The notes under the pieces: generated by a model
Databases searched by the model: none
Told to the model about the DNA's origin: nothing
Seen by the model: only the letters and a program-made list of their open reading frames with translations
Position numbers and translations under genes: made by a program
Assembly (NCBI GenBank): GCA_028713125.1
Contig: JAQTOU010000002.1
Coordinates: forward strand, 142,583 to 206,582
Direction: 5' to 3'
Length of the DNA: 64,000 nucleotides
Origin: Elusimicrobiales bacterium
GTDB taxonomy: Bacteria > Elusimicrobiota > Elusimicrobia > Elusimicrobiales > UBA9959
Part shown: positions 1 to 64,000 of the stretch, one piece after another
How positions within the stretch are numbered: the first letter of the stretch is position 1
Layout of the letters: every line of letters starts with the position of its first letter

Positions 1-2
1 TC

Positions 3-1205
3 TGGGCTAAAGCTACTTCTTCTATAGCGCTCATTGCCGGGGTAATTGTTTATCTGTTCGTATTTCGCGGGCGGATGGAAAAAAAATTTCGCTCGCTGCT
101 GACCTCCGGGATTTCCTGGGGGGTGCTCTTTTTTATTTTTACGTGGAGCGCGGCCTGCTTTTTATTGGGGGACAGGGAATCCTGGGCGCTGGTTCTCGAA
201 ATCCCGTTCATATATTTTTCCCAGTCACGGACGTCTTTCAACGGTGCCGGGATCTTTAAATGGGCGTTGGACCTTATCAGGATAATATTCTGGTTTTCTC
301 CGTTCCTGCTTTATCTCGCCTACTCAGGGATAAAGAAAGTTTTTATGAGGGAAGTTTCCCAGCCGGCCGCTCATCTTATGGCATTTTTGTGCGTCTTCTA
401 TTTTGCGGGCTATTTGTTCATAGGCGGCTCGAACTACGGATTCCCCAGGTATCATGCCGCTATTTCACCGCTGCTGCATGTTTTCGCCGGTATCGCATTA
501 GTTCAGATAGCCGGCGGATTTAGCGCCGCCCCGCTAGTTTATCTGATTGTGCCGGCCGCCCTTTGCTCCGCGCTGACCGTAATTTATGTGGACCCGGAAT
601 TGCTTATAAATCTTATACTTAAACAACTCCTCTTTTACGGGAATTACCTCGCTATAGTTAACAAGGTCTTATTGCCTCTTTTTTGTTATACAGCGCTTCC
701 GCTCGCAGTCGCTCTGCTCCTGAATAAGTGGCGCGGTTCAAAGGTTTCAAAAGCAACGTTCGCAGCTGCCGCCTCAGCGGCATTGCTCGGAACATGCGCG
801 GGTTTATATGTAAGGCAGATTTCGGCCGGCTATTCTACCTCATACCAGTACGGAGCGTTTGGAAGAACTGAGGTATTAAAGGAGGTTTCTGCTAAACTCT
901 CCGGAGGAGAAACCATTATGGCAACTCCGGAATTTATATGTGATTTTGTCGCCCGGAACGTTGCCGGGTCCGGGTGGCGCGTATGGCAGTCGGAAAAAGA
1001 GATGTATAATTTTATTTCGCAGCGAAAACCGGCCTTTATCATTGCAGGTTGGACCACACATACCCAGGCGCAGCTGAAATGGCTTTTGAAAGACAGGGAA
1101 ATCCGGGGCATATTAGAGAAATGTTATGTGCTGTCTGAAATCGGAACATATTTTGTATGGGAAAGCCGGAGCGGCAGAAAGGCCCTGGACTCGGCCGGGA
1201 ATTAA
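3..1205 (+). CDS. Polytopic membrane protein, 5'-partial (gene starts upstream of window); possibly the tail of a GT-C/GT39-type glycosyltransferase
   Basis: The frame of the 75..1205 ORF stays open back to nt 3 (WAKATSSIALIAGVIVYLFVFRGR-MEKKF...). Several hydrophobic helices are followed by a ~130-aa soluble C-terminus. It heads a glycan-modification cluster. The family call is tentative. Confidence 0.6.
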   Translation, partial: WAKATSSIALIAGVIVYLFVFRGRMEKKFRSLLTSGISWGVLFFIFTWSAACFLLGDRESWALVLEIPFIYFSQSRTSFNGAGIFKWALDLIRIIFWFSPFLLYLAYSGIKKVFMREVSQPAAHLMAFLCVFYFAGYLFIGGSNYGFPRYHAAISPLLHVFAGIALVQIAGGFSAAPLVYLIVPAALCSALTVIYVDPELLINLILKQLLFYGNYLAIVNKVLLPLFCYTALPLAVALLLNKWRGSKVSKATFAAAASAALLGTCAGLYVRQISAGYSTSYQYGAFGRTEVLKEVSAKLSGGETIMATPEFICDFVARNVAGSGWRVWQSEKEMYNFISQRKPAFIIAGWTTHTQAQLKWLLKDREIRGILEKCYVLSEIGTYFVWESRSGRKALDSAGN

Positions 1206-1235
1206 TAAGCGCTAAAATTCGAAGAGGGGTTTAAT

Positions 1236-4200
1236 ATGTGCGGCATCTGCGGTTTCGCTAATTATAAGAACGAAGACCTGCTGAAGGGCATGGCCTCAAA
1301 ACTGGCGCACCGCGGGCCGGACGAGGACGGTTTTTTTACAGAGGGGGAAAAGGTCTCCCTCGGGATGCGGCGGCTCAAGATCATCGACCTGGCCACGGGA
1401 GGGCAGCCTATCTCGAACGAAGATGGCACGGTCACGGTCGTCTTCAACGGGGAAATTTACAATTTTAAAGAACTGCGCGCGGGGTTGGAAGCGAAGGGGC
1501 ACCGTTTCCGCACCAGGACCGACACGGAGGTCCTGGTCCATCTTTACGAGGAGCATGGCGCCGACCTCGCTCCGAAGCTGCGCGGGATGTTCGCTTTCGC
1601 CATCTGGGATTCTCGAAAAGCCGCCCTGCTGCTGGGCCGGGACCATTTCGGGATAAAGCCGCTTTTCTATTCCCTTGCCGGCAACAAGCTTTATTTCGCC
1701 TCGGAGATGAAAGCCCTCCTGCTCGCCGCGGATATAGGCGCGGGGTTGGATACGGAGGCCGTGGACGCCTATTTTACCAACCTGTACATCCCGGCGCCGC
1801 TTACCGTCTATAAAGCCATACGCAAACTGGAGCCGGCGCAGACTTTGTTGTTCAGGGGTGGGAAGGCGGAAATAAAGACTTACTGGAGGGTTCCGGAATT
1901 CGGAGCCTCTCCGGCTAAAACCTGGGGGGAATATCTGGAGGCGGCCGACGCGCTGCTTTCAGCCAGCGTCTCCGAGCAGCTGGTTTCCGACGTCCCGCTC
2001 GGACTGCTTCTTTCAGGCGGGGTAGATTCTTCATCCCTTCTTTATTACATGAACAGTCTTGGCGCCGCCCCCGTGAAAACTTTCACGGTCGGTTACGGCA
2101 GAAAGGATTCGAGCTTCAATGAGACCGCCCAGGCGCGGCTTATCTCGGGGCATTTCCGGTCCGACCATTCCGAGCACATCCTGGAGCCCGACCCGCGCAC
2201 GATAATAGAGAAACTGGCCGCCACTTTCGACGAGCCTTTCGCCGACGCTTCCGCCATCCCTAACTTCCTGGTGACAGGGGAGGCCCGCAAAAAAGTCACG
2301 GTGGCCCTGACGGGCGTAGGCGGCGACGAGTTCTTCGGCGGCTATCCCAGGCACCTCGGCGCCAGGCTGATGCCGGTTTACCTGAAACTGCCGCGGGCGC
2401 TCCGCGAAGGCTTCTGGTCGGCGGCCAGGCTGCTCCCGGAATCCCGCTCGGCGAAAAATATTCCCGGGCGGATGAAAAGGTTCTTCGGAGGAGGCCGCGG
2501 CGATTTCCGCGACGCCTACGATTCCTGGATCTCATATTTCGGCAGGGAGGAGCGCGCCCGGCTTTACTCCCCCGCCCATTCCGGCGCCGCCGGCTCGGCC
2601 CCGAAGCTGCCCGGCCGGCTTGGCTCTCCCGACGATATTTTCGCCTATGAGCTAAGGAACTACCTTTCCGACGACCTGCTCTGCCTGGCGGACAGGGTTT
2701 CTATGTCCAATTCCCTGGAGCTGAGGGTTCCCTTCCTCGACGTCAGGCTGGCGGAGCTGATGGCTTCCGCCCCGCTTGCGCTGAAAACGCGCGGTTTCAC
2801 CCTCAAGGCCATGCTCAAAAAGATCATGGCCGGGCGTCTGCCGCCGGAGATCCTAAGCGGCCCGAAGCGCGGTTTCCAGGTTCCGCTGGCCAGGTGGTAC
2901 GGGGAAGAACTGAAAGGCTTCGCGCGCGAGGTGCTTAAAAGCAGTTCTCTTGAAAAGAACGGCTGGCTTTCTCCCGGCTATATAGCCGGCATGCTTAAAG
3001 AGCATGAAAGCGGACGCAGGAACCTGAGCGATCAGATACACTCCGTTATTATTTTCGAACTCTGGCTGGCCAGGAACCGGAAAATGGCGGCGGGGGGCGT
3101 CAGTTTCGGCCTCAGGCCCGCAGCTGGGCCGCTGAACGTCCTGGTATGCACGGATATAATACAGGAGGACGACGCGGGCGGCTCGGGCCGCGTCGCATGG
3201 GAAACCGCGAAGCGTCTGGCGGCCATGGGGCACCGGCCGGTAGTGCTCACTAAAGGCGCGCACGGTAAAAAAGATTTTGAAATTTCCGAGGGGATAGAGG
3301 TTTACCGTTATCGCGGCAGTCCCCTTAAGCTGCGGTCCGCCGTGAAGGCTATACTAGTGAGACATGGCCGCATTGACGTGTTGGAGCTGCACCATCCTTA
3401 CACGGGACTCCTTGCAATAGCCATGCTCAATGGGGTGCCGGCGATCTATAATTTCCATTCGCCCTGGGCCGAGGAATATTCCATAAGGGCAGGCGACCTG
3501 GGGATCAATCCTCTTCGCCGGTTCTTATGTTCCGGCCTTCGCAACTTCGCCGAACGCAAAGTCCTTAGAGCGGCGAAGGTCATACTTAACGCCAGCCTTT
3601 TTATGGCTTCCAAGCTTAGATTCGCGCATGCCCTTGAGTCCAGGATACTTCCGCTGGGCGTAGACCTGGATAAATTCCGCCCTTCGGGCGACACTGTAGC
3701 GCTGCGTGAGCGGCTGGGACTTCCGCCCGCCGGCTTTATGATCTTTACAGTCCGAAACCTCGCCAGCCGCATGGGTCTCGAAAACCTTGTGGAGGCCGCC
3801 GCGGCCGTGGTTAAGGAAAGACCGGAAGCTTTTTTTGTTATCGGTGGGAGCGGCTACCTGCGCGGTAAACTGGAGAAGATGATAAAGGCTGGAGGGCTTT
3901 CCGGAAGAGTATTGCTGGCCGGGTATATCCCAGAGGAGGACCTCCAGGCTTATTACCAGTGCGCCGACCTCTTTATCCTGCCTACGAGATTGCTGGAGGG
4001 GTTCGGGCTGGTAACGCTGGAAGCCCTCGCCTGCGGAACGCCAGTGCTGGCTACCCCTGTGGCCGCTAACCCGGAGATAATCGGACGTCTTGATTCCAGG
4101 ATGCTGCTGGAGGATTGCTCTCCCGGGGGTATAGCTTCGGGGATACTCGGATTTATTCCGCGGTATATGGAAAACCGCGAGGCAATACGCGGCGTCTCAC

Positions 4201-4295
4201 GTAAATTTGTGGAAGAAAACTATTCCTGGGCTAAATACGCCGAGGGAGTCGAACAGGCGCTGTTCGAGGCTGTTTCCTCCGGGAGGCGGACATAA
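1236..4295 (+). CDS. Glutamine-hydrolysing asparagine synthase (AsnB family) fused to a GT4 (GT-B) glycosyltransferase, 1019 aa
   Basis: N-terminus MCGICGF (Cys2 Ntn nucleophile), HRGPDE, FNGEIYN, FASEMKAL and the PP-loop LLSGGVDSS. The C-terminal ~380 aa carry GT4 hallmarks (VLVCTD...GGSGRV; EGFGLVTLEALACGTPVLAT). RBS GAAGAGGGG lies upstream of the ATG. Confidence 0.85.
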   Translation: MCGICGFANYKNEDLLKGMASKLAHRGPDEDGFFTEGEKVSLGMRRLKIIDLATGGQPISNEDGTVTVVFNGEIYNFKELRAGLEAKGHRFRTRTDTEVLVHLYEEHGADLAPKLRGMFAFAIWDSRKAALLLGRDHFGIKPLFYSLAGNKLYFASEMKALLLAADIGAGLDTEAVDAYFTNLYIPAPLTVYKAIRKLEPAQTLLFRGGKAEIKTYWRVPEFGASPAKTWGEYLEAADALLSASVSEQLVSDVPLGLLLSGGVDSSSLLYYMNSLGAAPVKTFTVGYGRKDSSFNETAQARLISGHFRSDHSEHILEPDPRTIIEKLAATFDEPFADASAIPNFLVTGEARKKVTVALTGVGGDEFFGGYPRHLGARLMPVYLKLPRALREGFWSAARLLPESRSAKNIPGRMKRFFGGGRGDFRDAYDSWISYFGREERARLYSPAHSGAAGSAPKLPGRLGSPDDIFAYELRNYLSDDLLCLADRVSMSNSLELRVPFLDVRLAELMASAPLALKTRGFTLKAMLKKIMAGRLPPEILSGPKRGFQVPLARWYGEELKGFAREVLKSSSLEKNGWLSPGYIAGMLKEHESGRRNLSDQIHSVIIFELWLARNRKMAAGGVSFGLRPAAGPLNVLVCTDIIQEDDAGGSGRVAWETAKRLAAMGHRPVVLTKGAHGKKDFEISEGIEVYRYRGSPLKLRSAVKAILVRHGRIDVLELHHPYTGLLAIAMLNGVPAIYNFHSPWAEEYSIRAGDLGINPLRRFLCSGLRNFAERKVLRAAKVILNASLFMASKLRFAHALESRILPLGVDLDKFRPSGDTVALRERLGLPPAGFMIFTVRNLASRMGLENLVEAAAAVVKERPEAFFVIGGSGYLRGKLEKMIKAGGLSGRVLLAGYIPEEDLQAYYQCADLFILPTRLLEGFGLVTLEALACGTPVLATPVAANPEIIGRLDSRMLLEDCSPGGIASGILGFIPRYMENREAIRGVSRKFVEENYSWAKYAEGVEQALFEAVSSGRRT

Positions 4296-4312
4296 AAAGC
4301 GAAGCCTGCGTC

Positions 4313-5119
4313 GTGTGCGGGGGCGCCGCCGCCCCATTGGTAGAAGGGCTGTACGAGTGCGGCGAGTGCCGCCTTGTGTTCAGGGCAGAAAAATATTTCG
4401 GCGCGCCGGCCTATAAGCCAGGTTTGGAAGAAGGCATTTATGGCGGCGCGAAGGCGGTCTTGTTCCGGGAAACCCTGGATTTTCTCGACCGCGCTTTCCC
4501 TGCAAGGGGGCGGCTCCTGGATATCGGCTGCGCCGGAGGGGAATTGCTCGCGGCCGCGGCCGCGCGCGGCTGGCGGGCCGAAGGCGTGGAACTTGACCGG
4601 ACGCTGGCGGTAAAAGCGCTGGCCCGGGGCTTTAAAACACATCTGAACCCAGTAGAGGATGACGGGCTCGAGGGCGGCGCCTACGACGCTGTCACGGTTT
4701 TCGATGTCTTTTCGCAGATGAAGGACCCGGCCGCCGCCGCCAAGGAACTTTCGAGGCTGCTTAAACCGGGCGGCATAATTTATATAAGGGAATTCAACGC
4801 CGCTTTCCACCTTCCGCTTTACAGGCTCGAAAAAGCGGGCTTTTTTAAGCCTTTCGGGGCCAGCCCTTCTATAATCCATAATTTCAATTTCAGGGCCGAA
4901 ACTCTTCGCGCGATGCTCATGCGCTCCGGCTTCAGGGAGATAAGGATACGCAACTCCAGGCCCACTTCCGGAGACCCTTACCGTACCGGGGGACGCCTGG
5001 GGGGATTTCTTACCGGCGCCCTTAAAGTTCTATACTATTGGCTGGCGCAGGCCGTATGGTTCCTGACTTTCGGCAGGGTTTACGCCGGCTCCTCGCTTAT
5101 AGTGACCGCTAGAAAATGA
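4313..5119 (+). CDS. Class I SAM-dependent methyltransferase with N-terminal Cys-rich (zinc-ribbon-like) segment
   Basis: Motif I LLDIGCAGGELL, plus DAVTVFDVFSQM and LLKPGGIIYI. The GTG start at 4313 is the first canonical start in the frame. The start is uncertain because an in-frame Cys sits just upstream (ACV-V-C). Confidence 0.75.
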   Translation: MCGGAAAPLVEGLYECGECRLVFRAEKYFGAPAYKPGLEEGIYGGAKAVLFRETLDFLDRAFPARGRLLDIGCAGGELLAAAAARGWRAEGVELDRTLAVKALARGFKTHLNPVEDDGLEGGAYDAVTVFDVFSQMKDPAAAAKELSRLLKPGGIIYIREFNAAFHLPLYRLEKAGFFKPFGASPSIIHNFNFRAETLRAMLMRSGFREIRIRNSRPTSGDPYRTGGRLGGFLTGALKVLYYWLAQAVWFLTFGRVYAGSSLIVTARK

Positions 5120-5790
5120 AAGCAGCTATACACCAACTCCAGTACTGGCCCGGCCTGCGCTTCTTCGCGAAGATGCGCGCCGCGGAGCTGTTTATCTACC
5201 TCGACGACGTGCAGTTCGAGAAACGGGAGTTCCAGAACCGGAACCGCATCCGCACCGCGCGCGGCTGGCAGTATCTGACGGCGCCGGTTATCTCCAAAGG
5301 CAGGTTTTCTCAGAAGATAAACGAAGTGGAGATGGATAATACGGCCGCGTGGAGCGAAGAGCATCTGCGGGCCATAAAGACGAATTACGCGCGCGCGCCG
5401 TTCTTTAAGGAATACCTTCCCCGGCTGGAGGAGCTTTATTCCCGGGATTACCGCCTGCTCGCGGACCTGGCTATAGCTACCATGGATTTTCTGAAAGACG
5501 CTTTCGCGATCGGGACCCCGGTGAAATTTTCCTCGGAGTTCAATATAGCGGAAACTTCAAGCGCGCGCCTGGCCCGCCTTTGCGCCGCCGCCGGCGCGGA
5601 CGAGTATCTCTCCGGCGCCGGAGCCAGGGCCTACCTGGACCCGGGCGTTTTCAGCTTCGCGGGCGTAAAGCTTTCCTGGCAGGACTTCAAGCCGCGCGAG
5701 TATAAACAGGCTTTCCCCGGCTTCGAGCCGGATATGTCGGCGCTGGACCTGCTCCTGAACTGCGGCCCGGCCTCACTGGACTACTTATGA
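5116..5790 (+). CDS. WbqC-like family protein
   Basis: N-terminus HQLQYWPGLRFFAKM...FIYLDDVQFEKREFQNRNRI is typical of the WbqC-like family found in O-antigen/glycan loci. ATGA start/stop overlap with the upstream gene. Confidence 0.75.
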   Translation: MKAAIHQLQYWPGLRFFAKMRAAELFIYLDDVQFEKREFQNRNRIRTARGWQYLTAPVISKGRFSQKINEVEMDNTAAWSEEHLRAIKTNYARAPFFKEYLPRLEELYSRDYRLLADLAIATMDFLKDAFAIGTPVKFSSEFNIAETSSARLARLCAAAGADEYLSGAGARAYLDPGVFSFAGVKLSWQDFKPREYKQAFPGFEPDMSALDLLLNCGPASLDYL

Positions 5791-6533
5791 ACCCTTATAT
5801 AGCTGAAGCCATCGCCGCGATGGACAAGGTCCCGCTCTCGAGGTACGAGCATCCCGGCTCCTGGGCCATGGACCCAGCTTCCTGCCGCTTTCTCGCCGGT
5901 TTCGTGCGCGCGCTAGGGGCAAAAAAAATAATAGAGTTCGGCTCCGGTTTCTCCACGCTGATGATGGCGAGGGAGATAGCCCCTGTCGAAGGTAATTACC
6001 TGCTTTCCATCGACTCTTCCCGGCAATATTCCGAGATGGCCAAAGAGGCTTATGAGACCTCCGGCTGCCAGGCCAAAGTCGACTTCCGCGTCGCCCCGCT
6101 GCGCCCCAGGCTCTACGGCACGCGCCTGCTGCTTTCATACAGCCTGCCGAAGGGCCTGCTTGAGGCTCTCGGCCCTTTCGACCTGGCGCTCATAGACGCG
6201 CCGCACGACGATTATGGCCGCGAGGCCGTGCTTTACGATGTTTTCAACGCTTTAGCCCCCGGCGGTTATATAATACTGGACGACGCCAACCGCGAGCACA
6301 TGGAGCGGGAATATGTCCGTTCCTGGCAGTCCGCTTACGAGGGTTCCATCGACCCGATACTGCTTGAGGGCATTGGCAACGGCATAGGCGTCATTGAAAA
6401 GATAGACGATGATACTCCTTTATATCCGAGGGCCGGCTCCCTGTCGTCCTCGGTCAAGACCCTGCGCAATTACGGCCGCCTGCTTTTCAGTTCGGAGAAG
6501 AAGGCGTCCGGCGGCAATGAGGACGATCTCTAA
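5787..6533 (+). CDS. Class I SAM-dependent methyltransferase (O-methyltransferase-like)
   Basis: IIEFGSGFSTLMMA (motif I), LALIDAPHDDYG, LAPGGYIILDDA. ATGA overlap with the WbqC-like gene. Confidence 0.7.
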   Translation: MNPYIAEAIAAMDKVPLSRYEHPGSWAMDPASCRFLAGFVRALGAKKIIEFGSGFSTLMMAREIAPVEGNYLLSIDSSRQYSEMAKEAYETSGCQAKVDFRVAPLRPRLYGTRLLLSYSLPKGLLEALGPFDLALIDAPHDDYGREAVLYDVFNALAPGGYIILDDANREHMEREYVRSWQSAYEGSIDPILLEGIGNGIGVIEKIDDDTPLYPRAGSLSSSVKTLRNYGRLLFSSEKKASGGNEDDL

Positions 6534-6690
6534 CTATTTCCTGTTCGCTCCCTGGCTTCCATTCTTTCCTGCGTAGGCCCTTTGTCCTCACGGGTGGGTC
6601 TTTTTATTTTATTTACAGGTCCTTATGGCCCTATTGCGCGGCCGAATTTAAGGCTAAACTATAAGTACAAGACAGCCTAAAGGAAAATTT

Positions 6691-6804
6691 ATGCTACAGA
6701 GAACCTACACCTACGAACTAAAAATTTTTAATGCCATCTTCTTCTCCTGTTTCGCCATGTTCCTGGTCTGCTTCACCGACCTGACCTACGGCTGGCTGAA
6801 ATAA
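6691..6804 (+). CDS. Small hydrophobic protein, 37 aa (MLQRTYTYELKIFNAIFFSCFAMFLVCFTDLTYGWLK); not in the supplied ORF track (<60 aa)
   Basis: ATG is preceded by AAAGGAAAA. One predicted TM helix. It is followed 16 nt later by a perfect 17-bp terminator hairpin, so it looks like a stand-alone transcription unit. Confidence 0.5.
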   Translation: MLQRTYTYELKIFNAIFFSCFAMFLVCFTDLTYGWLK

Positions 6805-6820
6805 TAAAGGAAAAAGAAAA

Positions 6821-6866
6821 AGGGACAGGCTGCTTTTCCAGGTAAAAGCAGCCTGTCCCTTTTTTA
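6821..6866 (+). terminator. Rho-independent terminator
   Basis: AGGGACAGGCTGCTTTT (6821-6837) / AAAAGCAGCCTGTCCCT (6844-6860) form a perfect 17-bp stem with a 6-nt loop, followed by TTTTT. Confidence 0.85.
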
Positions 6867-6965
6867 ATTCAAGCCATCCGCCGGGCTGGACTTTTTGGTA
6901 AAATATACTTTCGGGCAGGGATAATTTAAGACAGGGAAGTGAAATCTACGGAGGCAATAAATAGA

Positions 6966-7655
6966 ATGAACAGGAAACTTATATTAGCGTTAGTCTGCTT
7001 CGGCTTCGTGGCCGGGGCCAATGCCGCGGTCAATTTCGACCAGGGCGTGGATATTAAGAGCGCCGTTAAAGAAGCGGTCTCTTCAGATGTTAAGCTCCCC
7101 GAAGCTAAATTCGGCCAGCTTATCGACCTTACCCGCGACTGCAAGAAGATCACCTTCGGCGCCGCCGACCCTCTCACCTCCCCCGAGGTAAAGCTGACCA
7201 GCAGGGAAACCACCCAGGACTGCCAGAACATGGGCTACCCGGTAGGCCAGATCTGCTTCCCCAGCACCCGCTATTACAATGAGAACGTTAAGGTCGTCAT
7301 CACGGCGCCCCGCGAACTCAAGCCGGAGCAGAAAGAAGTTTTCGAAGTCTGCCTTTGGGGTTCTTTCCTCAGCCTTAAGCAGGTTTCCCCGGCCTATAAA
7401 TACTCGGTCCGCCAGGTCCTCGGTAATTTCGAACTGACGCCTCCCGCGGCCGTGAAGAGCGCCGCCCCGGCGGATGTCTGCAATCTGGTGATGGACGGGA
7501 ATACCTGCGTTTATAAGTGCAAGGACGGCAGCTATGTTTCCAGGCCGAATCCTTTCCCGTACATCCCGGCTCCCAACCCCTGGGTCGGCCCCATCTCGAC
7601 TCCCTGCGCTTTCTCCATCCCCAACCCGGGCCCGCTTATAACGATACTTAAGTAA
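6966..7655 (+). CDS. Secreted Cys-rich hypothetical protein
   Basis: ATG at 6966 with GGAGG 10 nt upstream (the ORF-track GTG at 6939 is less likely). Signal peptide MNRKLILALVCFGFVAGANA. Ten Cys in the mature part. No family recognised. Confidence 0.7.
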   Translation: MNRKLILALVCFGFVAGANAAVNFDQGVDIKSAVKEAVSSDVKLPEAKFGQLIDLTRDCKKITFGAADPLTSPEVKLTSRETTQDCQNMGYPVGQICFPSTRYYNENVKVVITAPRELKPEQKEVFEVCLWGSFLSLKQVSPAYKYSVRQVLGNFELTPPAAVKSAAPADVCNLVMDGNTCVYKCKDGSYVSRPNPFPYIPAPNPWVGPISTPCAFSIPNPGPLITILK

Positions 7656-7671
7656 AGCGCTTAGTTAAAAT

Positions 7672-7707
7672 AAAACAGCCGGCTATAAAAAGCCGGCTGT
7701 TTTTTTA
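7672..7707. terminator. Bidirectional Rho-independent terminator between convergent genes
   Basis: ACAGCCGGCT (7675-7684) / AGCCGGCTGT (7691-7700) form a 10-bp stem with a 6-nt loop. An A-run precedes it and TTTTTTT follows. Confidence 0.85.
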
Positions 7708-7722
7708 TTGTAGGAATTAAGT

Positions 7723-8991
7723 TCAGTTCATCGTCAGGGCGGCCCGGGTGTCGTTCGCGGGGATGTCGTCCGCGTTGACTTCTTCGGGGATGGTGTTCCC
7801 GTCCGTGTCCGTGACGCGTACCTGCAGCGTAAAGCCGCCGGGGGCCAGGTCCGAAAGGTCCAGGGTCGTATTGACTTCGCCTTTAAGCATCAGCTCGGGA
7901 GAAGCGGGGTCCGCGAGATCCACTTTACCGGCCTGGGGCGCGCCGCGTTCTTTCCCGTCCTGGTAGATGGTTATCGAATAGACAGCGTAGCGGGAGCGGT
8001 TATCCAGGACGGTGAATTTTACCGCGGCTTTCCTGCCTGCCGGCGTTACGGTCAGGCCTGACACCAGGGGCGGCAGCCGTTTGGAGGCGGATTTGAGAAC
8101 GCCCACCGTCGCGGCCCCGGCCATGGACAACTGTCGTACGCGTATTTCCGGGCTGTCGGTGACCTGCGTGTTATTATTTCCGCCGTCCGAGTTCGTTTGA
8201 TCGGTATGGGTATACGAATCCCCGTCCGGACCGTAGCTGCCCCAGGGGCCGAAAGTGGCGTCCTGGCCTGGCGGGGGGGAATTTTTTGCGGGGACCCAGT
8301 AGGGCTTCCCCGTCCTGGGGTTCACCCAGGAGGAAAGGTGCTTGCGCGTTTCGTCCTGCAGGTCCTGGTAATACTCGTAGGGCTTCATCTGGCCTTCGTC
8401 GCGGGAAGCCGTTATTTTTACCTTATTGCCGTCGGCGGCATAGCCCTCGAAGCCGTCGTTGGTGGAATGGCGTATATTGGCGGCGTGGGTCGGGGTGGCC
8501 TGGTCCTGCGTGAGGTGGCAGATGGTTCCCATCTTGGCGTAGGCTTCGGGGAACTTGAAGTGCTCGTAGTTCCAGAGCACCCCGCCGAGGGTGTAAGGGG
8601 CCTTCCCCTCCCAAAGCTCTTCCGGTTTTCCGCCATTGTTGATCTTCGCGTCCGGCAAATGCGCGCTTTCGTCATTGGTCCCGGTTAAAAGCATATCCTG
8701 GGCGCGGGCGATGTCGGAGAGTTCTTTGCCGTTCATGAAAGAGAGGGCTCCTTTCATTACGGCTTTATGCGCCGAGCCGAAAAAAGAGACGCTCCACCAT
8801 CTATCGCTGCCCGCCGGAGCAGCCGCCCCGGCAGGCGGAGGTAAGGGAGCCGCGATCTCCGCGCTGCCGAACTTCTCGCCCTTAAGCAGGCTTCCGATAT
8901 TTTGGATGTCTTTACCGAAATCGGCCGCGGACAGATTGCCCGCGGCGAAAGACGCCGCTGCCGTCAGTAAAATTTTAGCCGTTTTGTTCAT
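7723..8991 (-). CDS. Secreted zinc-dependent phospholipase C / P1-nuclease-superfamily-like protein with C-terminal Ig-like domain
   Basis: ATG at 8991 (the first 'M' of the track ORF is a TTG 3 nt upstream), with GGGAGG upstream. Signal peptide MNKTAKILLTAAASFAAGNLSA. WWSVSFFGSAHKAVMKG, ESAHLPD, ICHLTQDQATPTHAANI and HSTNDGFEGY line up with alpha-toxin zinc ligands W1/H11, H68/D, H126-D130-H136 and H148/E152. Confidence 0.6.
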   Translation of the reverse strand: MNKTAKILLTAAASFAAGNLSAADFGKDIQNIGSLLKGEKFGSAEIAAPLPPPAGAAAPAGSDRWWSVSFFGSAHKAVMKGALSFMNGKELSDIARAQDMLLTGTNDESAHLPDAKINNGGKPEELWEGKAPYTLGGVLWNYEHFKFPEAYAKMGTICHLTQDQATPTHAANIRHSTNDGFEGYAADGNKVKITASRDEGQMKPYEYYQDLQDETRKHLSSWVNPRTGKPYWVPAKNSPPPGQDATFGPWGSYGPDGDSYTHTDQTNSDGGNNNTQVTDSPEIRVRQLSMAGAATVGVLKSASKRLPPLVSGLTVTPAGRKAAVKFTVLDNRSRYAVYSITIYQDGKERGAPQAGKVDLADPASPELMLKGEVNTTLDLSDLAPGGFTLQVRVTDTDGNTIPEEVNADDIPANDTRAALTMN

Positions 8992-9239
8992 CAAGCCTCC
9001 CGGATAATCGTTCAGCCTTTATTGTAGCTATGTTCCCATCCCGGCCGGTACAGGCCTTGGACCTTTCATTTCCCGCTTAATGGCCCAGCGGGAAATAGGC
9101 CTTTCAGCCCGCTTTGCCCTTTAGTCCTATTTTGACGTAGGCCCTTTGAATTGATAAGTAAAGGACTTTGGCCCCTCGTGCGGCTTCGAACCAAATTCAT
9201 ACACTGCTTATGTAGTCAAGCAACCGGAGGAAAATATAA

Positions 9240-9929
9240 ATGAAAAGCTCAGCACTTATCGCGGTGTCGTCAATACTACTTCTTTCCGCCAGCAGCATCT
9301 TCGCCGCGGCCCCCAGGGCCGTGGACCAGCTGGCTCTCCAGGCCCCCAAACAGGAGGCCGCTATAGCGCCCGAACCCAAAGAGGGTGAAGTGGCGGTCGT
9401 GATCACCGAGAAAGGCCAGCCCGTCAGGACCATCTACTTCGAAGCCGACAAGGGAAACCCCTGGGTCGACGCGATCTTCGGCGGCGGCGGCAATAACGGG
9501 AATAACAACGGCAACAACGGCTGGAATAACGGGAACAACCACGGCAATAACGGCGGTTACGGCGGCTACGGCCGCGTCAACTGCGTCGCTTCCGACATGG
9601 GTTGGGAAGAGCACTGGGGCGGCCACGGCGCCGGGCCCAGCGAGATACGCGCCTGCCAGCAGTGCCTGTCTATACACGGCGACTGCCGCTACCAGTGTTC
9701 CATGGACCAGTTCCGCTGCACCGCGCAGTTCACCCCGGCGGCCCAGCCCGGCCAGCCCCAGGGCCCGACTTCCACTTATCCCGGCGACCTGCGCCAGGAC
9801 GAGGGTTCCGCCCGCGACAGCGCCACGCTGCGCTGCATGCAGTCCACGCAGGGCCAGCAGGGCTACTGCTCCATCCAGGCCTGCAACAGGGAAAGCCAGG
9901 TCGTTAACAGCGGCCGCTGCAGGAAATAG
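9240..9929 (+). CDS. Secreted protein with Gly/Asn-rich low-complexity segment and Cys-rich C-terminal domain
   Basis: GGAGG 9 nt upstream of the ATG. Signal peptide MKSSALIAVSSILLLSASSIFAAAP. GGGGNNGNNNGNNGWNNGNNHGNNGGYGGYG segment. Ten Cys in the last ~115 aa. No family recognised. Confidence 0.7.
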   Translation: MKSSALIAVSSILLLSASSIFAAAPRAVDQLALQAPKQEAAIAPEPKEGEVAVVITEKGQPVRTIYFEADKGNPWVDAIFGGGGNNGNNNGNNGWNNGNNHGNNGGYGGYGRVNCVASDMGWEEHWGGHGAGPSEIRACQQCLSIHGDCRYQCSMDQFRCTAQFTPAAQPGQPQGPTSTYPGDLRQDEGSARDSATLRCMQSTQGQQGYCSIQACNRESQVVNSGRCRK

Positions 9930-9952
9930 TTCTACACTAAAAGGTTGCGCGA

Positions 9953-9981
9953 CAAAGGGCGGGAATTATTCCCGCCCTTTG
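9953..9981 (+). terminator. Perfect 13-bp hairpin after the stop codon (terminator-like, no clean T-run)
   Basis: CAAAGGGCGGGAA / TTCCCGCCCTTTG with a 3-nt loop. Confidence 0.4.
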
Positions 9982-9994
9982 CCATTTAAGAAAT

Positions 9995-10028
9995 AAAAAA
10001 GCCGCCCGGCTTCCGGACGGCTTTTTTA
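9995..10028. terminator. Bidirectional Rho-independent terminator
   Basis: AAGCCGCCCGG / CCGGACGGCTT form a stem with 1 mismatch, flanked by AAAAAA and TTTTTT. It lies between convergent genes ending at 9929 and 10040. Confidence 0.75.
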
Positions 10029-10039
10029 TTTGCGGCCGT

Positions 10040-10972
10040 TTATTCGAGCTTTAATATTTCAAGGGTATTCCCCGCTATCCTGAAGCCGAAATCAGGCTCT
10101 ATTTCCGGATAGGCCACCCCGGCCGCGGTTATGTCCGCATGGTTAAGGAAATGGAAGCCGGGCACGCCGACGGGGGAGAGTATTATGACCAGCTTGTCAG
10201 AGAACCTGGCCCCGCTTTTCCCCTGGAGAAGCTCGTTGCCGTAGGCCATCTTATAGGTTTTGCCCAGCCTGAGGTCGGCGCCCTTGGCCCCGATCGCGTC
10301 GCCGAGCTGCTTCAGCGTGACGACAAAAACTTTCGCGCCGCCGCAGGTGATCTCCACTTTGCTGGAGGGGATGTCCGAGAGAACGGCATGGAGCTTGACG
10401 GTAAGCTCGTCGCCGCCGATATTGAGCGCCCTGGAGCCGCTCATGAACATCGCGTTTACGATATCGTTGGCCCTGATAAAGTAAGTCTCTTTGGCGCCCA
10501 CGTAAAGGAGCAGGAAGAACCTTTCTTTGTCGGCGCAGGACTGGCCGCCGTCGGGGCAGTTAGCGGCGGTGTAGGCGCTGAATTTAACCTCGGTCCCGTG
10601 CGGGGTGCGGAAGGACAGGCCGGAGTCTTTGTGCGCGTTGAGGAGCGAGTTCAGCTTGAAGGAATAAGCGACGGGCCCGAGGCGGCCCGGGGCGATGGCC
10701 GTGGCCGACTTGTCCCCGTCCCCGCGCAGCGGCTTGTACTTCGGGGCGTCTATAATGCTTCCGAGATACTTGAAGAACTTGTCCATTTTGGCGGCCTGCG
10801 CGGCGTTGGCGTCGGCGGCCGGGGAAGGGGCGGGCACAGGCGTTTCGTCGGCCTTGATAGAAGAGAGGGAGGATGATTTGTCCGCTCCTTTTTCAAGCCC
10901 GGCGGCGCTAAGCGTCCCGCAGGAAAAGGCCAGTAAAGCCGTTAATGCAAATATTCCTTTCAGGTGTTTCAT
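10040..10972 (-). CDS. Secreted hypothetical protein (310 aa)
   Basis: The internal ATG at 10972 (MKHLKGIFALTALLAFSCGTLSAAG signal peptide) is preceded by GGAG. The 30-aa upstream extension in the ORF track has no signal-peptide logic. No family recognised. Confidence 0.65.
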   Translation of the reverse strand: MKHLKGIFALTALLAFSCGTLSAAGLEKGADKSSSLSSIKADETPVPAPSPAADANAAQAAKMDKFFKYLGSIIDAPKYKPLRGDGDKSATAIAPGRLGPVAYSFKLNSLLNAHKDSGLSFRTPHGTEVKFSAYTAANCPDGGQSCADKERFFLLLYVGAKETYFIRANDIVNAMFMSGSRALNIGGDELTVKLHAVLSDIPSSKVEITCGGAKVFVVTLKQLGDAIGAKGADLRLGKTYKMAYGNELLQGKSGARFSDKLVIILSPVGVPGFHFLNHADITAAGVAYPEIEPDFGFRIAGNTLEILKLE

Positions 10973-11114
10973 GGTAGCTCCGTTATAAAAAGATATTTTA
11001 AATCCGCGCGCGGCGCCTTTGCCGCCTGCATATGGTATAGCAGACAAAATCCGGAAGCGCAACCCTCAAAGGGCCTGCCTTGCGGCGGTCTGCCGGCGGC
11101 ATGGAAACCGCGGA

Positions 11115-12230
11115 CTAGGAACTTTTAACCAGCGTTATGACGGGTATTTCAGCCGGCGCCAGCCAGCGCAGGGGGGGGCCCCAGGTTCCGGCGCCGGAGG
11201 TGACATAGAAAACGCTTTCGTTTATGCGGTACAGGCCGTAGAAGTAGTTGTAGAACAATTTAGTGAAGATATGGAAAGGAAAGATCTGGCCTTTATGCGT
11301 ATGCCCGGAAAAGACCAGGTATTTCCCGGCGGCGGCTATAGCCGGGTAAAACACGGGCTGGTGGGACATCACTATGGTGAATTCTCCGTTGCTGTTCCTT
11401 TTCAGCTGGTCCTTTACGTCGGCCTCGGTAAGGTGCTCGGTATGGATGTCGCCCAGGCCTATCAGGCGGAGTTTACCCATTACCTGCGCTTCGTTCCTGA
11501 GCAGCTTTATCCCGAAGGCCTTGTAGCAGTCCATCGACCGCTCCAGGCCGTAATAATATTCGTGGTTGCCCAGCGAGCCGAAAAGCCCCAGCCGGCTTTT
11601 TATTTTCCCGGTAAGCTCGGCAAGGCCCGTGGCGCAGGCTATGCCGGGGTCTATCAGGTCGCCGGTGACCAGGACCAGGTCCGGCCCGGCCGCGTTTATC
11701 TCGTCCACGATCCCGGAGAACTGGCGCAGCTTCCAGTTCGAGTCGATATGCATATCCGAGATCTGGGCTATCTTGAATCCTTCCAGCTCCGGCGGCAGGT
11801 CTTTGAACGGGATGGTCATTTCTTTTATGACCGGGACTTTCTGGCCGCCGTAAATGCCCCAGGCGGTTATGAGCGCGAGCAGGGCGAGCGTGGTATTGGC
11901 GAGCACCTGCGCCTGGAACCAGGGCAGGCGGCGCAGGGCGAGGGCCGCCAGGTCGGAGCAGGCGAAGATGAAGGCGGCCAGCATTATCAGGCCCATCCAG
12001 GCGTAGCCGGCCGCGTAGAGGCCTTCAAGCAGCGGGCCGTGGTGGTAGCGCTTGAGGAACATGGTGAAAGGGGAAAGAAAAGCGACGGCCAGGAGGGAGA
12101 GGCGCAGCCAGTGCGCGGCGGTCTGGCCCAGGGATAAGCTTCTTGCCAGCCACCTGGCCGAGTAAAAATGCAGGCCGATATAGGAAAAAATGAGGACCAG
12201 GAGCACGGGGAAGAAGTGATAGGTTTTCAT
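11115..12230 (-). CDS. Membrane-anchored metallophosphoesterase (calcineurin-like, YkuE/YaeI-type)
   Basis: Four N-terminal TM helices, then ISDMHID, VTGDLID, GNHEYY and FSGHTHKGQ. Confidence 0.85.
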   Translation of the reverse strand: MKTYHFFPVLLVLIFSYIGLHFYSARWLARSLSLGQTAAHWLRLSLLAVAFLSPFTMFLKRYHHGPLLEGLYAAGYAWMGLIMLAAFIFACSDLAALALRRLPWFQAQVLANTTLALLALITAWGIYGGQKVPVIKEMTIPFKDLPPELEGFKIAQISDMHIDSNWKLRQFSGIVDEINAAGPDLVLVTGDLIDPGIACATGLAELTGKIKSRLGLFGSLGNHEYYYGLERSMDCYKAFGIKLLRNEAQVMGKLRLIGLGDIHTEHLTEADVKDQLKRNSNGEFTIVMSHQPVFYPAIAAAGKYLVFSGHTHKGQIFPFHIFTKLFYNYFYGLYRINESVFYVTSGAGTWGPPLRWLAPAEIPVITLVKSS

Positions 12231-12263
12231 GTTTAGCGCTTTCTTAATTATATAATTTACCTG

Positions 12264-13145
12264 ATGAACATTACCCCGCTTGGCGCTATCTGGCTGAACG
12301 TCTGCATAAATTCTTTCATGCCGATACTAGGCTATTTCGCGGCCGGCAGGATCTCGGCGCCGCTTTTCGCGCTGGCCGGCTCGGCGCTCGGCTTCGCCTG
12401 TTTCGTGCCTTGGGCGTTTAAGAACGAGGCCTTCGCTCTTTATTTCAGGCGGGACCTGTGGCCGCGGCTTTTCGCCGTGGGTTTTTTCGGCAGCGCGCTG
12501 CCGATAGCGGCGCTGGTCACCGCGCTCAGGTATACGACGCCGGCGAACGCCGCTATCCTCGGCCAGGTGGAGGCGGTCTACACGGTCATACTCTCCAGGC
12601 TTTTTCTGAAAGAGAAAATTTCTTTAAGCCAGCTTTTCGGCACCGGCCTGGTGCTCGCCGGGACCCTGCTTATAGCTTTCAAGGAAAGGTTCACGCTCAG
12701 GTGGACCGGGGACCTTATCGTGCTGGCCGTGCCGCTTTTCTACCAGGTGTCTCACCTCTTCAGCAAGAAGCTCCCGAAGGAGCTGTCGCACGTCTTCGTG
12801 GCGTCGGCGCGCACGCTGTTCGCCACGCTCGGCATACTGCCAGTCTTTCTCCTGGGCTTTGTTATGCCGGTGGCTTCTTTTACGCCCAGCCTGGAGCTGC
12901 TTTGGATAATCCTTGCCTGGGGGCTGGTTCTGACCGCGCTGAACAATATACTCTGGTACAAAGCCATCCTTAACATGGACCTTTCGAAAGCTACGGCCAT
13001 AGTGCTTTCCTACCCGGTGCTGACGGCGCTGTTCTCGCACCTTTTCGGTATAGAAAAAATACAGGCCTACCAGCTTATAGGCCTGGGGCTGGCCCTCGCG
13101 GGAGCCTATTGGGTCACGCTTTTGGTCAGGCGACAGGAGGCCTAG
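12264..13145 (+). CDS. DMT-superfamily transporter (EamA domains)
   Basis: About ten hydrophobic helices in two EamA-like halves. 293 aa is the typical size. Confidence 0.75.
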   Translation: MNITPLGAIWLNVCINSFMPILGYFAAGRISAPLFALAGSALGFACFVPWAFKNEAFALYFRRDLWPRLFAVGFFGSALPIAALVTALRYTTPANAAILGQVEAVYTVILSRLFLKEKISLSQLFGTGLVLAGTLLIAFKERFTLRWTGDLIVLAVPLFYQVSHLFSKKLPKELSHVFVASARTLFATLGILPVFLLGFVMPVASFTPSLELLWIILAWGLVLTALNNILWYKAILNMDLSKATAIVLSYPVLTALFSHLFGIEKIQAYQLIGLGLALAGAYWVTLLVRRQEA

Positions 13146-13274
13146 CCGTTTTTTTATATTTGCTGTATAATATTTTTGGGTTTGAGGGTTATACTGATTT
13201 ACAAGGTTAGTATTTTTATTCCCGCCTGCCGCCAGGCCGGGAGATCGGTTTAACCGTACGCCGGGCTTAATACA

Positions 13275-13955
13275 ATGAAACTTGGTTCCTGTCCAAAGTG
13301 CGGAAGCCGGAAAGTCCGCACCGGAAAAATCTATCTCCTGCACCTCGCGCGCCTGGCGCCGGGCAGCCGGCGCCGGTACTGCCGAAATTGCCGCAGCCGC
13401 TGGATAGGGTCTGAGGCGGTCTTCCTGCCTTCGGCCAGGCTGGCCGGCATTCTGTTCCTGTGCGTCTCCGCGGCGCTGGCGCTGAATTATCTGAAGGAAG
13501 ATGGCTGGTTCGAACCGCAGCCCGGCTTGTCACATCCCGCCGGCCGGGATAACGCCTGGACCGTGACCACGGACTCTGACAGAATGGCCGGCGAGATACG
13601 GAATGTGATGAGAGGCGATGTGACCGGGGCTTACGGGCAGGCTCTCGGAGGGCGCAACGCGGGGGCGGGCGGCGGGCTGATACGCTGGAGAGAGGGGCAA
13701 CTGATGGAAGAGTATTCCGCCTACCTCCTTAGCGGTCGGGGGGAGGGGCCTCAAACCGGGCGATCCCAGGAGATGCTCGACCTTTTGCGGCGGCTGTCGG
13801 TAATAGGCAAGACCCCGCAGCAGGTCGCCAGGGAAGTCGATACCAGCGATAAACGGACGCTTTGGAACAAGTACGGCGGCAATTTCGCCTCGAAACAGGA
13901 CGCCAAGGCCGCGTACGACGATTTTCAGCGCCACCGCAGCGAGCTGCCTAAATAA
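13275..13955 (+). CDS. Hypothetical protein with N-terminal four-Cys ribbon and one TM helix
   Basis: CPKCGSRKV...CRNCRSRW, then LAGILFLCVSAALALNYL. The remainder is unrecognised. Confidence 0.55.
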   Translation: MKLGSCPKCGSRKVRTGKIYLLHLARLAPGSRRRYCRNCRSRWIGSEAVFLPSARLAGILFLCVSAALALNYLKEDGWFEPQPGLSHPAGRDNAWTVTTDSDRMAGEIRNVMRGDVTGAYGQALGGRNAGAGGGLIRWREGQLMEEYSAYLLSGRGEGPQTGRSQEMLDLLRRLSVIGKTPQQVAREVDTSDKRTLWNKYGGNFASKQDAKAAYDDFQRHRSELPK

Positions 13956-14008
13956 CAGCCCTAGATGCTTCTCTCGTAATAATTTACAGCACTGTATTAG
14001 AGGAAAAA

Positions 14009-15901
14009 ATGCCGCAAGCGGGGATCTTCAGTCCGGAACTTGAACTCACGAGAGGCGCGCTCTCGGGCGCCGTCGCCGGGGCCGCCGGAAGCGGGCTTAA
14101 ACACGCCGCTATCGCGGGGGAAACGGTTTTTGCCTGCTCCCCTGCCATGCCGCATGACGAGCACGGGCGCCGCTGCATCCCCTGCCTTTGCCGGCAGGGG
14201 TGTTCACCGGCCTGGCCCTACGCTTCGAAGGGCCTGCTTGTAGAGCTGGACGGGAATATCCTCAACCTGAAAGAGATGGTGGAAAGTCTTTATCCCGGGT
14301 CGGCGGCCGGCAAAAAGCCGGGCGAGCTACTGGTTATGCTTTACCGCGCGGAGGGAGAATTTCCGATCGGGAAACTTTTCGGCGACTTTACCCTGTCGGT
14401 CTACGACACGGTAGAAAAGAAACTGTTCCTTTACCGTAGCGGCTCCGGCTCGCGCCCTCTTTATTACGGGTTTGCCGGAGATTTTCTTGTCTGGGCTTCG
14501 GATATCGCGCTGCTCCGGGACCTTTTCGGCTTTAAGCTTGAGCTCGCCCCCGGGGCGGTAGACCTTTACCTGACCCTGAATTATATCCCCGCGCCGAACA
14601 CCGCTTATAAAGGCCTGTCGAAGCTCCGTATGGGCGAGATGCTGGTAAGCTGCGCCGATAAGCCCGCTTCGGCCCGGCTTTTTACCGTGCCGCCGGCGCC
14701 GCGCGCGTTTACCCTGGCCGCGGCGAAAAAAGAGGTAAGGAAAGGTTTGGGAGCGGCCGCAGCGCATGCCGCCGCTTCCGTGCCGCATTGCGCTTTCCTG
14801 CTCTCCGGGGGGCTGGATTCCTCCGCTATCGTCGCGGCCGCGAGCGAGTCCGTGCCCGGCAGGCTGAACACTATTTCCCTGACCTTCCCGGGCCAGGCGG
14901 AGAGCGAAGAGAACTTCTCCTCCCTGGTGGCCCGTAAATTCAGGACCAGGCACCTGTCGGTCCCTGTAAATCTCCCGTCCGAGGAAACCCTTTTCAAGCT
15001 GGCCGCCCGCTTCAACGAGCCCGTCTCCGACGACGCCGCGGTCCCGCTGTTCCAGGTCAACGAGCTCCTGGAAAAAGAGTTTTCCGGAGTTATCACCGGC
15101 ACGGGCGGGGACGAGCTCTTCGGCGGCCACGCCTGGCAGCCAGGGCTGATAGCGATCTTTTCGCGCCTTGAAAAAGAGGGCCTGTGGAGCGGGGCCTCCG
15201 GGGGCTTTCCCCCGGCCGCCGTAGCGGCGGAATACGGGCGCAATATGCTGCATTGCTCCCATTTTAAAAAAAGAACGCTTTACGCTCCCGGCTTCCTGTC
15301 CGCGCTCGGCCGGGGAGAAGACCCGGTGACCGCGCATCTCCGGAGCCTTATCGGGCGCTGCGCCGCCAAAGATATAACGAACATGGTGCTGGACTGCGAC
15401 ATGAAGTCTTTCCTGCCGGAATATCTTTTCATGAACGCTTACGCCGCTTTCGCGAGAAAGGGCCTCAAGGTCCTCGCCCCGTTCCTGTACGGGGACATGG
15501 TCTCCCTCGTCTCACCGCTGCCGGGCCGCTGGAAAATAAAGGGGCGCCTCCGGGAACAAAGCGGGCGCGGCCGGAAAACCGGGAATTTCAGGGGCAACGG
15601 GGATTGGCGCGCCGAAGGGCTGGTGCAGAAATATTTATTGCGGGAAGCCTTCCGGGACCTGCTCCCGCCGGAAATAACCGACCGGGGAAAGCGCGGCCTG
15701 ACCTGCCCTTACTCCGAGTGGCTAAGGAAAGACCTTAAACTGTTCTGGTATGAAAAAGTGATAGCTAAAGGTTTCCTGGCCGGCGCCTTCCTCGAGAAAA
15801 AAGCGCTGCAGGTTCTGTTCTACGAGCACCAGAGCGGAAAAGCGGACCACGGTTCCGAGATGTGGAACCTGCTGATGTTCGAGCTCTGGAAATCGCAATA
15901 G
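14009..15901 (+). CDS. Asparagine-synthase-family ATP-dependent amidoligase with degenerate (Cys-less) glutaminase domain
   Basis: GAGGA RBS. The N-terminus MPQAGIF replaces the canonical MCG(I)xGI. LDGNILN, FGDFTLSVYD and SGSRPLYYG are remnants of the GATase fold. Intact PP-loop FLLSGGLDSSAIV and TGTGGDELFGG. Confidence 0.8.
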   Translation: MPQAGIFSPELELTRGALSGAVAGAAGSGLKHAAIAGETVFACSPAMPHDEHGRRCIPCLCRQGCSPAWPYASKGLLVELDGNILNLKEMVESLYPGSAAGKKPGELLVMLYRAEGEFPIGKLFGDFTLSVYDTVEKKLFLYRSGSGSRPLYYGFAGDFLVWASDIALLRDLFGFKLELAPGAVDLYLTLNYIPAPNTAYKGLSKLRMGEMLVSCADKPASARLFTVPPAPRAFTLAAAKKEVRKGLGAAAAHAAASVPHCAFLLSGGLDSSAIVAAASESVPGRLNTISLTFPGQAESEENFSSLVARKFRTRHLSVPVNLPSEETLFKLAARFNEPVSDDAAVPLFQVNELLEKEFSGVITGTGGDELFGGHAWQPGLIAIFSRLEKEGLWSGASGGFPPAAVAAEYGRNMLHCSHFKKRTLYAPGFLSALGRGEDPVTAHLRSLIGRCAAKDITNMVLDCDMKSFLPEYLFMNAYAAFARKGLKVLAPFLYGDMVSLVSPLPGRWKIKGRLREQSGRGRKTGNFRGNGDWRAEGLVQKYLLREAFRDLLPPEITDRGKRGLTCPYSEWLRKDLKLFWYEKVIAKGFLAGAFLEKKALQVLFYEHQSGKADHGSEMWNLLMFELWKSQ

Positions 15902-15966
15902 CCCCTATCCTTCCCTGAAATCCGCCTGGCGCTATTTCTCCCGTCCGGGCGAGGGCGCTTTTATGT

Positions 15967-16536
15967 TTACGGAGCGCCCGGTATGGCGGGTTCAGGCGCT
16001 GCGGGGCCGGCGGGAGGCGCGGTTTCGGCAGCGGCCGCGGGCTGCTCCTCCGGGGCGCTTTCCAGGAGGGGCCTGACCTCGGGGTCGGCCATTACCTCGG
16101 CCATAAGTTTGATGAATTGCGGGCGAAAAGCGTATTTAACCTTAAGCTTATCGAGGCAGCCGGCCCTTCTTGCCGCCGACAGGGCGCCGACCATATCCGT
16201 TATCTTTTCTTCCTCTATGACCTTTGAGGTGCAGGGGTCCTTTTTCAGGTCCTCCATGAATTCCAGGACGACTGGCCGGGAGCCGTATTTGGCGACGGCG
16301 GCGGCGATCCGCCGCTCGCGCTCTTCTCGCGCCGCGGAGGCCGGGTCCGTAGAGCCGGACAGGCCATAGCCGGGGCCGCCCCCCGGGGCGCCTGGGGCGG
16401 TCTGCATGATAAAATCGAATCTCTTCGGCGGAGCAGCGGCCGAAGTTCCCGTCCGCGCAAGGTCCCTGTAGACGATGAAAGACAGGATAAGAAGAACGGC
16501 GAAAAGAAGCGCGGTAGCGCTCCAGGTCTCTTTCAT
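15967..16536 (-). CDS. Hypothetical membrane-anchored protein, Pro/Ala-rich C-terminus
   Basis: N-terminal TM helix ATALLFAVLLILSFIVY. Last gene of the co-directional minus-strand run. No family recognised. Confidence 0.55.
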   Translation of the reverse strand: MKETWSATALLFAVLLILSFIVYRDLARTGTSAAAPPKRFDFIMQTAPGAPGGGPGYGLSGSTDPASAAREERERRIAAAVAKYGSRPVVLEFMEDLKKDPCTSKVIEEEKITDMVGALSAARRAGCLDKLKVKYAFRPQFIKLMAEVMADPEVRPLLESAPEEQPAAAAETAPPAGPAAPEPAIPGAP

Positions 16537-16586
16537 AAATTCCCCGCCAACCGCTGACAGCTAATGATATCAAAAAGGCGCTTGTC

Positions 16587-18866
16587 CTATATTTTTTTAA
16601 GGCTGTAATTTTCCCCTGTCAAATTGGTCCAGAGGGCGCGCGGGACATTGATGTAGTCGTCGGACCAGGCTCGCCCTGCCGGCGCTTCTATAAAGGACCA
16701 CTCTGTCATGGCCGCGAGGGGCAGCTGCGCCAGGACTTGCGGCGATTTAACCACGATCATCGCTCCCGTGCCCAAAGCGCCGAAGTAGGAAGCGTAGGGA
16801 TGGTTGAAAGCTTTGCTCTCCCGGAAAAGCGCCGGCGCGCCGAGATCGCGGGCCAGCCGGGCCGCTTCCGAAACCAGCGCCAGGCTGCTGTTTGAAAGGT
16901 GAAGCACCACTATCCCGCGGCTGCTTGCCTTGCGCAGGTAAAGCTCCAGGGCTTCGCGCGTCAGGAGATGCGCCGGTATCGCGTCCGATGAAAACGCGTC
17001 CACCACTATCACATCGAAGGACCCGTCCGGTTCGTCGGCTATCTTGAGCCGCGCGTCGCCCAGGACCACGCGCGCGCCGGGCTGGCATTCACGCACGTAG
17101 GTGAAATCCCCGCCAGGCCGGGCGGCCAGCCTGACCACCGCGGGGTCTATCTCGAAGATCGTCAGCTTATCTTCAGGGCGCAGCAGGCACGCGGTAGCGC
17201 CGGTGCCCAGGCCGATGAGCGCCACGCGGCCCGGGTCCCCGGTGCTGAGGCCGACGAGCACGGCCTCCCCCAGCGCCGTCCGCGGGTTGTAATAGGTCAG
17301 CGGCTGGCGGGTAAGCCCCGGGCGCGTCAGCTGCGCGCCGTGGACCACGTTGAAATGCGAAAGGATGCGGAGGATCGACACCCGCCGGTCCGCGGGATCG
17401 TAGATCTCGCGCGTGCGCAGGATGCCGAAGAAACCGCGCTCCTGCGTAATGATCCGGCCCGCCCTGTCCTCCTTGAGGAAGAATATCACGAAAGACGCCA
17501 GTACCATGGCCGCGAGCGCGGCGGGCCTGGCGCGGTTGAGAAAGATGGCGGCCAGGCAGACGCCCAGGCCGGCGCGCACCAGATTGTCCTGTCCCAAGCG
17601 GGCGGCGGCGGCGACGACCGCGCCGCCCGGATCGATGTGCCTGAGCAGGATCATCAGCAGCGCCATCGCCGCGGCGGCAGCGGCCGAATAGCCGGCCAGT
17701 TTCGGCAGGCCCGCTTTGCCGCGCGGCAGGAAAAGGGCGGCGGCCGCCAGCGCGAGCGGGTACTCGTAGACATTATTGAAGATCAGGGGCGCCACCAGGG
17801 CGGCGGCGGAACCGCCGAGCACGCCGCCGAGAGAAATAAAAAAATAGAATTCCGTAAGCCGGTCCGCTTTCGGCCGCTCGCGGGCCAGCGCCAGGCCGCA
17901 GAGCAGCGCGCTGATAAAGAAACCGAAAAGGTTGGCAAGGACCACCGGGACCCAGCGCCCCTGCAGCAGGTAGGACACGATCAGGAAAAAAAGCGCGAAG
18001 GGGTAGCTGAAGCGGGCGGCCGAGGCGAGCTTTTCCGCGCCGCGCGAAAAAGCGATGATGAAAGTGACGAGATAAAGCGCCAGCGGAACCACCCAGAACA
18101 GCGGCGTGGACCCTATATTCGCGGAAATGTGGAGCGTCACGCCCGGGACCAGGGCCGCCCCGGCCGCGGACGCTCCCAGCCAGTAAAGGCGCTTTCTCCA
18201 GCCCGGCGGGGCGGAGGGCGCCCGGTTCCCGGCGGCGCCGGCGGGGGGGCCTTCGGCCAGAAGAGCGGCGGCCGCCGCCGCCAGGATAAGCGCGGCCACG
18301 GCCGCGTAACCCCACTGCCAGGCCGCGCTCTGCGCCTTCGTGCCGAGCAGCGGCTCTATCAGCGCGGGATAAGCCAGGAGGCCGATGAGGCTGCCCAGGT
18401 TGCTGGCGGAGTAAAGATAATAGGGGTCGTGGGCGTCGGCGCGGCCCGAGCGCGCGTACCAGGCCTGCAGGAGCGGGGCGGTCGCCGAGGCGGCGGCGAA
18501 CGGCGCGCCGACCGAGACGGCCAGTACGCCGAGCAGCCAGAGAGCCGGGTGTTCGTAGTTCGGCGGCCCGAAGACGCCGCTGACGCGGAGCGGAAGCGCC
18601 AGGGCGGCCAGCGCCAGCACTACCGCGTGCAGCCCGGCCTGGAGCCGCAGGTCTTTCAGGCGCGCCAGCAAATGCGCGTAAAAATAGCCAAGGAGCAGCG
18701 CGGCCTGGAAGAAAGCCATAGAAGCGTTCCAGACCGCCGGCGAGCCGCCCAGCAGCGGCGTGGTCAGGCGCGTGAAAAGCGGCTGGAGCGCGAAGATGAG
18801 CGCCGCGCTGGAGAACAGCGCAAGCGAAAAGACTGCCGGCGCCAGGCGCCGCGCGGTGAGGTTCAT
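16587..18866 (-). CDS. Fused polytopic-membrane (MFS-like) / spermidine-synthase-like protein
   Basis: About 480 aa of TM helices are followed by a class I methyltransferase-fold aminopropyltransferase-like domain (VALIGLGTGATACL, FDVIVVDAFSSDAIPAHLLTREA). Confidence 0.75.
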   Translation of the reverse strand: MNLTARRLAPAVFSLALFSSAALIFALQPLFTRLTTPLLGGSPAVWNASMAFFQAALLLGYFYAHLLARLKDLRLQAGLHAVVLALAALALPLRVSGVFGPPNYEHPALWLLGVLAVSVGAPFAAASATAPLLQAWYARSGRADAHDPYYLYSASNLGSLIGLLAYPALIEPLLGTKAQSAAWQWGYAAVAALILAAAAAALLAEGPPAGAAGNRAPSAPPGWRKRLYWLGASAAGAALVPGVTLHISANIGSTPLFWVVPLALYLVTFIIAFSRGAEKLASAARFSYPFALFFLIVSYLLQGRWVPVVLANLFGFFISALLCGLALARERPKADRLTEFYFFISLGGVLGGSAAALVAPLIFNNVYEYPLALAAAALFLPRGKAGLPKLAGYSAAAAAAMALLMILLRHIDPGGAVVAAAARLGQDNLVRAGLGVCLAAIFLNRARPAALAAMVLASFVIFFLKEDRAGRIITQERGFFGILRTREIYDPADRRVSILRILSHFNVVHGAQLTRPGLTRQPLTYYNPRTALGEAVLVGLSTGDPGRVALIGLGTGATACLLRPEDKLTIFEIDPAVVRLAARPGGDFTYVRECQPGARVVLGDARLKIADEPDGSFDVIVVDAFSSDAIPAHLLTREALELYLRKASSRGIVVLHLSNSSLALVSEAARLARDLGAPALFRESKAFNHPYASYFGALGTGAMIVVKSPQVLAQLPLAAMTEWSFIEAPAGRAWSDDYINVPRALWTNLTGENYSLKKI

Positions 18867-18873
18867 CGGAGCT

Positions 18874-20319
18874 TTATCCCTTTATAACTATCAGCGGTCT
18901 GAACCGGGCTACCTTGCGGGCCAGGCCCGCCCCGGCAACGACATTGACCACGGCCTCCACGTCCTTGTAGGCTTCCGGCATTTCCTCGCCCAGGGTTTCG
19001 CGCCCGGAGGAGCGTACCCACACCCCTTTCGCGGCCAGTTCTTCCTCTATGTTCCGCCCGCGCGCGCGCCTGATGGCTTCTCCGCGGGACATAAGCCTGC
19101 CTGCGCCGTGGCAGGTCGAGCCGAAGGTCTCGGCCATGGCTTTGGGCTCCCCGGCGAGCAGGAATGAGGCCCTGCCCATATCGCCGGGGATTATGACCGG
19201 CTGGCCCGTCAGCGCGTAGGCCGGCGGCAGCTCCGGGTGGCCGGGGCCGAAGGCGCGCGTGGCTCCCTTGCGGTGAACCACCACCATTATTTTCTTCCCG
19301 CCCACCGTATGCTCCTCGAGCTTGGCGATATTATGCGCTACGTCGTAAACCAGGTTCATCGCCAGGGCTTTTTCGCCGGCGCCCAGGACCGAAGAGAAGA
19401 TATCGCGGGCCAGCCCGGTCAGGGCCTGCCGGTTGGCCCAGGCGTAGTTGGCCGCGGCCTGCATGGCCCCGAAATAGTCCTGGCCCTCCGTGCTGCGGAA
19501 AGGCGCCGCCGCCAGCTGCGGGTCGGCCAGGGCTATCCCGTAGCGCCGGGCGGCGCTTCGCATCACCTCGATAAAATCGGTGCACACCTGGTGCCCCAGG
19601 CCGCGCGACCCGGTATGGAGCATCACCGTTATCTGGCCCTTAAAAATGCCGAAGGCGCGCGCCGTCCCCTCGTCGAAAATCTCTGAAACCTCCTGAACTT
19701 CCAGGAAATGGTTCCCGGACCCGAGCGTTCCGAGCTGGCCGCCGCCGCGCTCGAGGGCCCGCCTGCTTACAGCGTGGGGATTAGCCCCGCTCATCGCGCC
19801 GCCGGACTCCGCCGCTGCCAGGTCTTCCGGCCTGCCAAGGCCGGCCTTTACCGCCCAGGCCGCGCCCTGGATGAGCGGCGCTTCCCAGTCCCGCTTTCCC
19901 AGCCGCAGCCCGCCGCCGGCTCCCAGGCCTGCGGGGATGCCGGCATAAAGCCCCGCCGCCAGGGCCTCAATCTTTTTTTCGATATCTTTTTTTTCAAGAG
20001 AGGAGGCAAGCAGCCTGACGCCGCAGTTGATGTCGTAGCCGACTCCGCCGGGCGAGATGACGCCGCTGTCGGCGCTGAAAGCGGCGACCCCGCCTATGGG
20101 GAAGCCGTAGCCGGTGTGGATGTCCGGCATAGCGAGGGCGTTGCCGGCCAGGCCGGGCAGGGTGGCCGTATTCGCGGCCTGGTCCAGCGCGCCGGCCTCT
20201 ATGAATTTTTCAATTCCTGCGTCAGCGTAAATTATGGAGGAAGCGTTCATCCCCTGCTTGTAGGAAGGGAGTATTTCCAGCCTGTAGGCGTCCAGTCGCC
20301 GGATATGAGGATTGCTCAT
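18874..20319 (-). CDS. rtcB: RNA ligase RtcB (3'-phosphate/5'-hydroxyl nucleic acid ligase)
   Basis: GYDINCGVR, GSGNHFLEVQ, HTGSRGLGHQV, HNIAKLEEH, CHGAGR. Confidence 0.95.
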   Translation of the reverse strand: MSNPHIRRLDAYRLEILPSYKQGMNASSIIYADAGIEKFIEAGALDQAANTATLPGLAGNALAMPDIHTGYGFPIGGVAAFSADSGVISPGGVGYDINCGVRLLASSLEKKDIEKKIEALAAGLYAGIPAGLGAGGGLRLGKRDWEAPLIQGAAWAVKAGLGRPEDLAAAESGGAMSGANPHAVSRRALERGGGQLGTLGSGNHFLEVQEVSEIFDEGTARAFGIFKGQITVMLHTGSRGLGHQVCTDFIEVMRSAARRYGIALADPQLAAAPFRSTEGQDYFGAMQAAANYAWANRQALTGLARDIFSSVLGAGEKALAMNLVYDVAHNIAKLEEHTVGGKKIMVVVHRKGATRAFGPGHPELPPAYALTGQPVIIPGDMGRASFLLAGEPKAMAETFGSTCHGAGRLMSRGEAIRRARGRNIEEELAAKGVWVRSSGRETLGEEMPEAYKDVEAVVNVVAGAGLARKVARFRPLIVIKG

Positions 20320-20360
20320 TTGGTTTTATGGAGGGTTGGAATCTGGAAGCGAAAGCCGGC

Positions 20361-21047
20361 TTATTTCGGGGCACCTTTAACGGGAGGATTTTTTTGCGCG
20401 CCTCCTTCGATGAGCGCGGCGAGTTCGAGGTACTTGCTTTGTCTCGCCACGTCGGCCGCGGTCTGCCCGGCCTTGTTGGTCTTGCCCGGGTTGACCCCGA
20501 ACTCCAGCATGTATTTTACCGTCGCGGTCCTGCCGCGGTTGGCGGCCATCATAAGCGCCGTATTGCCGTTGGTGTCCCTGAATTCCATGTTCGCCCCGCT
20601 TTCCGCCAGGGCTTTTACCACGTCGGTCCTGCCCTGCATCGCGGCCCACATCAGCGGGGGCCAGCCCAGCCGGTCCAGCGTTTCGGGCTTGGCTCCGATC
20701 GAGATAAGGTAGCGCACCGTGTCGAGGCGGCTCCAGCGCGCGGCTATATGGAGGGCGGTTTCGCCTTTGTAATTCCGGAGGTTTATGTCGGCGCCCCGGG
20801 AAACCAGCAGCTTCAGGGAGTCCAGATTGTCTTTTGCGGCGGCCCACATAAGCGGGGTCCAGCCGGCCTGGTCCCGGATGTCCGGGTTAAGGCCGGAGTC
20901 CAGCAGCTTGCGCATGTTCCGCTCATAGTCGTTCTTCGCGGACTTGAACATCCGCTCTTCCGGGCTGCCGATAGGTATTTCGCAGCCCGCGGTAAAGACC
21001 GCGGCCGCAAAAACCGCCAGGCTGAAGAAGTATCTTGATCGCCGCAT
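20361..21047 (-). CDS. Ankyrin-repeat lipoprotein
   Basis: Signal/lipobox FAAAVFTAGC, then about 5 ANK repeats (GWTPLMWAA.., GETALHIAA.., GWPPLMWAA.., GNTALMMAA..). Confidence 0.85.
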   Translation of the reverse strand: MRRSRYFFSLAVFAAAVFTAGCEIPIGSPEERMFKSAKNDYERNMRKLLDSGLNPDIRDQAGWTPLMWAAAKDNLDSLKLLVSRGADINLRNYKGETALHIAARWSRLDTVRYLISIGAKPETLDRLGWPPLMWAAMQGRTDVVKALAESGANMEFRDTNGNTALMMAANRGRTATVKYMLEFGVNPGKTNKAGQTAADVARQSKYLELAALIEGGAQKNPPVKGAPK

Positions 21048-21057
21048 AAGCTTCAGG

Positions 21058-22677
21058 CTATTTTATCTGCTTGAAAAAATCCCCGCCCTTGTCGTCCACC
21101 AGCACGAAGGCCGGGAAATCCTCGACCTCTATGGCCCAGACCGCTTCCATGCCGAGCTCGGGGTAATCGAGCGTTTCGACTTTCCTTATATTCTTCTCGG
21201 CCAGCAGCGCCGCGGGGCCGCCGGGGGAGCCCAGGTAGAAGCCGCCGTATTTTTTGCAGGCTTCGGTGACGACCGGCGAGCGGTTGCCCTTCGCGATCAT
21301 CACCATGGAGGCGCCGTGCGACTGCAGCAGATCCACGTAGGAATCCATGCGGCCTGCCGTAGTGGGCCCGAAGGAGCCGGAGGGCTTTCCTTTCGGCTGC
21401 TTGGCGGGGCCGGCGTAATAAACCGGGTGTTTCTTTAAATATTCCGGCAGCTCTTTGCCGGCGTCCAGCAGTTCCTTGAATTTGGCGTGGGCCAGGTCGC
21501 GCGCCACTACTATGCGGCCGTTCAGAGAAAGCCGCGTCCCGATAGGGTGCTTCGACAGTCCGGCTAAAATTTCAGTCATCGGCTTGTTCAGGTCCACGCT
21601 GACGCAGCCGGAGCAGGAAGAGAATTTAGCGCGCACGTCTTTGGGGATGAGGCGGCCCGGGTCGCGGTCCATCTCTTCCAGCCAGAGGCCGTCCTTGTCT
21701 ATGCGGGCGAGGATATTGCGGTCGGCGGAGCAGGAGACCCCCATGCCGATCGGCGCCGAGGCGCCGTGCCGGGGCAGGCGCACCACGCGCACGTCGTGGG
21801 CAAAATGTTTTCCTCCGAATTGCGCCCCCAGGCCGAGCTTGCGGGCGGCCTCCAGGAGCTCGGCTTCCATCTTTTTATCGCGGAAAGCGCGGCCGGTATC
21901 GCCGGGATCTTCCGGGAGGCCGTCAAGGTAGCCGGTTGAGGCCAGCTTCACCGTCTTAAGGCACATCTCCGCCGAGGTTCCGCCGATCACGAAAGCCACG
22001 TGGTAGGGCGGGCAGGCCGCCGTGCCGAGCGACTTCATCTTCTCCACGAGGAAAGGCTTGAGCTTCTCCGGGGTCAGCGTAGCCTTCGTCTCCTGGTAAA
22101 GCATGGTCTTGTTGGCCGAGCCGCCGCCCTTGGTCACGAAAAGGAAATCGTAAGCCATGCCAGGCCTGGCGTAGATGTCTATCTGGGCCGGGAGGTTATT
22201 GCCGGAATTCTTTTCCTTATACATATCCACCGCGAGAGTCTGGGAGTAGCGCAGATTTTCGCCCGTATAGGTTTCCCAGACGCCTTTGGAAATAAATTCT
22301 TCGTCGTTGCCGCGGGTCCAGACCTGCTCGCCTTTCTTCGCGACCACGGTGGCCGTGCCCGTATCCTGGCAGAAAGGCAGCTCGAACCGCGCCGAGATAG
22401 CGGCGTTATCCAGCATGCAGAAAGCCACGAACTTGTCGTTCTCCGACGCTTCGGGGTCCGCAAGAATGGCGGCCACCTGCGTATTATGCGCCGGCCTCAA
22501 CAAAAAAGAAACGTCCTTGATCGCCTCCCGCGCCAGCGTAACCAGGGCCTCAGGGGCCACTTCCAAGATCTCCCTGTCCCCGGCCTTTATAACCTTCACT
22601 CCGTCCGGTGAAAGCAGGCGGAACTTGGTCTCGCGCTTGGCCAGCTCGAAAAGCTCGTTATATTTGAATTCAGGCAT
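21058..22677 (-). CDS. Class I (Fe-S) fumarate hydratase, fused alpha/beta type
   Basis: [39 protein letters not shown], and a C-terminal beta-type domain ([17 protein letters not shown]). GAGGA RBS. Confidence 0.9.
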
Positions 22678-22703
22678 AGGATCGATCCTCGCAAAAACCG
22701 GGA

Positions 22704-22830
22704 GGGCGACGCGGGGGCAGGATAAGAAAAACCGTCGTTGAGCCTGCCGGTTGCATAGCCCGGCAGGCGAATACCGAGTGAGGCCACGGTGTGGCCGAAC
22801 GCGTTTTTCGTTCCTGCCCCCGCGCCGCCC
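22704..22830. repeat. Structured palindromic repeat, copy B (127 nt) in the sdhB-fumarate hydratase spacer
   Basis: Outer 19-bp inverted repeat (18/19), second helix GAAAAAC/GTTTTTC, and two inner hairpins (9 bp and 6 bp). Collinear sequence blocks are shared with 51291-51425. Confidence 0.75.
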
Positions 22831-22836
22831 GTTCCC

Positions 22837-23604
22837 TTATCGCTTTGAGAACAGATTCGCCAGCAGGAACTCCCTGTTCATGCGGGCTATATTCGCGACT
22901 TTAATGTCTTTCGGGCAGACGGCCTCGCACTCGTATTCGTTCGTGCAGTTGCCGAACCCTTCCTTGTCCATCGCCGCCACCATGCTCAGCGCGCGCTTCG
23001 CCCGCTCCGGGCCGCCCTGCGGCAGCAGCGCAAGCTGGGAAATTTTCGCGCCCGTGAAAAGCATCCCCGCCCCGTTGGGGCAGGAAGTCACGCAGGCCCC
23101 GCAGCCGATGCAGGCCGCGGCGTCCATCGCCTCCTCGGCCTTGTCCTTTTCCACGGGAGTCGCGTTCGCGTCGGCCGCCGCGCCGGTGTTGATCGAAACG
23201 AAACCGCCGGCCGCGATCACGCGGTCCAGGGCGGAGCGGTCCACCGCCAGGTCTTTCAGGATGGGGAAGGCCTTCACGCGCCAGGGCTCCACCGTTATCA
23301 CGTCGCCGTCGCTGAACCTGCGCATATGCAGCTGGCAGACCGTCGAATGCTCGTCGGGGCCGTGCACGTCGCCGTTCACCACCAGGCCGCAGGAGCCGCA
23401 GATGCCCTCGCGGCAGTCGCTCTCGAAAGTTATAGGGGTCTCGCCCTTTTTAAGCAGGTCGTCGTTAAGGATGTCCAGCATCTCCAGGAAGGACATGTCG
23501 GGGGAGATATCCTTTACCTTGTAGGAGACCATCTTGCCCGGTTCCGCCGGGCCGGCCTGCCGCCACGCGCGCACTGTCACTGAGAAATGTTTCGAGCCTT
23601 TCAT
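22837..23604 (-). CDS. sdhB: Succinate dehydrogenase/fumarate reductase iron-sulfur subunit
   Basis: CREGICGSCG (2Fe-2S), CIGCGACVTSCP and CTNEYECEAVCP cluster motifs. 1-nt gap to the flavoprotein gene. Confidence 0.95.
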   Translation of the reverse strand: MKGSKHFSVTVRAWRQAGPAEPGKMVSYKVKDISPDMSFLEMLDILNDDLLKKGETPITFESDCREGICGSCGLVVNGDVHGPDEHSTVCQLHMRRFSDGDVITVEPWRVKAFPILKDLAVDRSALDRVIAAGGFVSINTGAAADANATPVEKDKAEEAMDAAACIGCGACVTSCPNGAGMLFTGAKISQLALLPQGGPERAKRALSMVAAMDKEGFGNCTNEYECEAVCPKDIKVANIARMNREFLLANLFSKR

Positions 23605-23605
23605 G

Positions 23606-25519
<1,914 letters not shown>

Positions 25520-25552
25520 TTTGCCTCCGTAAATTTTTGCGCGGTTCGTTCT

Positions 25553-26236
25553 TTACCTGATTATTACCACGTTGTAGCCGGCCTGCGCGGCCTTGATGTC
25601 GATGCCCAGCAGGTAATACACCGAGATGAGAGCGAATCCCGTCATCGCTACGGCCACCAGGATGCCGCCGATCTTTATAAGGGGCGTATATTTAGGGTGG
25701 TTCACGCCCAGGGTCTGGAAAGCGCTCTGCATCCCGTGGCTGAGGTGCAGGGCCAGCGCGGCGGAGCCGGCCACGTAGACGGCCACGAACACGGGGTCCC
25801 GGAAAGCGTAGGTCACCATCTGGTAAAAGCCCATCGAGTGGTCCGTGAAGCGGAAAGTAAGCATGTGGTAGGCCAGGTAGGCCAGGACGGCGGCCGCGGT
25901 ATAGAGCATGGTCGCGGAGCCGATGGTGCGGCCGCCCTGCCATTTACGCGCCTCGTAGCCGGAGGGGGCGTTGAGGAAATCCTCCACCCTTACCCAGGCG
26001 CCGGTTATGATATGCGCGAGGAAGAGAAAAAGCAGCCCCAGCTCGAGGAGGGGGGTGACGGGGTTCGAAAGAAGCATGTCCACCCAGCCGTTATAGGCCG
26101 CCTCGCCCTTGAAAAGAAGGAGGTTCTCGGCCAGGTGCACCAGCATGAAACCGCCCAGCAGCAGGCCGGAAACGGCCATTACGGCCTTCCTCCCTATCGA
26201 AGTTGTTATGAAGCGCTTGATGAAGGTTATTTCCAT
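25553..26236 (-). CDS. sdhC: Succinate dehydrogenase/fumarate reductase cytochrome b membrane subunit (single ~227-aa, five-helix type)
   Basis: Five hydrophobic helices with conserved His residues. First gene of the sdhC-A-B arrangement. The call rests largely on size and context. Confidence 0.7.
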   Translation of the reverse strand: MEITFIKRFITTSIGRKAVMAVSGLLLGGFMLVHLAENLLLFKGEAAYNGWVDMLLSNPVTPLLELGLLFLFLAHIITGAWVRVEDFLNAPSGYEARKWQGGRTIGSATMLYTAAAVLAYLAYHMLTFRFTDHSMGFYQMVTYAFRDPVFVAVYVAGSAALALHLSHGMQSAFQTLGVNHPKYTPLIKIGGILVAVAMTGFALISVYYLLGIDIKAAQAGYNVVIIR

Positions 26237-26399
26237 AAGGTATGTAAGCTCCAGTGTCTGTCAGTCGCCGGTGCGAGGTCTTACGGCCAGGGCGGCGTAA
26301 TTTTGTGCTGAATAATACAATCATAAAATATAAATATAACCAAGGGCAAGGGCGATCTGCGAATTCCCGCGGCAATATAGTAATACCTTAATAGAATGC

Positions 26400-26430
26400 T
26401 TGAAAGGCCGCTCCAAAAATTTATTATAAT
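26400..26430 (+). promoter_or_regulatory. Candidate sigma70-type promoter for the NHL-repeat gene
   Basis: TTGAAA (26400-26405) - 19 nt - TATAAT (26425-26430) in the AT-rich divergent spacer. The spacing is longer than optimal. Confidence 0.3.
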
Positions 26431-26501
26431 AGACAGTGAAGCACCAATCCTGGCCGCCGGCCGCGCTGGCGGGTACAAGCATTATACGGGGAGGCAGTAA
26501 A

Positions 26502-29500
26502 ATGAACCGCATTATTTTTTCGCTTATCTTTTTCGCGCTGGCGTCCGTTTCTAACGCCTACGAAAAAATAGAATTTAAAGGCCAGATACTCAACCCCGCT
26601 TTCCTGAAGCCGGGCGCCCTGGCGGTGGCCAAGGGCAAGGTCTTCGTAGCCGACTCAAAGGCCAACGCCGTGTTCGTCTTCGACGGCGAGGGAAAATTCC
26701 TCAAGAAAATAGAGGGCGCCCTGAGGGAACCGATGTCGATCTCTTTCGGCGGCGGCAAGCTTTACGTAGCCGACACCGGCAACTCCCGCATAGTGGTTTT
26801 CGACACGGAAGGCAAGATGCTCTGGGCCTTTTCGAGCGAAGGCAACGCGCCCGGCCAGTTGAAGGCCCCCGCCGGCATAGCCTACGGGCCGGACGAGAGG
26901 GTCTACGTTTCCGATACGGACAATTCCCGGGTCGCCATTTTCAACTCCGACGGTATCTACCTCTACGGCTTCCCCGTGGCCAAGCAGGACGGCGTCACCA
27001 AGCTTAATCCCGCCAAGATCGTGCTCGACCGCACCGGCGATATTTTCATCTCCGACCCTGAGAAGACGACGGTCCAGAAGTATGACAGGACCGGCAAGCT
27101 GCTCAAGGAATACCAGATGGCCAACAATGGCCTGGCCACGGACAAGTACGGCTCTATTTACGCGATAAATTCCAAAGAGGGCAAGGTCAAGGAAGTTTCT
27201 CCTGCCGGCGAAGTTATCGGTACCTTCGGCACCAGGGGAAAAGGGAAGAGCGAATTCAAGAACCTGCGCGACATCGCTATAGACGAAGCCGGGCTGATCT
27301 ATCTCAGCGACGACGATAACAAGAAAGTCGTCATGATCAGGCTCGAGGGCGTCGAGACCGGGGAAGGGCTGCCCATGGCCTCCATCCTCGACCGGTTCAC
27401 CGTAAAGGGGCCCGTGTCCAAGGCCTCTTTCAAGGCCGACGTTTTCACCGTCACCCCGGACGGCAAGATAGTCGCTTACCTGCCGGAAGCCAAAGAGATC
27501 GCTCTTATCGACGGCGGCACCAAGAAGACGCTTATCAAGGAAGGCAAGCTGCAGGGGCAGGTCCGCCAGCCCCGCGGCATTTTCGTGGACGCCAAGGGCC
27601 TGATCTACGTGGCCGACACCGGCAACGACCGGGTCCAGATCTTCAAGGCGGACGGCTCCTTTGACAACATGTTCGGCGAGAGCGGTTCCGACGAGGGCCA
27701 GTTCAGGCAGCCGTCCTCCGTGGCGGTGAACAGCAAGGGCAATATTTTCGTGGCCGACACCAAGAACAAGAAGATAAAGGCGTTCAACGCCGACGGGATG
27801 TTCCTTTTCGCCACGGACCCGAGCATAGTGTTCGCCAACCCGGTCGCGGTGCGCTGCGACGAGAACAAGAACGTCTATGTTCTGGACTCCGTGCTTAAAA
27901 AAGTGATAGTCCTCAACGATATGGGCAAGTTCCTGCGCACCTGGGACGATTCCGGGAACCTGCAGGATCCCGCCTCCCTCGTCTACGACGGCAAGGGCTT
28001 CTTCTACATCCTGGACAAAGGCTCCTTTAACGTCAAGATCTTCGACGACGCCGGCGCTTTCACGGCCAGTTTCTTCGCCAAGGGCAAAGGCGAGCGCGAG
28101 CTCTGGGCTCCCCAGTCAATGGCTTTCCGCAACGACAAGATCTACATTTCCGACCCGGAGAACGTCCGGATCCAGGCCTTCAGCATCAGCTACCTGCCTC
28201 CGCCTCCCGTCGAATTGAAGGCCGAGGTAGGGGCGAAGAGCGTAAAGCTTTCCTGGAACGCCAAGAGCAACGCCTGGACGGGCGGGTTCAAGGTTTTCCG
28301 CGGCCTGGGCAAGGCCGACCCGGTAGAGATCGGCGGCGGAAAAGATAAAGCTTTCGAAGACACCGGGCTTACCGCCGAAGGCGTCTATTCCTATTACGTG
28401 GCCGGGCTGTCGGCCACGGGCGCGAAGGGCGGGCTTTCCGCCGCGGTAGAGGCCGACTTCAAGCTGCCGGAAGCTCCCAAAGCGGCGGCGGCGCCGGCGG
28501 CAGCGGCTTCCGAGGCCTCAGCGAACAAGAACGTCGCCCCGATGGAGATCCTGGCGCCGGACCTCAGCTACATCTTCTCCGCCAACTACAAGTATTACCA
28601 GAAGAACCCGGTCGGCAAGATCACGGTGAAGAACAACACCGACAGCGATTTCACCAACGTGAAACTGTCGTTCTTCTTCAAGGACTTCATGGACTTCCCG
28701 AGCGACACGATCGTGGAAGAGGTGAAAGCGCATTCGCAGACCGACGTGGCCCTGTCCGCCACGCTCAATAACCGGATACTCAATATCAACGAGGACACGC
28801 CCATCCAGTGCCAGCTCACGCTGACCTATTACCAGGACGGCGCCGAGAAGACCGCCACGCTGAACAAGCCCGTCAAAGTGCTTTCCAAGAACGCCATAGT
28901 GTGGGACAATTCGGCCAGGCTGGCAAACTTCATAACCATCAAGGACACCCCGATCATGGCTTTCAGGGCTTTCGCCCTGGGCGAGAAGAAGAAATTCGAA
29001 GCGGAAGCCGACCTGCTCGACGACAGCATCCTGACCGCGCTGATGTCGTGGGAGGCTTTGGGCGAATACGGTATTTCTTACCTGGCCGACCCCGCGAACC
29101 CCTACGCGACGATCAAGTCCACGGAGAACCTGGTGCTGGACACCGTGCAGTTCCCGCGCAATACGCTGCAGCTCAAGAGCGGCGACTGCGACGACCTTAC
29201 CGCGCTGTTCGCCAGCATATTCGAGGCTTCCGGCCTCCACGTGGCGCTGCTGGACTTCCCCGGCCACATAGCCCTGATGTTCGACACCGGCGAGACCGAC
29301 GCGAACGCGGTGGGCCTGCCCGAGGACTACCTGATAAAATACAACAATACCTGGTGGGTGGGCGTAGAGACCACAATGGTGGGCAAGAGCTTCCAGGATT
29401 CCATCCTGCACGTGGCCGACCTTTACAAGAAGATGGACAAGGACGTGAAGGTCATCGACGTAAGGGCCTCCTGGAACGAGTTCGAGCCGGTCACCCTGCC

Positions 29501-29972
29501 CGAGACCCAGGCGGATACCTACTCGTCGGCGGCGCTGCCGGACCGCATCAAGGGGGCCATCGAGTCCCTTATGGCCGCCCGCTACGACTACCTGAAGAAA
29601 TACTACGGCCGCATATTGCAGGAAATGCCCGGGGATATAGAGACCAACCTCAGCCTGGGCATAGTGCACGCGCAGTACAAGGCTTATGACGCGGCCGCAG
29701 GCTGCTTCAAGAAGGTCCTCGACAAGGAGCCGTTCAACGCAGGAGCGCTCAACAACATGGGCAATTTGAGCTTCACGGAAGGCAAGTACGACGAGGCCAA
29801 GGACTATTATTTCAAAGCCTCCAAGGCCGACCCTTTCGACGGCAATATCTGGCTTAACCTGGCCAGGGTTTCCGGGAAGCTCGGGAAAAAAGACGACGTG
29901 AAGACCTTCGCCGAGCGGGCGGCGAAGATAGAGCCCGAGCTCAAGAGTATCGGGGATAAATTGTCCAAGTGA
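26502..29972 (+). CDS. Secreted multidomain protein: two NHL-repeat beta-propellers, FN3, transglutaminase-like Cys-protease core, C-terminal TPR
   Basis: ATG at 26502 with GGGGAGG upstream and signal peptide MNRIIFSLIFFALASVSNA. About 11 NHL blades (YVADTGNSRIVVFD...). FN3 segment (VKLSWNAKSN...YSYYV). SGDCDDLTALFASIFEASGLHVALLDFPGHIALM. TPR-like tail. Confidence 0.8.
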   Translation: MNRIIFSLIFFALASVSNAYEKIEFKGQILNPAFLKPGALAVAKGKVFVADSKANAVFVFDGEGKFLKKIEGALREPMSISFGGGKLYVADTGNSRIVVFDTEGKMLWAFSSEGNAPGQLKAPAGIAYGPDERVYVSDTDNSRVAIFNSDGIYLYGFPVAKQDGVTKLNPAKIVLDRTGDIFISDPEKTTVQKYDRTGKLLKEYQMANNGLATDKYGSIYAINSKEGKVKEVSPAGEVIGTFGTRGKGKSEFKNLRDIAIDEAGLIYLSDDDNKKVVMIRLEGVETGEGLPMASILDRFTVKGPVSKASFKADVFTVTPDGKIVAYLPEAKEIALIDGGTKKTLIKEGKLQGQVRQPRGIFVDAKGLIYVADTGNDRVQIFKADGSFDNMFGESGSDEGQFRQPSSVAVNSKGNIFVADTKNKKIKAFNADGMFLFATDPSIVFANPVAVRCDENKNVYVLDSVLKKVIVLNDMGKFLRTWDDSGNLQDPASLVYDGKGFFYILDKGSFNVKIFDDAGAFTASFFAKGKGERELWAPQSMAFRNDKIYISDPENVRIQAFSISYLPPPPVELKAEVGAKSVKLSWNAKSNAWTGGFKVFRGLGKADPVEIGGGKDKAFEDTGLTAEGVYSYYVAGLSATGAKGGLSAAVEADFKLPEAPKAAAAPAAAASEASANKNVAPMEILAPDLSYIFSANYKYYQKNPVGKITVKNNTDSDFTNVKLSFFFKDFMDFPSDTIVEEVKAHSQTDVALSATLNNRILNINEDTPIQCQLTLTYYQDGAEKTATLNKPVKVLSKNAIVWDNSARLANFITIKDTPIMAFRAFALGEKKKFEAEADLLDDSILTALMSWEALGEYGISYLADPANPYATIKSTENLVLDTVQFPRNTLQLKSGDCDDLTALFASIFEASGLHVALLDFPGHIALMFDTGETDANAVGLPEDYLIKYNNTWWVGVETTMVGKSFQDSILHVADLYKKMDKDVKVIDVRASWNEFEPVTLPETQADTYSSAALPDRIKGAIESLMAARYDYLKKYYGRILQEMPGDIETNLSLGIVHAQYKAYDAAAGCFKKVLDKEPFNAGALNNMGNLSFTEGKYDEAKDYYFKASKADPFDGNIWLNLARVSGKLGKKDDVKTFAERAAKIEPELKSIGDKLSK

Positions 29973-30026
29973 GGCGGATGGCCGTCTGGGGGGCATAGCC
30001 CTTTGGCCGTCTGAGGAGCAGAGCTC

Positions 30027-30055
30027 TTGATACGGCATGGCCATAGGCCTAATAC
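30027..30055 (+). promoter_or_regulatory. Candidate sigma70-type promoter
   Basis: TTGATA (30027-30032) - 17 nt - TAATAC (30050-30055), 57 nt upstream of the ATG at 30113. Confidence 0.4.
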
Positions 30056-30112
30056 GGCACAAGATAGTGGCGAGACGCCACTAGCATAGCTTCGGAACGG
30101 GAGGGTATTCTT

Positions 30113-30601
30113 ATGAAAAAAGCATTAATAGCGCTGGCGCTGATCTTCGCGGTGGGCGTGGTCCACGCGGAAACAGGCAAAGACTGGAAGGGCTGGTATA
30201 GCACCATGCTCAAGGGCCTTAAGACCAAGGTGCAGAAAAAGCTCGAGTCCAAGACCCGCGTGAGCGCGGTCGCGGCCGTGCGCGGCGCGAAGCAGGGCGA
30301 GGACGCGAACGCGCTTTACTGGAAAGGCGGCGTTTCGGAGAAGGCCCAGAAGAAACTGGCCGAAGAGAAGAAACAGCTGACCGACGCCGTGGAGCTGGTA
30401 GTCGGAGGGGACGTAGAGGGCGGACGCGCCGCCCTTAAAAAGTTCCTGAAGGATAACCCGGAGAGCTTCTTCGCGCAGGACGCGAAAGAGGCGCTGGACA
30501 ACCTGCCGGCCGCCGAAGTAAAACCCGAGGAAACCAAGCCTGAAGCTCCCGCCGAGGAGCCGGCCGCCGAGGAAAAGCCCGCGGCAAAAACCGGAAAGTA
30601 A
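30113..30601 (+). CDS. Secreted Lys/Glu/Ala-rich hypothetical protein
   Basis: GGGAGGG RBS. Signal peptide MKKALIALALIFAVGVVHA. Charged helical body and Pro/Glu/Ala tail. Confidence 0.7.
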   Translation: MKKALIALALIFAVGVVHAETGKDWKGWYSTMLKGLKTKVQKKLESKTRVSAVAAVRGAKQGEDANALYWKGGVSEKAQKKLAEEKKQLTDAVELVVGGDVEGGRAALKKFLKDNPESFFAQDAKEALDNLPAAEVKPEETKPEAPAEEPAAEEKPAAKTGK

Positions 30602-30620
30602 TTCCCGGTTCGTGGCAAAT

Positions 30621-30649
30621 AAAAAACCCCGCCCGGGCGGGGTTTTTTA
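30621..30649. terminator. Bidirectional Rho-independent terminator
   Basis: AAAAAA-CCCCGCCCGGGCGGGG-TTTTTT palindrome between convergent genes. Confidence 0.85.
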
Positions 30650-30666
30650 TTTGTCTTCGATAATTC

Positions 30667-31602
30667 TCAATCGTCCAGCGGCTCGTCCTGGGCCGGGGCG
30701 GCTTTAAGGGGCTCCTGCGTGGCGGGGCCTGCCGGGGCGGCGGGAGCCTGTTGTGCCGCCGGGGGCTGCTGCTGGGTCGTGGGAACCACCCAGGTCTGGT
30801 CCGGTTTCTCGGGGACGAGCGCGGGTTCGGACGACGAGGGCGCTCCTTCCAATACCTGGCCTTCGGGGAGCCAGGTCCTGTCCGGCTGCACGGGCGGGCC
30901 GGACATGGCCGGCGTTTCTCTTTCCGGCTGCGCGGCTTTAGGCGGGAGGTCCCGAGGGGCCGCCCCGGCCGCTTTCAGCTTCGCGTAAACGTCGGTGGCG
31001 GAGCGCCAGAGCATCTGCCTCAGCAGGCCGCTCTCGCGGGCCCCGGGCGAAAAGAAGGGGTAAAGCGGGGCCATCAGCAGGTGGAAAGTAGTTTTGTGAC
31101 GCGCCTCGGTCTCGACGCGCAGGGTGCCGGTAGAAACGGCGAAGTCGGCGGTGAGATAATAGTTGACCCGCAGCGATGAGGGAATAATGAAGATGAAACT
31201 GGTGTCCACCAGGTAGGAGCGGAAAAGGTCGCCGTAAGTCCACCGCCCGAAGCTGGTGAGCTCGAGGCGAAGGGTCCCGCGGCCGCGCGCTTTGTCGTAA
31301 AGGCCGGCCTCCGAGAAGACTTCCCTGGCCTTCCGGCCCAGGGCGGCGGCGTCGGCCGGCTCGACCGGCAGCGGCTTTATCTTTTTCGGCCTTGTCGAGC
31401 CTTCTCCTATGGAATCAGTCGGAGCGCGGTAAGGGAAGTTCTGCCAGTAAACCTGTATTTCGGAAAAAGGGATGATCTCTTTGTCCTCGAGCATAGCCCG
31501 CGCGGTGGAGCGCTCTACGCGTATATCACCGGAATTAAAGGAGGCGCAGCCGAAGAAAGCCGGGAGGGCCGCCAGGAGCAGGAGCAGTTTAATTGTTTTC
31601 AT
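30667..31602 (-). CDS. Hypothetical lipoprotein with Pro/Ala/Gln-rich C-terminus
   Basis: MKTIKLLLLLAALPAFFGC lipobox-like signal. No family recognised. Confidence 0.65.
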   Translation of the reverse strand: MKTIKLLLLLAALPAFFGCASFNSGDIRVERSTARAMLEDKEIIPFSEIQVYWQNFPYRAPTDSIGEGSTRPKKIKPLPVEPADAAALGRKAREVFSEAGLYDKARGRGTLRLELTSFGRWTYGDLFRSYLVDTSFIFIIPSSLRVNYYLTADFAVSTGTLRVETEARHKTTFHLLMAPLYPFFSPGARESGLLRQMLWRSATDVYAKLKAAGAAPRDLPPKAAQPERETPAMSGPPVQPDRTWLPEGQVLEGAPSSSEPALVPEKPDQTWVVPTTQQQPPAAQQAPAAPAGPATQEPLKAAPAQDEPLDD

Positions 31603-31688
31603 GTCGTGATATCAGTCATTCAGAAAAGCCGCATCATTTTATATACTATATTATACAGTTGTATCCATCAAGGGGTGCAGGGGAGCAT

Positions 31689-32885
31689 ATGGCGCTTAAA
31701 AAAATAGAGAAGATCATAAAGACCGAGGGCAAGCCGGATATTATCATCAGGCTGGCCAAGGTGCAGGACATGCGCCGCATCCAGATGCTTTACGCCGAGA
31801 TCTACGGCGGCAGCTATTCCGTGCCGATCGTCACCGACAAAGAGAAGATGCGCCACGCCATAGAGGACAACGACTACTACTGGCTGGTGGCCGAATGCCA
31901 GGACCGCGTTGTGGGCAGCCTTGTCTACGCGCTGGACCTGACCTACAGGAACTCGAAAGCTTTCGGCGCGGTGGTCAGCCAGGAGTTCAGGAAGCACAAC
32001 CTGGCCTTCATGATGATGAAGCTGGTCCTCGACGACATCACTACAAACAAGGACCTGGTGGACCTGGTCTACGCCACCACCCGCACCGCTAACCACGCCC
32101 CGCAGAAACTGACCGAGAGCCTTGGTTTCATAAAGCTGGGCATCTTCCCGAACACCCACAAAGTGCAGGACAACGAGACTCACTGCCTGACCGCCTACCT
32201 TACCGAAAAAGCGCTGCAGCGCCGCCGGCGGAAGCCGCGCATCATTCCCGAAGTCGCGCCCTTCTATGATATCGTCCGCAAGCAGATCGCCCTGGAGAGG
32301 CCGCAGATAAAGAACGTGAAAGGGGAGTACAGCGACCATACCCAGAAGATCCCGCTGCTCAATTTCGAGGCTATCACCGCTCCCGAGTTCATAAAGCACC
32401 GGTACAAGAAGATCAAGCAGACCAGTTTCTTCGAGCATACGGTAATGCCTTTCCACGACCCGAACCTGCTTCTTATAACCCCGGACCAGGGAACCGAGGT
32501 CTACATGACCTTCAACGCGAAGGACAAGTACAGCGTGGTGGTCGCCGGCATGACCAATGAGAAAAGCTTCGCGGTGGTGCTGGAAAGCATAGCCCGCAAG
32601 GTCAGCGAAATGGGCATGGCCTACGTCGAGGTCATCATCGACGCCTACTCGCCCGCCATCCAGCGGGACGCGCTGGACGCGCGCTTCATCCCCAGCGCCT
32701 ATTTTCCGTGCGCGAAGCGGATGGGCGGCAAGCGCTACGACTGCGTGATCTTCTCCCGCACTTTCGAAGTGCTGGACTTCCGCAACGTGAAGATCATTTC
32801 GCTCTACAAGAACTTCCTCCGCGAATACCTCAAGCTCTGGCGCGAGAACTACATCGAGCTGGTCTTCAAGACGGACCAGAAATAG
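31689..32885 (+). CDS. GNAT-family N-acyltransferase (apparent tandem GNAT-like halves), 398 aa
   Basis: ATG at 31689 (the track start at 31593 adds an implausible 32 aa). YWLVAECQDRVVGSLVYALD...VVSQEFRKHNLAFMMMKLVL...ESLGFIKLG is GNAT-like. The second half is less certain. Confidence 0.6.
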   Translation: MALKKIEKIIKTEGKPDIIIRLAKVQDMRRIQMLYAEIYGGSYSVPIVTDKEKMRHAIEDNDYYWLVAECQDRVVGSLVYALDLTYRNSKAFGAVVSQEFRKHNLAFMMMKLVLDDITTNKDLVDLVYATTRTANHAPQKLTESLGFIKLGIFPNTHKVQDNETHCLTAYLTEKALQRRRRKPRIIPEVAPFYDIVRKQIALERPQIKNVKGEYSDHTQKIPLLNFEAITAPEFIKHRYKKIKQTSFFEHTVMPFHDPNLLLITPDQGTEVYMTFNAKDKYSVVVAGMTNEKSFAVVLESIARKVSEMGMAYVEVIIDAYSPAIQRDALDARFIPSAYFPCAKRMGGKRYDCVIFSRTFEVLDFRNVKIISLYKNFLREYLKLWRENYIELVFKTDQK

Positions 32886-32924
32886 GCGGGACAATAGAGT
32901 TTTTGCCTTATAAGGAGACAAGCC

Positions 32925-34094
32925 GTGGCCGACCTTTCTGTTGAAGACAAGCTTCCGCCTTTTTACAAGCCGCTTAAGAGCCGGGCGGCCGTTGACGCTT
33001 TCTTTGAAACCCCGGCTTTTGAGTATTCGCCGCTTACCTCCAAGGCTTTCTGCGCCGCGATGCGCGCGGCGCTGGCTTTCCAGGGCGGGCGCGCGCCGGT
33101 ATTAAAGGCGCTCTATAAAGCGGAAGGGTTCGACCCCGCCTCCGTGAAAACGGAGAAGGATATCGCGAATATTCCTTTTATCTTCGTGTCCGCCCTTAAA
33201 GAGCGCGACCTGACTACCCTTCCTTATTCGAAGATAGTGCTTGAGCTTAAATCGAGCGGAACGTCGGGGCAGCGCAGCCGGATGCAGCTCGACAAAGGCT
33301 CGCTGATGCGGGTGCGCCGCATGGCCTGGCAGGTTTTCGCCGGGCTCGGGCTGACGGACCTTGAGCGCGCCCACGACTATATCTGCTTCACCTACGACCC
33401 GGAAGTGGCCAAGGACCTTGGCACGGCCTGGACGGACAAGCTTCTATCCGGCTTCACGAAAAAAGGGGAGATCTTTTACACTTTCCGCTGGAGCAAAGAG
33501 AAGAAAGATTTTTATTTTGACCTGGACGGAGCGGTGCTGGCCATGAAGAAATTCGAGGAAGCCGGCTCGCTGGTGCGGCTGGTCGGTTTCCCCGCTTTCG
33601 CGCTTAAACTGACCGAAGAATTCAAAAAGCGCTACGGCCGCTACCCGGAACTCAACCCTGAGTCCAGCGTGGTGACCGGCGGCGGCTGGAAGACCCTGGC
33701 CGACGAGGCCATGGACAAGAAAGTCTACCGCAAGATCCTGGCGGACAATCTGGGCGTGCCGGTGGAGAACGTAAGGGACCTGTTCGGCATGGTGGAGCAC
33801 GGCGTGCCCTACGTGGACTGCCGGCTCGGGAATTTCCATGTGCCGAACTACGGCCGCATCATAGCGCGCCATCCCGGCACGCTTGAGCCGCTTGGCTATA
33901 ACAAGGTCGGGCTGCTGCAGTTCATCACGCCTTACCTCGCCAGCTATCCTTCGCTTTCCGTCCTCTCCTCCGATTTCGGTCTGCTGCGCCCGAAGTGCGC
34001 CTGCGGCCTGCCCGGCCCGGTGCTCGAAATAAAAGGCCGCGCCGGAGTTACAAAACTGAAAGGCTGCGCGATCTCCGCCGCGACGATGCTATGA
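32925..34094 (+). CDS. LuxE-like acyl-protein synthetase (adenylate-forming)
   Basis: GTG start with GGAG 7 nt upstream. IPFIFVSALKERDL...LKSSGTSGQRSRMQLD matches the LuxE-family 'FK....SSGTTG..S' region. The length is typical. Confidence 0.7.
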   Translation: MADLSVEDKLPPFYKPLKSRAAVDAFFETPAFEYSPLTSKAFCAAMRAALAFQGGRAPVLKALYKAEGFDPASVKTEKDIANIPFIFVSALKERDLTTLPYSKIVLELKSSGTSGQRSRMQLDKGSLMRVRRMAWQVFAGLGLTDLERAHDYICFTYDPEVAKDLGTAWTDKLLSGFTKKGEIFYTFRWSKEKKDFYFDLDGAVLAMKKFEEAGSLVRLVGFPAFALKLTEEFKKRYGRYPELNPESSVVTGGGWKTLADEAMDKKVYRKILADNLGVPVENVRDLFGMVEHGVPYVDCRLGNFHVPNYGRIIARHPGTLEPLGYNKVGLLQFITPYLASYPSLSVLSSDFGLLRPKCACGLPGPVLEIKGRAGVTKLKGCAISAATML

Positions 34095-36733
34095 CGATAT
34101 ACAACACTTATTTATTCGGCAAAGTTCTCGATAAAACTTCCTGGACCCCGGCCGAGCTTGAAAAGATAGGCCTGCAGGCGCAGGCGGCCCGCGAAGCTAT
34201 GCGCGGCGCTTCCCGCGAATACATAATCAATACCCTGGTAAAAGCCGGGAAGCTGTTCGGAAAAGGCGGGAAGTACCGCAAGGCCGCGCTGGCCCACCTT
34301 AAAGAGCACATCACTTTCTCCGAGCCGGTCATCGACAAAAGCCTGGACGTGATACCGGAGCTGCTGGATAAGCAGGGGATGAACAAGCGGATGAGCATGG
34401 AGCTCTTCCTTCCCTACGCCCTGGAAACCACGGTGGAGCGGCGCGGCTATTCCGGCCTGATACGGGCCATGCCGAAAGGCGTGGTCCTGCACGTGGGCGC
34501 CGGGAACGTTTTCCTCGGCATCCTGGACTCGCTGGTGATAGGCTTCCTCACGAAGAATGTGAATATAGTGAAGCTTTCCTCTTCCGGCTCCAACTTCATA
34601 AATATTTTCATGGACGCGCTGAAAGAGGTGGACGAGGAAGGGATCCTTGCCAGGTCCGCCGCCATAATAAGCTGGAAAGGCGGCAGCCAGGGCCTGGAAG
34701 AGGCCGCGCTGAAGAACGTGAACGCCGTTTTTGTCTGGGGCGGCTACGAAGCGGTGCAGTCCTACCGCAAGATAGCCCCGATAGACGTGCGGGTGGAGGG
34801 CTTCGGCCCCAAGACCAGCGTAGGCGTGGTCTTTGAAAGCTGCGTGGAGAACGAGGGGATGGACGCCGTGGCTCGGCGCGCGGCCACCGACGCTTCGCTT
34901 TGGGACCAGGCCGCCTGCTCCTCGCTGCATACGCTTTACTTCGTCGCCCCGGCCAAAAAACACAAAGCCCTCGCCGCCGATTTCCTGAAAGCGGCAAAAA
35001 AACATTTTACTCAGCTGGCTAAAGACCTGCCGCCGGGGAAGCTGTCGCCCGACGAGATGGTGGAGATAAACAAGGCCCGCCAGCTCGCGCGCGTGGACAG
35101 CGCGCTGGGGAACGCCTCTTATGAAAGCTCGGCGCCGAAGACGGACTGGACGATGATCTACGAGAAGGACCCCGTCTACCGCGTCTCGCCGCTCAACCGC
35201 GTGCTTTACGTGAAGACCGTGGAGAGCCTCGAGGAAGTCAGGGACCGGCTGCTGCCGATGCGCGGCTATATCCAGACCGTGGGCGTCGGGGGCTCGATTG
35301 AGCGCAAGAAAGTGATGGAGGTGCTGGGTCCCGCCGGCATAGCCCGCATAGTAAGGCTGGGCAAGATGCTGGAGGAGTCCAACGGCTCTCCGCACGACGG
35401 TATCTTCCCGATGATGTCGCTGGTGAACTGGCTGCCCATCGAGGAGAAGCCCTCGCAGCTGGACCGCCTGAGCGAGATGGTGGAGCACGCGAAGAGCCGC
35501 AGCGTTTTCTACGGCCGCCATTTCAAGTCCGTGCCGAAGATAACCGGCATGGAGGATTTCGCCAAGGTTCCTTTCCTCGAGAAGCACCATGTGCTGGACA
35601 ATACCCCGCCGGACAGCTCGGACCTGCTTACCTCCCGGGTGCAGCGCGGCATTTATTTCGCCAGCGGCGGCTCCACGGGCCAGCCCAAGTATATTTTTTA
35701 CGACCAGAAAGAATACGACCATACCTGCCGGATGCTCGCTTTCACCATGGAGGCGGCGGGCCTGGGCGAAAGGGATACGATAGCGAACCTGTTCATCGCC
35801 GGGAACCTCTGGTCCAGCTGGCTCTCCGTGGAAAAAGCCATCTCCTATACCAAGGCCATCTCGGTGCCCGTCGGCAGCAATTTGCCGCTCGAGAATATCG
35901 TGGGCTACCTGGAGGACTTCAGCGTGACCGCCGTGATAGGCCTGCCCTCCTTCCTGGTGAAGCTGGCCGAATACGTGAAAGCGAATCCGAAGAAGCACAA
36001 GCTCCTGGTAAATAAGATATTTTACGGCGGCGAATATGTCGGAGAAGAGATGGTCAAGTTCTTCAAGGGCGTGTTCCCCGGAGTGGACGTGCGGTCGGCC
36101 GGCTACGCCACCGCCGACGCCGGCGTAGTGGGCTTCCAGTGCCCCGTCTGCGTGAAAGGGCAGCACCATATTTTCTCTTCCAGCCAGTTCATAGAATTCG
36201 TGGACCAGGATACCATGGCCCCGGTGAAAGAGGGGGCGGTCGGCGAGCTGGTGGTGACCTGCCTTTCTAAAAAGAGCATGCCTATCATCCGCTACCGGGT
36301 CGGGGACCTCGGGCGCTGGATCATGAAGCCCTGCGCCTGCGGCAGGAAGGAGCACCTTTTCGAGATCCTCGGCCGCTGCGACGACCGCATCCACGTCGGG
36401 GGGGCCCACCTCTTCGTGAACGATATCCAGAACGCGCTGGGGAAAGTTCCTGAGCTCAGCTTTAATTTCCAGGCCGTGATCGACAAAAAAGGCCATAAGG
36501 ACACGCTGAAAGTGCGCGTCGAGGTCAAGGACGAGGCTTCGCTGCCGCGTTCCGCCGAGCTGGCGAACGTGCTCTGGCTTCAGATCCAGAGCCACTGCGA
36601 GGACCTGCACGAGAGCGTGCGTCTGAAATGGCTGGACAAGCCCGTCATCGAGGTCCTGAAGCCCAACACCATAGAGCGCATCCAGCGCACCGGCAAGATC
36701 CGCAAGGTCATCGATAAAAGGGTGAAGGTCTGA
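34091..36733 (+). CDS. LuxC-like acyl-CoA/acyl-protein reductase fused to a PaaK/F390-synthetase-like adenylate-forming ligase, 880 aa
   Basis: ATGA overlap with the LuxE-like gene. The N-terminal ~470 aa are ALDH-fold LuxC-like (GVVLHVGAGNVFLGILDSL, WDQAACSSLHTLYF with candidate catalytic Cys). The C-terminal ~400 aa carry FASGGSTGQPKYIFY, YRVGDLG and GRCDDRIHVGG. Confidence 0.75.
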   Translation: MTIYNTYLFGKVLDKTSWTPAELEKIGLQAQAAREAMRGASREYIINTLVKAGKLFGKGGKYRKAALAHLKEHITFSEPVIDKSLDVIPELLDKQGMNKRMSMELFLPYALETTVERRGYSGLIRAMPKGVVLHVGAGNVFLGILDSLVIGFLTKNVNIVKLSSSGSNFINIFMDALKEVDEEGILARSAAIISWKGGSQGLEEAALKNVNAVFVWGGYEAVQSYRKIAPIDVRVEGFGPKTSVGVVFESCVENEGMDAVARRAATDASLWDQAACSSLHTLYFVAPAKKHKALAADFLKAAKKHFTQLAKDLPPGKLSPDEMVEINKARQLARVDSALGNASYESSAPKTDWTMIYEKDPVYRVSPLNRVLYVKTVESLEEVRDRLLPMRGYIQTVGVGGSIERKKVMEVLGPAGIARIVRLGKMLEESNGSPHDGIFPMMSLVNWLPIEEKPSQLDRLSEMVEHAKSRSVFYGRHFKSVPKITGMEDFAKVPFLEKHHVLDNTPPDSSDLLTSRVQRGIYFASGGSTGQPKYIFYDQKEYDHTCRMLAFTMEAAGLGERDTIANLFIAGNLWSSWLSVEKAISYTKAISVPVGSNLPLENIVGYLEDFSVTAVIGLPSFLVKLAEYVKANPKKHKLLVNKIFYGGEYVGEEMVKFFKGVFPGVDVRSAGYATADAGVVGFQCPVCVKGQHHIFSSSQFIEFVDQDTMAPVKEGAVGELVVTCLSKKSMPIIRYRVGDLGRWIMKPCACGRKEHLFEILGRCDDRIHVGGAHLFVNDIQNALGKVPELSFNFQAVIDKKGHKDTLKVRVEVKDEASLPRSAELANVLWLQIQSHCEDLHESVRLKWLDKPVIEVLKPNTIERIQRTGKIRKVIDKRVKV

Positions 36734-36735
36734 AC

Positions 36736-37998
36736 ATGAGAAAGCGCATGACGGAGCGAAAAAAAAGCGGCTTAGCGTTTCTCCTGCTGGCGTCGGCCTG
36801 TAATTTCGCGTTCGTTCCCTGCTCGCCCGCGGCCGGGCCTGCCCTGGTCATCCCGGGAGCGGCCGAACAACTTTATATTTTTTCAGCTGAAAAAACCGCG
36901 GCTCCGGAAGCTGCGGCCCCGGTTCCCGGAGAGGTTGCTCGGTCTTCCTCCCGGGGCCCTGCGGGCGGGTATAATGCCCTGATATGGACTCCGGCCATTA
37001 CGGACGACTGGTATGAGTGGTGGTACTACAAGGTCGTGGTGCCCGGCACGGACGACGCTTTTTATTTTTGCTACGGGGTGGTGAACCCCTGGGACCTTGA
37101 CCTGACAAAGCCGGCTTCGCGGTCATATGTAAGCGCCGGCAGCTTCGCCGATAAAGAGACAGCAGAGCAGACCTTCAAGCCCGGCGATTTTTCAGCAAGT
37201 TCCGAGTCCACTTTCGTCCGGATCGGGGGCAACCAGGCCACCGACCGGGCGCTGAAAGGCAGCCTGCCCGCTCCGGGCGGCGGGGAGATCTCCTGGGACC
37301 TGACCGTGGAGAAGGACTGGGGCGTGAACCTGATGGCCTGGACTATGTCCCAGGGCTGGCTCTCCAATATTTACTGGTATCCCGCCCAGGCGAGCGCGCG
37401 GATGAGCGGGACGATAAAATACCGCGGCAGGATCATTTCCCTGAACGGGGCGCCCGCCTACCAGGACCGAAACTGGGGCCGGAGCTTCCCGAAGTGGTGG
37501 ACCTGGCTGGTCTCGAATAATTTCAAGAACTCTCCCGGCACGGTGCTGGCCTCCGGCGGCGGGCAGCCGAAGATCTATCCCGGCGTAGAACCTATACAGA
37601 CCGTGACCATCGGCCTCCGCCACGAGGGGAAGGAATATTTGTTCCGGCCCACTATGGGGGATATCGTCACCGTGGACGTGAATTTCGGGAAGTGGGAAGT
37701 GAACGCGCGCAATAAATGGGGGGAGAGGATGCAGATCTCCGCCTACGCCCCCCGCGAGAAGTTCCTCCTTCTGCAGTTCATGACGCCGCAGGGGAAGATG
37801 TATAACGATTATGAGGCTTTGAAAGGGAATATCAAAGTGAAGCTGTACAAGGGCGCAAAGCTTCTCGCCGACCTGGAAACAGCGGAGGGCGGCATCGAAT
37901 TCGGTTCTTTCGCCTCTTTCGACCCGAAACCTAATAGCGGAACTTCCGGAGAGGTCAGCTTTGACGGCCTTTTCTCTGGAGAAAACCATTTACAGTAG
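36736..37998 (+). CDS. Exported tocopherol-cyclase-family protein
   Basis: 2-nt gap to the upstream gene. Signal-like N-terminus KKSGLAFLLLASACNFAF. WYEWWYYKVVVPGTDDAFYFCYGVVNP resembles EGWYFRVSIP..ESFCFMYSVENP of plant VTE1. APAYQDRNWGRSFPKWWTWLVSNNF...LASGGG resembles [25 protein letters not shown]...LTAGGG. Confidence 0.65.
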   Translation: MRKRMTERKKSGLAFLLLASACNFAFVPCSPAAGPALVIPGAAEQLYIFSAEKTAAPEAAAPVPGEVARSSSRGPAGGYNALIWTPAITDDWYEWWYYKVVVPGTDDAFYFCYGVVNPWDLDLTKPASRSYVSAGSFADKETAEQTFKPGDFSASSESTFVRIGGNQATDRALKGSLPAPGGGEISWDLTVEKDWGVNLMAWTMSQGWLSNIYWYPAQASARMSGTIKYRGRIISLNGAPAYQDRNWGRSFPKWWTWLVSNNFKNSPGTVLASGGGQPKIYPGVEPIQTVTIGLRHEGKEYLFRPTMGDIVTVDVNFGKWEVNARNKWGERMQISAYAPREKFLLLQFMTPQGKMYNDYEALKGNIKVKLYKGAKLLADLETAEGGIEFGSFASFDPKPNSGTSGEVSFDGLFSGENHLQ

Positions 37999-38127
37999 CA
38001 AGCCGACGGGTCTTTTTTCATTTCGGCACTGGGTCTTTGTACCCATGCCCGCCTAAGTTCTCCGTGTTATCCTTTATATAGCAGGTTCCCGTATTGTCCT
38101 AAGACCTTACGGAACCCAAGGAAAACT

Positions 38128-39399
38128 GTGAATACAACAAGCTATCTTCTCACCTCTCTCTTCCTGGCCCAGGCGGGCCTTCTCTCCGCCCAAACCGGCG
38201 CGTCGGCTCCCGGCTCCACCAAGGAGCTGCTGCTTACTGCCACCGACCATACCAAGGATTCCAGGTCCCGCTGTGAAGCGATGAAGGCGCTCGGCGACAG
38301 CAAGGACGAAACGGTCCGCTATATCCTGACCAAAGCTATAATGGACCCGGATGCGGGGGTCCAGAGCTGCTCCGCCATGATAGCCGGTGAATCCAGGAAT
38401 CCCCAGGCCGTCGACATGCTTTTAAAGAACGTTAAAGGCTACCTGGACTCAGGCGCAGGGGAGAAAGCCGTTAAGCCCCGCCTGGCCGCCATAAGTTCTA
38501 TCTGGGCGCTCGGTGAAATAGGCAGCAAGGGGATAGCTCTCGAACTCAGGGAATTTTACAGGACCCCGGACACCACCCTGAAAATAAACAATTTGATCAG
38601 TATGGGCAAGCAGCACGGGGACGCCGCGGCCGCGGCTTTCATAAAGAGCGTGGCCCTGTCTCCTGAAGAAGCCGGCGCCGTGCGCGCCGCGGCTTTTGAA
38701 ATGCTGGAGGAAATGGGGAAAGGCCTGGCTATACCCGGCCTGGCCCTCTCCGCCGATATCGGGATACCTCCTGGCGATATTATCTATTCCGGCGGCCTTA
38801 CAGGGGAGATCAATGAGTGGGTAAGCCCCGACCTGCCCGTTGGCCACTCCGGGATCCTTGTCGGCACCGAGGCCGGGAACGGGCGGATCTACGTTCTTAT
38901 CGGCGACTGCGTGCCCGGCTTTTTTACCCCGCCCGACGTGCGCAATATAAAAGCCTGGAAGAATTTCACCCACCAGTTCAAGTATCCTTACTACGGCAAT
39001 AAAACGACCAGCCCGGCCCCCACGGCCGAGCAGCGGGCGAAGATCGTCGCCTTATCCCTGGAGCTGGGAACCAAAGGCTATAAATACGACTATACGCATA
39101 TCTCCCAGAAAGGCCCCGTTAAATTCGACTGCGTGGGGTACTCCGAATATATTTACGAATCCGCGGGCCTGAACCCTACAGACAATAAATACGAGTCGGG
39201 CCTGGGCTGGCCGCTGACGCCGTGGGAGCAGTATTCCTCCCTGGTTTCCGGCAAGTCGCAGGCGGTAATAGCTTCTCCCTTTCCCCCGGCCTCCGAAGTT
39301 CCGCCGGCCCCCGCAGAAATGCTGAGAAAAGGCTTGTTCGGAACCGCCGGAGAGCCGCTTAAAGCGAACATCGCTGCAGAGCCGGAGCCGGCTAAATAA
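38128..39399 (+). CDS. Secreted HEAT-repeat protein with C-terminal permuted papain-like (YiiX/NlpC-P60-type) domain
   Basis: GTG start with AAGGA RBS. Signal peptide LLTSLFLAQAGLLSAQ. HEAT/PBS-lyase-like repeats (AMKALGDSKDETV..., AMIAGESRNPQAV...). His before Cys: VGHSGILVG ... KFDCVGYSEYIYESAGL. Confidence 0.6.
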   Translation: MNTTSYLLTSLFLAQAGLLSAQTGASAPGSTKELLLTATDHTKDSRSRCEAMKALGDSKDETVRYILTKAIMDPDAGVQSCSAMIAGESRNPQAVDMLLKNVKGYLDSGAGEKAVKPRLAAISSIWALGEIGSKGIALELREFYRTPDTTLKINNLISMGKQHGDAAAAAFIKSVALSPEEAGAVRAAAFEMLEEMGKGLAIPGLALSADIGIPPGDIIYSGGLTGEINEWVSPDLPVGHSGILVGTEAGNGRIYVLIGDCVPGFFTPPDVRNIKAWKNFTHQFKYPYYGNKTTSPAPTAEQRAKIVALSLELGTKGYKYDYTHISQKGPVKFDCVGYSEYIYESAGLNPTDNKYESGLGWPLTPWEQYSSLVSGKSQAVIASPFPPASEVPPAPAEMLRKGLFGTAGEPLKANIAAEPEPAK

Positions 39400-39411
39400 A
39401 CCACCGGCGGG

Positions 39412-39446
39412 AAAAAAGGCCCTGGCTGCTGTAGCCGGGGCCTTTT
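39412..39446 (+). terminator. Rho-independent terminator
   Basis: AAGGCCCTGGCT / AGCCGGGGCCTT form a stem (one G-U pair) with a 5-nt loop, then TTTT. Confidence 0.75.
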
Positions 39447-39515
39447 CCATATCCTGGCAGTTCTAATAATAACGATCAGGGTATAGCGAAAATATAGGTA
39501 TAATTTCAAATCAAT

Positions 39516-41033
39516 ATGAAAGATATTCTGGTCCGCTGCGCGGAAAAATCAGGAAAGTATTTTAAAACGGCGGCGCTATTAGCTTCCTTGCTGGCCGTAT
39601 TTCCTTCAGGGGCAGCGGCCGATACGCTCGCCGACATAAAGGCCCGCGGGGTGTTCCGCTGGGGTGCCGACGCGGAGGGCGGCGCGCCCTATGTGTACCA
39701 GGACCCTAAAGATCCAGACAAGCTTATCGGCTTCGAAGTCGACCTTGCGGCGGCTTTGGCCGCGAAGTGGGGCGTGCGGGCCGAGATGGTGCAGAACAAC
39801 TGGGACGGGCTGATCCCGGCGCTGGGCCGCGGCAGCTTCGACTTCATCATGAACGGGCTGGAGATCACCCCTGAACACCTGAAGCAGGTGGGGATGAGCA
39901 GGCCTTACTATATCTACAGCCAGCAGATAGTCACCACTAAGGACAGGAAAGATATAAACGCCCCGGAGGACCTCAAGGGTAAAAAAGTAGGCGTCCTTTC
40001 GGCCAGCATGTCGCAGCGCGTGCTGGAAAAAATGGGCGGGGTCACGATAGTGGCCTATGCCGGCAACTCCGAGCCTTGCCGCGACCTGAAGAACGGGCGC
40101 CTTGACGCTTCGCTGATGGATTTCCCGATAGCTCTGTATTACGCTAAACCATACGCCGAGCTTAAATTCACCGGCAAGCCTTTCGCCTTCGGCTATTACG
40201 GGATAGCCGTTCCTAAAAAAGACGCGGAGCTGCTGCAGGACATAAACCTGGCGGTGGACTCCCTGCTGGCCGAGGGGAAACTGAAAGCCATCTACAAGAA
40301 GTGGGGCATGTGGGAAGAAAGCATGGGGTCCAGGATGAAGCGCTACGGCAAGGAGGACGCGGTGGTGGAGGAGAGCGCGGTCTCCGGGCTGCCGTGGGGG
40401 AAATACCTCTGGCTGCTCCTCAAGAGCGCGGTCATAACGGTGGAGCTCTCGGCCATTTCAATGGTGCTGGCCGTAGGGCTCGGGCTCATGCTTGCGCTGG
40501 CACGACTCTACGGCGCCGCGCCGCTGCGCTGGCTGAGCACGGCCTACGTGGAAGTGGTGCGCGGCACGCCTCTCCTTATACAACTTTATATCTTGTACTA
40601 CGGCCTGCCGAATATCGGGATAAAGCTGAGCGCTTTCGTGGCGGCTATATTCGGCCTTGGCATGAACTACGCCGCTTACGAGGCCGAGAACTACCGGGCA
40701 GGCATCCAGGCCATCCCGCGCGGCCAGATGGAGGCGGCGATGTCCCTCGGCATGGAAAAGATGCAGGCCGTCAGGTACGTGATCCTGCCGCAGGCCATGC
40801 GCATAGTCATCCCGCCGATCAGCAACGACTTCATCGCCCTTTTCAAGGATTCCTCCCTGGTCTCCGTCATCACCATGGTCGAGCTGACGAAGATGTACGG
40901 GATGCTGGCCAACGCAACTTACAATTACATGGGCCTCGGCCTGCTGACGGCGGCTATTTATTTCGGTCTCAGCTACCCGGCCTCGCTGGCGGCCAGGCAC
41001 CTGGAGAAAAAACTCGCGTATGATCATCGTTAA
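39516..41033 (+). CDS. Polar amino-acid ABC transporter, fused periplasmic substrate-binding domain and permease
   Basis: Signal peptide. SBP_bac_3-like region (GADAEGGAPYVY, NWDGLIPALGRGSFDFIMNGLEIT). Then a His/Glu/Gln/Arg-type permease (EAA-like loop AAYEAENYRAGIQAIPRGQMEAAMSLGM). Confidence 0.85.
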   Translation: MKDILVRCAEKSGKYFKTAALLASLLAVFPSGAAADTLADIKARGVFRWGADAEGGAPYVYQDPKDPDKLIGFEVDLAAALAAKWGVRAEMVQNNWDGLIPALGRGSFDFIMNGLEITPEHLKQVGMSRPYYIYSQQIVTTKDRKDINAPEDLKGKKVGVLSASMSQRVLEKMGGVTIVAYAGNSEPCRDLKNGRLDASLMDFPIALYYAKPYAELKFTGKPFAFGYYGIAVPKKDAELLQDINLAVDSLLAEGKLKAIYKKWGMWEESMGSRMKRYGKEDAVVEESAVSGLPWGKYLWLLLKSAVITVELSAISMVLAVGLGLMLALARLYGAAPLRWLSTAYVEVVRGTPLLIQLYILYYGLPNIGIKLSAFVAAIFGLGMNYAAYEAENYRAGIQAIPRGQMEAAMSLGMEKMQAVRYVILPQAMRIVIPPISNDFIALFKDSSLVSVITMVELTKMYGMLANATYNYMGLGLLTAAIYFGLSYPASLAARHLEKKLAYDHR

Positions 41034-41838
41034 GAACCTGGTAAAGAGCTACAAAGGCCACAAGGTCCTGGACGGCATCAGCATGGGCCAGGCCAGGGGC
41101 GAGAAGGTCGTCCTGATAGGCCCCAGCGGCTGCGGCAAGACCACGCTTCTGCGCTGCCTCAACCAGCTCGAAGTTTTCGATTCCGGCAAGATCAGCGTCG
41201 CGGGCGTTACCCTGGACGCCGCCTCCGACCATTCTTCCAAAGCGTGGAAGGCCAGCCGGCACGAGCTGCGAATGCGCGTCGGGATGGTTTTCCAGAGCTT
41301 CAACCTTTTTCCGCACATGACCGCCCTTGAGAACATTACCCTCGCGCCGACGAAAGTAAAAGGTATGCACGCAAGCGATGCGGGAAAGCTCGGCATGGAT
41401 TTCCTTGAAAAAGTCGGCCTCGGCGAGAAAGCTAAATTCTTCCCGTCCCAGCTCTCCGGCGGCCAGCAGCAGCGAGTGGCCATAGCGCGCGCTCTGGCCA
41501 TGAAGCCGGAGGTCATGCTTTTCGACGAGCCTACCAGCGCCCTCGACCCGGAAGTCAAAGAGGACGTGCTGGGGGTTATGAGGAAGCTGGCTTACGAAGG
41601 GATGACCATGCTGGTCATCACCCACGAGATCTCCTTCGCCAGGGACATAGCGGACAGGATAATTTTCATGGACGCGGGAAAGGTCGTTGAGGCGGGCCCC
41701 GCCAAAGAGATCTGCAGCCATCCCAAAGAAGCGCGGACCATTGAATTTCTAAGCAAGCTCCTGCCAAGGAGCCCGAGGCAGAAAACAGCGGTAAAGGTTC
41801 CGGACAACCAGCTTTCGCTGGAAGATCTCTGGGACTAA
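41020..41838 (+). CDS. Polar amino-acid ABC transporter ATP-binding protein
   Basis: Walker [10 protein letters not shown], signature [15 protein letters not shown], Walker [12 protein letters not shown]. 14-nt overlap with the permease gene. About 25-aa C-terminal extension. Confidence 0.9.
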
Positions 41839-41847
41839 AAATTAAGA

Positions 41848-44106
41848 TCAGCGCGCGCAGGCCGCCGCGAAAGCTTTGCGCGCCTCCGGCCAGCCCGGCG
41901 GCGACGCTTCCGAGGCCCTTCGCAGGTCCAGGCAGGCTTTAGCTTTGTCCCCGGCCTTAAGGTAGAATTCGCCCCGGGAGTAAAGAGCGGCCGGGAGCCG
42001 CTCTTTTGAAATTACGGAATGCTTCGGCGGCTTCTGGGCCAGGAAGACGGCTTCGCCGCAGTTCTCTTCACCCAGCCGCAGGTCGCCGGTCTTCGTCGCC
42101 AGGAAGCACAGGTCCATCCTTGCTTCAAAATTATCCCCGTCCGCTTTCACCGCTTCGGCCAGGAGGGACCCCGCCCCGGGCAGGTCGCCTTTCTTTATAA
42201 GTTCTACAGCCTCGTCCGAGAGTTTTTTAGATAAACCGCCGCCGCGGGCGGAACCCGTCGCCGCGGATTGTGTGGAAGCCGAGGTTCTGCCGGACGATAG
42301 TTTTTTTCCGGCGGGGGTGGCTTCTCCAAAATAGAGCTCAGTGAAAGCGGGGCCCAGTTTTTGCCGCATGTCTTCGGGCAAAAGATCGAGCAGCTCGGGG
42401 AGGACGGCGTCCGTCACGTAAGTATCCTCCCCGCGCACGCGCTCTTCCCCTGCCTCGGTGGTATCCGCCTTGAACTTGAAATTAATGAATTCGCGCCTGG
42501 CCTGCCGGGCGAGGCTGATGCTTTCCGCGGCTTTTTTGACAAGCCCGGCGTCCAGCTCATAAAGGGCCCGCAGCATATAATCTTTTCCCGGATAGTAAGT
42601 GATCCAGTCCTCCGAGGCGAGCGGCAGCTTTTCGATGAGGTCCGCTCCGCCGGAGGGACGGCCGGAGCGCCGGTTCCTTATAAAAGCTGCCGCCGCGAGG
42701 TCTATTTTCCCCGGCACATCTTCGGGAGAAAGGGCCACGGCCCTCCCCAGGCTGCGGTAGGCGCCGTCATAGTCCCCGCGCGAAAGCAGCAGCCTGCCGT
42801 ATTCCCGGAGCAGCCACGCGTCATCCGGGCTGCGTTCGAGCGCCCGGCCGAAGGCGGCCCTCCCGTCGCCGGAGAGCCGGCCTGGATGCCGCAGGAGCAG
42901 GAACAGGCAGAAGATCCCGGCCAGGAAAACCGGCATTGCGCCGGCGGCGGACAGCCAGGCGCCCTCCAGCTTTTCCGGGGCGCTTCCCGCGCCCAGGGCG
43001 AAGGCGGACGCCGCGGCCGTCGCCGCCATCAGGGGCAGGATGGCGACAAAATATCTTTCTTCGGTAGAAAAGGCGAGGTGCAGGGCCAGGAAATAAAATA
43101 TCAGCAGATTCACGCGCCTGAAGCCGGGCCTGCGCCAAAGAAGCGCCGCGAAGAACAGCCAGCAGGCGAAGATAAAAGGATGCTTGGCGGAGATCAGGTA
43201 GGTTCTCCTCGCCACGCCCGAGGCGTAAGCCCCGGGCCGGGAGGCGATCCGCCTCGCCGACCACAGGGCCGCGTTTTCTCCCCGCTGGATGCCGGCAAGC
43301 TTGCGGTAATCCCCTTCGAAAGTGGAGGTAAGCCCCATGGCGCCGGTAACGACGTTCCAGTCGCCGCGCCCGTCGAACAGCACAAGCTTGTCGTAGGCCG
43401 AGAAATTAAGCCTGGTCCAGGGCAGGAGAAAAAGGAAAGGAAGCGACAGGGCGAGCGCGGCCGGGAGCAGGCGGCGGCGGAGGTCGCGTCCTTCGGACGG
43501 CATCAGTTCTAGCGCCGCCAGGACGAGCGGGAACCAGCATAGGGCGGAGCGGGCCAGGAAACTCAGCCCGACCGCGCAGCTCTCCGTAAGCCGCCTGGCG
43601 CGGGGGGAGAGCCAGGCCATGGCCAGGGCATTGGCTACTATCAGCAGAAAGAGACAGTAAAAGCGCTGCTCAAGATCGAAAAAAACGGTCGAGTAACTCC
43701 GCCCCGCGAATAAAGCGGCAGCGGCAGCGACTCCGGCGGCCCTGCCCGCGAGAAGGCAGCCGAAGGCGTAGCCGGAGAGGCAGATAAAGAAAGAGAGCGC
43801 CCACCATAGAAGCTGGGCCCCCGCCCAGTCCGCGTTCCCGGAGAGCAGCGATAAGACTCCGGCCAGGGGCATCGCGGTATTATGAAGGGGCAGGGCGTAG
43901 AGCAGCGGCTTGGCCTGTGAATGAAAATGCTCTATCAGCGGAAGTATATGTGGAGCGTCCCCGGGATAAAGAGCGCCTGCCGGATAGATCAGGAAAGCCG
44001 CGGTAAAAGCGGCCCCGAGCCAGAGCGCGGCCCGGAAGGCCGGGGGCAGGGAGCCTGGAAATTCTCCGGCGGCCCGGAACCGCTCCTGTATTTTTAGAAG
44101 GTTCAT
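41848..44106 (-). CDS. Polytopic membrane protein (GT-C/ArnT-like N-terminal region) with C-terminal TPR repeats
   Basis: About 11 TM helices over the first ~400 aa, then TPR-like repeats (YGRLLLSRGDYDGAYRSLGRAVALSPED; LYSRGEFYLKAGDKAKACLDLRRASE). The GT-C assignment is tentative. Confidence 0.6.
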   Translation of the reverse strand: MNLLKIQERFRAAGEFPGSLPPAFRAALWLGAAFTAAFLIYPAGALYPGDAPHILPLIEHFHSQAKPLLYALPLHNTAMPLAGVLSLLSGNADWAGAQLLWWALSFFICLSGYAFGCLLAGRAAGVAAAAALFAGRSYSTVFFDLEQRFYCLFLLIVANALAMAWLSPRARRLTESCAVGLSFLARSALCWFPLVLAALELMPSEGRDLRRRLLPAALALSLPFLFLLPWTRLNFSAYDKLVLFDGRGDWNVVTGAMGLTSTFEGDYRKLAGIQRGENAALWSARRIASRPGAYASGVARRTYLISAKHPFIFACWLFFAALLWRRPGFRRVNLLIFYFLALHLAFSTEERYFVAILPLMAATAAASAFALGAGSAPEKLEGAWLSAAGAMPVFLAGIFCLFLLLRHPGRLSGDGRAAFGRALERSPDDAWLLREYGRLLLSRGDYDGAYRSLGRAVALSPEDVPGKIDLAAAAFIRNRRSGRPSGGADLIEKLPLASEDWITYYPGKDYMLRALYELDAGLVKKAAESISLARQARREFINFKFKADTTEAGEERVRGEDTYVTDAVLPELLDLLPEDMRQKLGPAFTELYFGEATPAGKKLSSGRTSASTQSAATGSARGGGLSKKLSDEAVELIKKGDLPGAGSLLAEAVKADGDNFEARMDLCFLATKTGDLRLGEENCGEAVFLAQKPPKHSVISKERLPAALYSRGEFYLKAGDKAKACLDLRRASEASPPGWPEARKAFAAACAR

Positions 44107-44123
44107 AATGCGGGCCGGGGTCC

Positions 44124-45398
44124 TTACTTGGCGGCTGCGGACTGGCCGGCGAGGTAGCCGGTGGAGAAAGCTTCCTGCAGGTTATAGCCGCCGGTGATCC
44201 CGTCGAGGTCCAGGACCTCCCCGCAAAAATACAGCCCGGGAATTATTTTGGATTCCATTGTCTGCGGGTTTATCTCCGTTAAGTTCACGCCACCGCGGGT
44301 AACGGTAGCCTCCTGCAGCGGGCGCGGCCTGGTCAGGCGTATGCGGAAGTCGCCGAACAGTTCCGCGAGCTTCTTCCTCTCGGGCCCGGTGATGGTGGCG
44401 CACTGCCTTGCGCGGTCGATCCCGCAGAGCTTCTCGAATACCGGGGCGAGAGAGTGCGGTAAAGACTCTTTAAGATAGCTTGAAAGCATCCGGGCGCCGT
44501 TGGCGGAGAAATATCCCTGTATGGCCGCGGTCAGCCCTTCAGGCGTCAGTTCCGGCTTCAGGTTTATTGAAAGCTCGACCTTGTTGCCGGGCTCCAGTAA
44601 CGCGTCCACGGCGGGTCCGCTCATGATCAGCAGCTTCGGGCCCGAGACGCCGAAATGGGTGAAGAGCAAGTCTCCTTTTTCGGCGGCCGCCTTTTTCCCG
44701 TTCACTAGGACGGAGATCTTTACGTTCTGTAGCGTCAGGCCCTGGAGGTCCTTTATGAACGGGTCGCCGGCTTCGAGGGCCGTGAGGCCTGGCCTGAGCG
44801 GCACGATGGTGTGACCGCAGCTTTTTGCCCAGGCGTAACCATCGCCGGTCGAGCCAGTTCCGGGATAGGACCTGCCGCCTGTGGCGATGATCGCCTTTTT
44901 ACAGCTTATGACGGAGCCGTCCGAGAGTTTGACGCCTTCTATCCGGCCGTCTTTAAGCAGGATGCCGGCGGCCGCGCTGCCGCAGGCCACCCCGACCTTG
45001 CTGTGCCGGAGGTAGCCGCTGAGCGCCGATAAAACGCTTTGCGCCTTGTCGTCCGCGGGAAATATTTTCCCGTCCGGGTCCGTCCGGGTGGGAACGCCGT
45101 GGGAATTCAGAAAACCGGTCAGGCTCCGGTTCGAGAATAAGGTCAGCGCCCTGTACAGGAATTTGCCGTTCTTCCCGAAGGCTTCGATAAAGCCTTTGAT
45201 CCCGGCGCTGTTCGTGACATTGCACCTGCCGCCGCCGGTGATCAGCAGCTTCGTTCCCAGGCGGGGGTTTTTTTCAAGGAGGGTCGCGCGCGAGCCCAGC
45301 TCGCCGGCGCGGCCGGCCGCCATGATCCCCGCGGGCCCGCCGCCTATGACGACAATATCGGCGCCGCTGTTCCCGGAATGAAGTGTTTTCCCGCTCAT
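44124..45398 (-). CDS. NAD(P)/FAD-dependent oxidoreductase of the HI0933/YhiN (BaiN-like) family
   Basis: IVVIGGGPAGIMAA, LLITGGGRCNVTN, ATGGRSYPGTGSTGDGY, LYFCGEVLDLDGITGGYNLQ. Confidence 0.85.
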   Translation of the reverse strand: MSGKTLHSGNSGADIVVIGGGPAGIMAAGRAGELGSRATLLEKNPRLGTKLLITGGGRCNVTNSAGIKGFIEAFGKNGKFLYRALTLFSNRSLTGFLNSHGVPTRTDPDGKIFPADDKAQSVLSALSGYLRHSKVGVACGSAAAGILLKDGRIEGVKLSDGSVISCKKAIIATGGRSYPGTGSTGDGYAWAKSCGHTIVPLRPGLTALEAGDPFIKDLQGLTLQNVKISVLVNGKKAAAEKGDLLFTHFGVSGPKLLIMSGPAVDALLEPGNKVELSINLKPELTPEGLTAAIQGYFSANGARMLSSYLKESLPHSLAPVFEKLCGIDRARQCATITGPERKKLAELFGDFRIRLTRPRPLQEATVTRGGVNLTEINPQTMESKIIPGLYFCGEVLDLDGITGGYNLQEAFSTGYLAGQSAAAK

Positions 45399-45517
45399 TA
45401 CACCTATTGTATTATATTGGGGCGCCGGCTAACCCGCGGCCGCATTTATATAATATAATCTTCTTAACCGCGCGTTTGCGGAGCCCGTTATAGCCGGCGG
45501 GGGGAAAGGGAGCCTTT

Positions 45518-45871
45518 ATGAAAGTGCTGATCGTGGACGACAATGCCCTTACGAGGGACATGATAAAAGATATTTTGCTCGACATGTCCCACCAGGTGGT
45601 GGGCGAGGCCGAGAACGGCGACCTGGCTATAGAGGCCTATAAACAACTGAACCCCGAACTGGTGCTGCTGGACCTGATAATGCCGGGAAAAACAGGGCTT
45701 GAGGTCCTGGAGATACTCAGGGGAATAAACCCCCTGGCTAAAGTGGTCATGGTGACGGCCGTACAGCAGGACGAGATAAACAAAAAACTTTTCGAGAAGG
45801 GCGCGACGGCCATACTGCATAAGCCTTTTTCCTACTCGGAGCTTGAAGAGGTCCTCAAGCAGGTTTCCTGA
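45518..45871 (+). CDS. Single-domain response regulator (CheY-like receiver)
   Basis: MKVLIVDDN, LVLLDLIMPGKTG (phospho-Asp), VVMVTA, ILHKPF. GGGAG RBS. Confidence 0.9.
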   Translation: MKVLIVDDNALTRDMIKDILLDMSHQVVGEAENGDLAIEAYKQLNPELVLLDLIMPGKTGLEVLEILRGINPLAKVVMVTAVQQDEINKKLFEKGATAILHKPFSYSELEEVLKQVS

Positions 45872-45877
45872 AGCCCT

Positions 45878-46471
45878 ATGACAGAAAACCCGGGAGCATT
45901 GCTGCGATTGACCGAGGCGAGCCTTAGGAAGTGCCTGGCCCGGCTTTCCGGCGTTTCCGCCGGAACCTGGGAGCTTCTTGGCATCAGCGCTTCGCAGGGG
46001 ACCATCGAGGACGCCGTGAAACTCCACGATTTCGTGAACCCGGCCGCCTCGGCCGTCTATTTCAATCTCGGCGGCGGGCTCCCGTTCACCACTATCATGC
46101 TCTTCGACCCGAGCGAGATGGAGTGCATCTCCAAATGCTTCATGGGCTACTCCTACCCCAGGGGGGCGGCCACCACCCAGGCCGAGGAAGTCATGCTCCT
46201 GGAACTGGGCAATATAGTCCTCAATTCCCTGATAAATTCGGCGATGAACGCCCTGAAGCTGAGCCTCATGCCTTCCGTTCCGGCTTATCTCGAGGGCGAT
46301 TACCGCGTCCTGGTCAACGGGCTGGCCCCGGGCGGGGACGTGAAAAAAAGCTTCCGTATAATAGGGGCTACTCTGGGGCTGAAGGCTGACAAGCGCGTTA
46401 CCAGGAGCGAAGTCATCGCCCTGATCCCGGAAGACCTGGCCCAGCAGTTCGAGCGCCTCCCGGCGCCCTGA
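45878..46471 (+). CDS. CheC/CheX-like phosphatase-domain protein (tentative)
   Basis: LLELGNIVLNSLINSAMNALKLSLMPSVP resembles the E-x2-N-x(~22)-P CheC/CheX site. 6-nt gap after the receiver gene. Confidence 0.5.
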   Translation: MTENPGALLRLTEASLRKCLARLSGVSAGTWELLGISASQGTIEDAVKLHDFVNPAASAVYFNLGGGLPFTTIMLFDPSEMECISKCFMGYSYPRGAATTQAEEVMLLELGNIVLNSLINSAMNALKLSLMPSVPAYLEGDYRVLVNGLAPGGDVKKSFRIIGATLGLKADKRVTRSEVIALIPEDLAQQFERLPAP

Positions 46472-46493
46472 CCGGTTTTCCGCGTTCCGTGGC

Positions 46494-46530
46494 GAAAAAA
46501 AGGCCGTCCGCTTCAAGCGGACGGCCTTTT
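46494..46530. terminator. Bidirectional Rho-independent terminator
   Basis: AAGGCCGTCCGC / GCGGACGGCCTT form a 12-bp stem, with an A-run before and a T-run after, between convergent genes. Confidence 0.85.
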
Positions 46531-46543
46531 GATTTGCCGGCTA

Positions 46544-46966
46544 TTATTCCGGCAGTTCGGAGGATTCTTTCTGCTCGGTCCGCAGCGCGGTAAGGGCGGC
46601 CAGGTAGCCTTTTTCCTTGGTAATAGTTTCTTTTATGAGCTCCCTGGATTCCAGGTTGTCCAGCAGCTTCAGCAGGGCGCGGTAGAGCAGCACCCTTTTT
46701 TTTGCGCGGTCCTCGTGGATCCGCAGGGAGGCCTGGATGGAACAGGCTCCGGGGATCTTCCGCTGGCGGAAGCCGACGCCTTCCTTCGAGATCTTGCTGA
46801 GCGCTTTAAGCCTGGTTTTCTTGTCGTGGGCGATACTGGTATAAAGGTCCCAGAGTTTCTCGCCTATCTTCTCGTCCGAGTTGTAAAGCTTGGAGTCCGC
46901 GGTGTAAACGGTAACGTCCAACATCTCTTCAGTTATGATCACCCTGATAAGTTCTTTTAGTCTCAT
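46544..46966 (-). CDS. Hypothetical protein (140 aa)
   Basis: ORF with coding-like composition, bounded by a terminator. No family recognised. Confidence 0.5.
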   Translation of the reverse strand: MRLKELIRVIITEEMLDVTVYTADSKLYNSDEKIGEKLWDLYTSIAHDKKTRLKALSKISKEGVGFRQRKIPGACSIQASLRIHEDRAKKRVLLYRALLKLLDNLESRELIKETITKEKGYLAALTALRTEQKESSELPE

Positions 46967-47018
46967 AGCTATATTCTAGCAATCTGCGGGGGGCAATAAT
47001 AGAAAGGGGAAAGGCAAT

Positions 47019-48506
47019 TTGATACGATTGAATATTATGAAAAGATTTTTCAAAATTAAGATCCTGGCGCTCCTGCTCCTGTCCGGAGCGGCTTTCGCCG
47101 CCGGCGTCTATTTTACCCTGCCGGTCAACCGGGTGAACATGCGCTCGGGGCTGGTCATGCTGGGGGACCTGAACTCGGATAATAAGTGGGACGGGCTGGA
47201 CGGCGCGCTCCTGGAGGGGCTTATTTCGGACCCTTTTTCCGTGTCTCCCGAAGCGGCCTATAAAGTTGACGTGAACCATGACGGCCTGCTGGACGAGGAG
47301 GATATTTCTTTCCTGAAAGCGCTCTATGCCGGGGGCGACCCGTACAAGGTTCGTGAGGAATTCCTGCGGGCCGGAAAACCCTTCCCCTATCCGCGCGAGT
47401 TTTTCAGGTACGTGCCGGAAAGCGAATATGTTCAGCGCCCCGTCCTGGCCCTCCGTCATAAAGCTGAGGAAGCTTCGCCGCTGAAGTTCCTGTCCCAGGT
47501 CCGCGCCCGGGCTGCCGCCGGCTACGCTGGCCGGCTGCGGCATGAGATCTACAGCGAAGGGATCAGGTTTTCCATGGCGTACGCCAAAAGAAAGGCGGGC
47601 CTGTCGCCGAAAGAGGACGTTTACTCGAAGGGAAAAATAGACCGCTGTGCCGCCTTATGGGCGGCCGGGAAGGAATACGAGCTTCTCCTGGAGCTCATGG
47701 GCCTTACGGAGGACGCCGAGACCCTTACCATGGCCGGGCAGCCGGTCTTCGTCGGCAAGGTCCTGTATTTCAGGGAGCACCTGAAAGCCCTGCTTGAATC
47801 CGCGGACTACGGCCAATACCTCGCAGGAAAAATCCCGGCCGAAGACATCCTGCGCCGGATGCAAAGCTATGCGAAGGCGGACCTGGGTATAGAGGTCGAC
47901 CTGGTCAACCTGCCGCCCGCGCGCAACTTCCTGGACATGAAAAATTACGTGCAGCGCGCGAGGTGGCAGTATTATAAATCTTCGGCCACGCGCCGCGATT
48001 TCCGGAAATTCCTTCTTTTCGCCCAGTACGACAGGCGCTACCTGAGGGCGGCGGCGAAGACCAACCGCAAGCTTGAAGACCTCCCGCTCGAAAACCACAA
48101 TCTGCCCATGGTGCTCCTGTTCCGCGAGGCCCTGGCTATAAAGGGCGGCAATAAACTGGCCGCCGTGGGGATGATAGACGAGGCCGTGCGGATCCCCTTT
48201 GCCTGGGTCAAATCCATCCCGCGGGAGAAGCTCCCCACTTCGGTGGCGCTCGAGAATTTCCTGCTGCCCGGAAATAAAGAAGACGGCTCCGACAAGAGCC
48301 GCCACTGGAACGTGTTCGGAGGGCTGAGCCTTTACAAGTCGCCCGAGGAATCGATGCGCCTCGCGCTGGCGCGCGAGGTGGACGACTTCCGCAAAGAGGG
48401 CCGCAGCACGCAGTCAATGAGGGAATTCATCCGCGACACCATGGCCGATATCAACGGGATCTATTATGTGATAAGCATGGACCCGGGGCTGCTGAAGCGG
48501 AACTGA
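47019..48506 (+). CDS. Signal-anchored hypothetical protein with dockerin/EF-hand-like Ca-binding repeats
   Basis: TTG at 47019 (GGGGAAAGG 4 nt upstream) or ATG at 47037. Hydrophobic segment ILALLLLSGAAFAAGVYF. DLNSDNKWDGLDGALLEGLI and DVNHDGLLDEEDISFLKALY. Confidence 0.6.
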   Translation: MIRLNIMKRFFKIKILALLLLSGAAFAAGVYFTLPVNRVNMRSGLVMLGDLNSDNKWDGLDGALLEGLISDPFSVSPEAAYKVDVNHDGLLDEEDISFLKALYAGGDPYKVREEFLRAGKPFPYPREFFRYVPESEYVQRPVLALRHKAEEASPLKFLSQVRARAAAGYAGRLRHEIYSEGIRFSMAYAKRKAGLSPKEDVYSKGKIDRCAALWAAGKEYELLLELMGLTEDAETLTMAGQPVFVGKVLYFREHLKALLESADYGQYLAGKIPAEDILRRMQSYAKADLGIEVDLVNLPPARNFLDMKNYVQRARWQYYKSSATRRDFRKFLLFAQYDRRYLRAAAKTNRKLEDLPLENHNLPMVLLFREALAIKGGNKLAAVGMIDEAVRIPFAWVKSIPREKLPTSVALENFLLPGNKEDGSDKSRHWNVFGGLSLYKSPEESMRLALAREVDDFRKEGRSTQSMREFIRDTMADINGIYYVISMDPGLLKRN

Positions 48507-48533
48507 CCTCCGCGTCAATGGTCCCGGCGGCGC

Positions 48534-48761
48534 CTATTCTTTTACCGTAAAGCCTTTTTCCCGCAGGGCGGCGGATACCTCTGTCAGGTCGATGCCAAGG
48601 TGCCCGCAGCCGCTTCTTATCGTCATCTGTTTGCCGTGGCTTTCGCGCATCACGGGGTTCTTGACCCCCATGAAACCTATATCGAACAAAATGTCTGTAA
48701 GCTCGGGATATTCCGTGGTCAGGTCGTAAAGCGTCTTGTCCAGGTCAATTGTCTTTGCCAT
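48534..48761 (-). CDS. DUF1858-domain protein
   Basis: The 75-aa sequence (TLYDLTTEYPELTDILFDIGF...) resembles DUF1858. 1-nt gap after the DUF438 gene, the usual partner. Confidence 0.7.
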   Translation of the reverse strand: MAKTIDLDKTLYDLTTEYPELTDILFDIGFMGVKNPVMRESHGKQMTIRSGCGHLGIDLTEVSAALREKGFTVKE

Positions 48762-48762
48762 A

Positions 48763-49917
48763 TTAAGCCAGCCTCTTTTCGCTTTTGATCTTCTGTATGT
48801 CGGTTATGTCCTGTGTAACTTCCAGCGAACCCTGGTACTTCCCGTCTTCGCCCCGCAGCGCGAAGTAGCGGATATGTATCACCCTGCCTTTCATGTTTAT
48901 CCAGAACTCGGCGGAGTTCTTTGAACCGTCCCTGAAAGACTTTATGATCGTCTCTACCGCGCCCAGGCTCTGCGGCGGGTGGCAGTTCTGCACCTTGCGC
49001 CCTATGATGGCCCGCGCCCGCAGGAAGATCCTCTCCCTGCCCTCCGAGAAATAGCGCACCGTATCGTCCGCGTCCACGAAGGTCAGGTCCACCGGCAGGG
49101 CGTTGAGGAGCGAAGTCAGTTCCGGAAGGGAGAAATTCCCGCTGGGCAGGTTTATGGCCGCGCCGGATGGGGCGGCGGTGTTCTGGCTGATGTCCAGAGC
49201 TTCGGCCGAGGCGGCCGGCGGCTCGATGAAGATATAGCCTTCCCGGGCGCTCTGCCTGAAGATCTCGGCCCAGTCGGCCGGTTTAAGTTTTTCAAGGGAC
49301 GTGGGGAAAAGGATATTCTCTTCCTTGAAGATCATCCCGTCCACTTCCTCCAGCAGGGCCGCCGCGGCCGCGGGGAAATCTGCGGGTCCGGCCGCCATTG
49401 CTTTCTTGAAAAGTTCCCTCACTTCGTTATGCTTTCCCCACATTACCTTGGAGGGGCCCGAGAAGCCTGCCTTCTCGAGGAAGGGGAAGAGCATATGCTC
49501 TTTGCGCTCATAATGCTTTTCCACTCCGCGCAGCTCGATGATCAGGTTCTTTACCCAGTCCGCGCCTTTGCCTTCCTTGAGAGAAGGCAGCAGCGCTTTG
49601 GCGGCCTCGACGCGGCGCTTTATCTCGGCGTTCTCCGCCTTGAACAGGGCCACCGGGTGGGAAGGGTCGGACGGGTCCTGCATGGTCTTTTCAAGCGAGC
49701 TGCTGAACAGCAGGGCGTGGACATTGCAGAACTTCTTTATTTCCTCGGCCGGCACGCCGTCGTCCAGGAGCGACTGCTCCAGCTCGAAGATCTCCCTGGA
49801 GGTGACCGGCCCTATCTCGGCCTCGAACCGCTTCTTCGCCTCCTCCAGCGTCAGCCCCGCATGCAGCTGCGCGAGTATCTCTTTTAAAATTTTTTTCCTG
49901 TCAGGGTAGCCGCCCAT
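48763..49917 (-). CDS. DUF438-family protein with hemerythrin-like and PAS domains
   Basis: N-terminal DUF438-like region (ILAQLHAGLTLEEAKKRF), hemerythrin-like HxxxE segments (HYERKEHMLFPFLEK), C-terminal PAS-like region (DLTFVDADDTVRYFS...CHPPQS). Confidence 0.75.
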   Translation of the reverse strand: MGGYPDRKKILKEILAQLHAGLTLEEAKKRFEAEIGPVTSREIFELEQSLLDDGVPAEEIKKFCNVHALLFSSSLEKTMQDPSDPSHPVALFKAENAEIKRRVEAAKALLPSLKEGKGADWVKNLIIELRGVEKHYERKEHMLFPFLEKAGFSGPSKVMWGKHNEVRELFKKAMAAGPADFPAAAAALLEEVDGMIFKEENILFPTSLEKLKPADWAEIFRQSAREGYIFIEPPAASAEALDISQNTAAPSGAAINLPSGNFSLPELTSLLNALPVDLTFVDADDTVRYFSEGRERIFLRARAIIGRKVQNCHPPQSLGAVETIIKSFRDGSKNSAEFWINMKGRVIHIRYFALRGEDGKYQGSLEVTQDITDIQKIKSEKRLA

Positions 49918-50029
49918 AGTTCCTCCCGTCCGCTCTTTCCCTCATCATACTAAAAAAGGTCTTTTGCGGTGATGGGCAATTACATATAATTAAAAAGCCG
50001 GCTTACTAGTTAAACCATGGAGGACCATC

Positions 50030-51235
50030 ATGAGCGTGCTTTCTAAAATCCAGCTTGAAAAATACGCGGACACCCTTATCTGGGGGCTGACCACCGCCCG
50101 CCGCAACGCTTTCAAGAAATACGACAATATCCTGCTGCGCTGCGACCTCGAGGCCCGCGAGCTGGGCGAGATCGTCTACCGCAAGCTGGTCCAGCGCAAG
50201 TTCAACGTCACCTTCAATTTCCTGTCCAGCCCCGCCCTGGAGCGGAGTTTCTACGAATTCTCTGACGACAAGCAGCGCGCCTTCCTCCCGTCCTGGGACA
50301 AAGAGCTCTACAATAACCTCAACGGCTACGTGTTCATCCACGCCCCCGCTTCGCTGACCCACCTGAAGGGCATAGACACCAAAAGGCAGTCCCAGGTGGC
50401 CATCGCCCGCAAGCCGCTGTTCAGGATCCGCGACGAGCGCGAAGAAAAAGGCAAGTTCTCCTGGACCCTCTGCACCTACCCCACCGAGGAGCTGGCGAAG
50501 CAGGCCAAGCTCTCCGTTAAAGAATACGCCGCCCAGATAGCCAAAGCCTGCTACCTGAACGAGCCTAACCCCGCCAAAAAATGGGGTCAGATCTACAAAG
50601 ATACGATGCAGATAAAGAAGTGGATCAGCGGCCTCGGCATAGATACCATCCGCACCGAGTCCAAGTCCATGGACTTCGAAGTAAAGCTGGGCGAGCAGCG
50701 CAAGTTCCTCGGCGTCAGCGGCCACAATATCCCCAGCTTCGAGATCTTCACCTCGCCCGACTGGCGCGGGACCCGCGGCCGCTACTTCGCCAACCTCCCC
50801 GCTTTCCGCGGCGGCAATTACGTCGAGGAGATCAGCCTCGAATTCAAGGACGGCCGCGCCGTCAAGATCTCCGCCAAGAAAGGCGGAGAGTACGTAAAGA
50901 AGATAATGGCCACCGACAAGGGCGCCTCCCAGCTCGGCGAGTACTCCCTCACCGACCGCCGCTTCTCCCGCATCGACAAGTTCATGGCCGATACCCTGTT
51001 CGACGAGAACCATGGCGGCAAGCACGGCAACTGCCACGTCGCCATCGGCAATTCCTACACCGACACCTATACCGGCAATGTCGCCAAGCTCGACAAAGCG
51101 AAAAAAACCGCCCTCGGCTACAACGACTCCGCCGTACACTGGGACCTGATCAACACCGAAGATAAAAAAGTGACCGCCACCCTCAAGACCGGCAAAAAAG
51201 TCACCATCTACGAGAAAGGCCAGTTCAAATACTAA
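50030..51235 (+). CDS. M29-family aminopeptidase (AmpS/PepS-like)
   Basis: GGAGG RBS. LEKYADTLIWGL..., FDENHGGKHGNCHVAIGNSY and HWDLI are M29-like. Confidence 0.75.
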   Translation: MSVLSKIQLEKYADTLIWGLTTARRNAFKKYDNILLRCDLEARELGEIVYRKLVQRKFNVTFNFLSSPALERSFYEFSDDKQRAFLPSWDKELYNNLNGYVFIHAPASLTHLKGIDTKRQSQVAIARKPLFRIRDEREEKGKFSWTLCTYPTEELAKQAKLSVKEYAAQIAKACYLNEPNPAKKWGQIYKDTMQIKKWISGLGIDTIRTESKSMDFEVKLGEQRKFLGVSGHNIPSFEIFTSPDWRGTRGRYFANLPAFRGGNYVEEISLEFKDGRAVKISAKKGGEYVKKIMATDKGASQLGEYSLTDRRFSRIDKFMADTLFDENHGGKHGNCHVAIGNSYTDTYTGNVAKLDKAKKTALGYNDSAVHWDLINTEDKKVTATLKTGKKVTIYEKGQFKY

Positions 51236-51251
51236 GTCATCTTGTTCACCC

Positions 51252-51284
51252 AAAAAAGGCCTCCCAAACAGGGAGGCCTTTTTT
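51252..51284 (+). terminator. Rho-independent terminator
   Basis: AAAAAAGGCCTCCC-AAACA-GGGAGGCCTTTTTT. Confidence 0.9.
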
Positions 51285-51290
51285 CGTCTC

Positions 51291-51425
51291 CGGGGCCGCG
51301 GGGTGACAGGGTTAGCAAAACCCTCTCGGAGCCCGACGCTTGCGTAAGCGCGGAGGGCGAGAGCGGGAGTTGCGAGCACGGTGTGCGAGACAACGTTTTT
51401 GCGTTCCTGTCACCCCGCGGCCCCG
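51291..51425. repeat. Structured palindromic repeat, copy A (135 nt)
   Basis: Perfect 20-bp terminal inverted repeat CGGGGCCGCGGGGTGACAGG / CCTGTCACCCCGCGGCCCCG, second helix GCAAAA/TTTTGC, and inner hairpins. Collinear with 22704-22830. Confidence 0.8.
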
Positions 51426-51484
51426 TTGGATGACTAGAGACTATTCATTTGTGGCTCCCCGCCTTATTTGGGATAATACCTGTC

Positions 51485-52750
51485 ATGTCTACACTTCTCG
51501 CCGCGCTTAAAACCGAAAGAGGCCGCCACGTCGCCGGCGCAGTTTTCCTGGCCGGGCTCTCCGCGATGTTCCTCTTCTGCGGCTACGAGTTCATCCGCTC
51601 CCCGGCAGAATCCATCTTCATCGACCAGTTCGGCGCCGGCGCGAAACCCTACGCAATAGCCTGCGTCCCTTTCATGATGGCCGCGATGATCTACGGCTAC
51701 GGCCGGATGCTCTCCGCCGTCGGCGCGAAAAAGGCCATGGCCGTCTCCATGCTCTCCAGCGCCGCTTTCTTCCTGCTCGCCTGGGCGCTCCTCGGGCACG
51801 CCGGAAAATGGCTGGCCTTCCTCCTCCTCGTCTTCAAAGAATCCTACGTGGTGATAATTTCCGAGCAGTACTGGTCCTTCGTCAACAGCGTGCTGAAAGA
51901 CGAAGAAGGCAAAGTTTTCAACGGCCCCGTCGCGGGCCTCGGAGCGCTCGGCTCTCTCGTAGGCGGCTGGCTGCTCGGTCATTTCGCGGTGGGCCTCGGC
52001 ACGGAGCAGTTCGTCCTTTTCGCGGCCCTGATAATACTTCCGGCAGCCGCTTTCTTCTGGATCGGCTATAATAATGCCGGCGAGCCGAAGCCGTCGGCGG
52101 ACGAGGAGGGCGGCAAAAAAGGCCATCTGCACCTCAGCATCCTGAAAGAGAACCGCACCGTTCTGTTCATCGCTTTGATAATTTTCTGCGCGCAGGTCGT
52201 GGCCACCACGCTGGACTTCCGTTTCACCCAGCTCGTCCAGGACTTCATGCCGCTCAAGGACGAGCGCACCGCCTATCTCGGGCGCTTCTGGATGAACGTG
52301 AACATCTTCTCTTTCTCCATGCAGTTCCTGGCCACGCCCTTCCTGCTGCGCTATATCCCGCGGCGCGGCATACTCACGGCCATCCCGGCCGTGCACATCG
52401 TCACCTGCCTCCTGATCTTCGTGAACCCCACGCTTGGCCTGGCCTCCACGGCCTTCCTCCTGTTCAAAGGGATGGATTATTCCATCTTCCGGGCGTCCAA
52501 GGAAACTCTTTATATCCCTTTCTCCTACGACACCCGCTACCGCGCAAAGCAGATAGCCGACGCCTTTACCTACCGCTTCGCCAAAGGCCTCACGGCGATC
52601 TTCGCGTCCGGGCTCAAAGCCATGGGCTCGATAGTCCCGGGCTTCTACCCCGCTTTGGGCGCGGTCTTCTCCGCCGCCTGGCTGGCCATGTCCTTCCCGC
52701 TCACGGCAAAGCGCGAGGACGGCGTCATGCCCGTGAACACGAAAGCATGA
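51485..52750 (+). CDS. TLC (ATP/ADP-translocase-like) / MFS-type transporter
   Basis: ATG at 51485 (the track start at 51449 is a TTG). About 11-12 TM helices. YWSFVNSVLKDEEGKVFNGPVAGLGALGSLVGG resembles the FWSFAN....EEAKR.Y...G..G...G motif of nucleotide transporters. Confidence 0.5.
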   Translation: MSTLLAALKTERGRHVAGAVFLAGLSAMFLFCGYEFIRSPAESIFIDQFGAGAKPYAIACVPFMMAAMIYGYGRMLSAVGAKKAMAVSMLSSAAFFLLAWALLGHAGKWLAFLLLVFKESYVVIISEQYWSFVNSVLKDEEGKVFNGPVAGLGALGSLVGGWLLGHFAVGLGTEQFVLFAALIILPAAAFFWIGYNNAGEPKPSADEEGGKKGHLHLSILKENRTVLFIALIIFCAQVVATTLDFRFTQLVQDFMPLKDERTAYLGRFWMNVNIFSFSMQFLATPFLLRYIPRRGILTAIPAVHIVTCLLIFVNPTLGLASTAFLLFKGMDYSIFRASKETLYIPFSYDTRYRAKQIADAFTYRFAKGLTAIFASGLKAMGSIVPGFYPALGAVFSAAWLAMSFPLTAKREDGVMPVNTKA

Positions 52751-52788
52751 CGCACTCCTGAAATATCTTTAAGCGGGGGAACTGAATG

Positions 52789-52826
52789 AACCGGGCCGCC
52801 TCAAGAGAGAGGCGGCCCGGTTTTTT
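52789..52826. terminator. Bidirectional Rho-independent terminator
   Basis: CCGGGCCGCCTC / GAGGCGGCCCGG form a 12-bp stem with a 6-nt loop, then TTTTTT. The stop codon of the minus-strand aminotransferase lies in the T-tract. Confidence 0.85.
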
Positions 52827-54000
52827 ATTTAAGACCGTTCCAGTCCAGAGCGGTTATCCTGCGGAGGGCTTCCTTAAGCTTTGCTTCAGGCTCGGTGAGC
52901 GAGAACCTGATGTAGCCCTCCCCGAATTTGCCGAAACCGGAGCCGGGCGCGGTGAGCAAGGCGGCTTTTTCCAGCATGAAAAGGACGGCGTCGAGCGAGG
53001 CGCACTTTACCGGCGGCCTGGCCCAGATGAAGCAGCTGCCGCCGGGCCTGGAAAATTTCCAGCCGCTTTCGGTCAGGGCATCGCAAAAGGAGTCCGCCCT
53101 TTTCCTGAATACTTCCCTGATAGGAGGCACTATCGTCTCGTGGTGCTTCAGCGCGAAAGCGACGGCGTTCTGCACGGCGTTGAACGGGCCGGAGTCTATG
53201 TTCTCCTTAAGCTGGTTAAGGGCGCAGACCAGTTTGGAGTTGCCGACCACCCAGCCTATGCGCCAGCCGGCCATGCAGTAGGTCTTCGAGGCCGAATAAA
53301 ATTCTACGGCCAGGTCCCTGGCGCCGGCAACTTCCAGGATGCTGGGCGCGGGCTTGCCGAAATAAATATCGCAGTAAGCCGCGTCCTGGGCTATGATAAT
53401 TCCGTTCTTCCTGGCCCATTTCACCAGGTCCTTATAGAAATAGAGCGTGGCTCCAGCGCCGGTGGGATTATTGGGGTAATTAAGGAAGAAGAGCTTGGTC
53501 CTATCCACTATCTTTTGCGGTATTTTGCCGAGGTCCGGCAGGAAGCCGTTCTTTTCCTCGAGCGGAACGTCGTGGATGCGCCCGCCGGAAAGCAGCACGC
53601 CGGTCCGGTAGGTGGGATAGGTCGGGTCCGGGATAAGGCAGCAGTCGCCCGGGTTCATCACCACGAAAGGCAGATGCGCTATGCCTTCCTTCGAGCCGAT
53701 AAGGATAGACACCTCGTCGTTATAATGAAAATCCAGGCCGTGCCTTCTTTTGTGCCAGGCGGAGATCTCGCGCCTCAGGTTCTCGTTGCCCTTGGTGTTG
53801 GGGTACCTGTGGTTCAGTCCTTTGCGCACTTCGCTCACTGCGCAGTCAACGATGCCGCGCGCCGTGGGGATGTCGGGGTCGCCCACGGCCAGGCTGATGA
53901 TGTCCCGACCTTTCGCCCGCTCGGCGCGCTCCTTGCGGTAAAGTTCCTCGAACAGGAAGGGTTTGAATAATTTAAGTTTGTCGCTGAGTTCTATTTTCAT
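52825..54000 (-). CDS. dapL: PLP-dependent class I aminotransferase, LL-diaminopimelate-aminotransferase-like
   Basis: ATG at 54000 (MKIELSDK...); the track start at 54039 is a TTG. FLFEELYRKERAERAKGRDIISLAVGDPDIPT and SASKTYCMAGWRIGW (PLP-Lys). The functional subtype is inferred from N-terminal similarity only. Confidence 0.6.
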   Translation of the reverse strand: MKIELSDKLKLFKPFLFEELYRKERAERAKGRDIISLAVGDPDIPTARGIVDCAVSEVRKGLNHRYPNTKGNENLRREISAWHKRRHGLDFHYNDEVSILIGSKEGIAHLPFVVMNPGDCCLIPDPTYPTYRTGVLLSGGRIHDVPLEEKNGFLPDLGKIPQKIVDRTKLFFLNYPNNPTGAGATLYFYKDLVKWARKNGIIIAQDAAYCDIYFGKPAPSILEVAGARDLAVEFYSASKTYCMAGWRIGWVVGNSKLVCALNQLKENIDSGPFNAVQNAVAFALKHHETIVPPIREVFRKRADSFCDALTESGWKFSRPGGSCFIWARPPVKCASLDAVLFMLEKAALLTAPGSGFGKFGEGYIRFSLTEPEAKLKEALRRITALDWNGLK

Positions 54001-54040
54001 AAATCGTAGCGGGGCCGCCGCGGCCCCGGCGCGCCGCAAG

Positions 54041-55027
54041 TTAGAAGGTCATCAGGATAGAGAGGCGGTGCACGGAGCCCAGGTCGCCGAAGGGCGAGAA
54101 GGCGTAATCGAACTGGTAGGTCTTGTAGCGCAGCCCGCCGCCGAAGCTCACATTGCGGGCCCCGCTCACGTCGCTGATCGCGCGCGTATTGAAGCCGGCC
54201 CTCAGGAAGGTGTCCATGTCCTCGTGGACCGGCAGCCGCGCCTCGCCGCCCATGGCCAGGTAGGGCAAATTGTCGCGCGCCGCCGCGATGTCGCCTGTCA
54301 GGTTGAAATAATCCGAAAATTTAGTGACGGTGCCCAGCCGCACCATCAGCGGGAGATTGGCCTGCTCCTTGTCGTAGCGCAGCGTGCCCATGATGTTCTG
54401 GGCCGTCAGGCTCATGCGGAAGCGGTTGTCGAACATGAAAGGCATGTTCAGGCCTATATCGGCGGAAACGGTATTGTCCTCCGAAAGGATCTTCGATTTT
54501 ATGAACTTGCCGGTGGCGCCCAGCACGAAGCGCTCCTCTGGAGCCTTGTTAAAGCCGGTGATGTAGCAGGCGAAGCCAACGCTGACGGCCACGTCGTAAG
54601 GGGTGAAGCTGCCCAGCACCAGGCCGCTCGAGTCGGTCCGGTTTATCTTGCCGTAATTCATGTATTTGAAAGCCAGGCCCCAGGCCCCCATATCCCCGGC
54701 GGTTTCGGCGTAAGCGAAATAATCCGCGAAGGTCCCGGCCAGGTACGGGGCATGCATGACGGCCAGAGAATTTTTCTTTATGTAGATCAGCCCCGCCGGG
54801 TTCCAGTCCAGCGCGAAGGCGTCGTCGGCCAGCGCGGAATAGGCCTCGCCCAGGCCCGCGCCGCGCGCCCCGGCGGCGATCTTTAGGAACTGCCCGGAGG
54901 CGGTTCCGGCCGAGCCGGAGCTGAAGCCTGCGGCAGAGGCGCGGCCCGGCAGGAACAGGGCGCAGAGCAGCAGCCCCGGCAGTAAAGCCGCGGCAAAAAA
55001 TCTGTTTCTCACGCCCTGCTTCTTCAT
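54041..55027 (-). CDS. Outer-membrane beta-barrel protein, PorV/PorQ-like
   Basis: Signal peptide. FLKIAAGARGAGLGEAYSALADDAFALDWNPAGL resembles the PorV-family N-terminal motif. Alternating beta-strand pattern with a terminal ...LSILMTF. Confidence 0.55.
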   Translation of the reverse strand: MKKQGVRNRFFAAALLPGLLLCALFLPGRASAAGFSSGSAGTASGQFLKIAAGARGAGLGEAYSALADDAFALDWNPAGLIYIKKNSLAVMHAPYLAGTFADYFAYAETAGDMGAWGLAFKYMNYGKINRTDSSGLVLGSFTPYDVAVSVGFACYITGFNKAPEERFVLGATGKFIKSKILSEDNTVSADIGLNMPFMFDNRFRMSLTAQNIMGTLRYDKEQANLPLMVRLGTVTKFSDYFNLTGDIAAARDNLPYLAMGGEARLPVHEDMDTFLRAGFNTRAISDVSGARNVSFGGGLRYKTYQFDYAFSPFGDLGSVHRLSILMTF

Positions 55028-55037
55028 AAATTTACTT

Positions 55038-58000
55038 CTACCTTTCCACCGCCACCTTAAGGCTCTTCGACGATCTCTTGTCCTTCGACTGTATGAAAGC
55101 GATATAGATCCCGCTGGCCGTATTGCGGCCGTCCCTGTTAAGCCCGTCCCAGTGCGCCATGCCGTTGACGTCGGCCTTGATCTCGCGCACCAGCTCGCCG
55201 AGGAAAGTGTAGATCCTTACTTTGGCGAAGGGGGGCATATTGGTGAAATGCATCACGTCCGAGACGGAGTTGGGCCTGTAGGGGTTGGGATAGACCTTGA
55301 CGTCGGAAAGGCCGGCCTCCGGCGAAGCCTGCATCAGCTGGAAGGTGGATAAATGCCAGGTCTGGGCGATCACGCGGTTATTGGCGGTGTCGGACACGGA
55401 GGACAGCGGCACCCAGAGAGCGTTGGTCTCGTCGAAGAGCGCGAGGACGAGATTGGACCGGTCCGTGCCGGGCGGCAGGTCGGCTGCCCTGTAGGGCATG
55501 ATTATCGTTAAAGGCTTCAGCACCAGGGTAGGCGGGGAATGGTTTATGATCAGCCCTATGCCGGTAGGCGTAAGCCTGGCCACGGCCGAAAGAGGCGCCG
55601 CGAAAGCGGAGGTGGAAGGCTTCAGCGTGAGGACAGTGGAACTGCCGATCGAGCCGGGCGGCAGCTGTATCGAGATCCGGCCGTAAGAAGTTTCAAGGGA
55701 CACGATGGTGTCCTGCCCCGCCACCGCGTTCATTTTGGAGGAGATCACGGTCCGCGTCGAGCCGGCGCTGACATACGCAGAAACCAGGCCGCTCTGGCCC
55801 CGGGCCTGGACCTGGACCCAGTACTCGGCGTCTATCAGCAGGCTGGAAAAAGTGCAGGTCTCCGCCCTTACGGACTGCGAAGAGCTTATGAACGAAAAAT
55901 CGGAGTGCGTAGAGATCTGCACATTGTAGACCGTGAAAGAGGAATTCCCGTTAGGGGCCCAGTTGACCGAGAAGCCGTCCGTCATCAGGTTTGAAAAAGT
56001 CTGCTGGGCGGGCTGGATATAGGCGGTCGCGGGCAGGGTGAGGGCAGTGCCCATGGATACCGGCACGGCCGGAACCCCGGAGAGGTTGAGCGCTGAAACC
56101 TGCAGGTAGTAGCTGGCGTTGGAGACCAGGCCGTCGAAATAAGCGCTGAAGCTCTTGGTAACCGAAGAAAGCACCGTGCCTGAAAAATCGGAGCTGGACG
56201 AAACCTGCGCGCGGTACTGCGAGCCGGCCGGGTTGAAGGGGAAGATCGAGTCGGCCCAGTTCACGGTTACCGAAGAAACCCCGAGGCCGGAATAGGGCTG
56301 GACTTCCGGATCGTAGGCTCCGGTGGCCATCGAAGAGAATGTCATCACGGAGGCGGGGCGGTTAAGGCGGTTGTAAGGGGTCATTTCCGGGTAGTAGGTC
56401 GTATTAGGCAGCAGCCCGGAGAAGGATGCGTAGACGTTTTTCGTGGCGGAGGAGTATACCGGCGCGGAGAGGTCGGAGTTCGAGGAGATCCGCAGCAGGT
56501 ACAGCGTGTCGCTTGGGTTGGAGCTGGGCAGCCAGTTCAGGGTCAGGGTAAGCGGCGTGATCCCGGTATAGTCGGTCTGCAGCGGCTGGTTGGCCAGGGT
56601 TGCCGTAGCCGGGGTAAGCACATAATTTACGGCGCCTTCATGGTTCAGCGTCCCGGCCCGGAAGTAGTAGCTGGTATTAGGCTGCAGGCCGTTTATGGTA
56701 AGGCGGTCCAGGCCGATAATTGTCGTGTCCGAGGAGAGCAGCACCGGGCCGGGGAAGGACGGAGAGGTCGACGCCTCCAACAGGTAGCTCTCGGCCGAGG
56801 TGCTCTGGCCGCTGTTCGCGAGCGGCGTCCAGGCGACCGTTACGCTGGACTGGAAAACCCCCGGGACGTTAAGGCCGGTGAGGGGCAGGGGCAGGGTCTG
56901 TCTGAATTCGGGGGAGGAGATATTGTAGATGGTGGTTCCGTTATACAGCGCGCCCACCCTGAAGTAGTAGGTAGTGTTCGGGTCCAGCCCTTCTACCGAG
57001 AGGTTCGAGGCGGAGGGATCGGGGGTGGCCGAACTTTTGGCTATACTGTCGAAAAAACGGTACACGGAGGCTTCGGCCACGTGGCCCCCCGCGGCGATAC
57101 CGGGAGTGAAACTTAAAGCCGCGCTCGAGCTCCATATATTGTCCAGGGAAACCGCCGCCGGCGGGCCGGGGAAGCCGGTCTTCGTCGAGGGCAGGATAGT
57201 ATAGTTCGGCGTCTTTTCCCAGTTTAGGGTACCGAGGCGGAGGTAATAGGTGGTGTTCGCCGCAAGACCCCCGAGCGTAAGCGTCCTGAGCTGGTTCTGG
57301 TAGGTATAAGTGATGGAGGAGACCAGCGCTTCTCCGGGGCCGAAGGCGGAAGTCGAGGCGTCCAGCCTGTAGCCTTCGCAGGCGAAGGCCTGCCAGAAAT
57401 CCTGGAACGGAGTGAAGCTTACCGTTATTTCACGGGCGGCCGCGCTTATATAAGCCAGGTCGGGCGAAAGAGGCAGGGCCAGCGTGACCGAAGACAGCGT
57501 GGCCCCGTAATTAGCGGCGTAGGCGTTGTTTATCGAGGCGACCCTGAAATAATAGGTCGTGTTGGGGTCGAGCGTATTTATCGTCAGCGTGCTCAGATCC
57601 GTCCGGTAGGAAGTCGAGGACTGCGCGGTCGTGCCGGAGGTAAAGTTGCTGGTAGAGGCCTCAAGCCTGTAGCCCAGGGCAGTCCCGGCGGGAAAGGCCG
57701 TCCATCCCAGCGAGGCCATGTAGTCGGTCACGGAAATGCGCGACAGGCCCTGGGGTACCGCGGAGAGCGTGGTAAAGGAGCGCGGCGTGACCAGGTTAGG
57801 CGTGCCCGGCAGGTTAAGGGCCCCGGCCCTGTAATAGTAGGTCGTGTTCCTGATCAGGCCGGTGAGCGGAGTGGAAGACGTCGCCGCCGCCGCCGTGCTC
57901 CAGGCCGAAACAAGGGAGGTCAGGGACGGGTTATTGTAAAGGTTCAGGTTATAGCCCTTGGATTGGAGGGCCTGTATGGAGGCGTCGTTGATCGCAGTCC

Positions 58001-58679
58001 AGGAGACGGTGGCGCTGGTTTCATAGACGGCGTCGGAAAGGCCGGAGAGTTTTATAGCCAGGGTAGCGGTCGAGATCGAAGACGTGAAAGGAGTGAGGGT
58101 TCCGGAAACGCCGCGGGCCCTGACCTTGAAATAATAGGTGGTGTTGGCGTTCAGGCCGCCCACTATTATCGGTGGGTACCCGTTAAGCGAAGTGGAGGAG
58201 AGCGTAAAAGCGGCGCTCGTGGAATACTGCAGGTCGTACGAGGTCCATTCCGGGTTGGAGTTTGTGTCCCAGCCTATATTGGCCCCTGCCGTGAACGAGG
58301 ACTCGGCGGTGAAATAAGAGGAGATGGAGTAGAGCCCGCTCGGCGCGGCGACCCAGGTGGCGGTGGCCGGCAGGACCTGCGAATAAGCCAGGTCCGGCTC
58401 GGCGGTTATCTTCACTTTGAAATAATAAGTGGTGTTGGGGGCCAGGGACGGGTAGTTGGCAGTCGAAACGGCTATAGAGGCGCTGGAGACGAGCGTGGCG
58501 AACGAGGATGAAGTGGATAGTACGGCGGTATAATTCCCGCCGGGATTGGCCCAGCTGAAAGTGGCGCTCCCGGTGCTTGCCTGCGTAAGATAGGGCGTAA
58601 GGTTCGTGGCGCGCGCGGAAACAGCCGCTGCCAAAAGGCAGGCGGCGGCCGCGAGAAGCGTTTTCGCCTTATAAAACAT
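55038..58679 (-). CDS. Giant surface protein: about 10 FN3 domains plus a C-terminal T9SS-type/FlgD-Ig-like sorting domain
   Basis: Signal peptide MFYKAKTLLAAAACLLAAAVSA. Ten recurrences of (P/A)NT(T/S)YY(F/L)(K/R)V-type FN3 F-strand motifs. C-terminus VKVYPNPYRPN...VRIYTFLGELVREI...ASGIYIAFI. Confidence 0.85.
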   Translation of the reverse strand: MFYKAKTLLAAAACLLAAAVSARATNLTPYLTQASTGSATFSWANPGGNYTAVLSTSSSFATLVSSASIAVSTANYPSLAPNTTYYFKVKITAEPDLAYSQVLPATATWVAAPSGLYSISSYFTAESSFTAGANIGWDTNSNPEWTSYDLQYSTSAAFTLSSTSLNGYPPIIVGGLNANTTYYFKVRARGVSGTLTPFTSSISTATLAIKLSGLSDAVYETSATVSWTAINDASIQALQSKGYNLNLYNNPSLTSLVSAWSTAAAATSSTPLTGLIRNTTYYYRAGALNLPGTPNLVTPRSFTTLSAVPQGLSRISVTDYMASLGWTAFPAGTALGYRLEASTSNFTSGTTAQSSTSYRTDLSTLTINTLDPNTTYYFRVASINNAYAANYGATLSSVTLALPLSPDLAYISAAAREITVSFTPFQDFWQAFACEGYRLDASTSAFGPGEALVSSITYTYQNQLRTLTLGGLAANTTYYLRLGTLNWEKTPNYTILPSTKTGFPGPPAAVSLDNIWSSSAALSFTPGIAAGGHVAEASVYRFFDSIAKSSATPDPSASNLSVEGLDPNTTYYFRVGALYNGTTIYNISSPEFRQTLPLPLTGLNVPGVFQSSVTVAWTPLANSGQSTSAESYLLEASTSPSFPGPVLLSSDTTIIGLDRLTINGLQPNTSYYFRAGTLNHEGAVNYVLTPATATLANQPLQTDYTGITPLTLTLNWLPSSNPSDTLYLLRISSNSDLSAPVYSSATKNVYASFSGLLPNTTYYPEMTPYNRLNRPASVMTFSSMATGAYDPEVQPYSGLGVSSVTVNWADSIFPFNPAGSQYRAQVSSSSDFSGTVLSSVTKSFSAYFDGLVSNASYYLQVSALNLSGVPAVPVSMGTALTLPATAYIQPAQQTFSNLMTDGFSVNWAPNGNSSFTVYNVQISTHSDFSFISSSQSVRAETCTFSSLLIDAEYWVQVQARGQSGLVSAYVSAGSTRTVISSKMNAVAGQDTIVSLETSYGRISIQLPPGSIGSSTVLTLKPSTSAFAAPLSAVARLTPTGIGLIINHSPPTLVLKPLTIIMPYRAADLPPGTDRSNLVLALFDETNALWVPLSSVSDTANNRVIAQTWHLSTFQLMQASPEAGLSDVKVYPNPYRPNSVSDVMHFTNMPPFAKVRIYTFLGELVREIKADVNGMAHWDGLNRDGRNTASGIYIAFIQSKDKRSSKSLKVAVER

Positions 58680-58754
58680 ATCTATAGTCTAACAGACCGC
58701 GGTTAAAATTCAATGACTAATATGTTACAAGAAAACAGGCCCGCGCATGATAAG

Positions 58755-58782
58755 TTGCACGGGGCGCGGTTTCTATTATATT
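58755..58782 (+). promoter_or_regulatory. Candidate sigma70-type promoter
   Basis: TTGCAC (58755-58760) - 16 nt - TATATT (58777-58782), 26 nt upstream of the ATG at 58809. Confidence 0.4.
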
Positions 58783-58808
58783 ATAAATAGAAATCCTGAG
58801 GCCTAAAA

Positions 58809-59945
58809 ATGCTAAAGACCGCGGCGCTGAAACTCCCAAAAAGTGAAAGACCTGCAACCCGCTGTTTCGGTTTTTTTTTCGTTTTGCTCGCCCTGGCCCT
58901 CCCGTCCTCAGCCCAGCAGAAAAACTCTTTTCCCTCCTTTTCCGTCTCCAGCGGAACCCCGCTTCTCGCCCAGTCGCCGGCCACGGGAGCGGTGGTGGCC
59001 CAGGGCGGAAATTTCGCAGTGCCGCTGCCTGATGGCCGCACGCTCTGGCTGCTCAATAATATCTGGGCCGGGGAGCTGAAGGCGGACGGCCAGGCGGCGG
59101 TCTGGGGGATAATCGACGGCGCTGCGGCTTTCTCTCCCAGCACTTCCCCTTACGCGCAGGCTGGAGCGCTGACCTATGTTTCCGACGAGAACAGGTGGCC
59201 CCTTCCGCTGCTTTCCGGCGACCTTAAGGAGTACAGCCAGGTGCGGAAGTTTTGGCCGCGCTCGGGGCTTTGCGCCGGAGGAAAATGCCACGTTTTCTAC
59301 TCCATAATGAACAATTACGGGTCCGAACCCTACGATTATTTCAGGGTTGGCCAGGGCGTGGCGGCGGCGGATAACCCGGCGGGGCCTTATAATAAAGCGC
59401 GCCGCGGCGAGCGCTATTCTCTCTGGAGCGACATCGAGCCGGCCTTCGGCTCGGCGCTTTGGGCCGACGAGGACGGCTGGGTTTACGTCTACGGGCGCTC
59501 GATGCAGGTCCCGGGAGAGTACGGCGCGGAGCTGGCCCGCGTAAAACCGGAAGACCTGGCCTCGCGGGCAAAATATTCTTACTACAGCCTCGAAACCGCC
59601 TCCGGTTCCTGGACGGATGATATCTCCGAGGCCTCCATCGTGCTGGAAGGCATGCCCGACGAATTCTCCGTCTCCTATAACGCCCGCCTGAAAAGCTATC
59701 TGGCCGTTTATTACGAGGCCGAAGGCGGCCGGGTTTTGGGGCGCCAGGCCGCTTATCCCTGGGGCCCGTGGAGCGCTCCCGCGGCGCTTCTGTCCTGTCG
59801 CAAGGACGAATACTGCTACGGAGCCAAGGAGCTCCCGGGTTTCGCGTCAGGCGGCGGCGAAAAGATTTTCATCATGCTCGAGAAGAAGAACGCGCCCTAC
59901 CTGTACGAAGTCGCCTTCGAAGGAGGAACTCATGGCGGACTATAA
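58809..59945 (+). CDS. Secreted hypothetical protein, possibly a DUF4185-like beta-propeller
   Basis: GAGG RBS. Hydrophobic signal FGFFFVLLALALPSSAQ. VPLPDGRTLWLLNNIWAG, FWPRSG and DEDGWVYVYGRS resemble DUF4185 from memory. Low certainty on the family. Confidence 0.55.
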   Translation: MLKTAALKLPKSERPATRCFGFFFVLLALALPSSAQQKNSFPSFSVSSGTPLLAQSPATGAVVAQGGNFAVPLPDGRTLWLLNNIWAGELKADGQAAVWGIIDGAAAFSPSTSPYAQAGALTYVSDENRWPLPLLSGDLKEYSQVRKFWPRSGLCAGGKCHVFYSIMNNYGSEPYDYFRVGQGVAAADNPAGPYNKARRGERYSLWSDIEPAFGSALWADEDGWVYVYGRSMQVPGEYGAELARVKPEDLASRAKYSYYSLETASGSWTDDISEASIVLEGMPDEFSVSYNARLKSYLAVYYEAEGGRVLGRQAAYPWGPWSAPAALLSCRKDEYCYGAKELPGFASGGGEKIFIMLEKKNAPYLYEVAFEGGTHGGL

Positions 59946-61080
59946 CATCCTGGTCATTAATCCCGGCTCGACCTCTGACGAGGTCAGCTATTTCCGCGGC
60001 GCCGCGGAGGTGTTCCACAAGACCGTCCGTTACAGCCCGGAAGACCTCCGGCCTTACGAGCGCCAGAAGATCACCGCCCAGTTCGACCTGCGCAGGCGCA
60101 TGGCGCTGGAGGCGCTTAAAGAGCACGGCGTAGACCTGCAGGAGGTGCAGGCCGTGATAGGCCGCGGCGGCCTGGTGAAGCCCATCGAGGGCGGAGTTTA
60201 CGAAGTGGACGACGTCATGATGGAGGACCTGAGGGAGGGCGTCATGGGGGACCACCCCTCCAACCTGGGCGGGATAATCGCCAGGGATATCGCCGCCGTC
60301 CACGGAGTGAAAGCTTTCATAGCCGACCCGGTCGTCGTCGACGAACTTGAGCCGCTCGCCCGTTATTCCGGCATGCCTGAAAATCCGCGCATCTCCATTT
60401 TCCACGCCCTGAACCAGAAGCGCGTCGGCCGCCACGCCGCGCGCCAGGTGGGCAAGCCTTATGAGGACTGCCGCCTGATAATAATGCACGGCGGCGGCGG
60501 CATCACGGTGGGCGCCCACGCCGGCGGGAGAGTTATAGACGTGAATAACGGCCTCGACGGGGACGGCCCTTTCACCCCGCAGCGCTCCGGCGGCGTCCCC
60601 TCGGGCGGCCTGGTGAAGATGTGCTTCAGCGGGAACTATACGCTGGCCGAGATGAAGCTGAAGCTGAAGGGCCGCGGCGGCCTTGTGGCCTATACCGGGA
60701 CCTCCGACTGCCTGGCCCTGGAAAAATATATACTCACCGGAGAGGTCAAGCCCGGCAGCGGCCTGGACCCGGCCAGGGTTTCGCGCGAACAGGCCAGGGA
60801 GGCGGTGCTGGCCATGGCTTACCAGATCTCAAAGGAGATAGGCGCAATGGCGGCGGTGCTGGAGGGCAAAGTGGACGCGATCGTTCTCACCGGAGGACTG
60901 GCCTACGACAAGGTGCTGGTTCCGGAGATAAAGCGCCGCGTGAGCTGGATAGCCATGGTCCTGACCTATCCCGGCGGGGACGAGATGACGGCGCTGCGCA
61001 GGTCGGCGGAAATAGCGCTGGAGTACCCGGTCAGGGTAAAGAAGTATTCAGCTCGCCACCCGCGGCCCGCTTCCGTGTAA
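59932..61080 (+). CDS. buk: Butyrate kinase
   Basis: YNILVINPGSTSDEV, GRGGLVKP, IIMHGGGGITVGAH, TGGLAYD. GAAGGAGG RBS. The start overlaps the upstream gene by 14 nt. Confidence 0.85.
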   Translation: MADYNILVINPGSTSDEVSYFRGAAEVFHKTVRYSPEDLRPYERQKITAQFDLRRRMALEALKEHGVDLQEVQAVIGRGGLVKPIEGGVYEVDDVMMEDLREGVMGDHPSNLGGIIARDIAAVHGVKAFIADPVVVDELEPLARYSGMPENPRISIFHALNQKRVGRHAARQVGKPYEDCRLIIMHGGGGITVGAHAGGRVIDVNNGLDGDGPFTPQRSGGVPSGGLVKMCFSGNYTLAEMKLKLKGRGGLVAYTGTSDCLALEKYILTGEVKPGSGLDPARVSREQAREAVLAMAYQISKEIGAMAAVLEGKVDAIVLTGGLAYDKVLVPEIKRRVSWIAMVLTYPGGDEMTALRRSAEIALEYPVRVKKYSARHPRPASV

Positions 61081-61111
61081 AATTTAAATTCAGACCGCTT
61101 ATGGAGGAAAC

Positions 61112-62038
61112 ATGAAATTCAGGAACTTCGACGAACTTCTGGGAATGGTAAAGGGAAAGACCAACCGCATAGTCGTGCCCGGCGCCAATAACGACGAGGT
61201 ACTTACCGCCTGCAAGATGGGCGTGGACCACGGTATAATTTCCGGCGGCATTTTGATCGGCCCCGAAGACCAGGTCAAAGCCATGGCCGCCAAAGTCGGG
61301 CTGAAGCTCGACATTTTCGAGCAGATAGACCTGAGCGACCACGCCGAGATGTGCAACAAGGCCGTGGACCTGGTGAAAGCGGGCAAAGGGGACTTCCTCG
61401 TGAAGGGCCTGGTGGACACCAAGTTCTACATGAAAGCCATCCTGCGCAAGGAAGTCGGCGCCGTCGCCGAGGGCACCGTGCTCAGCCACTTCGTGCTGTT
61501 CGAGCTGGCCAACTATCATAAGCTCTTCGCCGTGACCGACGCGGCCATCATGATAAGCCCGACGCTGGACCAGAAGGCCAAGATCACGCGCAACGCCGTG
61601 GACATGATGCGCACCCTGGGCATAGAAACGCCCAAGGTCGCCGTTATCTGCCCGGTGGAAAAGGTGAACCCCGGCATCCCCAGCACCCTGGACGCCGACG
61701 CGCTCGTGAAGATGAACAAGGCCGGCGACCTGAAGAACTGCGTGGTGGAAGGCCCCTACGACATCTATATCGCTTTCTCGAAGGAACTGGCCGCCGAGAA
61801 AGGCATAAAGGGCCTCGTGCCCGGCGAGACAGATATCGCCCTGTTCCCGACGCTGGACTCCGGCAACCCGGTTTACAAGTGCCTGTCTTTCTTCGGGGCG
61901 GGGATGAAGTCCGCCACGCTGCTCGCGGGTTCGAACATGGCGGTGATATTGCCGTCCAGGACGGACACCCCGATGACCAAGCTGCATTCCATCGCGCTCG
62001 CCTGTTTTCTGAAGGACGCGGCCAAAGTGGCGGCATAA
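61112..62038 (+). CDS. ptb: Phosphate butyryltransferase (PTA/PTB family)
   Basis: RIVVPGANNDEVL, KGLVDT, LSHFVLFE, TDAAIMISP, ILPSRTD. GGAGG RBS. Confidence 0.8.
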   Translation: MKFRNFDELLGMVKGKTNRIVVPGANNDEVLTACKMGVDHGIISGGILIGPEDQVKAMAAKVGLKLDIFEQIDLSDHAEMCNKAVDLVKAGKGDFLVKGLVDTKFYMKAILRKEVGAVAEGTVLSHFVLFELANYHKLFAVTDAAIMISPTLDQKAKITRNAVDMMRTLGIETPKVAVICPVEKVNPGIPSTLDADALVKMNKAGDLKNCVVEGPYDIYIAFSKELAAEKGIKGLVPGETDIALFPTLDSGNPVYKCLSFFGAGMKSATLLAGSNMAVILPSRTDTPMTKLHSIALACFLKDAAKVAA

Positions 62039-62071
62039 TTTAATAAAGTAAAGACTTAAAGGAGAAAAACT

Positions 62072-62557
62072 ATGGCTTGGGATTTTTTAAAGAAGATAGT
62101 CGGTAAAAAAGAAGAGGAGAAGGCCCCTGTGATACCTGTACAGAGGCACAACCATCTCCCGCAGGAGAAGCCGGCGGCGCCGGCAGAGGATAAGAAGGCT
62201 CCCGCGGCCAAAGCTCCGGCCGCCCCGGTAAAGGAAAAAGCGCCCTCCGAGAAAACCGACGCCGAGCTGGCCGCCGAACTGGACAAAATGTCGCCGCAGA
62301 TCCTGGCGCAGGCCAAGGACCCCCAGATGCGCGCCCTGATCATAGGCATCTACCGCAAGATGCTTGTCGACGGGGTGAACATCAACGACGACAAGGAAGT
62401 TAAGAAGTGGATGAAGAAACATCCCGAGGTGCTCCAGGGCGGAGAAGCGGTAAAGGTGGAGACCATGCGCCGCGAGGAGCCCAAGGTGGGCAGGAACGAT
62501 CCCTGCTCCTGCGGCTCAGGCAAAAAATACAAGAAGTGCTGCGGCTCCGGCAAATAA
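62072..62557 (+). CDS. SEC-C-motif protein (SecA-like C-terminal zinc-binding tail)
   Basis: C-terminus [19 protein letters not shown]. Lys/Pro/Ala-rich N-terminal half. Confidence 0.8.
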
Positions 62558-62573
62558 ACGGCCGCGCAGAAAT

Positions 62574-62605
62574 AAAAAACCCCGGGGCGGCCCGGGGTTT
62601 TTTTA
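62574..62605. terminator. Bidirectional Rho-independent terminator
   Basis: AAAAAA-CCCCGGG-GCGG-CCCGGGG-TTTTTTT between convergent genes. Confidence 0.85.
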
Positions 62606-62619
62606 TTGTCCGCGCAATT

Positions 62620-63444
62620 TCAGTTCCAGGAAACGGCGGGGGTTTCCGAGATCTGGACCGGGGGGATCTCTCCGGTCAGCTCTTTCTCCTGCTGGGTAAG
62701 GTCTTTGAAGTTCCCGAGGCCGTCCACGTTGTAGGTCAGCGTGCCGCCGTTGGTGGAGAAGGGCGTCGAGCGGATCCAGTTAAGCGAAGCCTGCAGGGCG
62801 GCCACGGGGGCCTGCTTGGTACCTATGTTCATAGGGTCGGACATCCTGACCGCCAGGTCGAATTTCCAGCCCCATTTCACGTTTACGGTTACCGGCTGCA
62901 CTGTGAAATTGGTTATATAGCGGCCGTGTACTTTGGTATCTTTAGGAGCGCTGTTGCCTGTGGCCTGGGAAACGTAGTTGTCCAGCCTGATGCCCTCTCC
63001 GCTGTAATCCTCGGTCCCGCCGTAGAAAAAAGAGATCTTGTATTTTACGTCTATGACGTCTATCCCCATAAGGTTGGTGACCTTGTAGCCGTAAACCATT
63101 TCTTTCGGGCCTTTCCAGCCGGTGATATTGCCCCAGTTGAAGGAGAAGCCGGGGATGGCGGAGGCATAGGCGGAGGCGTAGGCGGCGCTGGGGGCCCCGC
63201 TGGTGATCACGCTCCAGGCCGCGAGCCCGGCATTAGCCAGGCCGCCTTCGGCGCCCTTGTTATTCTTAAAGGATGAAAAACCGGCTGGTTCAGGGGGGAC
63301 GGCGTCCTTCCCGGATTCGACGGAGGTGAGGGTCACGGCCTCTCCGGCTACGGTGAAGTAGTCTTTATTGTCCTGCGCTGAAAGAAAGGGGGAGACTGTT
63401 GAAAGTATCGCGGCAAGGGTCAGGGTTGATTTAAGGTTTTTCAT
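62620..63444 (-). CDS. Secreted hypothetical protein (274 aa)
   Basis: GGAGG RBS. Signal peptide MKNLKSTLTLAAILSTVSPFLSA. Beta-rich body. No family recognised. Confidence 0.65.
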   Translation of the reverse strand: MKNLKSTLTLAAILSTVSPFLSAQDNKDYFTVAGEAVTLTSVESGKDAVPPEPAGFSSFKNNKGAEGGLANAGLAAWSVITSGAPSAAYASAYASAIPGFSFNWGNITGWKGPKEMVYGYKVTNLMGIDVIDVKYKISFFYGGTEDYSGEGIRLDNYVSQATGNSAPKDTKVHGRYITNFTVQPVTVNVKWGWKFDLAVRMSDPMNIGTKQAPVAALQASLNWIRSTPFSTNGGTLTYNVDGLGNFKDLTQQEKELTGEIPPVQISETPAVSWN

Positions 63445-63579
63445 CGTTCCTCCGTTAGCTGTGTATAGTTTAGCTTACCTATAAAATACAACAAGGGCGG
63501 TAAGGCCCAGACCGGCCTGGGGCAAAGTACCCAGACGGAAGGGCGGATAGTAATTACGAATTCCCGGGCCTGATGGCCC

Positions 63580-63608
63580 TTGACAAATCGACGGCTGGCC
63601 CTTATGCT
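63580..63608 (+). promoter_or_regulatory. Candidate sigma70-type promoter
   Basis: TTGACA (63580-63585) - 17 nt - TATGCT (63603-63608), 56 nt upstream of the ATG at 63664. Confidence 0.5.
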
Positions 63609-63663
63609 ATTTGATAGGCAACAGATAAACGCATCCTGTGGGCGCGGCAATTGATTCATTATT

Positions 63664-64000
63664 ATGAGGAAGACACTTTCCGCTTTCTTCTGCTTAGGCT
63701 TCCTGGCGGCCGCGCCGTTTTGCTGCGCGGCGGCCGAAGGGACGTCCGGCGCCGGCGTCTCCGCCGGGGTTGAGCTCCTGCCCGTGGTGCTGCCCGCTCC
63801 TGCGGAGCTCCCGGTTCAGGGGAACAGCGACCTTGATGTTTTCCGGCTTAACACTGTAGACAAGCCGACAGAATCCGCCGCCGCGCTCCTGCGCATTTTG
63901 CAGCCAAAATCAAAAGATGAAGTCGCCGCATTCAGAACGGAGAATTCAGGCAAGATAGCGGAGATGATGTTTTCCCTGCACAGGGCGGCGCGGCATAACA
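63664..64000 (+). CDS. Secreted hypothetical protein, 3'-partial (runs off the window)
   Basis: ATG at 63664, open to nt 64000 (112 codons). Signal peptide MRKTLSAFFCLGFLAAAPFCCAAA. Not in the ORF track because no stop is reached. Confidence 0.6.
   Translation, partial: MRKTLSAFFCLGFLAAAPFCCAAAEGTSGAGVSAGVELLPVVLPAPAELPVQGNSDLDVFRLNTVDKPTESAAALLRILQPKSKDEVAAFRTENSGKIAEMMFSLHRAARHN

Follow-up and report, generated by a model that had tools for sequence, protein, structure and literature searches.

The closest described systems to the locus analysed here are the leupeptin operon and the LuxC-LuxE fatty-acid reductase of bioluminescence. The genes leupABCD (5,831 bp) and an adjacent MFS transporter gene are reported from Xenorhabdus, Photorhabdus and Klebsiella michiganensis/oxytoca, and the K. 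oxytoca operon is reported to encode the MFS transporter, a LuxE/PaaK-family acyltransferase, an acyl-CoA reductase, a PaaK-family ligase and a GNAT, with separate AMP-dependent ligases for the amide bonds and the reductase for the aldehyde (Li et al. 2020, Angew. Chem., doi 10.1002/anie.202005506). Exactly this layout is found in a 5.76-kb operon on a Salmonella IncF plasmid, which encodes a 375-aa LuxE-like protein, an 802-aa fusion, a 433-aa PaaK-family ligase and a 294-aa GNAT. Considering the 5.83-kb size of the leup operon and the 802-aa Salmonella fusion, leupB, at about 2.4 kb the size of a LuxC::ligase fusion gene, most likely encodes a reductase-ligase fusion as well. In all comparisons with leup, annotations and gene sizes were used, and the Salmonella plasmid look-alike stands in for the characterised Leup proteins.

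An ORF reading of the window, a 64-kb stretch of Elusimicrobiales DNA, places four same-strand genes, g1 to g4, where an earlier note on this DNA had them (Table 1), and confirms their tight packing: g1 and g2 are 39 nt apart, the g2 stop and g3 start codons overlap in an ATGA read directly at 34091-34094, g3 and g4 are separated by 2 nt, and a 129-nt spacer follows g4. The divergent spacer upstream of g1 has a GC content of 40% compared to about 59% for the window and features, on the + strand, a promoter-like site identified by consensus match only (TTCAGA-17-TATACT, 31619-31647), while GGGGAG forms the ribosome-binding site ahead of g1. Profile-HMM scans gave Pfam support to all five of the earlier family assignments (GNAT, LuxE, LuxC, PaaK-like and tocopherol cyclase). 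Neither LuxD- nor luciferase-like genes were found among the examined neighbours of the four-gene locus. The earlier note knew of no characterised system with such a gene set, a view that has to be revised, since the leupeptin operon as reported holds these families together with the MFS transporter; the combination of LuxE-family, LuxC-like, PaaK-family and GNAT proteins encoded by g1 to g3 is the make-up of leupABCD.

Table 1 Features of the locus and its surroundings in the window.
Feature	Position	Strand	Description
Upstream lipoprotein gene	30667-31602	-	Divergent from g1
Divergent AT-rich spacer	31603-31688	.	86 nt; between upstream lipoprotein gene and g1
g1	31689-32885	+	398 aa; tandem-GNAT acyltransferase
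g2	32925-34094	+	389 aa; LuxE-like acyl-protein synthetase
g3	34091-36733	+	880 aa; LuxC-like reductase::PaaK-like ligase fusion
LuxC-like thioester reductase domain of g3	34217-35431	+	Residues 43-447; Pfam LuxC 3e-67
PaaK-like adenylate-forming ligase domain of g3	35450-36721	+	Residues 454-877; includes C-terminal subdomain
g4	36736-37998	+	420 aa; tocopherol-cyclase-family protein, putatively exported or lipoprotein-like
M29 aminopeptidase gene	50024-51232	+	Pfam Peptidase_M29 4e-104; placed by tblastn
MFS-like membrane protein gene	51443-52720	+	Pfam MFS_1 1.4e-6, under family cut-off; placed by tblastn

The evolutionarily conserved unit comprises the first three genes only (31689-36733). 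Among the 72 Elusimicrobiota species loci with enough upstream sequence, 70 contain g1, g2 and g3 together and in the same order, and in the remaining two, insertions exceeding 5 kb separate the genes of the trio. The trio is also present in Armatimonadota (L084), on a 783-kb metagenome contig (L086) and in 'bacterium CPR1' (L090), in each case with full-length orthologues of all three proteins (27-42% identity), and likewise in Streptomycetaceae. Neighbourhood conservation holds for the trio and fails for the tocopherol-cyclase-family gene: of the 61 related species loci with enough downstream sequence, only L005 and L006 have it behind the trio. These comparative data already largely refute the earlier note's proposal of a four-gene pathway in which an exported g4 cyclises the trio product outside the cytoplasm, and we regard such a role as very improbable. 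g4 is admittedly a confident Tocopherol_cycl member (3.8e-30) with a putative export signal, a hydrophobic N-terminus carrying a lipobox-like LLASAC read from the sequence by eye; the arrangement behind the trio is retained in two relatives at 98% identity, and since the gap to g3 is so short and no terminator was found between the two genes, g4 is probably co-transcribed with the trio in the window. However, g4 is decaying through an internal deletion in a 96%-identical relative (L007) with an intact trio, a variable island whose cargo differs between species occupies the site directly behind g3, and none of 13 metagenomic g4 relatives lies beside LuxE or LuxC genes, relatives elsewhere adjoining CrtC/lipocalin-like or LolA-like genes. 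g4 is a recently acquired, lineage-specific passenger outside the conserved cassette, and its role is probably independent of the trio and envelope-related.

In the Elusimicrobiota loci the trio has been inherited vertically across an order at a stable syntenic position. Such order-wide vertical inheritance is unusual for a secondary-metabolite cluster and could indicate a primary-metabolic role. In many related genomes the ancestral immediate downstream neighbour of g3 is an M29 aminopeptidase gene (cluster c0, 23 loci), which the variable island has shifted about 13 kb from g3 in the window; a functional tie between the peptidase and the trio is putative. In the ancestral arrangement, the peptidase gene is followed by the gene for the MFS-like protein (cluster c2, 16 loci). 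No specific similarity between this protein and the MFS transporter of the Streptomyces cluster was found, and the MFS-like protein, by analogy with the MFS transporter encoded in leup operons, is a possible but weak candidate for the exporter of the trio product.

Structure prediction shows g1 to be a double GNAT. Its N-terminal GNAT is recognisable from sequence (residues 38-147 match Pfam Acetyltransf_1 at 1.5e-6) and its C-terminal end is a long helix, whereas the second GNAT-fold half at approximately residues 186-365 emerged by structure only: the full-length AF2 model has a pLDDT of 85.5, and the model of the C-terminal half alone retrieved GNAT acetyltransferases only in Foldseek (best match 7e-7). 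In other phyla, too, the trio comes with full-length g1 orthologues (27-33% identity). g2 matches Pfam LuxE (2.7e-33) and is alignable to P. phosphoreum LuxE (7xc6_E), retaining the lysine of the GGGWK loop as well as the tail motif KGCxxS. This adenylating enzyme lacks the PaaK C-terminal subdomain, and its tail cysteine, Cys380, which is conserved in 85 of 85 orthologues, is predicted to be the acyl-carrying cysteine on a flexible C-terminal tail. The fusion architecture of g3 is kept at 48-98% identity in 79 Elusimicrobiota species loci and recurs in more than 130 full-length fusions from other lineages (27-39% identity). In its reductase domain, Cys276 sits in the motif WDQAACSS, aligns opposite the catalytic Cys296 of LuxC (7xc6_A) and is invariant in alignment A1. 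The ligase domain matches Pfam AMP-binding and AMP-binding_C_2, has PaaK 4r1l as its closest PDB match (7.9e-35) and contains T867, G868 and K869, all of them invariant. Judged by these alignments, the catalytic residues of the trio are intact, namely the LuxC cysteine, the LuxE loop lysine and tail cysteine and the TGK lysine of the ligase. As the relay cysteines and the loop lysine are conserved in g2 and g3, a Cys-to-Cys acyl relay as in LuxC-LuxE is expected.

Conserved relay cysteines and LuxE/LuxC family matches would also suit a Lux-type fatty-acid reductase, a notion close to that of the earlier note, in which a long-chain fatty acid is activated and reduced, the resulting fatty aldehyde feeds the synthesis of a lipid, wax or ether lipid, and the GNAT and second ligase modify the lipid; order-wide conservation would befit a membrane component. 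We nevertheless consider this reading unlikely. The alignment of g3 to LuxC stops at LuxC residue 444, leaving g3 without the C-terminal oligomerisation and cleft segment, and because the part that closes the 40-angstrom hydrophobic cleft of LuxC (P460-P488, LuxC numbering) is missing, a long-chain fatty acid of the Lux type is an unlikely substrate. Furthermore, the NCBIfam equivalog cut-offs for LuxC and LuxE are missed (125 vs 750 and 86 vs 550 bits), genes for LuxD, ACP or lipid synthesis are not conserved in the vicinity, and the gene set as a whole matches the peptide-aldehyde operon instead.

We favour, with a probability of roughly 55%, the reading that g1 to g3 constitute a minimal leup-like pathway that, without an NRPS, yields a small peptide or amino aldehyde with an N-acyl group. 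g2 shares 32% identity with the Salmonella LuxE-like protein (5e-59) and g3 25.5% identity over 769 aa with the Salmonella fusion (7e-59). From the observed catalytic residues, three-gene unit and leup-type relationship we infer in which order the steps proceed, what the substrates are and what is produced. An amino acid would be N-acylated, probably acetylated, by the tandem GNAT using an acyl-CoA, after which the PaaK-like domain of g3 would adenylate the N-acyl amino acid and couple a second amino acid through one amide bond. The new C-terminal carboxylate would be adenylated by g2 and held as a thioester on its own Cys380, and the g2 tail would then swing the acyl group to Cys276 of g3, where the LuxC-like domain would form the aldehyde, with NAD(P)H as reductant. 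Leupeptin presumably requires one acylation, two amide bonds and one activation-plus-reduction, hence a GNAT, two ligases and LuxE/LuxC; with one ligase fewer in the window, this counting argument predicts an N-acyl dipeptide aldehyde as the product, with one residue less than leupeptin. Such a compound would likely be a protease inhibitor or a pyrazinone precursor. The carboxylate activation, aldehyde reduction and possible N-acylation envisaged in the earlier note fit the evidence. Several features speak against the leup-like pathway: the identities to the Salmonella look-alike are low (25-32%), the g3 ligase domain forms a clade of its own apart from both leup-type ligases, g1 has a weak match to the 294-aa GNAT, limited to the N-terminal half (hhalign probability 70%), and a degenerate GNAT CoA-binding motif (RKHNLA), no transporter adjoins the trio, and a stable order-wide synteny is atypical of secondary-metabolite clusters.

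The ligase domain of g3 may form either an amide or a CoA thioester, both being compatible with its sequence. In the latter case, the PaaK-like domain would turn a free acid (acetate, a short-chain or an aryl acid) into an acyl-CoA, with which the tandem GNAT would acylate a single amino acid whose carboxylate is then reduced by LuxE/LuxC, giving an N-acyl amino aldehyde or semialdehyde, possibly in primary metabolism. Arginine and lysine biosynthesis make use of N-acetyl protection in this manner, CoA ligation is the typical activity of PaaK-family enzymes, acyl-CoA is the donor for GNATs, and both the housekeeping-like residence of the trio at one syntenic site and the lack of a tightly linked transporter or regulator agree with this variant. 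We hold it to be a doubtful but realistic alternative, as the only characterised relative, the leupeptin operon, reportedly uses its AMP-ligases for amide bonds, the g3 ligase domain matches the NCBIfam PaaK models (2e-45) yet widely misses their equivalog cut-off (155 vs 700 bits), and no gene consuming an amino semialdehyde is conserved beside the trio. Flagellin glycosylation islands of Aeromonas and Enterobacteriaceae also carry LuxC/LuxE homologues and an AMP-dependent synthetase, and by analogy with these islands or with O-antigen clusters the trio could make an unusual N-acyl substituent of an amino sugar. However, the flagellin islands additionally hold ACP, FabG, pse and glycosyltransferase genes, which are conserved beside the trio in none of the 79 loci nor in other phyla, making a glycan-modification role highly improbable.

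Compared with known systems, g4 matches positions 100-334 of the tocopherol cyclase VTE1/SXD1 family profile (Pfam PF14249), but differs from this family in leaving the first approximately 100 profile positions unmatched and in being putatively exported or lipoprotein-like; no prenylquinone pathway genes were found among its scanned neighbours. The P. phosphoreum LuxC-LuxE complex (cryo-EM structure 7XC6, PMC9157457), which operates with LuxD, shares a homologous synthetase and reductase with the trio, including the LuxE loop lysine, the C-terminal acyl-cysteine and the LuxC catalytic cysteine. Unlike this bioluminescence system, the locus lacks LuxD and LuxAB among the examined neighbours, has a fused PaaK-like ligase in place of the LuxC C-terminal segment, scores far under the equivalog cut-offs and probably acts on a substrate other than myristic acid. 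N-acyl peptide aldehydes, the product class expected for the trio, are also made by NRPSs with a terminal reductase domain (antipain, flavopeptin and Streptomyces leupeptin) and by an L/F-transferase with a C-minus NRPS (livipeptin, PMC10548850). These pathways likewise convert an activated thioester to an aldehyde and involve an N-acetyltransferase, whereas the trio has no NRPS, carrier-protein or condensation domains, its carrier would be the LuxE-tail cysteine instead of phosphopantetheine, and its reductase belongs to the ALDH superfamily and not to the SDR type.

With leupABCD the trio has in common the gene order LuxE, reductase, ligase and an NRPS-free logic by which an activated C-terminal carboxylate would be reduced to the aldehyde. 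It differs in its single ligase, a stand-alone leupC-type ligase gene not being found within the window, in its GNAT (398-aa tandem protein, first gene, vs 294 aa, last gene), in the absence of an adjoining transporter, in its low identities and separate ligase clade, in its host (an uncultivated, free-living Elusimicrobiales bacterium vs gammaproteobacterial pathogens or symbionts) and in being vertically inherited order-wide while leup is accessory. Uncharacterised five-gene operons of Streptomycetaceae, found in Streptomyces sp. ET3-23 (L085) and on a plasmid of Kitasatospora sp. NBC_00070 (L088), resemble the window in their trio of a g1-like 378-aa GNAT (27-28% identity, full length), LuxE and LuxC::ligase fusion with overlapping start and stop codons. 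They depart from it in having an extra stand-alone PaaK-like ligase and an MFS transporter upstream and in that both their ligases group with the two Salmonella ligases of leup type and not with that of g3; these operons bridge the window-type and leup-type arrangements.

Four open reading frames, all on one strand, make up the locus (see table): a GNAT acyltransferase (g1), a LuxE-like synthetase (g2), a LuxC::PaaK-like ligase fusion (g3) and a tocopherol-cyclase-family protein (g4). g1 and g2 are separated by 39 nt, g2 and g3 share an ATGA overlap, g3 and g4 lie 2 nt apart, and a 129-nt spacer follows g4. The spacer 5' of g1, with 40% GC compared to ~59% for the window, adjoins a divergent lipoprotein gene and contains one promoter-like match. 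This layout and its junctions were reproduced as the earlier note had described them, and profile scans for GNAT, LuxE, LuxC, PaaK-type and Tocopherol_cycl families bore out its assignment of each gene. NCBIfam scores of 125 bits for the LuxC model, 86 bits for the LuxE model and 155 bits for the best PaaK model miss the equivalog cut-offs (750, 550 and 700 bits, respectively) by so wide a margin that the window proteins are to be regarded as family members and not as orthologues of the named enzymes. The identification of g3 as the phenylacetate-CoA ligase PaaK was rejected on this score, 155 against 700 bits, and because there are no paa genes near the trio formed by g1, g2 and g3. A protein identical to g3 is on record from an Elusimicrobiales metagenome-assembled genome. 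A tRNA scan found no tRNA genes in the window, and GC reaches 0.65-0.68 within positions 16001-20000 compared to ~0.59 in the remainder.

Coordinates of the four genes, their surroundings and compared features (window positions unless a locus or accession is named)
Feature	Position	Size	Remark
Spacer 5' of g1	31603-31688	86 nt	
g1	31689-32885	398 aa	ORF
g2	32925-34094	389 aa	ORF, GTG start
g2/g3 overlap	34091-34094		ATGA
g3	34091-36733	880 aa	ORF
g4	36736-37998	420 aa	ORF
Variable island	36734-50023	~13 kb	directly after g3
Gene after g4	38128-39399	423 aa	
Displaced M29 peptidase and MFS-like genes	50024-52720		
MFS-like gene	51443-52720		
Insertion within trio	L054 3228-4696		
Insertion within trio	L055, L058, L068		equivalent positions
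Insertion within trio	L008 2074-3366		
Insertion within trio	L051 6136-7011		
Insertion within trio	L005 548-5835	5.3 kb	with IS200-like Y1 transposase gene
g4 remnants	L007 9644-9816		two
Salmonella enterica operon with leup layout	L087 5509-11267 = CP054717.1 105717-111475	5.76 kb	conjugative IncF plasmid

The residues on which LuxE and LuxC chemistry depends are retained. g2 matches Pfam LuxE at 2.7e-33 and aligns with P. phosphoreum LuxE, such that the lysine of its GGGWK loop corresponds to K238, needed for adenylation, and the cysteine of its C-terminal KGCxxS tail (KGCAIS in g2) to C364, the acyl carrier (PMC9157457). This tail cysteine is kept in 85 of 85 orthologues. Pfam divides g3 into LuxC, AMP-binding and AMP-binding_C_2 domains, with LuxC at residues 43-447 (3e-67) and a PaaK-type adenylate-forming domain at residues 454-877 (about 1e-45 for NCBIfam PaaK models). 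Cys276 of g3, in the motif WDQAACSS, aligns with the catalytic LuxC Cys296 and is invariant among aligned orthologues. Conservation of these catalytic residues in g2 and g3 makes it very likely that acyl transfer from the LuxE to the LuxC cysteine, with subsequent reduction by NAD(P)H, has been kept. The ligase part of g3 preserves its C-terminal subdomain and the invariant TGK lysine, and in structure it comes closest to PaaK enzymes and to PaaK-like ligases of natural-product pathways.

The architecture of the fusion bears on the putative substrate. In the alignment to 7xc6_A, from the P. phosphoreum LuxC-LuxE structure, the LuxC part of g3 ends at the equivalent of LuxC residue 444; the C-terminal oligomerisation segment is missing and the ligase domain, starting at g3 residue 454, occupies its place. 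In LuxC this segment is supplied by the neighbouring subunit and closes a 40-angstrom hydrophobic cleft that holds myristate (PMC9157457), so its absence from g3 argues against a long-chain fatty acid as substrate. A pathway yielding a Lux-like fatty aldehyde or lipid would have in its favour the catalytic cysteine, loop lysine and C-terminal acyl-cysteine that g2 and g3 share with Lux. Against it count the truncated cleft, the absence of LuxD, ACP or lipid genes from the conserved neighbourhood, and a gene set that fits the leupeptin operon (leup). LuxD and LuxAB belong to the Lux operon, whereas neither turned up in the scan of window genes at 26436-41838 or among the genes that recur beside the trio in related loci. 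A paper on TabE of tambjamine biosynthesis was set aside, as it deals with a different ALDH-like reductase.

For g1, the Pfam match to GNAT has an E-value of 1.5e-6 and the AlphaFold model is confident (pLDDT 85.5). A GNAT signal in the C-terminal half was seen neither by Pfam nor by hhalign of the N- against the C-terminal half, and Foldseek matches of full-length g1 are dominated by the N-terminal GNAT. Modelling residues 186-398 separately (pLDDT 74.6) gave PDB matches that are all GNAT acetyltransferases, the best at 7e-7, which indicates that g1 is a tandem GNAT whose second half is hidden from sequence methods. The sole two-domain Foldseek match, histidine acetyltransferase, aligned poorly. 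Both halves lack the canonical Q/RxxGxG/A CoA motif, the N-terminal half having RKHNLA.

A survey of 185,579 species, one genome each, with two g3 peptide motifs gave 89 relatives, and the 79 loci kept are all from Elusimicrobiota with 48-98% identity. One locus with the trio, L064, is labelled as Elusimicrobium minutum, a cultured species. The window proteins were mapped onto the 72 loci having at least 2.5 kb upstream of g3: full-length g1 and g2 are present in unchanged order in 70, and in the two exceptions the trio genes are split by insertions of >5 kb. In some loci an insertion of 1-3 kb separates g1 from g2 or g2 from g3. The cargo of the insertions comprises DUF1007 with a NicO nickel transporter (four loci), a DNA methylase, an AAA_14 ATPase, a phosphonate-binding protein and an IS200-like transposase; no hidden pathway part such as an ACP or carrier protein occurs among the genes inserted within the trio, and their interpretation as missing pathway components was dropped because the cargo is unrelated. 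In 15 of 70 loci the g2-g3 distance exceeds 100 nt, which is unexpected for presumed complex partners.

The surroundings of the trio are conserved too. On the upstream side, synteny in 38-60 loci takes in the lipoprotein, a secreted protein of 162 aa and an NHL/TPR protein of 1178 aa. Recurrent on the downstream side are genes for an M29 aminopeptidase and an MFS-like protein, and the conserved flanks also include a PorV-like protein; none of these shows a clear pathway link to the trio. The same order at the same site across loci argues that the trio is vertically inherited at a fixed chromosomal position in Elusimicrobiales. The flanks also speak to a glycan-modification role of the kind that LuxC and LuxE homologues have in flagellin-glycosylation or O-antigen modules. 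The flagellin-glycosylation islands carry LuxC/LuxE together with ACP, FabG, nonulosonic-acid genes and glycosyltransferases, and since the conserved trio neighbourhood contains none of these companions, the locus is unlike such islands and a role of this kind loses its expected context.

g4 scores 105.6 bits against Tocopherol_cycl (PF14249; cut-off 26.6 bits, 3.8e-30, profile positions 100-334 of 335), and no solved structure is detectable by sequence among its relatives. Given the 2-nt gap and the absence of any terminator found between g3 and g4, it is probably co-transcribed with the trio in the window. The proposal in the earlier note that all four genes form one pathway nonetheless fails on conservation, as g4 follows the trio in only 2 of the 61 loci whose sequence extends far enough downstream of g3, both being 98%-identical relatives. 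In a 96%-identical relative (L007) g4 is internally deleted, with the trio and flanking genes intact, and two remnants match window 37554-37649 and 37913 onward, which looks like recent gene decay in progress. Relatives of g4 were found in 13 metagenomic loci (35-76% identity), none of which has LuxE, LuxC or long-GNAT neighbours. On this comparative record g4 is a passenger, and a functional tie to the trio is without comparative support. Literature searches for LuxC and LuxE joined with a tocopherol cyclase, or for LuxC/LuxE in Elusimicrobia, found nothing relevant.

The neighbours of g4 relatives vary and include a carbamoyltransferase, a histidine kinase, CrtC/lipocalin-like and LolA-like proteins and others. 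One g4 relative (L095 4032-5381) adjoins a CrtC/lipocalin-like gene and another (L097 7029-7832) a LolA-like gene, neighbours that hint at a bacterial branch of the family handling hydrophobic molecules in the cell envelope. In the window g4 belongs to a variable island, among whose further cargo are an amino-acid ABC transporter, a HEAT-repeat protein and a 752-aa membrane/TPR protein. In related species the same place, bounded by g3 on one side and by the ancestral genes for the M29 peptidase and the MFS-like protein on the other, is taken by wholly different genes; in the window the island displaces these two ancestral neighbours. The gene directly after g4 is present only in the three closest relatives and encodes a secreted protein with N-terminal HEAT repeats and, in its C-terminal part, the motif CVGYSEY, which recalls NlpC/P60-type cysteine peptidases by motif resemblance only.

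To look beyond this order, g3 was compared exhaustively with 1.84 billion representative proteins, which gave 486 matches at <=1e-30. Among the best 150, over 130 are LuxC::ligase fusions of full length (800-900 aa, 27-39% identity), some of them named as from Armatimonadota, Candidatus Kapabacteria and other Elusimicrobiota. Gene neighbourhoods were examined for four such proteins: an Armatimonadota genome (L084), a 783-kb metagenome contig (L086) and "bacterium CPR1" (L090) each share the gene trio of the window, with start and stop codons that overlap, and in Streptomyces sp. ET3-23 the trio comes after genes for an MFS transporter and a stand-alone PaaK-like ligase. The same five-gene operon as in Streptomyces was found on a Kitasatospora plasmid by tblastn of plasmids with g3. 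The trio proteins of the neighbourhoods examined are full-length orthologues of those in the window (g1 28-33%, g2 33-42% and g3 27-35% identity), and g1 has a clear orthologue in the 378-aa GNAT that the Streptomycetaceae operons encode (27% over full length, 8e-42). The three-gene form without a second ligase, seen in L084, L086 and L090, also occurs in loci L001 and L003. On a 1.7-Mb contig (L089 2766-13153), LuxE-like and unfused LuxC-like genes directly follow homocitrate-synthase-like and aconitase-like genes and precede a tryptophan-halogenase-family gene and a P450-methyltransferase fusion, an arrangement suggestive of a further role for the LuxE/LuxC pair in natural-product synthesis, possibly with a chain-extended amino acid as substrate.

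Peptide aldehydes such as leupeptin, acetyl-Leu-Leu-argininal, are widely used protease inhibitors, and it was reportedly only in 2020 that an NRPS-free route to such compounds was described. The corresponding operon, leupABCD, spans 5,831 bp plus an adjacent transporter and includes a gene for an acyl-protein synthetase of the LuxE/PaaK family; the group that described it later reported a narrower distribution for it than for another gene they surveyed. LeupA-D are encoded in K. michiganensis CAV1374 (CP011636.1, 315353-321183) and in Xenorhabdus bovienii SS-2004. The tblastn of plasmids with g3 also found a Salmonella IncF plasmid operon with the same order and size as leupABCD, encoding a 375-aa acyl-protein synthase, an 802-aa LuxC::AMP-binding fusion, a 433-aa PaaK-family ligase and a 294-aa GNAT. 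From this match in layout and size we infer that leupB (~2.4 kb) would likewise encode a LuxC::ligase fusion. Published leupA/leupB primers have no match on the Salmonella operon, which is thus not a near-identical copy of the Klebsiella operon. The Salmonella operon is flanked by toxin-antitoxin modules and recombinase genes, and a protease-inhibitor pathway may be plasmid-borne in Salmonella.

To build leupeptin takes one acylation, two amide bonds and a single round of activation and reduction, which accounts for a GNAT, two ligases and LuxE/LuxC. By analogy, g1 would N-acylate an amino acid, the ligase would form one amide bond, LuxE-type activation would act on the C-terminal carboxylate, and LuxC-type reduction would give the aldehyde. 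As the window is one ligase short of leup, the predicted product is an N-acyl dipeptide aldehyde. We lean slightly towards this leup-like mechanism; if the ligase instead supplies an acyl-CoA donor, an N-acyl amino aldehyde would be expected. A primary-metabolic role is a serious alternative, because the cassette looks like a core gene set throughout the order, atypical of a secondary-metabolite cluster. More tentatively, and with noticeably less conviction than for the leup-like mechanism, the cassette could represent a distinct, not yet characterised family of minimal NRPS-independent aldehyde synthases spanning several phyla (Elusimicrobiota, Armatimonadota, "CPR1" and Streptomycetaceae), with the gammaproteobacterial leupeptin operon as an elaborated offshoot. 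Its vertical, order-wide inheritance in Elusimicrobiales would then suggest a small housekeeping N-acyl peptide or amino aldehyde, or a derived pyrazinone, for example in control of the cell's own proteases or in signalling, rather than an accessory weapon.

Should the trio work as a relative of leup, the logic of a ligase combined with LuxE/LuxC would extend much more widely than has been believed, into several phyla that are mostly uncultivated, and a smaller three-gene form would exist that is easy to express and engineer. A core-like set in one bacterial order would also raise the question of what role the aldehyde has for the cell. The original lead is corrected in that its exotic-looking cyclase-family gene is a passenger. 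The earlier note was partly right about the chemistry and wrong about the extent of the unit and its novelty: it knew of no characterised system with this gene set, whereas the leupeptin operon matches by families, and this match together with the absent LuxC cleft segment speaks against an undescribed lipid pathway, one of the options it had proposed.

The window cassette and the leup operon share a LuxE/PaaK-family synthetase gene (g2 in the window) and a LuxC-like reductase adjoining or fused to a PaaK-family ligase (g3, and presumably leupB). Pairwise, g2 has 32% identity to the Salmonella LuxE-like protein (5e-59) and g3 25.5% over 769 aa to the 802-aa fusion (7e-59). They differ in that leup has a second, stand-alone PaaK-family ligase (leupC), whereas tblastn with g3 over all 64 kb of the window detected no other ligase copy. 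The leup operon also has an adjacent MFS transporter, whereas none adjoins the trio in the window; the MFS-like gene there, an ancestral near-neighbour in 16 related loci, is 13 kb away, and orthology of this gene (c2) to the MFS of the Streptomyces cluster is not supported, as the two show no specific similarity. The GNAT of the leup layout has 294 aa compared to the 398-aa tandem GNAT of the window, and between the two there is no BLAST match and a weak hhalign match (probability 70%) to the N-terminal half only. When the ligase domains are compared in a matrix of bit scores, three clades emerge: the fused ligases of four- and five-gene operons, the stand-alone ligases of those operons, and the fused ligases of three-gene cassettes, which are about equidistant from the other two. 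This separate clade suggests that the window cassette is a sister variant of the characterised operon rather than its orthologue, as judged through look-alikes and annotations. With a probability of roughly 55%, we read the locus as a variant of the known leupeptin-type, NRPS-independent route to aldehydes that has three genes, a single ligase and a tandem GNAT and is present in Elusimicrobiales and several other phyla.

What the first reader, a model, noticed from the sequence alone, without database searches (positions are those of the whole stretch)
51291..51425. 135-nt element with a perfect 20-bp terminal inverted repeat; member of a two-copy structured repeat family
The sequence shows CGGGGCCGCGGGGTGACAGG (51291-51310) and its exact reverse complement (51406-51425). 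There is a second helix GCAAAA (51315-51320) / TTTTGC (51397-51402) and inner stem-loops (e.g. CGCTT-GCGT-AAGCG, 51337-51350). It shares blocks with 22704-22830 on the same strand, in the same order and with spacings within 5 nt: CGCGGGG (51297 / 22710), TTGCRTA (51340 / 22751), CACGGTGTG (51377 / 22785), CGTTTTT (51394 / 22802), CGTTCCTG (51402 / 22809) and CCCCGCG (51413 / 22818). Where the helix sequences differ between copies, both arms differ so that pairing is kept. Both copies are in the + orientation but their host genes are on opposite strands. That argues for an orientation-independent dispersed element (MITE/ERIC/Correia-like) or a structured RNA/DNA module, rather than a gene-specific leader. 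This copy sits just after the aminopeptidase terminator and 60 nt upstream of the TLC-like transporter start.
Basis: seen in the sequence. Interest (0 to 1): 0.65.

Follow-up and report, generated by a model that had tools for sequence, protein, structure and literature searches.

The report
Structured interspersed repeat family of Elusimicrobia
The 135-base hairpin is one copy of an apparently undescribed family of non-coding repeats, found in about 200 copies and only in Elusimicrobia genomes, whose single strand folds into a conserved three-armed structure; it is not a regulator of the neighbouring transporter gene.

Summary
Window 51291-51425 has a perfect 20-bp closing stem, and 22704-22830 is a true second copy.

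It is not a two-copy curiosity. A 22-base motif found 53 loci, all in Elusimicrobia or unlabelled MAGs. A covariance model then found 73 copies there and 128 more in metagenome contigs.

The element-sense strand folds into a closing stem P1, a helix P2 and a three-way junction. The junction carries two hairpins with near-invariant loops (UUGCRUAAGC and CACGGUGUG). Across 73 copies, 46 of 52 pairs show changes on both sides, and 90% of cells pair against 39-47% in slid controls. G.U pairs far outnumber A.C.

Copies are intergenic and show no orientation preference towards flanking genes. They have no target-site duplication and no linked protein gene. They are present or absent at syntenic loci, and assemblies often break inside them. 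Of 29 close pairs, 28 are head-to-head.

Rfam, plasmid, phage and viral collections and the literature searches gave nothing.

Best reading: a non-autonomous repeat family with REPIN/BIME-like organisation but large, complex units, probably spread through a folded single strand. A dispersed functional RNA module is not excluded.

The parts
51291..51425 (+). Copy A of the repeat family (subtype A), a complete unit
   Evidence: Covariance model R1 scores 153 bits, E = 2.6e-34, on the + strand only. Fold energy is -95 kcal/mol, z = -8.9.
51291..51310 (+). P1 5' arm, a 20-nt closing stem that pairs with 51406-51425
   Evidence: Exact reverse complement. All 19 P1 pairs show changes on both sides across 73 copies.
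51406..51425 (+). P1 3' arm
51315..51320 (+). P2 5' strand GCAAAA, pairing with TTTTGC at 51397-51402. The loop GUUA/GUU separates P1 from P2.
   Evidence: In subtype D, P2 becomes GGCGGGC/GCCCGCC.
51397..51402 (+). P2 3' strand TTTTGC
51321..51367 (+). P3 (CCCTCTC at 51321-51327 with GAGA..GGG at 51359-51367) enclosing hairpin P4. P4 is 51331-51339 paired with 51350-51358, contains a tandem G.A, and has the loop UUGCGUAAGC at 51340-51349.
   Evidence: The loop UUGCnUnAGC is at least 90% conserved in 73 copies.
51369..51394 (+). Hairpin P5, with invariant CAC-GGU-GUG at 51377-51385 and a tandem G.A
   Evidence: The pairs C-G, A-U, C-G are invariant in 73 of 73 copies, and the lower stem covaries.
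22704..22830 (+). Copy B (subtype B core). It lies between the frdB/sdhB stop and the class I fumarase start and is antisense to that operon.
   Evidence: R1 scores 91.9 bits on the + strand. Orthologous copies occupy the same site in L023, L069, L070-72 and L073-75.
51258..51284 (+). Intrinsic-terminator hairpin of the M29 peptidase gene (GGCCTCCC-AAACA-GGGAGGCC followed by T6). It is a neighbour, not part of the element.
   Evidence: Read from the sequence. Its only Rfam look-alikes are the terminator parts of leader models. A hairpin with a T-run lies at the same position in the orthologous locus L067.
51485..52750 (+). MFS/TLC-like transporter gene downstream of copy A (context only)
   Evidence: Pfam hits to TLC and MFS_1. 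An identical protein is on Logan contig L054, which breaks inside the element.

Best explanation
The element is one copy of a lineage-specific family of non-coding, non-autonomous interspersed repeats in Elusimicrobiales genomes.

Structure (shown). Each unit is about 135-165 nt. On one defined strand it folds into a roughly 20-24-bp closing stem (P1), a second helix (P2) and a three-way junction. The junction carries two hairpins with near-invariant loops, UUGCRUA(A)GC and CAC-GGU-GUG, and tandem G.A pairs.

Behaviour (shown). Units have spread into intergenic DNA regardless of gene orientation. They persist vertically for long periods, are gained and lost between related species, and frequently sit head-to-head next to another unit.

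Mechanism (inferred). The fold is conserved because the machinery that copies the element recognises the folded single strand. This would most probably be single-stranded DNA, handled by a trans-encoded, structure-specific enzyme of the HUH/Y1 type, as for REP/REPIN-RAYT or IS200/IS605. The conserved loops would be the recognition sites and P1 a generic clamp.

At this locus (inferred). Copy A is an old insertion between the M29 peptidase terminator and the MFS/TLC-like gene. It probably has no dedicated regulatory role, beyond adding a very stable hairpin to any transcript that crosses it.
For: Family size and range.
- 53 exact-motif loci were found, all in Elusimicrobia or unlabelled MAGs.
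- The model found 73 copies in those loci and 128 more in 100 metagenome loci.
- 12 copies lie in the fetched parts of one MAG.

Repeat behaviour.
- 17 of the 128 metagenome copies are cut by contig ends. Logan contigs L054 and L069 break inside the element.
- Copy A is present in L067/L068 but absent in L061/L062, where the M29-MFS gap is 6 nt. It is also absent in L055, L058, L060 and L063.
- A second unit was gained 9 nt from the frdB copy in L073-75 only.
- Truncated and hybrid copies occur.

Not a leader.
- Orientation towards flanking genes is random.
- Copy B and its orthologues are antisense within an operon.

Structure under constraint on one strand.
- 46 of 52 pairs changed on both sides; 89.9% of cells pair against 39-47% when slid.
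- Counts were G.U 149 and A.C 39, with 25 of the A.C in one column that I judge misaligned.
- The reverse strand scores 15-29 bits against 75-160 bits for the sense strand.

No self-encoded machinery and no DDE signature.
- No recurrent neighbouring protein appeared within 3 kb of about 200 copies, apart from generic ABC ATPases.
- Flanking direct repeats equal the shuffled control.

REPIN/BIME-like doublets.
- 28 of 29 close pairs are divergent, with spacers mostly 5-51 nt. That is too short, sometimes overlapping, for two promoters.

Not known.
- Rfam gave nothing. Plasmid, phage and viral searches gave nothing. The literature searches I ran gave nothing.
Against: - No transposase, RAYT or reverse transcriptase has been linked to the family. 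Whole genomes could not be searched.
- No clean empty site from a near-identical strain was found, so exact element boundaries and active mobility are not shown.
- Local GC skew shows no replication-strand bias (17 against 27). That is not what IS200/IS605-type elements usually show, although 8-kb skews are noisy.
- Within-genome copies are only modestly more alike than between-genome copies (0.82 against 0.77, and 0.91 against 0.87). Recent bursts are therefore not evident.
- The strong cross-species conservation of the loops fits a host-selected functional RNA equally well.
- Sequence alone cannot separate RNA from single-stranded DNA folding. G.T and sheared G.A pairs are tolerated in both.
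Confidence: 0.6

Rival explanations
1. It is a dispersed functional RNA module. Each copy would be transcribed and act as RNA, for example as a protein-binding or scaffold RNA, a new self-cleaving ribozyme class, or a stability or processing element whose roughly 21-bp P1 is an RNase III site. The host would maintain it by selection.
For: - Covariation is found in every helix.
- Loops and junction nucleotides are near-invariant across species.
- Tandem G.A motifs and the G.U over A.C asymmetry are typical of RNA.
- P1 is free in sequence but constrained to pair, as in ribozymes and riboswitch aptamers.
- Copies are retained at orthologous sites across species with 88-92% FrdB identity.
- Hairpins are gained or lost in a modular way (L013, L015, L030, L031).
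Against: - In co-directional gene pairs the element is sense 14 times and antisense 16 times.
- Copy B and its orthologues sit 7-8 nt after a stop codon, antisense inside an operon, with no room for a promoter. They still keep G.T pairs on the element-sense strand.
- Doublet spacers of -6 to 51 nt cannot hold two divergent promoters.
- No conserved promoter or terminator flanks the window-type copies.
- The P1/P2 internal loop is dispensable in L073.
- No Rfam ribozyme or RNA family matches.
Confidence: 0.27
2. It is a gene-specific 5' leader or riboswitch controlling the MFS/TLC-like transporter.
For: - Copy A lies in the sense orientation 59 nt upstream of the start codon.
- Several subtype-A copies lie 20-30 nt upstream of an ATG.
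- The copy is retained in L067/L068.
Against: - MFS orthologues at 84-90% identity lack it.
- In L061/L062 the M29-MFS gap is 6 nt.
- The same element occurs next to unrelated genes in either orientation.
- Copy B is antisense to its operon.
Confidence: 0.03
3. It is a classical DDE-type MITE (Correia, ERIC or Nezha-like), mobilised as double-stranded DNA through its terminal inverted repeats.
For: - It has a terminal inverted repeat, a small size and no ORF.
- It is multi-copy and intergenic.
Against: - There is no target-site duplication.
- In the window's class the terminal arms are the least conserved part: P1 identity 0.58 against 0.77-0.82 for the interior.
- The pairing is strand-asymmetric.
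- No transposase with matching ends lies within 3 kb of about 200 copies.
Confidence: 0.07
4. It is a single-strand recombination site of the integron attC kind.
For: - It is a structured, strand-specific imperfect palindrome of attC-like length.
- GTTGGAT, which fits GTTRRRY, follows copy A.
Against: - There is no matching RYYYAAC on the 5' side.
- The GTTRRRY-like flank is not seen in the other copies.
- Internal sequence is highly conserved, unlike attC.
- Copies are scattered between housekeeping genes rather than in cassette arrays.
Confidence: 0.02

Closest known systems
REP / BIME / REPIN elements of Proteobacteria (mobilised by RAYT, a Y1 HUH transposase). The comparison rests on my own knowledge of the family.
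   Same: - Extragenic, non-coding, multi-copy, with no target-site duplication.
- The fold is preserved by paired changes.
- Units commonly form inverted doublets with short spacers, 28 of 29 here.
- Long vertical persistence with occasional gain.
- Often sit between genes of an operon, as copy B does.
- A GGUAGG motif is conserved in an internal loop of the 'frame' class, reminiscent of the REP GTAG.
   Different: - Units are 135-165 nt with a three-way junction and two conserved hairpin loops, not a 20-40-nt simple palindrome.
- The two units of a doublet are usually different subtypes.
- The window copies lack the GUAG loop.
- No RAYT has been linked to the family.
- The host phylum is different.
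IS200/IS605-derived palindrome-associated elements (PATEs)
   Same: - No target-site duplication.
- Strand-specific folded structures.
- Non-autonomous copies without an ORF.
   Different: - Those elements have two small subterminal hairpins in direct orientation and a defined target tetra- or pentanucleotide.
- No TnpA or TnpB was found near about 200 copies.
- No replication-strand bias was detected.
ERIC/IRU, Correia (NEMIS), BOX and RUP repeats
   Same: - Imperfect palindromes of roughly 100-150 bp in intergenic or transcribed DNA, in either orientation.
- Able to form stable RNA hairpins.
- BOX elements are also modular.
   Different: - No match to any family in Rfam 15 at E <= 10 over copy A or E <= 1 over six other loci.
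- Correia elements make a TA duplication and have conserved terminal repeats. Here there is no duplication, and in the window's class the terminal arms vary.
- Those families are not reported, to my knowledge, to have covarying multi-helix junctions with invariant loops.
Multi-copy self-cleaving ribozyme classes (hammerhead, twister, twister-sister, pistol, hatchet)
   Same: - Many copies per genome with no fixed gene association.
- A variable closing stem around a conserved junction and loops.
- Copies often occur near one another.
   Different: - No match to any Rfam ribozyme model, even at permissive E-values.
- The P1/P2 internal loop is not conserved.
- Cleavage has not been tested.

Membership tests
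Any Rfam 15 RNA family | Score at or above the family gathering threshold, or a credible sub-threshold match over the element | tested here: not met
   There were 0 gathering hits in the window. At E <= 10 over 51200-51520, the matches were terminator look-alikes just upstream and two miRNA hairpin models at 20 bits over the element, against gathering scores of 58 and 168. Nothing fell on elements of subtypes A-E in six loci at E <= 1.
MITE (DDE transposon derivative) | Target-site duplication flanking each copy | tested here: not met
   The distribution of direct-repeat lengths at the P1 boundaries of 178 copies equals the shuffled-partner control.
MITE (DDE transposon derivative) | Terminal inverted repeats conserved among copies, as the transposase binding sites | tested here: not met
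   In subtype A, P1 identity between copies is 0.58-0.59 against 0.77-0.82 for the interior. The outer arms are locus-specific. In the 'frame' class the arms are conserved.
MITE (DDE transposon derivative) | An autonomous partner with the same ends that encodes a transposase | tested here: inconclusive
   No recurrent protein was found within 2.5-3 kb of about 200 copies. Whole genomes could not be searched.
REP/BIME/REPIN | Extragenic, multi-copy, orientation-independent | tested here: met
REP/BIME/REPIN | Unit is a short (about 20-40 nt) imperfect palindrome | tested here: not met
   Units are 135-165 nt with five helices and a three-way junction.
REP/BIME/REPIN | Units paired in inverted orientation with a short spacer | tested here: met
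   There are 28 divergent, 0 convergent and 1 tandem close pairs. The two window copies are singletons.
REP/BIME/REPIN | Cognate RAYT (Y1 HUH) gene in the same genome, often flanked by units | not testable with these tools
   Only 8-15-kb pieces around copies were available. None held a recurrent candidate.
REP/BIME/REPIN | Conserved GTAG next to the hairpin | tested here: inconclusive
   GGUAGG is conserved in the P1 internal loop of the 'frame' class. It is absent from copy A and copy B of the window.
Riboswitch or gene-specific leader | Sense orientation in the 5' UTR of a consistent gene set, conserved at orthologous genes | tested here: not met
   Orientation is random. The element is absent upstream of most MFS orthologues. 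Copy B is antisense within an operon.
Integron attC site | R''/R' core sites (RYYYAAC ... GTTRRRY), variable interior, location in cassette arrays | tested here: not met
   Only a GTTGGAT-like 3' flank at copy A. There is no 5' partner, the interior is highly conserved, and copies are scattered among housekeeping genes.
IS200/IS605 PATE | No duplication, strand-specific hairpins, TnpA/TnpB in the genome, orientation tied to replication | tested here: inconclusive
   There is no duplication and there is strand asymmetry. However, no transposase lies nearby and no skew bias is seen.

The most novel reading that the evidence does not exclude
The family is a new kind of structured nucleic-acid element. 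One possibility is a 'giant REPIN', whose 140-nt three-way-junction unit is the substrate of an unrecognised single-strand-specific mobilising enzyme. The other is a new class of functional RNA (a ribozyme or a protein-recruiting scaffold) that spreads through Elusimicrobia genomes. In either case it uses an interchangeable 'frame plus 3' tail' chassis (GGAGGGG / GGCGG-AGA ... UAGG-CCCC-GACUnnGCAUCUCGCGG) that also hosts an unrelated structured core (type E).
Probability: 0.3. Interest if true: 0.78.

Novelty: new variant of a known kind. Interest (0 to 1): 0.55.

Why it matters
- It adds a large, well-supported structured element family, with covariation in all five helices, to a phylum known almost only from metagenomes. 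The family is absent from Rfam.
- If the fold is a mobilisation signal, single-strand-recognising repeat systems of the REPIN type exist far outside Proteobacteria and can use complex multi-helix substrates.
- If the fold is a functional RNA, it is a new candidate class with hundreds of natural variants ready for structure probing.
- In practice, the element breaks short-read assemblies of these genomes. It also creates spurious ORFs in annotation: stop-to-stop reading frames overlapping the units formed the two largest ORF clusters.

Tried and rejected
- Rfam at gathering and permissive thresholds gave only terminator look-alikes and weak miRNA hairpin models.
- Literature searches for Elusimicrobia with structured RNA, ncRNA, MITE or repetitive element found nothing relevant.
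- Riboswitch or leader for the MFS gene: rejected by absence at orthologous genes and by random orientation.
- Independent sRNA gene with its own promoter. I first noticed -10-like boxes upstream of subtype B. They lie in the short spacer of head-to-head doublets, which can be as short as -6 to 9 nt, so two promoters do not fit.
- Outward promoter in the 3' tail plus TATAAA region. The -35/-10 spacing varies from 12 to 19 nt by my reading of the flanks, so this was not pursued.
- Linked protein gene. ORF clustering gave only ORFs overlapping the element and ABC ATPases. The 1.2-kb stretch between two inverted units in L037 holds an ORF with a signal-peptide-like N-terminus and no Pfam hit, not a transposase.
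- Insertion into terminator loops. No T-run follows P1.
- Loop-loop pairing between the P4 and P5 loops. By inspection there is no complementarity and no correlated change.
- Canonical k-turn at the tandem G.A sites. The bulge geometry does not fit by inspection.
- Empty-site search in metagenomes with joined flanks of copy A gave 0 hits.
- Replication-strand bias was not significant.
- Viral, plasmid and phage collections gave no copies.
- A first attempt to look up the M29 protein contig failed because the exact product is not on record.

Full report
**1. The observation**

The sequence is as described. Window 51291-51310 (CGGGGCCGCGGGGTGACAGG) is the exact reverse complement of 51406-51425. 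All six blocks shared with 22704-22830 sit at the stated coordinates.

This is not chance.
- Only two other perfect local inverted repeats of 16 bp or more exist in the 64 kb. Both are short-loop hairpins.
- Copy A folds at -95 kcal/mol (z = -8.9) and copy B at -86.9 kcal/mol (z = -7.2).

The context is also as stated.
- The M29 aminopeptidase gene ends at 51235.
- A terminator hairpin lies at 51258-51284.
- The element spans 51291-51425.
- The ATG of an MFS/TLC-like transporter is at 51485.
- Copy B lies between frdB/sdhB and a class I fumarase gene, both on the minus strand.

**2. It is a large family, not a two-copy curiosity**

Recovery of copies:
- A 22-base motif from the shared 3' half (CACGGTGTG-N6-10-GTTTTT-N0-3-GTTCCTG) was scanned over one genome per species for 185,579 species. 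It found 53 loci, all in MAGs labelled Elusimicrobia, Elusimicrobiales or Elusimicrobiaceae, or in unlabelled 'bacterium' MAGs.
- A covariance model built from 22 subtype-A copies found 73 sense-strand copies in those loci, the window and three orthologous loci.
The model found 128 further copies in the first 100 of these loci.
- The window itself holds only the two copies.

Negative searches:
- Rfam 15 gave nothing at gathering or permissive thresholds.
- Plasmid, phage and viral collections gave nothing.
- Four literature searches gave nothing relevant.

**3. Anatomy**

All copies share one architecture on one strand:
- P1, a long closing stem with a median length of 21 bp.
- An internal loop.
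- P2 (GCAAAA/UUUUGC in copy A).
- A three-way junction with two arms. One is P3 stacked on hairpin P4, whose loop is UUGCRUA(A)GC. The other is hairpin P5, with CAC-GGU-GUG invariant in 73 of 73 copies.
- Tandem G.A pairs in P4 and P5.

Covariation across the 73 copies:
- 89.9% of cells form standard pairs, against 39-47% when the 3' partners are slid by 1-3 columns.
- 46 of 52 pairs show changes on both sides.
- None of 500 shuffles reached any of the five observed measures.
- The alignment is fitted to the model. However, the hand-drawn structure on a plain MAFFT alignment of 22 copies gave the same picture: 90% paired and 30 of 52 pairs.

Strand specificity:
- The fold belongs to the element-sense strand. 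G.U pairs number 149 and A.C pairs 39, with 25 of the A.C in one column that I judge misaligned.
- The reverse strand of the same loci scores 15-29 bits, against 75-160 bits for the sense strand.

Subtypes and modularity:
- At least four subtypes exist (A-D). They differ in the P1/P2 loop and in P2. In subtype D, P2 is GGCGGGC/GCCCGCC.
- Some copies carry an extra hairpin or lack one.

The 'frame' class:
- Many copies sit in a conserved frame: GGAGGGG or GGCGG, then AGA, then CCGYRGGG ... CCCYRCGG, then UAGG, then CCCC or CCGCC.
- This frame is often followed by a 3' tail, GACUnnGCAUCUCGCGG.
- The same frame and tail also enclose an unrelated structured core, here called type E.
- The window copies belong to the class without this frame. 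Their outer P1 is locus-specific.

**4. Behaviour in genomes**

- *Position and orientation.* Copies lie between genes and show no orientation preference. Counts for upstream/downstream gene relative to the element were opp/opp 16, same/same 14, same/opp 14 and opp/same 10.
- *No linked gene.* No protein gene recurs within 2.5-3 kb of about 200 copies, apart from ORFs overlapping the element and generic ABC ATPases.
- *No duplication.* There is no target-site duplication.
- *Assembly breaks.* Assemblies break in the element. 17 of 128 metagenome copies are cut by contig ends. The Logan contig carrying the identical MFS gene starts inside copy A, at CACGGTGTG. Another Logan contig ends inside the frdB copy.
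- *Doublets.* Close pairs are almost always head-to-head: 28 divergent, 0 convergent and 1 tandem. Spacers run from -6 to 51 nt, with one of 199 nt. The partners are usually of different subtypes.
- *Similarity between copies.* Copies in one genome are only slightly more alike than copies in different genomes. Interior identity is 0.82 against 0.77 for subtype A and 0.91 against 0.87 for subtype B. In subtype A, P1 is far more variable than the interior, at 0.58-0.59.

**5. History of the two window loci**

*Copy A.*
- An orthologous copy sits in the same M29-MFS gap in L067/L068, where the MFS protein is 90% identical.
- That copy has nearly the same P1: 5 of 20 positions differ, and one pair is compensated.
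- Its interior differs by many compensated changes in P3, P4 and P5.
- Relatives with 84-90% identical MFS lack the element. In L061/L062 the M29 stop and the MFS start are 6 nt apart.
- The element is therefore an insertion shared by some species. It is not a conserved leader.

*Copy B.*
- Orthologous copies lie 7-8 nt after the frdB stop codon, antisense to the frdAB-fumarase operon. They occur in the window, L023, L069, L070-72 and L073-75.
- Each has a different outer P1 (GGGCG, GCTGGTG, GGGTACG ...). Each still pairs, including G.T pairs on the element-sense strand.
- L073-75 gained a second unit head-to-head, 9 nt away. In that unit P1 and P2 form one continuous helix, so the internal loop is dispensable.

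**6. Interpretation**

*Shown.* This is a lineage-specific family of non-coding, non-autonomous interspersed repeats with a strongly constrained, strand-specific fold.

*Inferred mechanism.* The constraint probably acts on the step that copies the element rather than on a local RNA function. The arguments are:
- Orientation is unrelated to local transcription.
- Copy B and its orthologues are antisense inside an operon, with no room for a promoter.
- Doublet spacers are too short for two promoters.
- There is no duplication and no cis-encoded enzyme.

These features resemble REP/REPIN-RAYT and IS200/IS605 systems, in which an HUH/Y1 enzyme recognises hairpins in single-stranded DNA. The head-to-head doublets echo BIME and REPIN organisation.

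I put 0.6 on 'non-autonomous repeat family whose fold serves its own propagation'. The specific enzyme class is a guess.

*Origin of the paired outer P1 arms.* They could arise by ordinary compensatory change or by template-switch repair within the hairpin. This was not resolved.

*Main rival (0.27).* A dispersed functional RNA, such as a ribozyme, a protein-binding scaffold, or a processing or stability module. The invariant loops, the G.A motifs and the long retention at orthologous sites fit this equally well. Sequence alone cannot separate RNA from single-stranded DNA.

*Minor rivals.* A gene-specific leader, a classical DDE MITE and an attC site are each contradicted by tested features (see the membership table).

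**7. Comparison with known families and novelty**

By organisation the family works like REP/BIME/REPIN. It fails the defining feature of a short simple palindrome, and its enzyme is unknown, so I do not file it as a member.

It has no match in Rfam and none in the plasmid, phage and viral collections searched.

I rate it a new variant of a known kind (bacterial extragenic repeats), with interest 0.55. The evidence for structure is unusually strong and the chassis-plus-core modularity is odd. Against that, lineage-specific repeat families are common, and no function or mobilising enzyme has been shown.

Noticed in passing
L010:2420-2565 (+), L014:5640-5795 (+), L045:3937-4140 (-): A different structured element ('type E', GC-rich, about 150 nt, MFE -112 to -131 kcal/mol over the 211-266-nt stretches folded). 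It sits in the same outer frame (GGAGGGG ... GGCCCC) and has the same 3' tail GACUnnGCAUCUCGCGG. It forms the head-to-head partner of a unit of the main family. The R1 model does not detect it.
   Followed up: partly
17 of the first 75 loci, e.g. L007:7277-7295, L024:467-485, L035:1066-1084; absent from the window: A conserved 3' tail motif, CCGACTnnGCWTCTCGCGG, follows many 'frame'-class units, sometimes 30-60 nt downstream. By eye it is often followed about 10 nt later by a TATAAA-like A/T-rich stretch. Its role is unknown.
   Followed up: partly
window 6817-6864: A perfect 21-bp inverted repeat with a 6-nt loop. It is the longest perfect local hairpin in the window and is unrelated to the family. 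It may be a terminator.
   Followed up: no
window 30618-30652 and 62570-62604: Two similar A-run / GC-hairpin / T-run sequences (AATAAAAAACCCCG...CGGGGTTTTTTATT). They look like bidirectional intrinsic terminators and are 74% complementary to each other.
   Followed up: no
window 56088-58446: Seven or more diverged direct repeats with a period of about 285-300 nt. The pattern suggests a long gene encoding tandem repeat domains.
   Followed up: no
window 26634-27797: Five diverged 60-nt repeat units at multiples of about 120-141 nt (GGCAAG.TTTACGTAGCCGACAC...). The pattern suggests a gene for a repeat-domain (beta-propeller-like) protein.
   Followed up: no
L036, L039, L098, L011, L006, L021 and 8 other loci: ABC-transporter ATPase genes (MacB-like, or ABC_membrane plus ABC_tran) are the only recurrent neighbours of the element: 14 loci, median distance 63 nt. 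This may only reflect how abundant that family is.
   Followed up: partly
window 51485-52750 and homologues P0001-P0120: The MFS/TLC-like protein downstream of copy A belongs to a family conserved at 55-92% identity in Elusimicrobia assemblies and metagenomes. Several sources name it ATP/ADP translocase. It is often next to a PorV-like gene and a large fibronectin-type-III repeat protein gene.
   Followed up: no
window 20361-21047 (-) and 48763-49917 (-): An ankyrin-repeat protein lies directly downstream of the fumarase gene. A DUF438-hemerythrin-PAS protein lies upstream of the M29 peptidase gene.
   Followed up: no
L030:6960-7066 (-), L052:7390-7430, L035:690-777: Truncated or hybrid pieces of units lie directly beside intact units: the 3' half of type E fused after a subtype-B unit, and isolated P1 3' arms. 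This suggests nested insertion or recombination between copies.
   Followed up: partly
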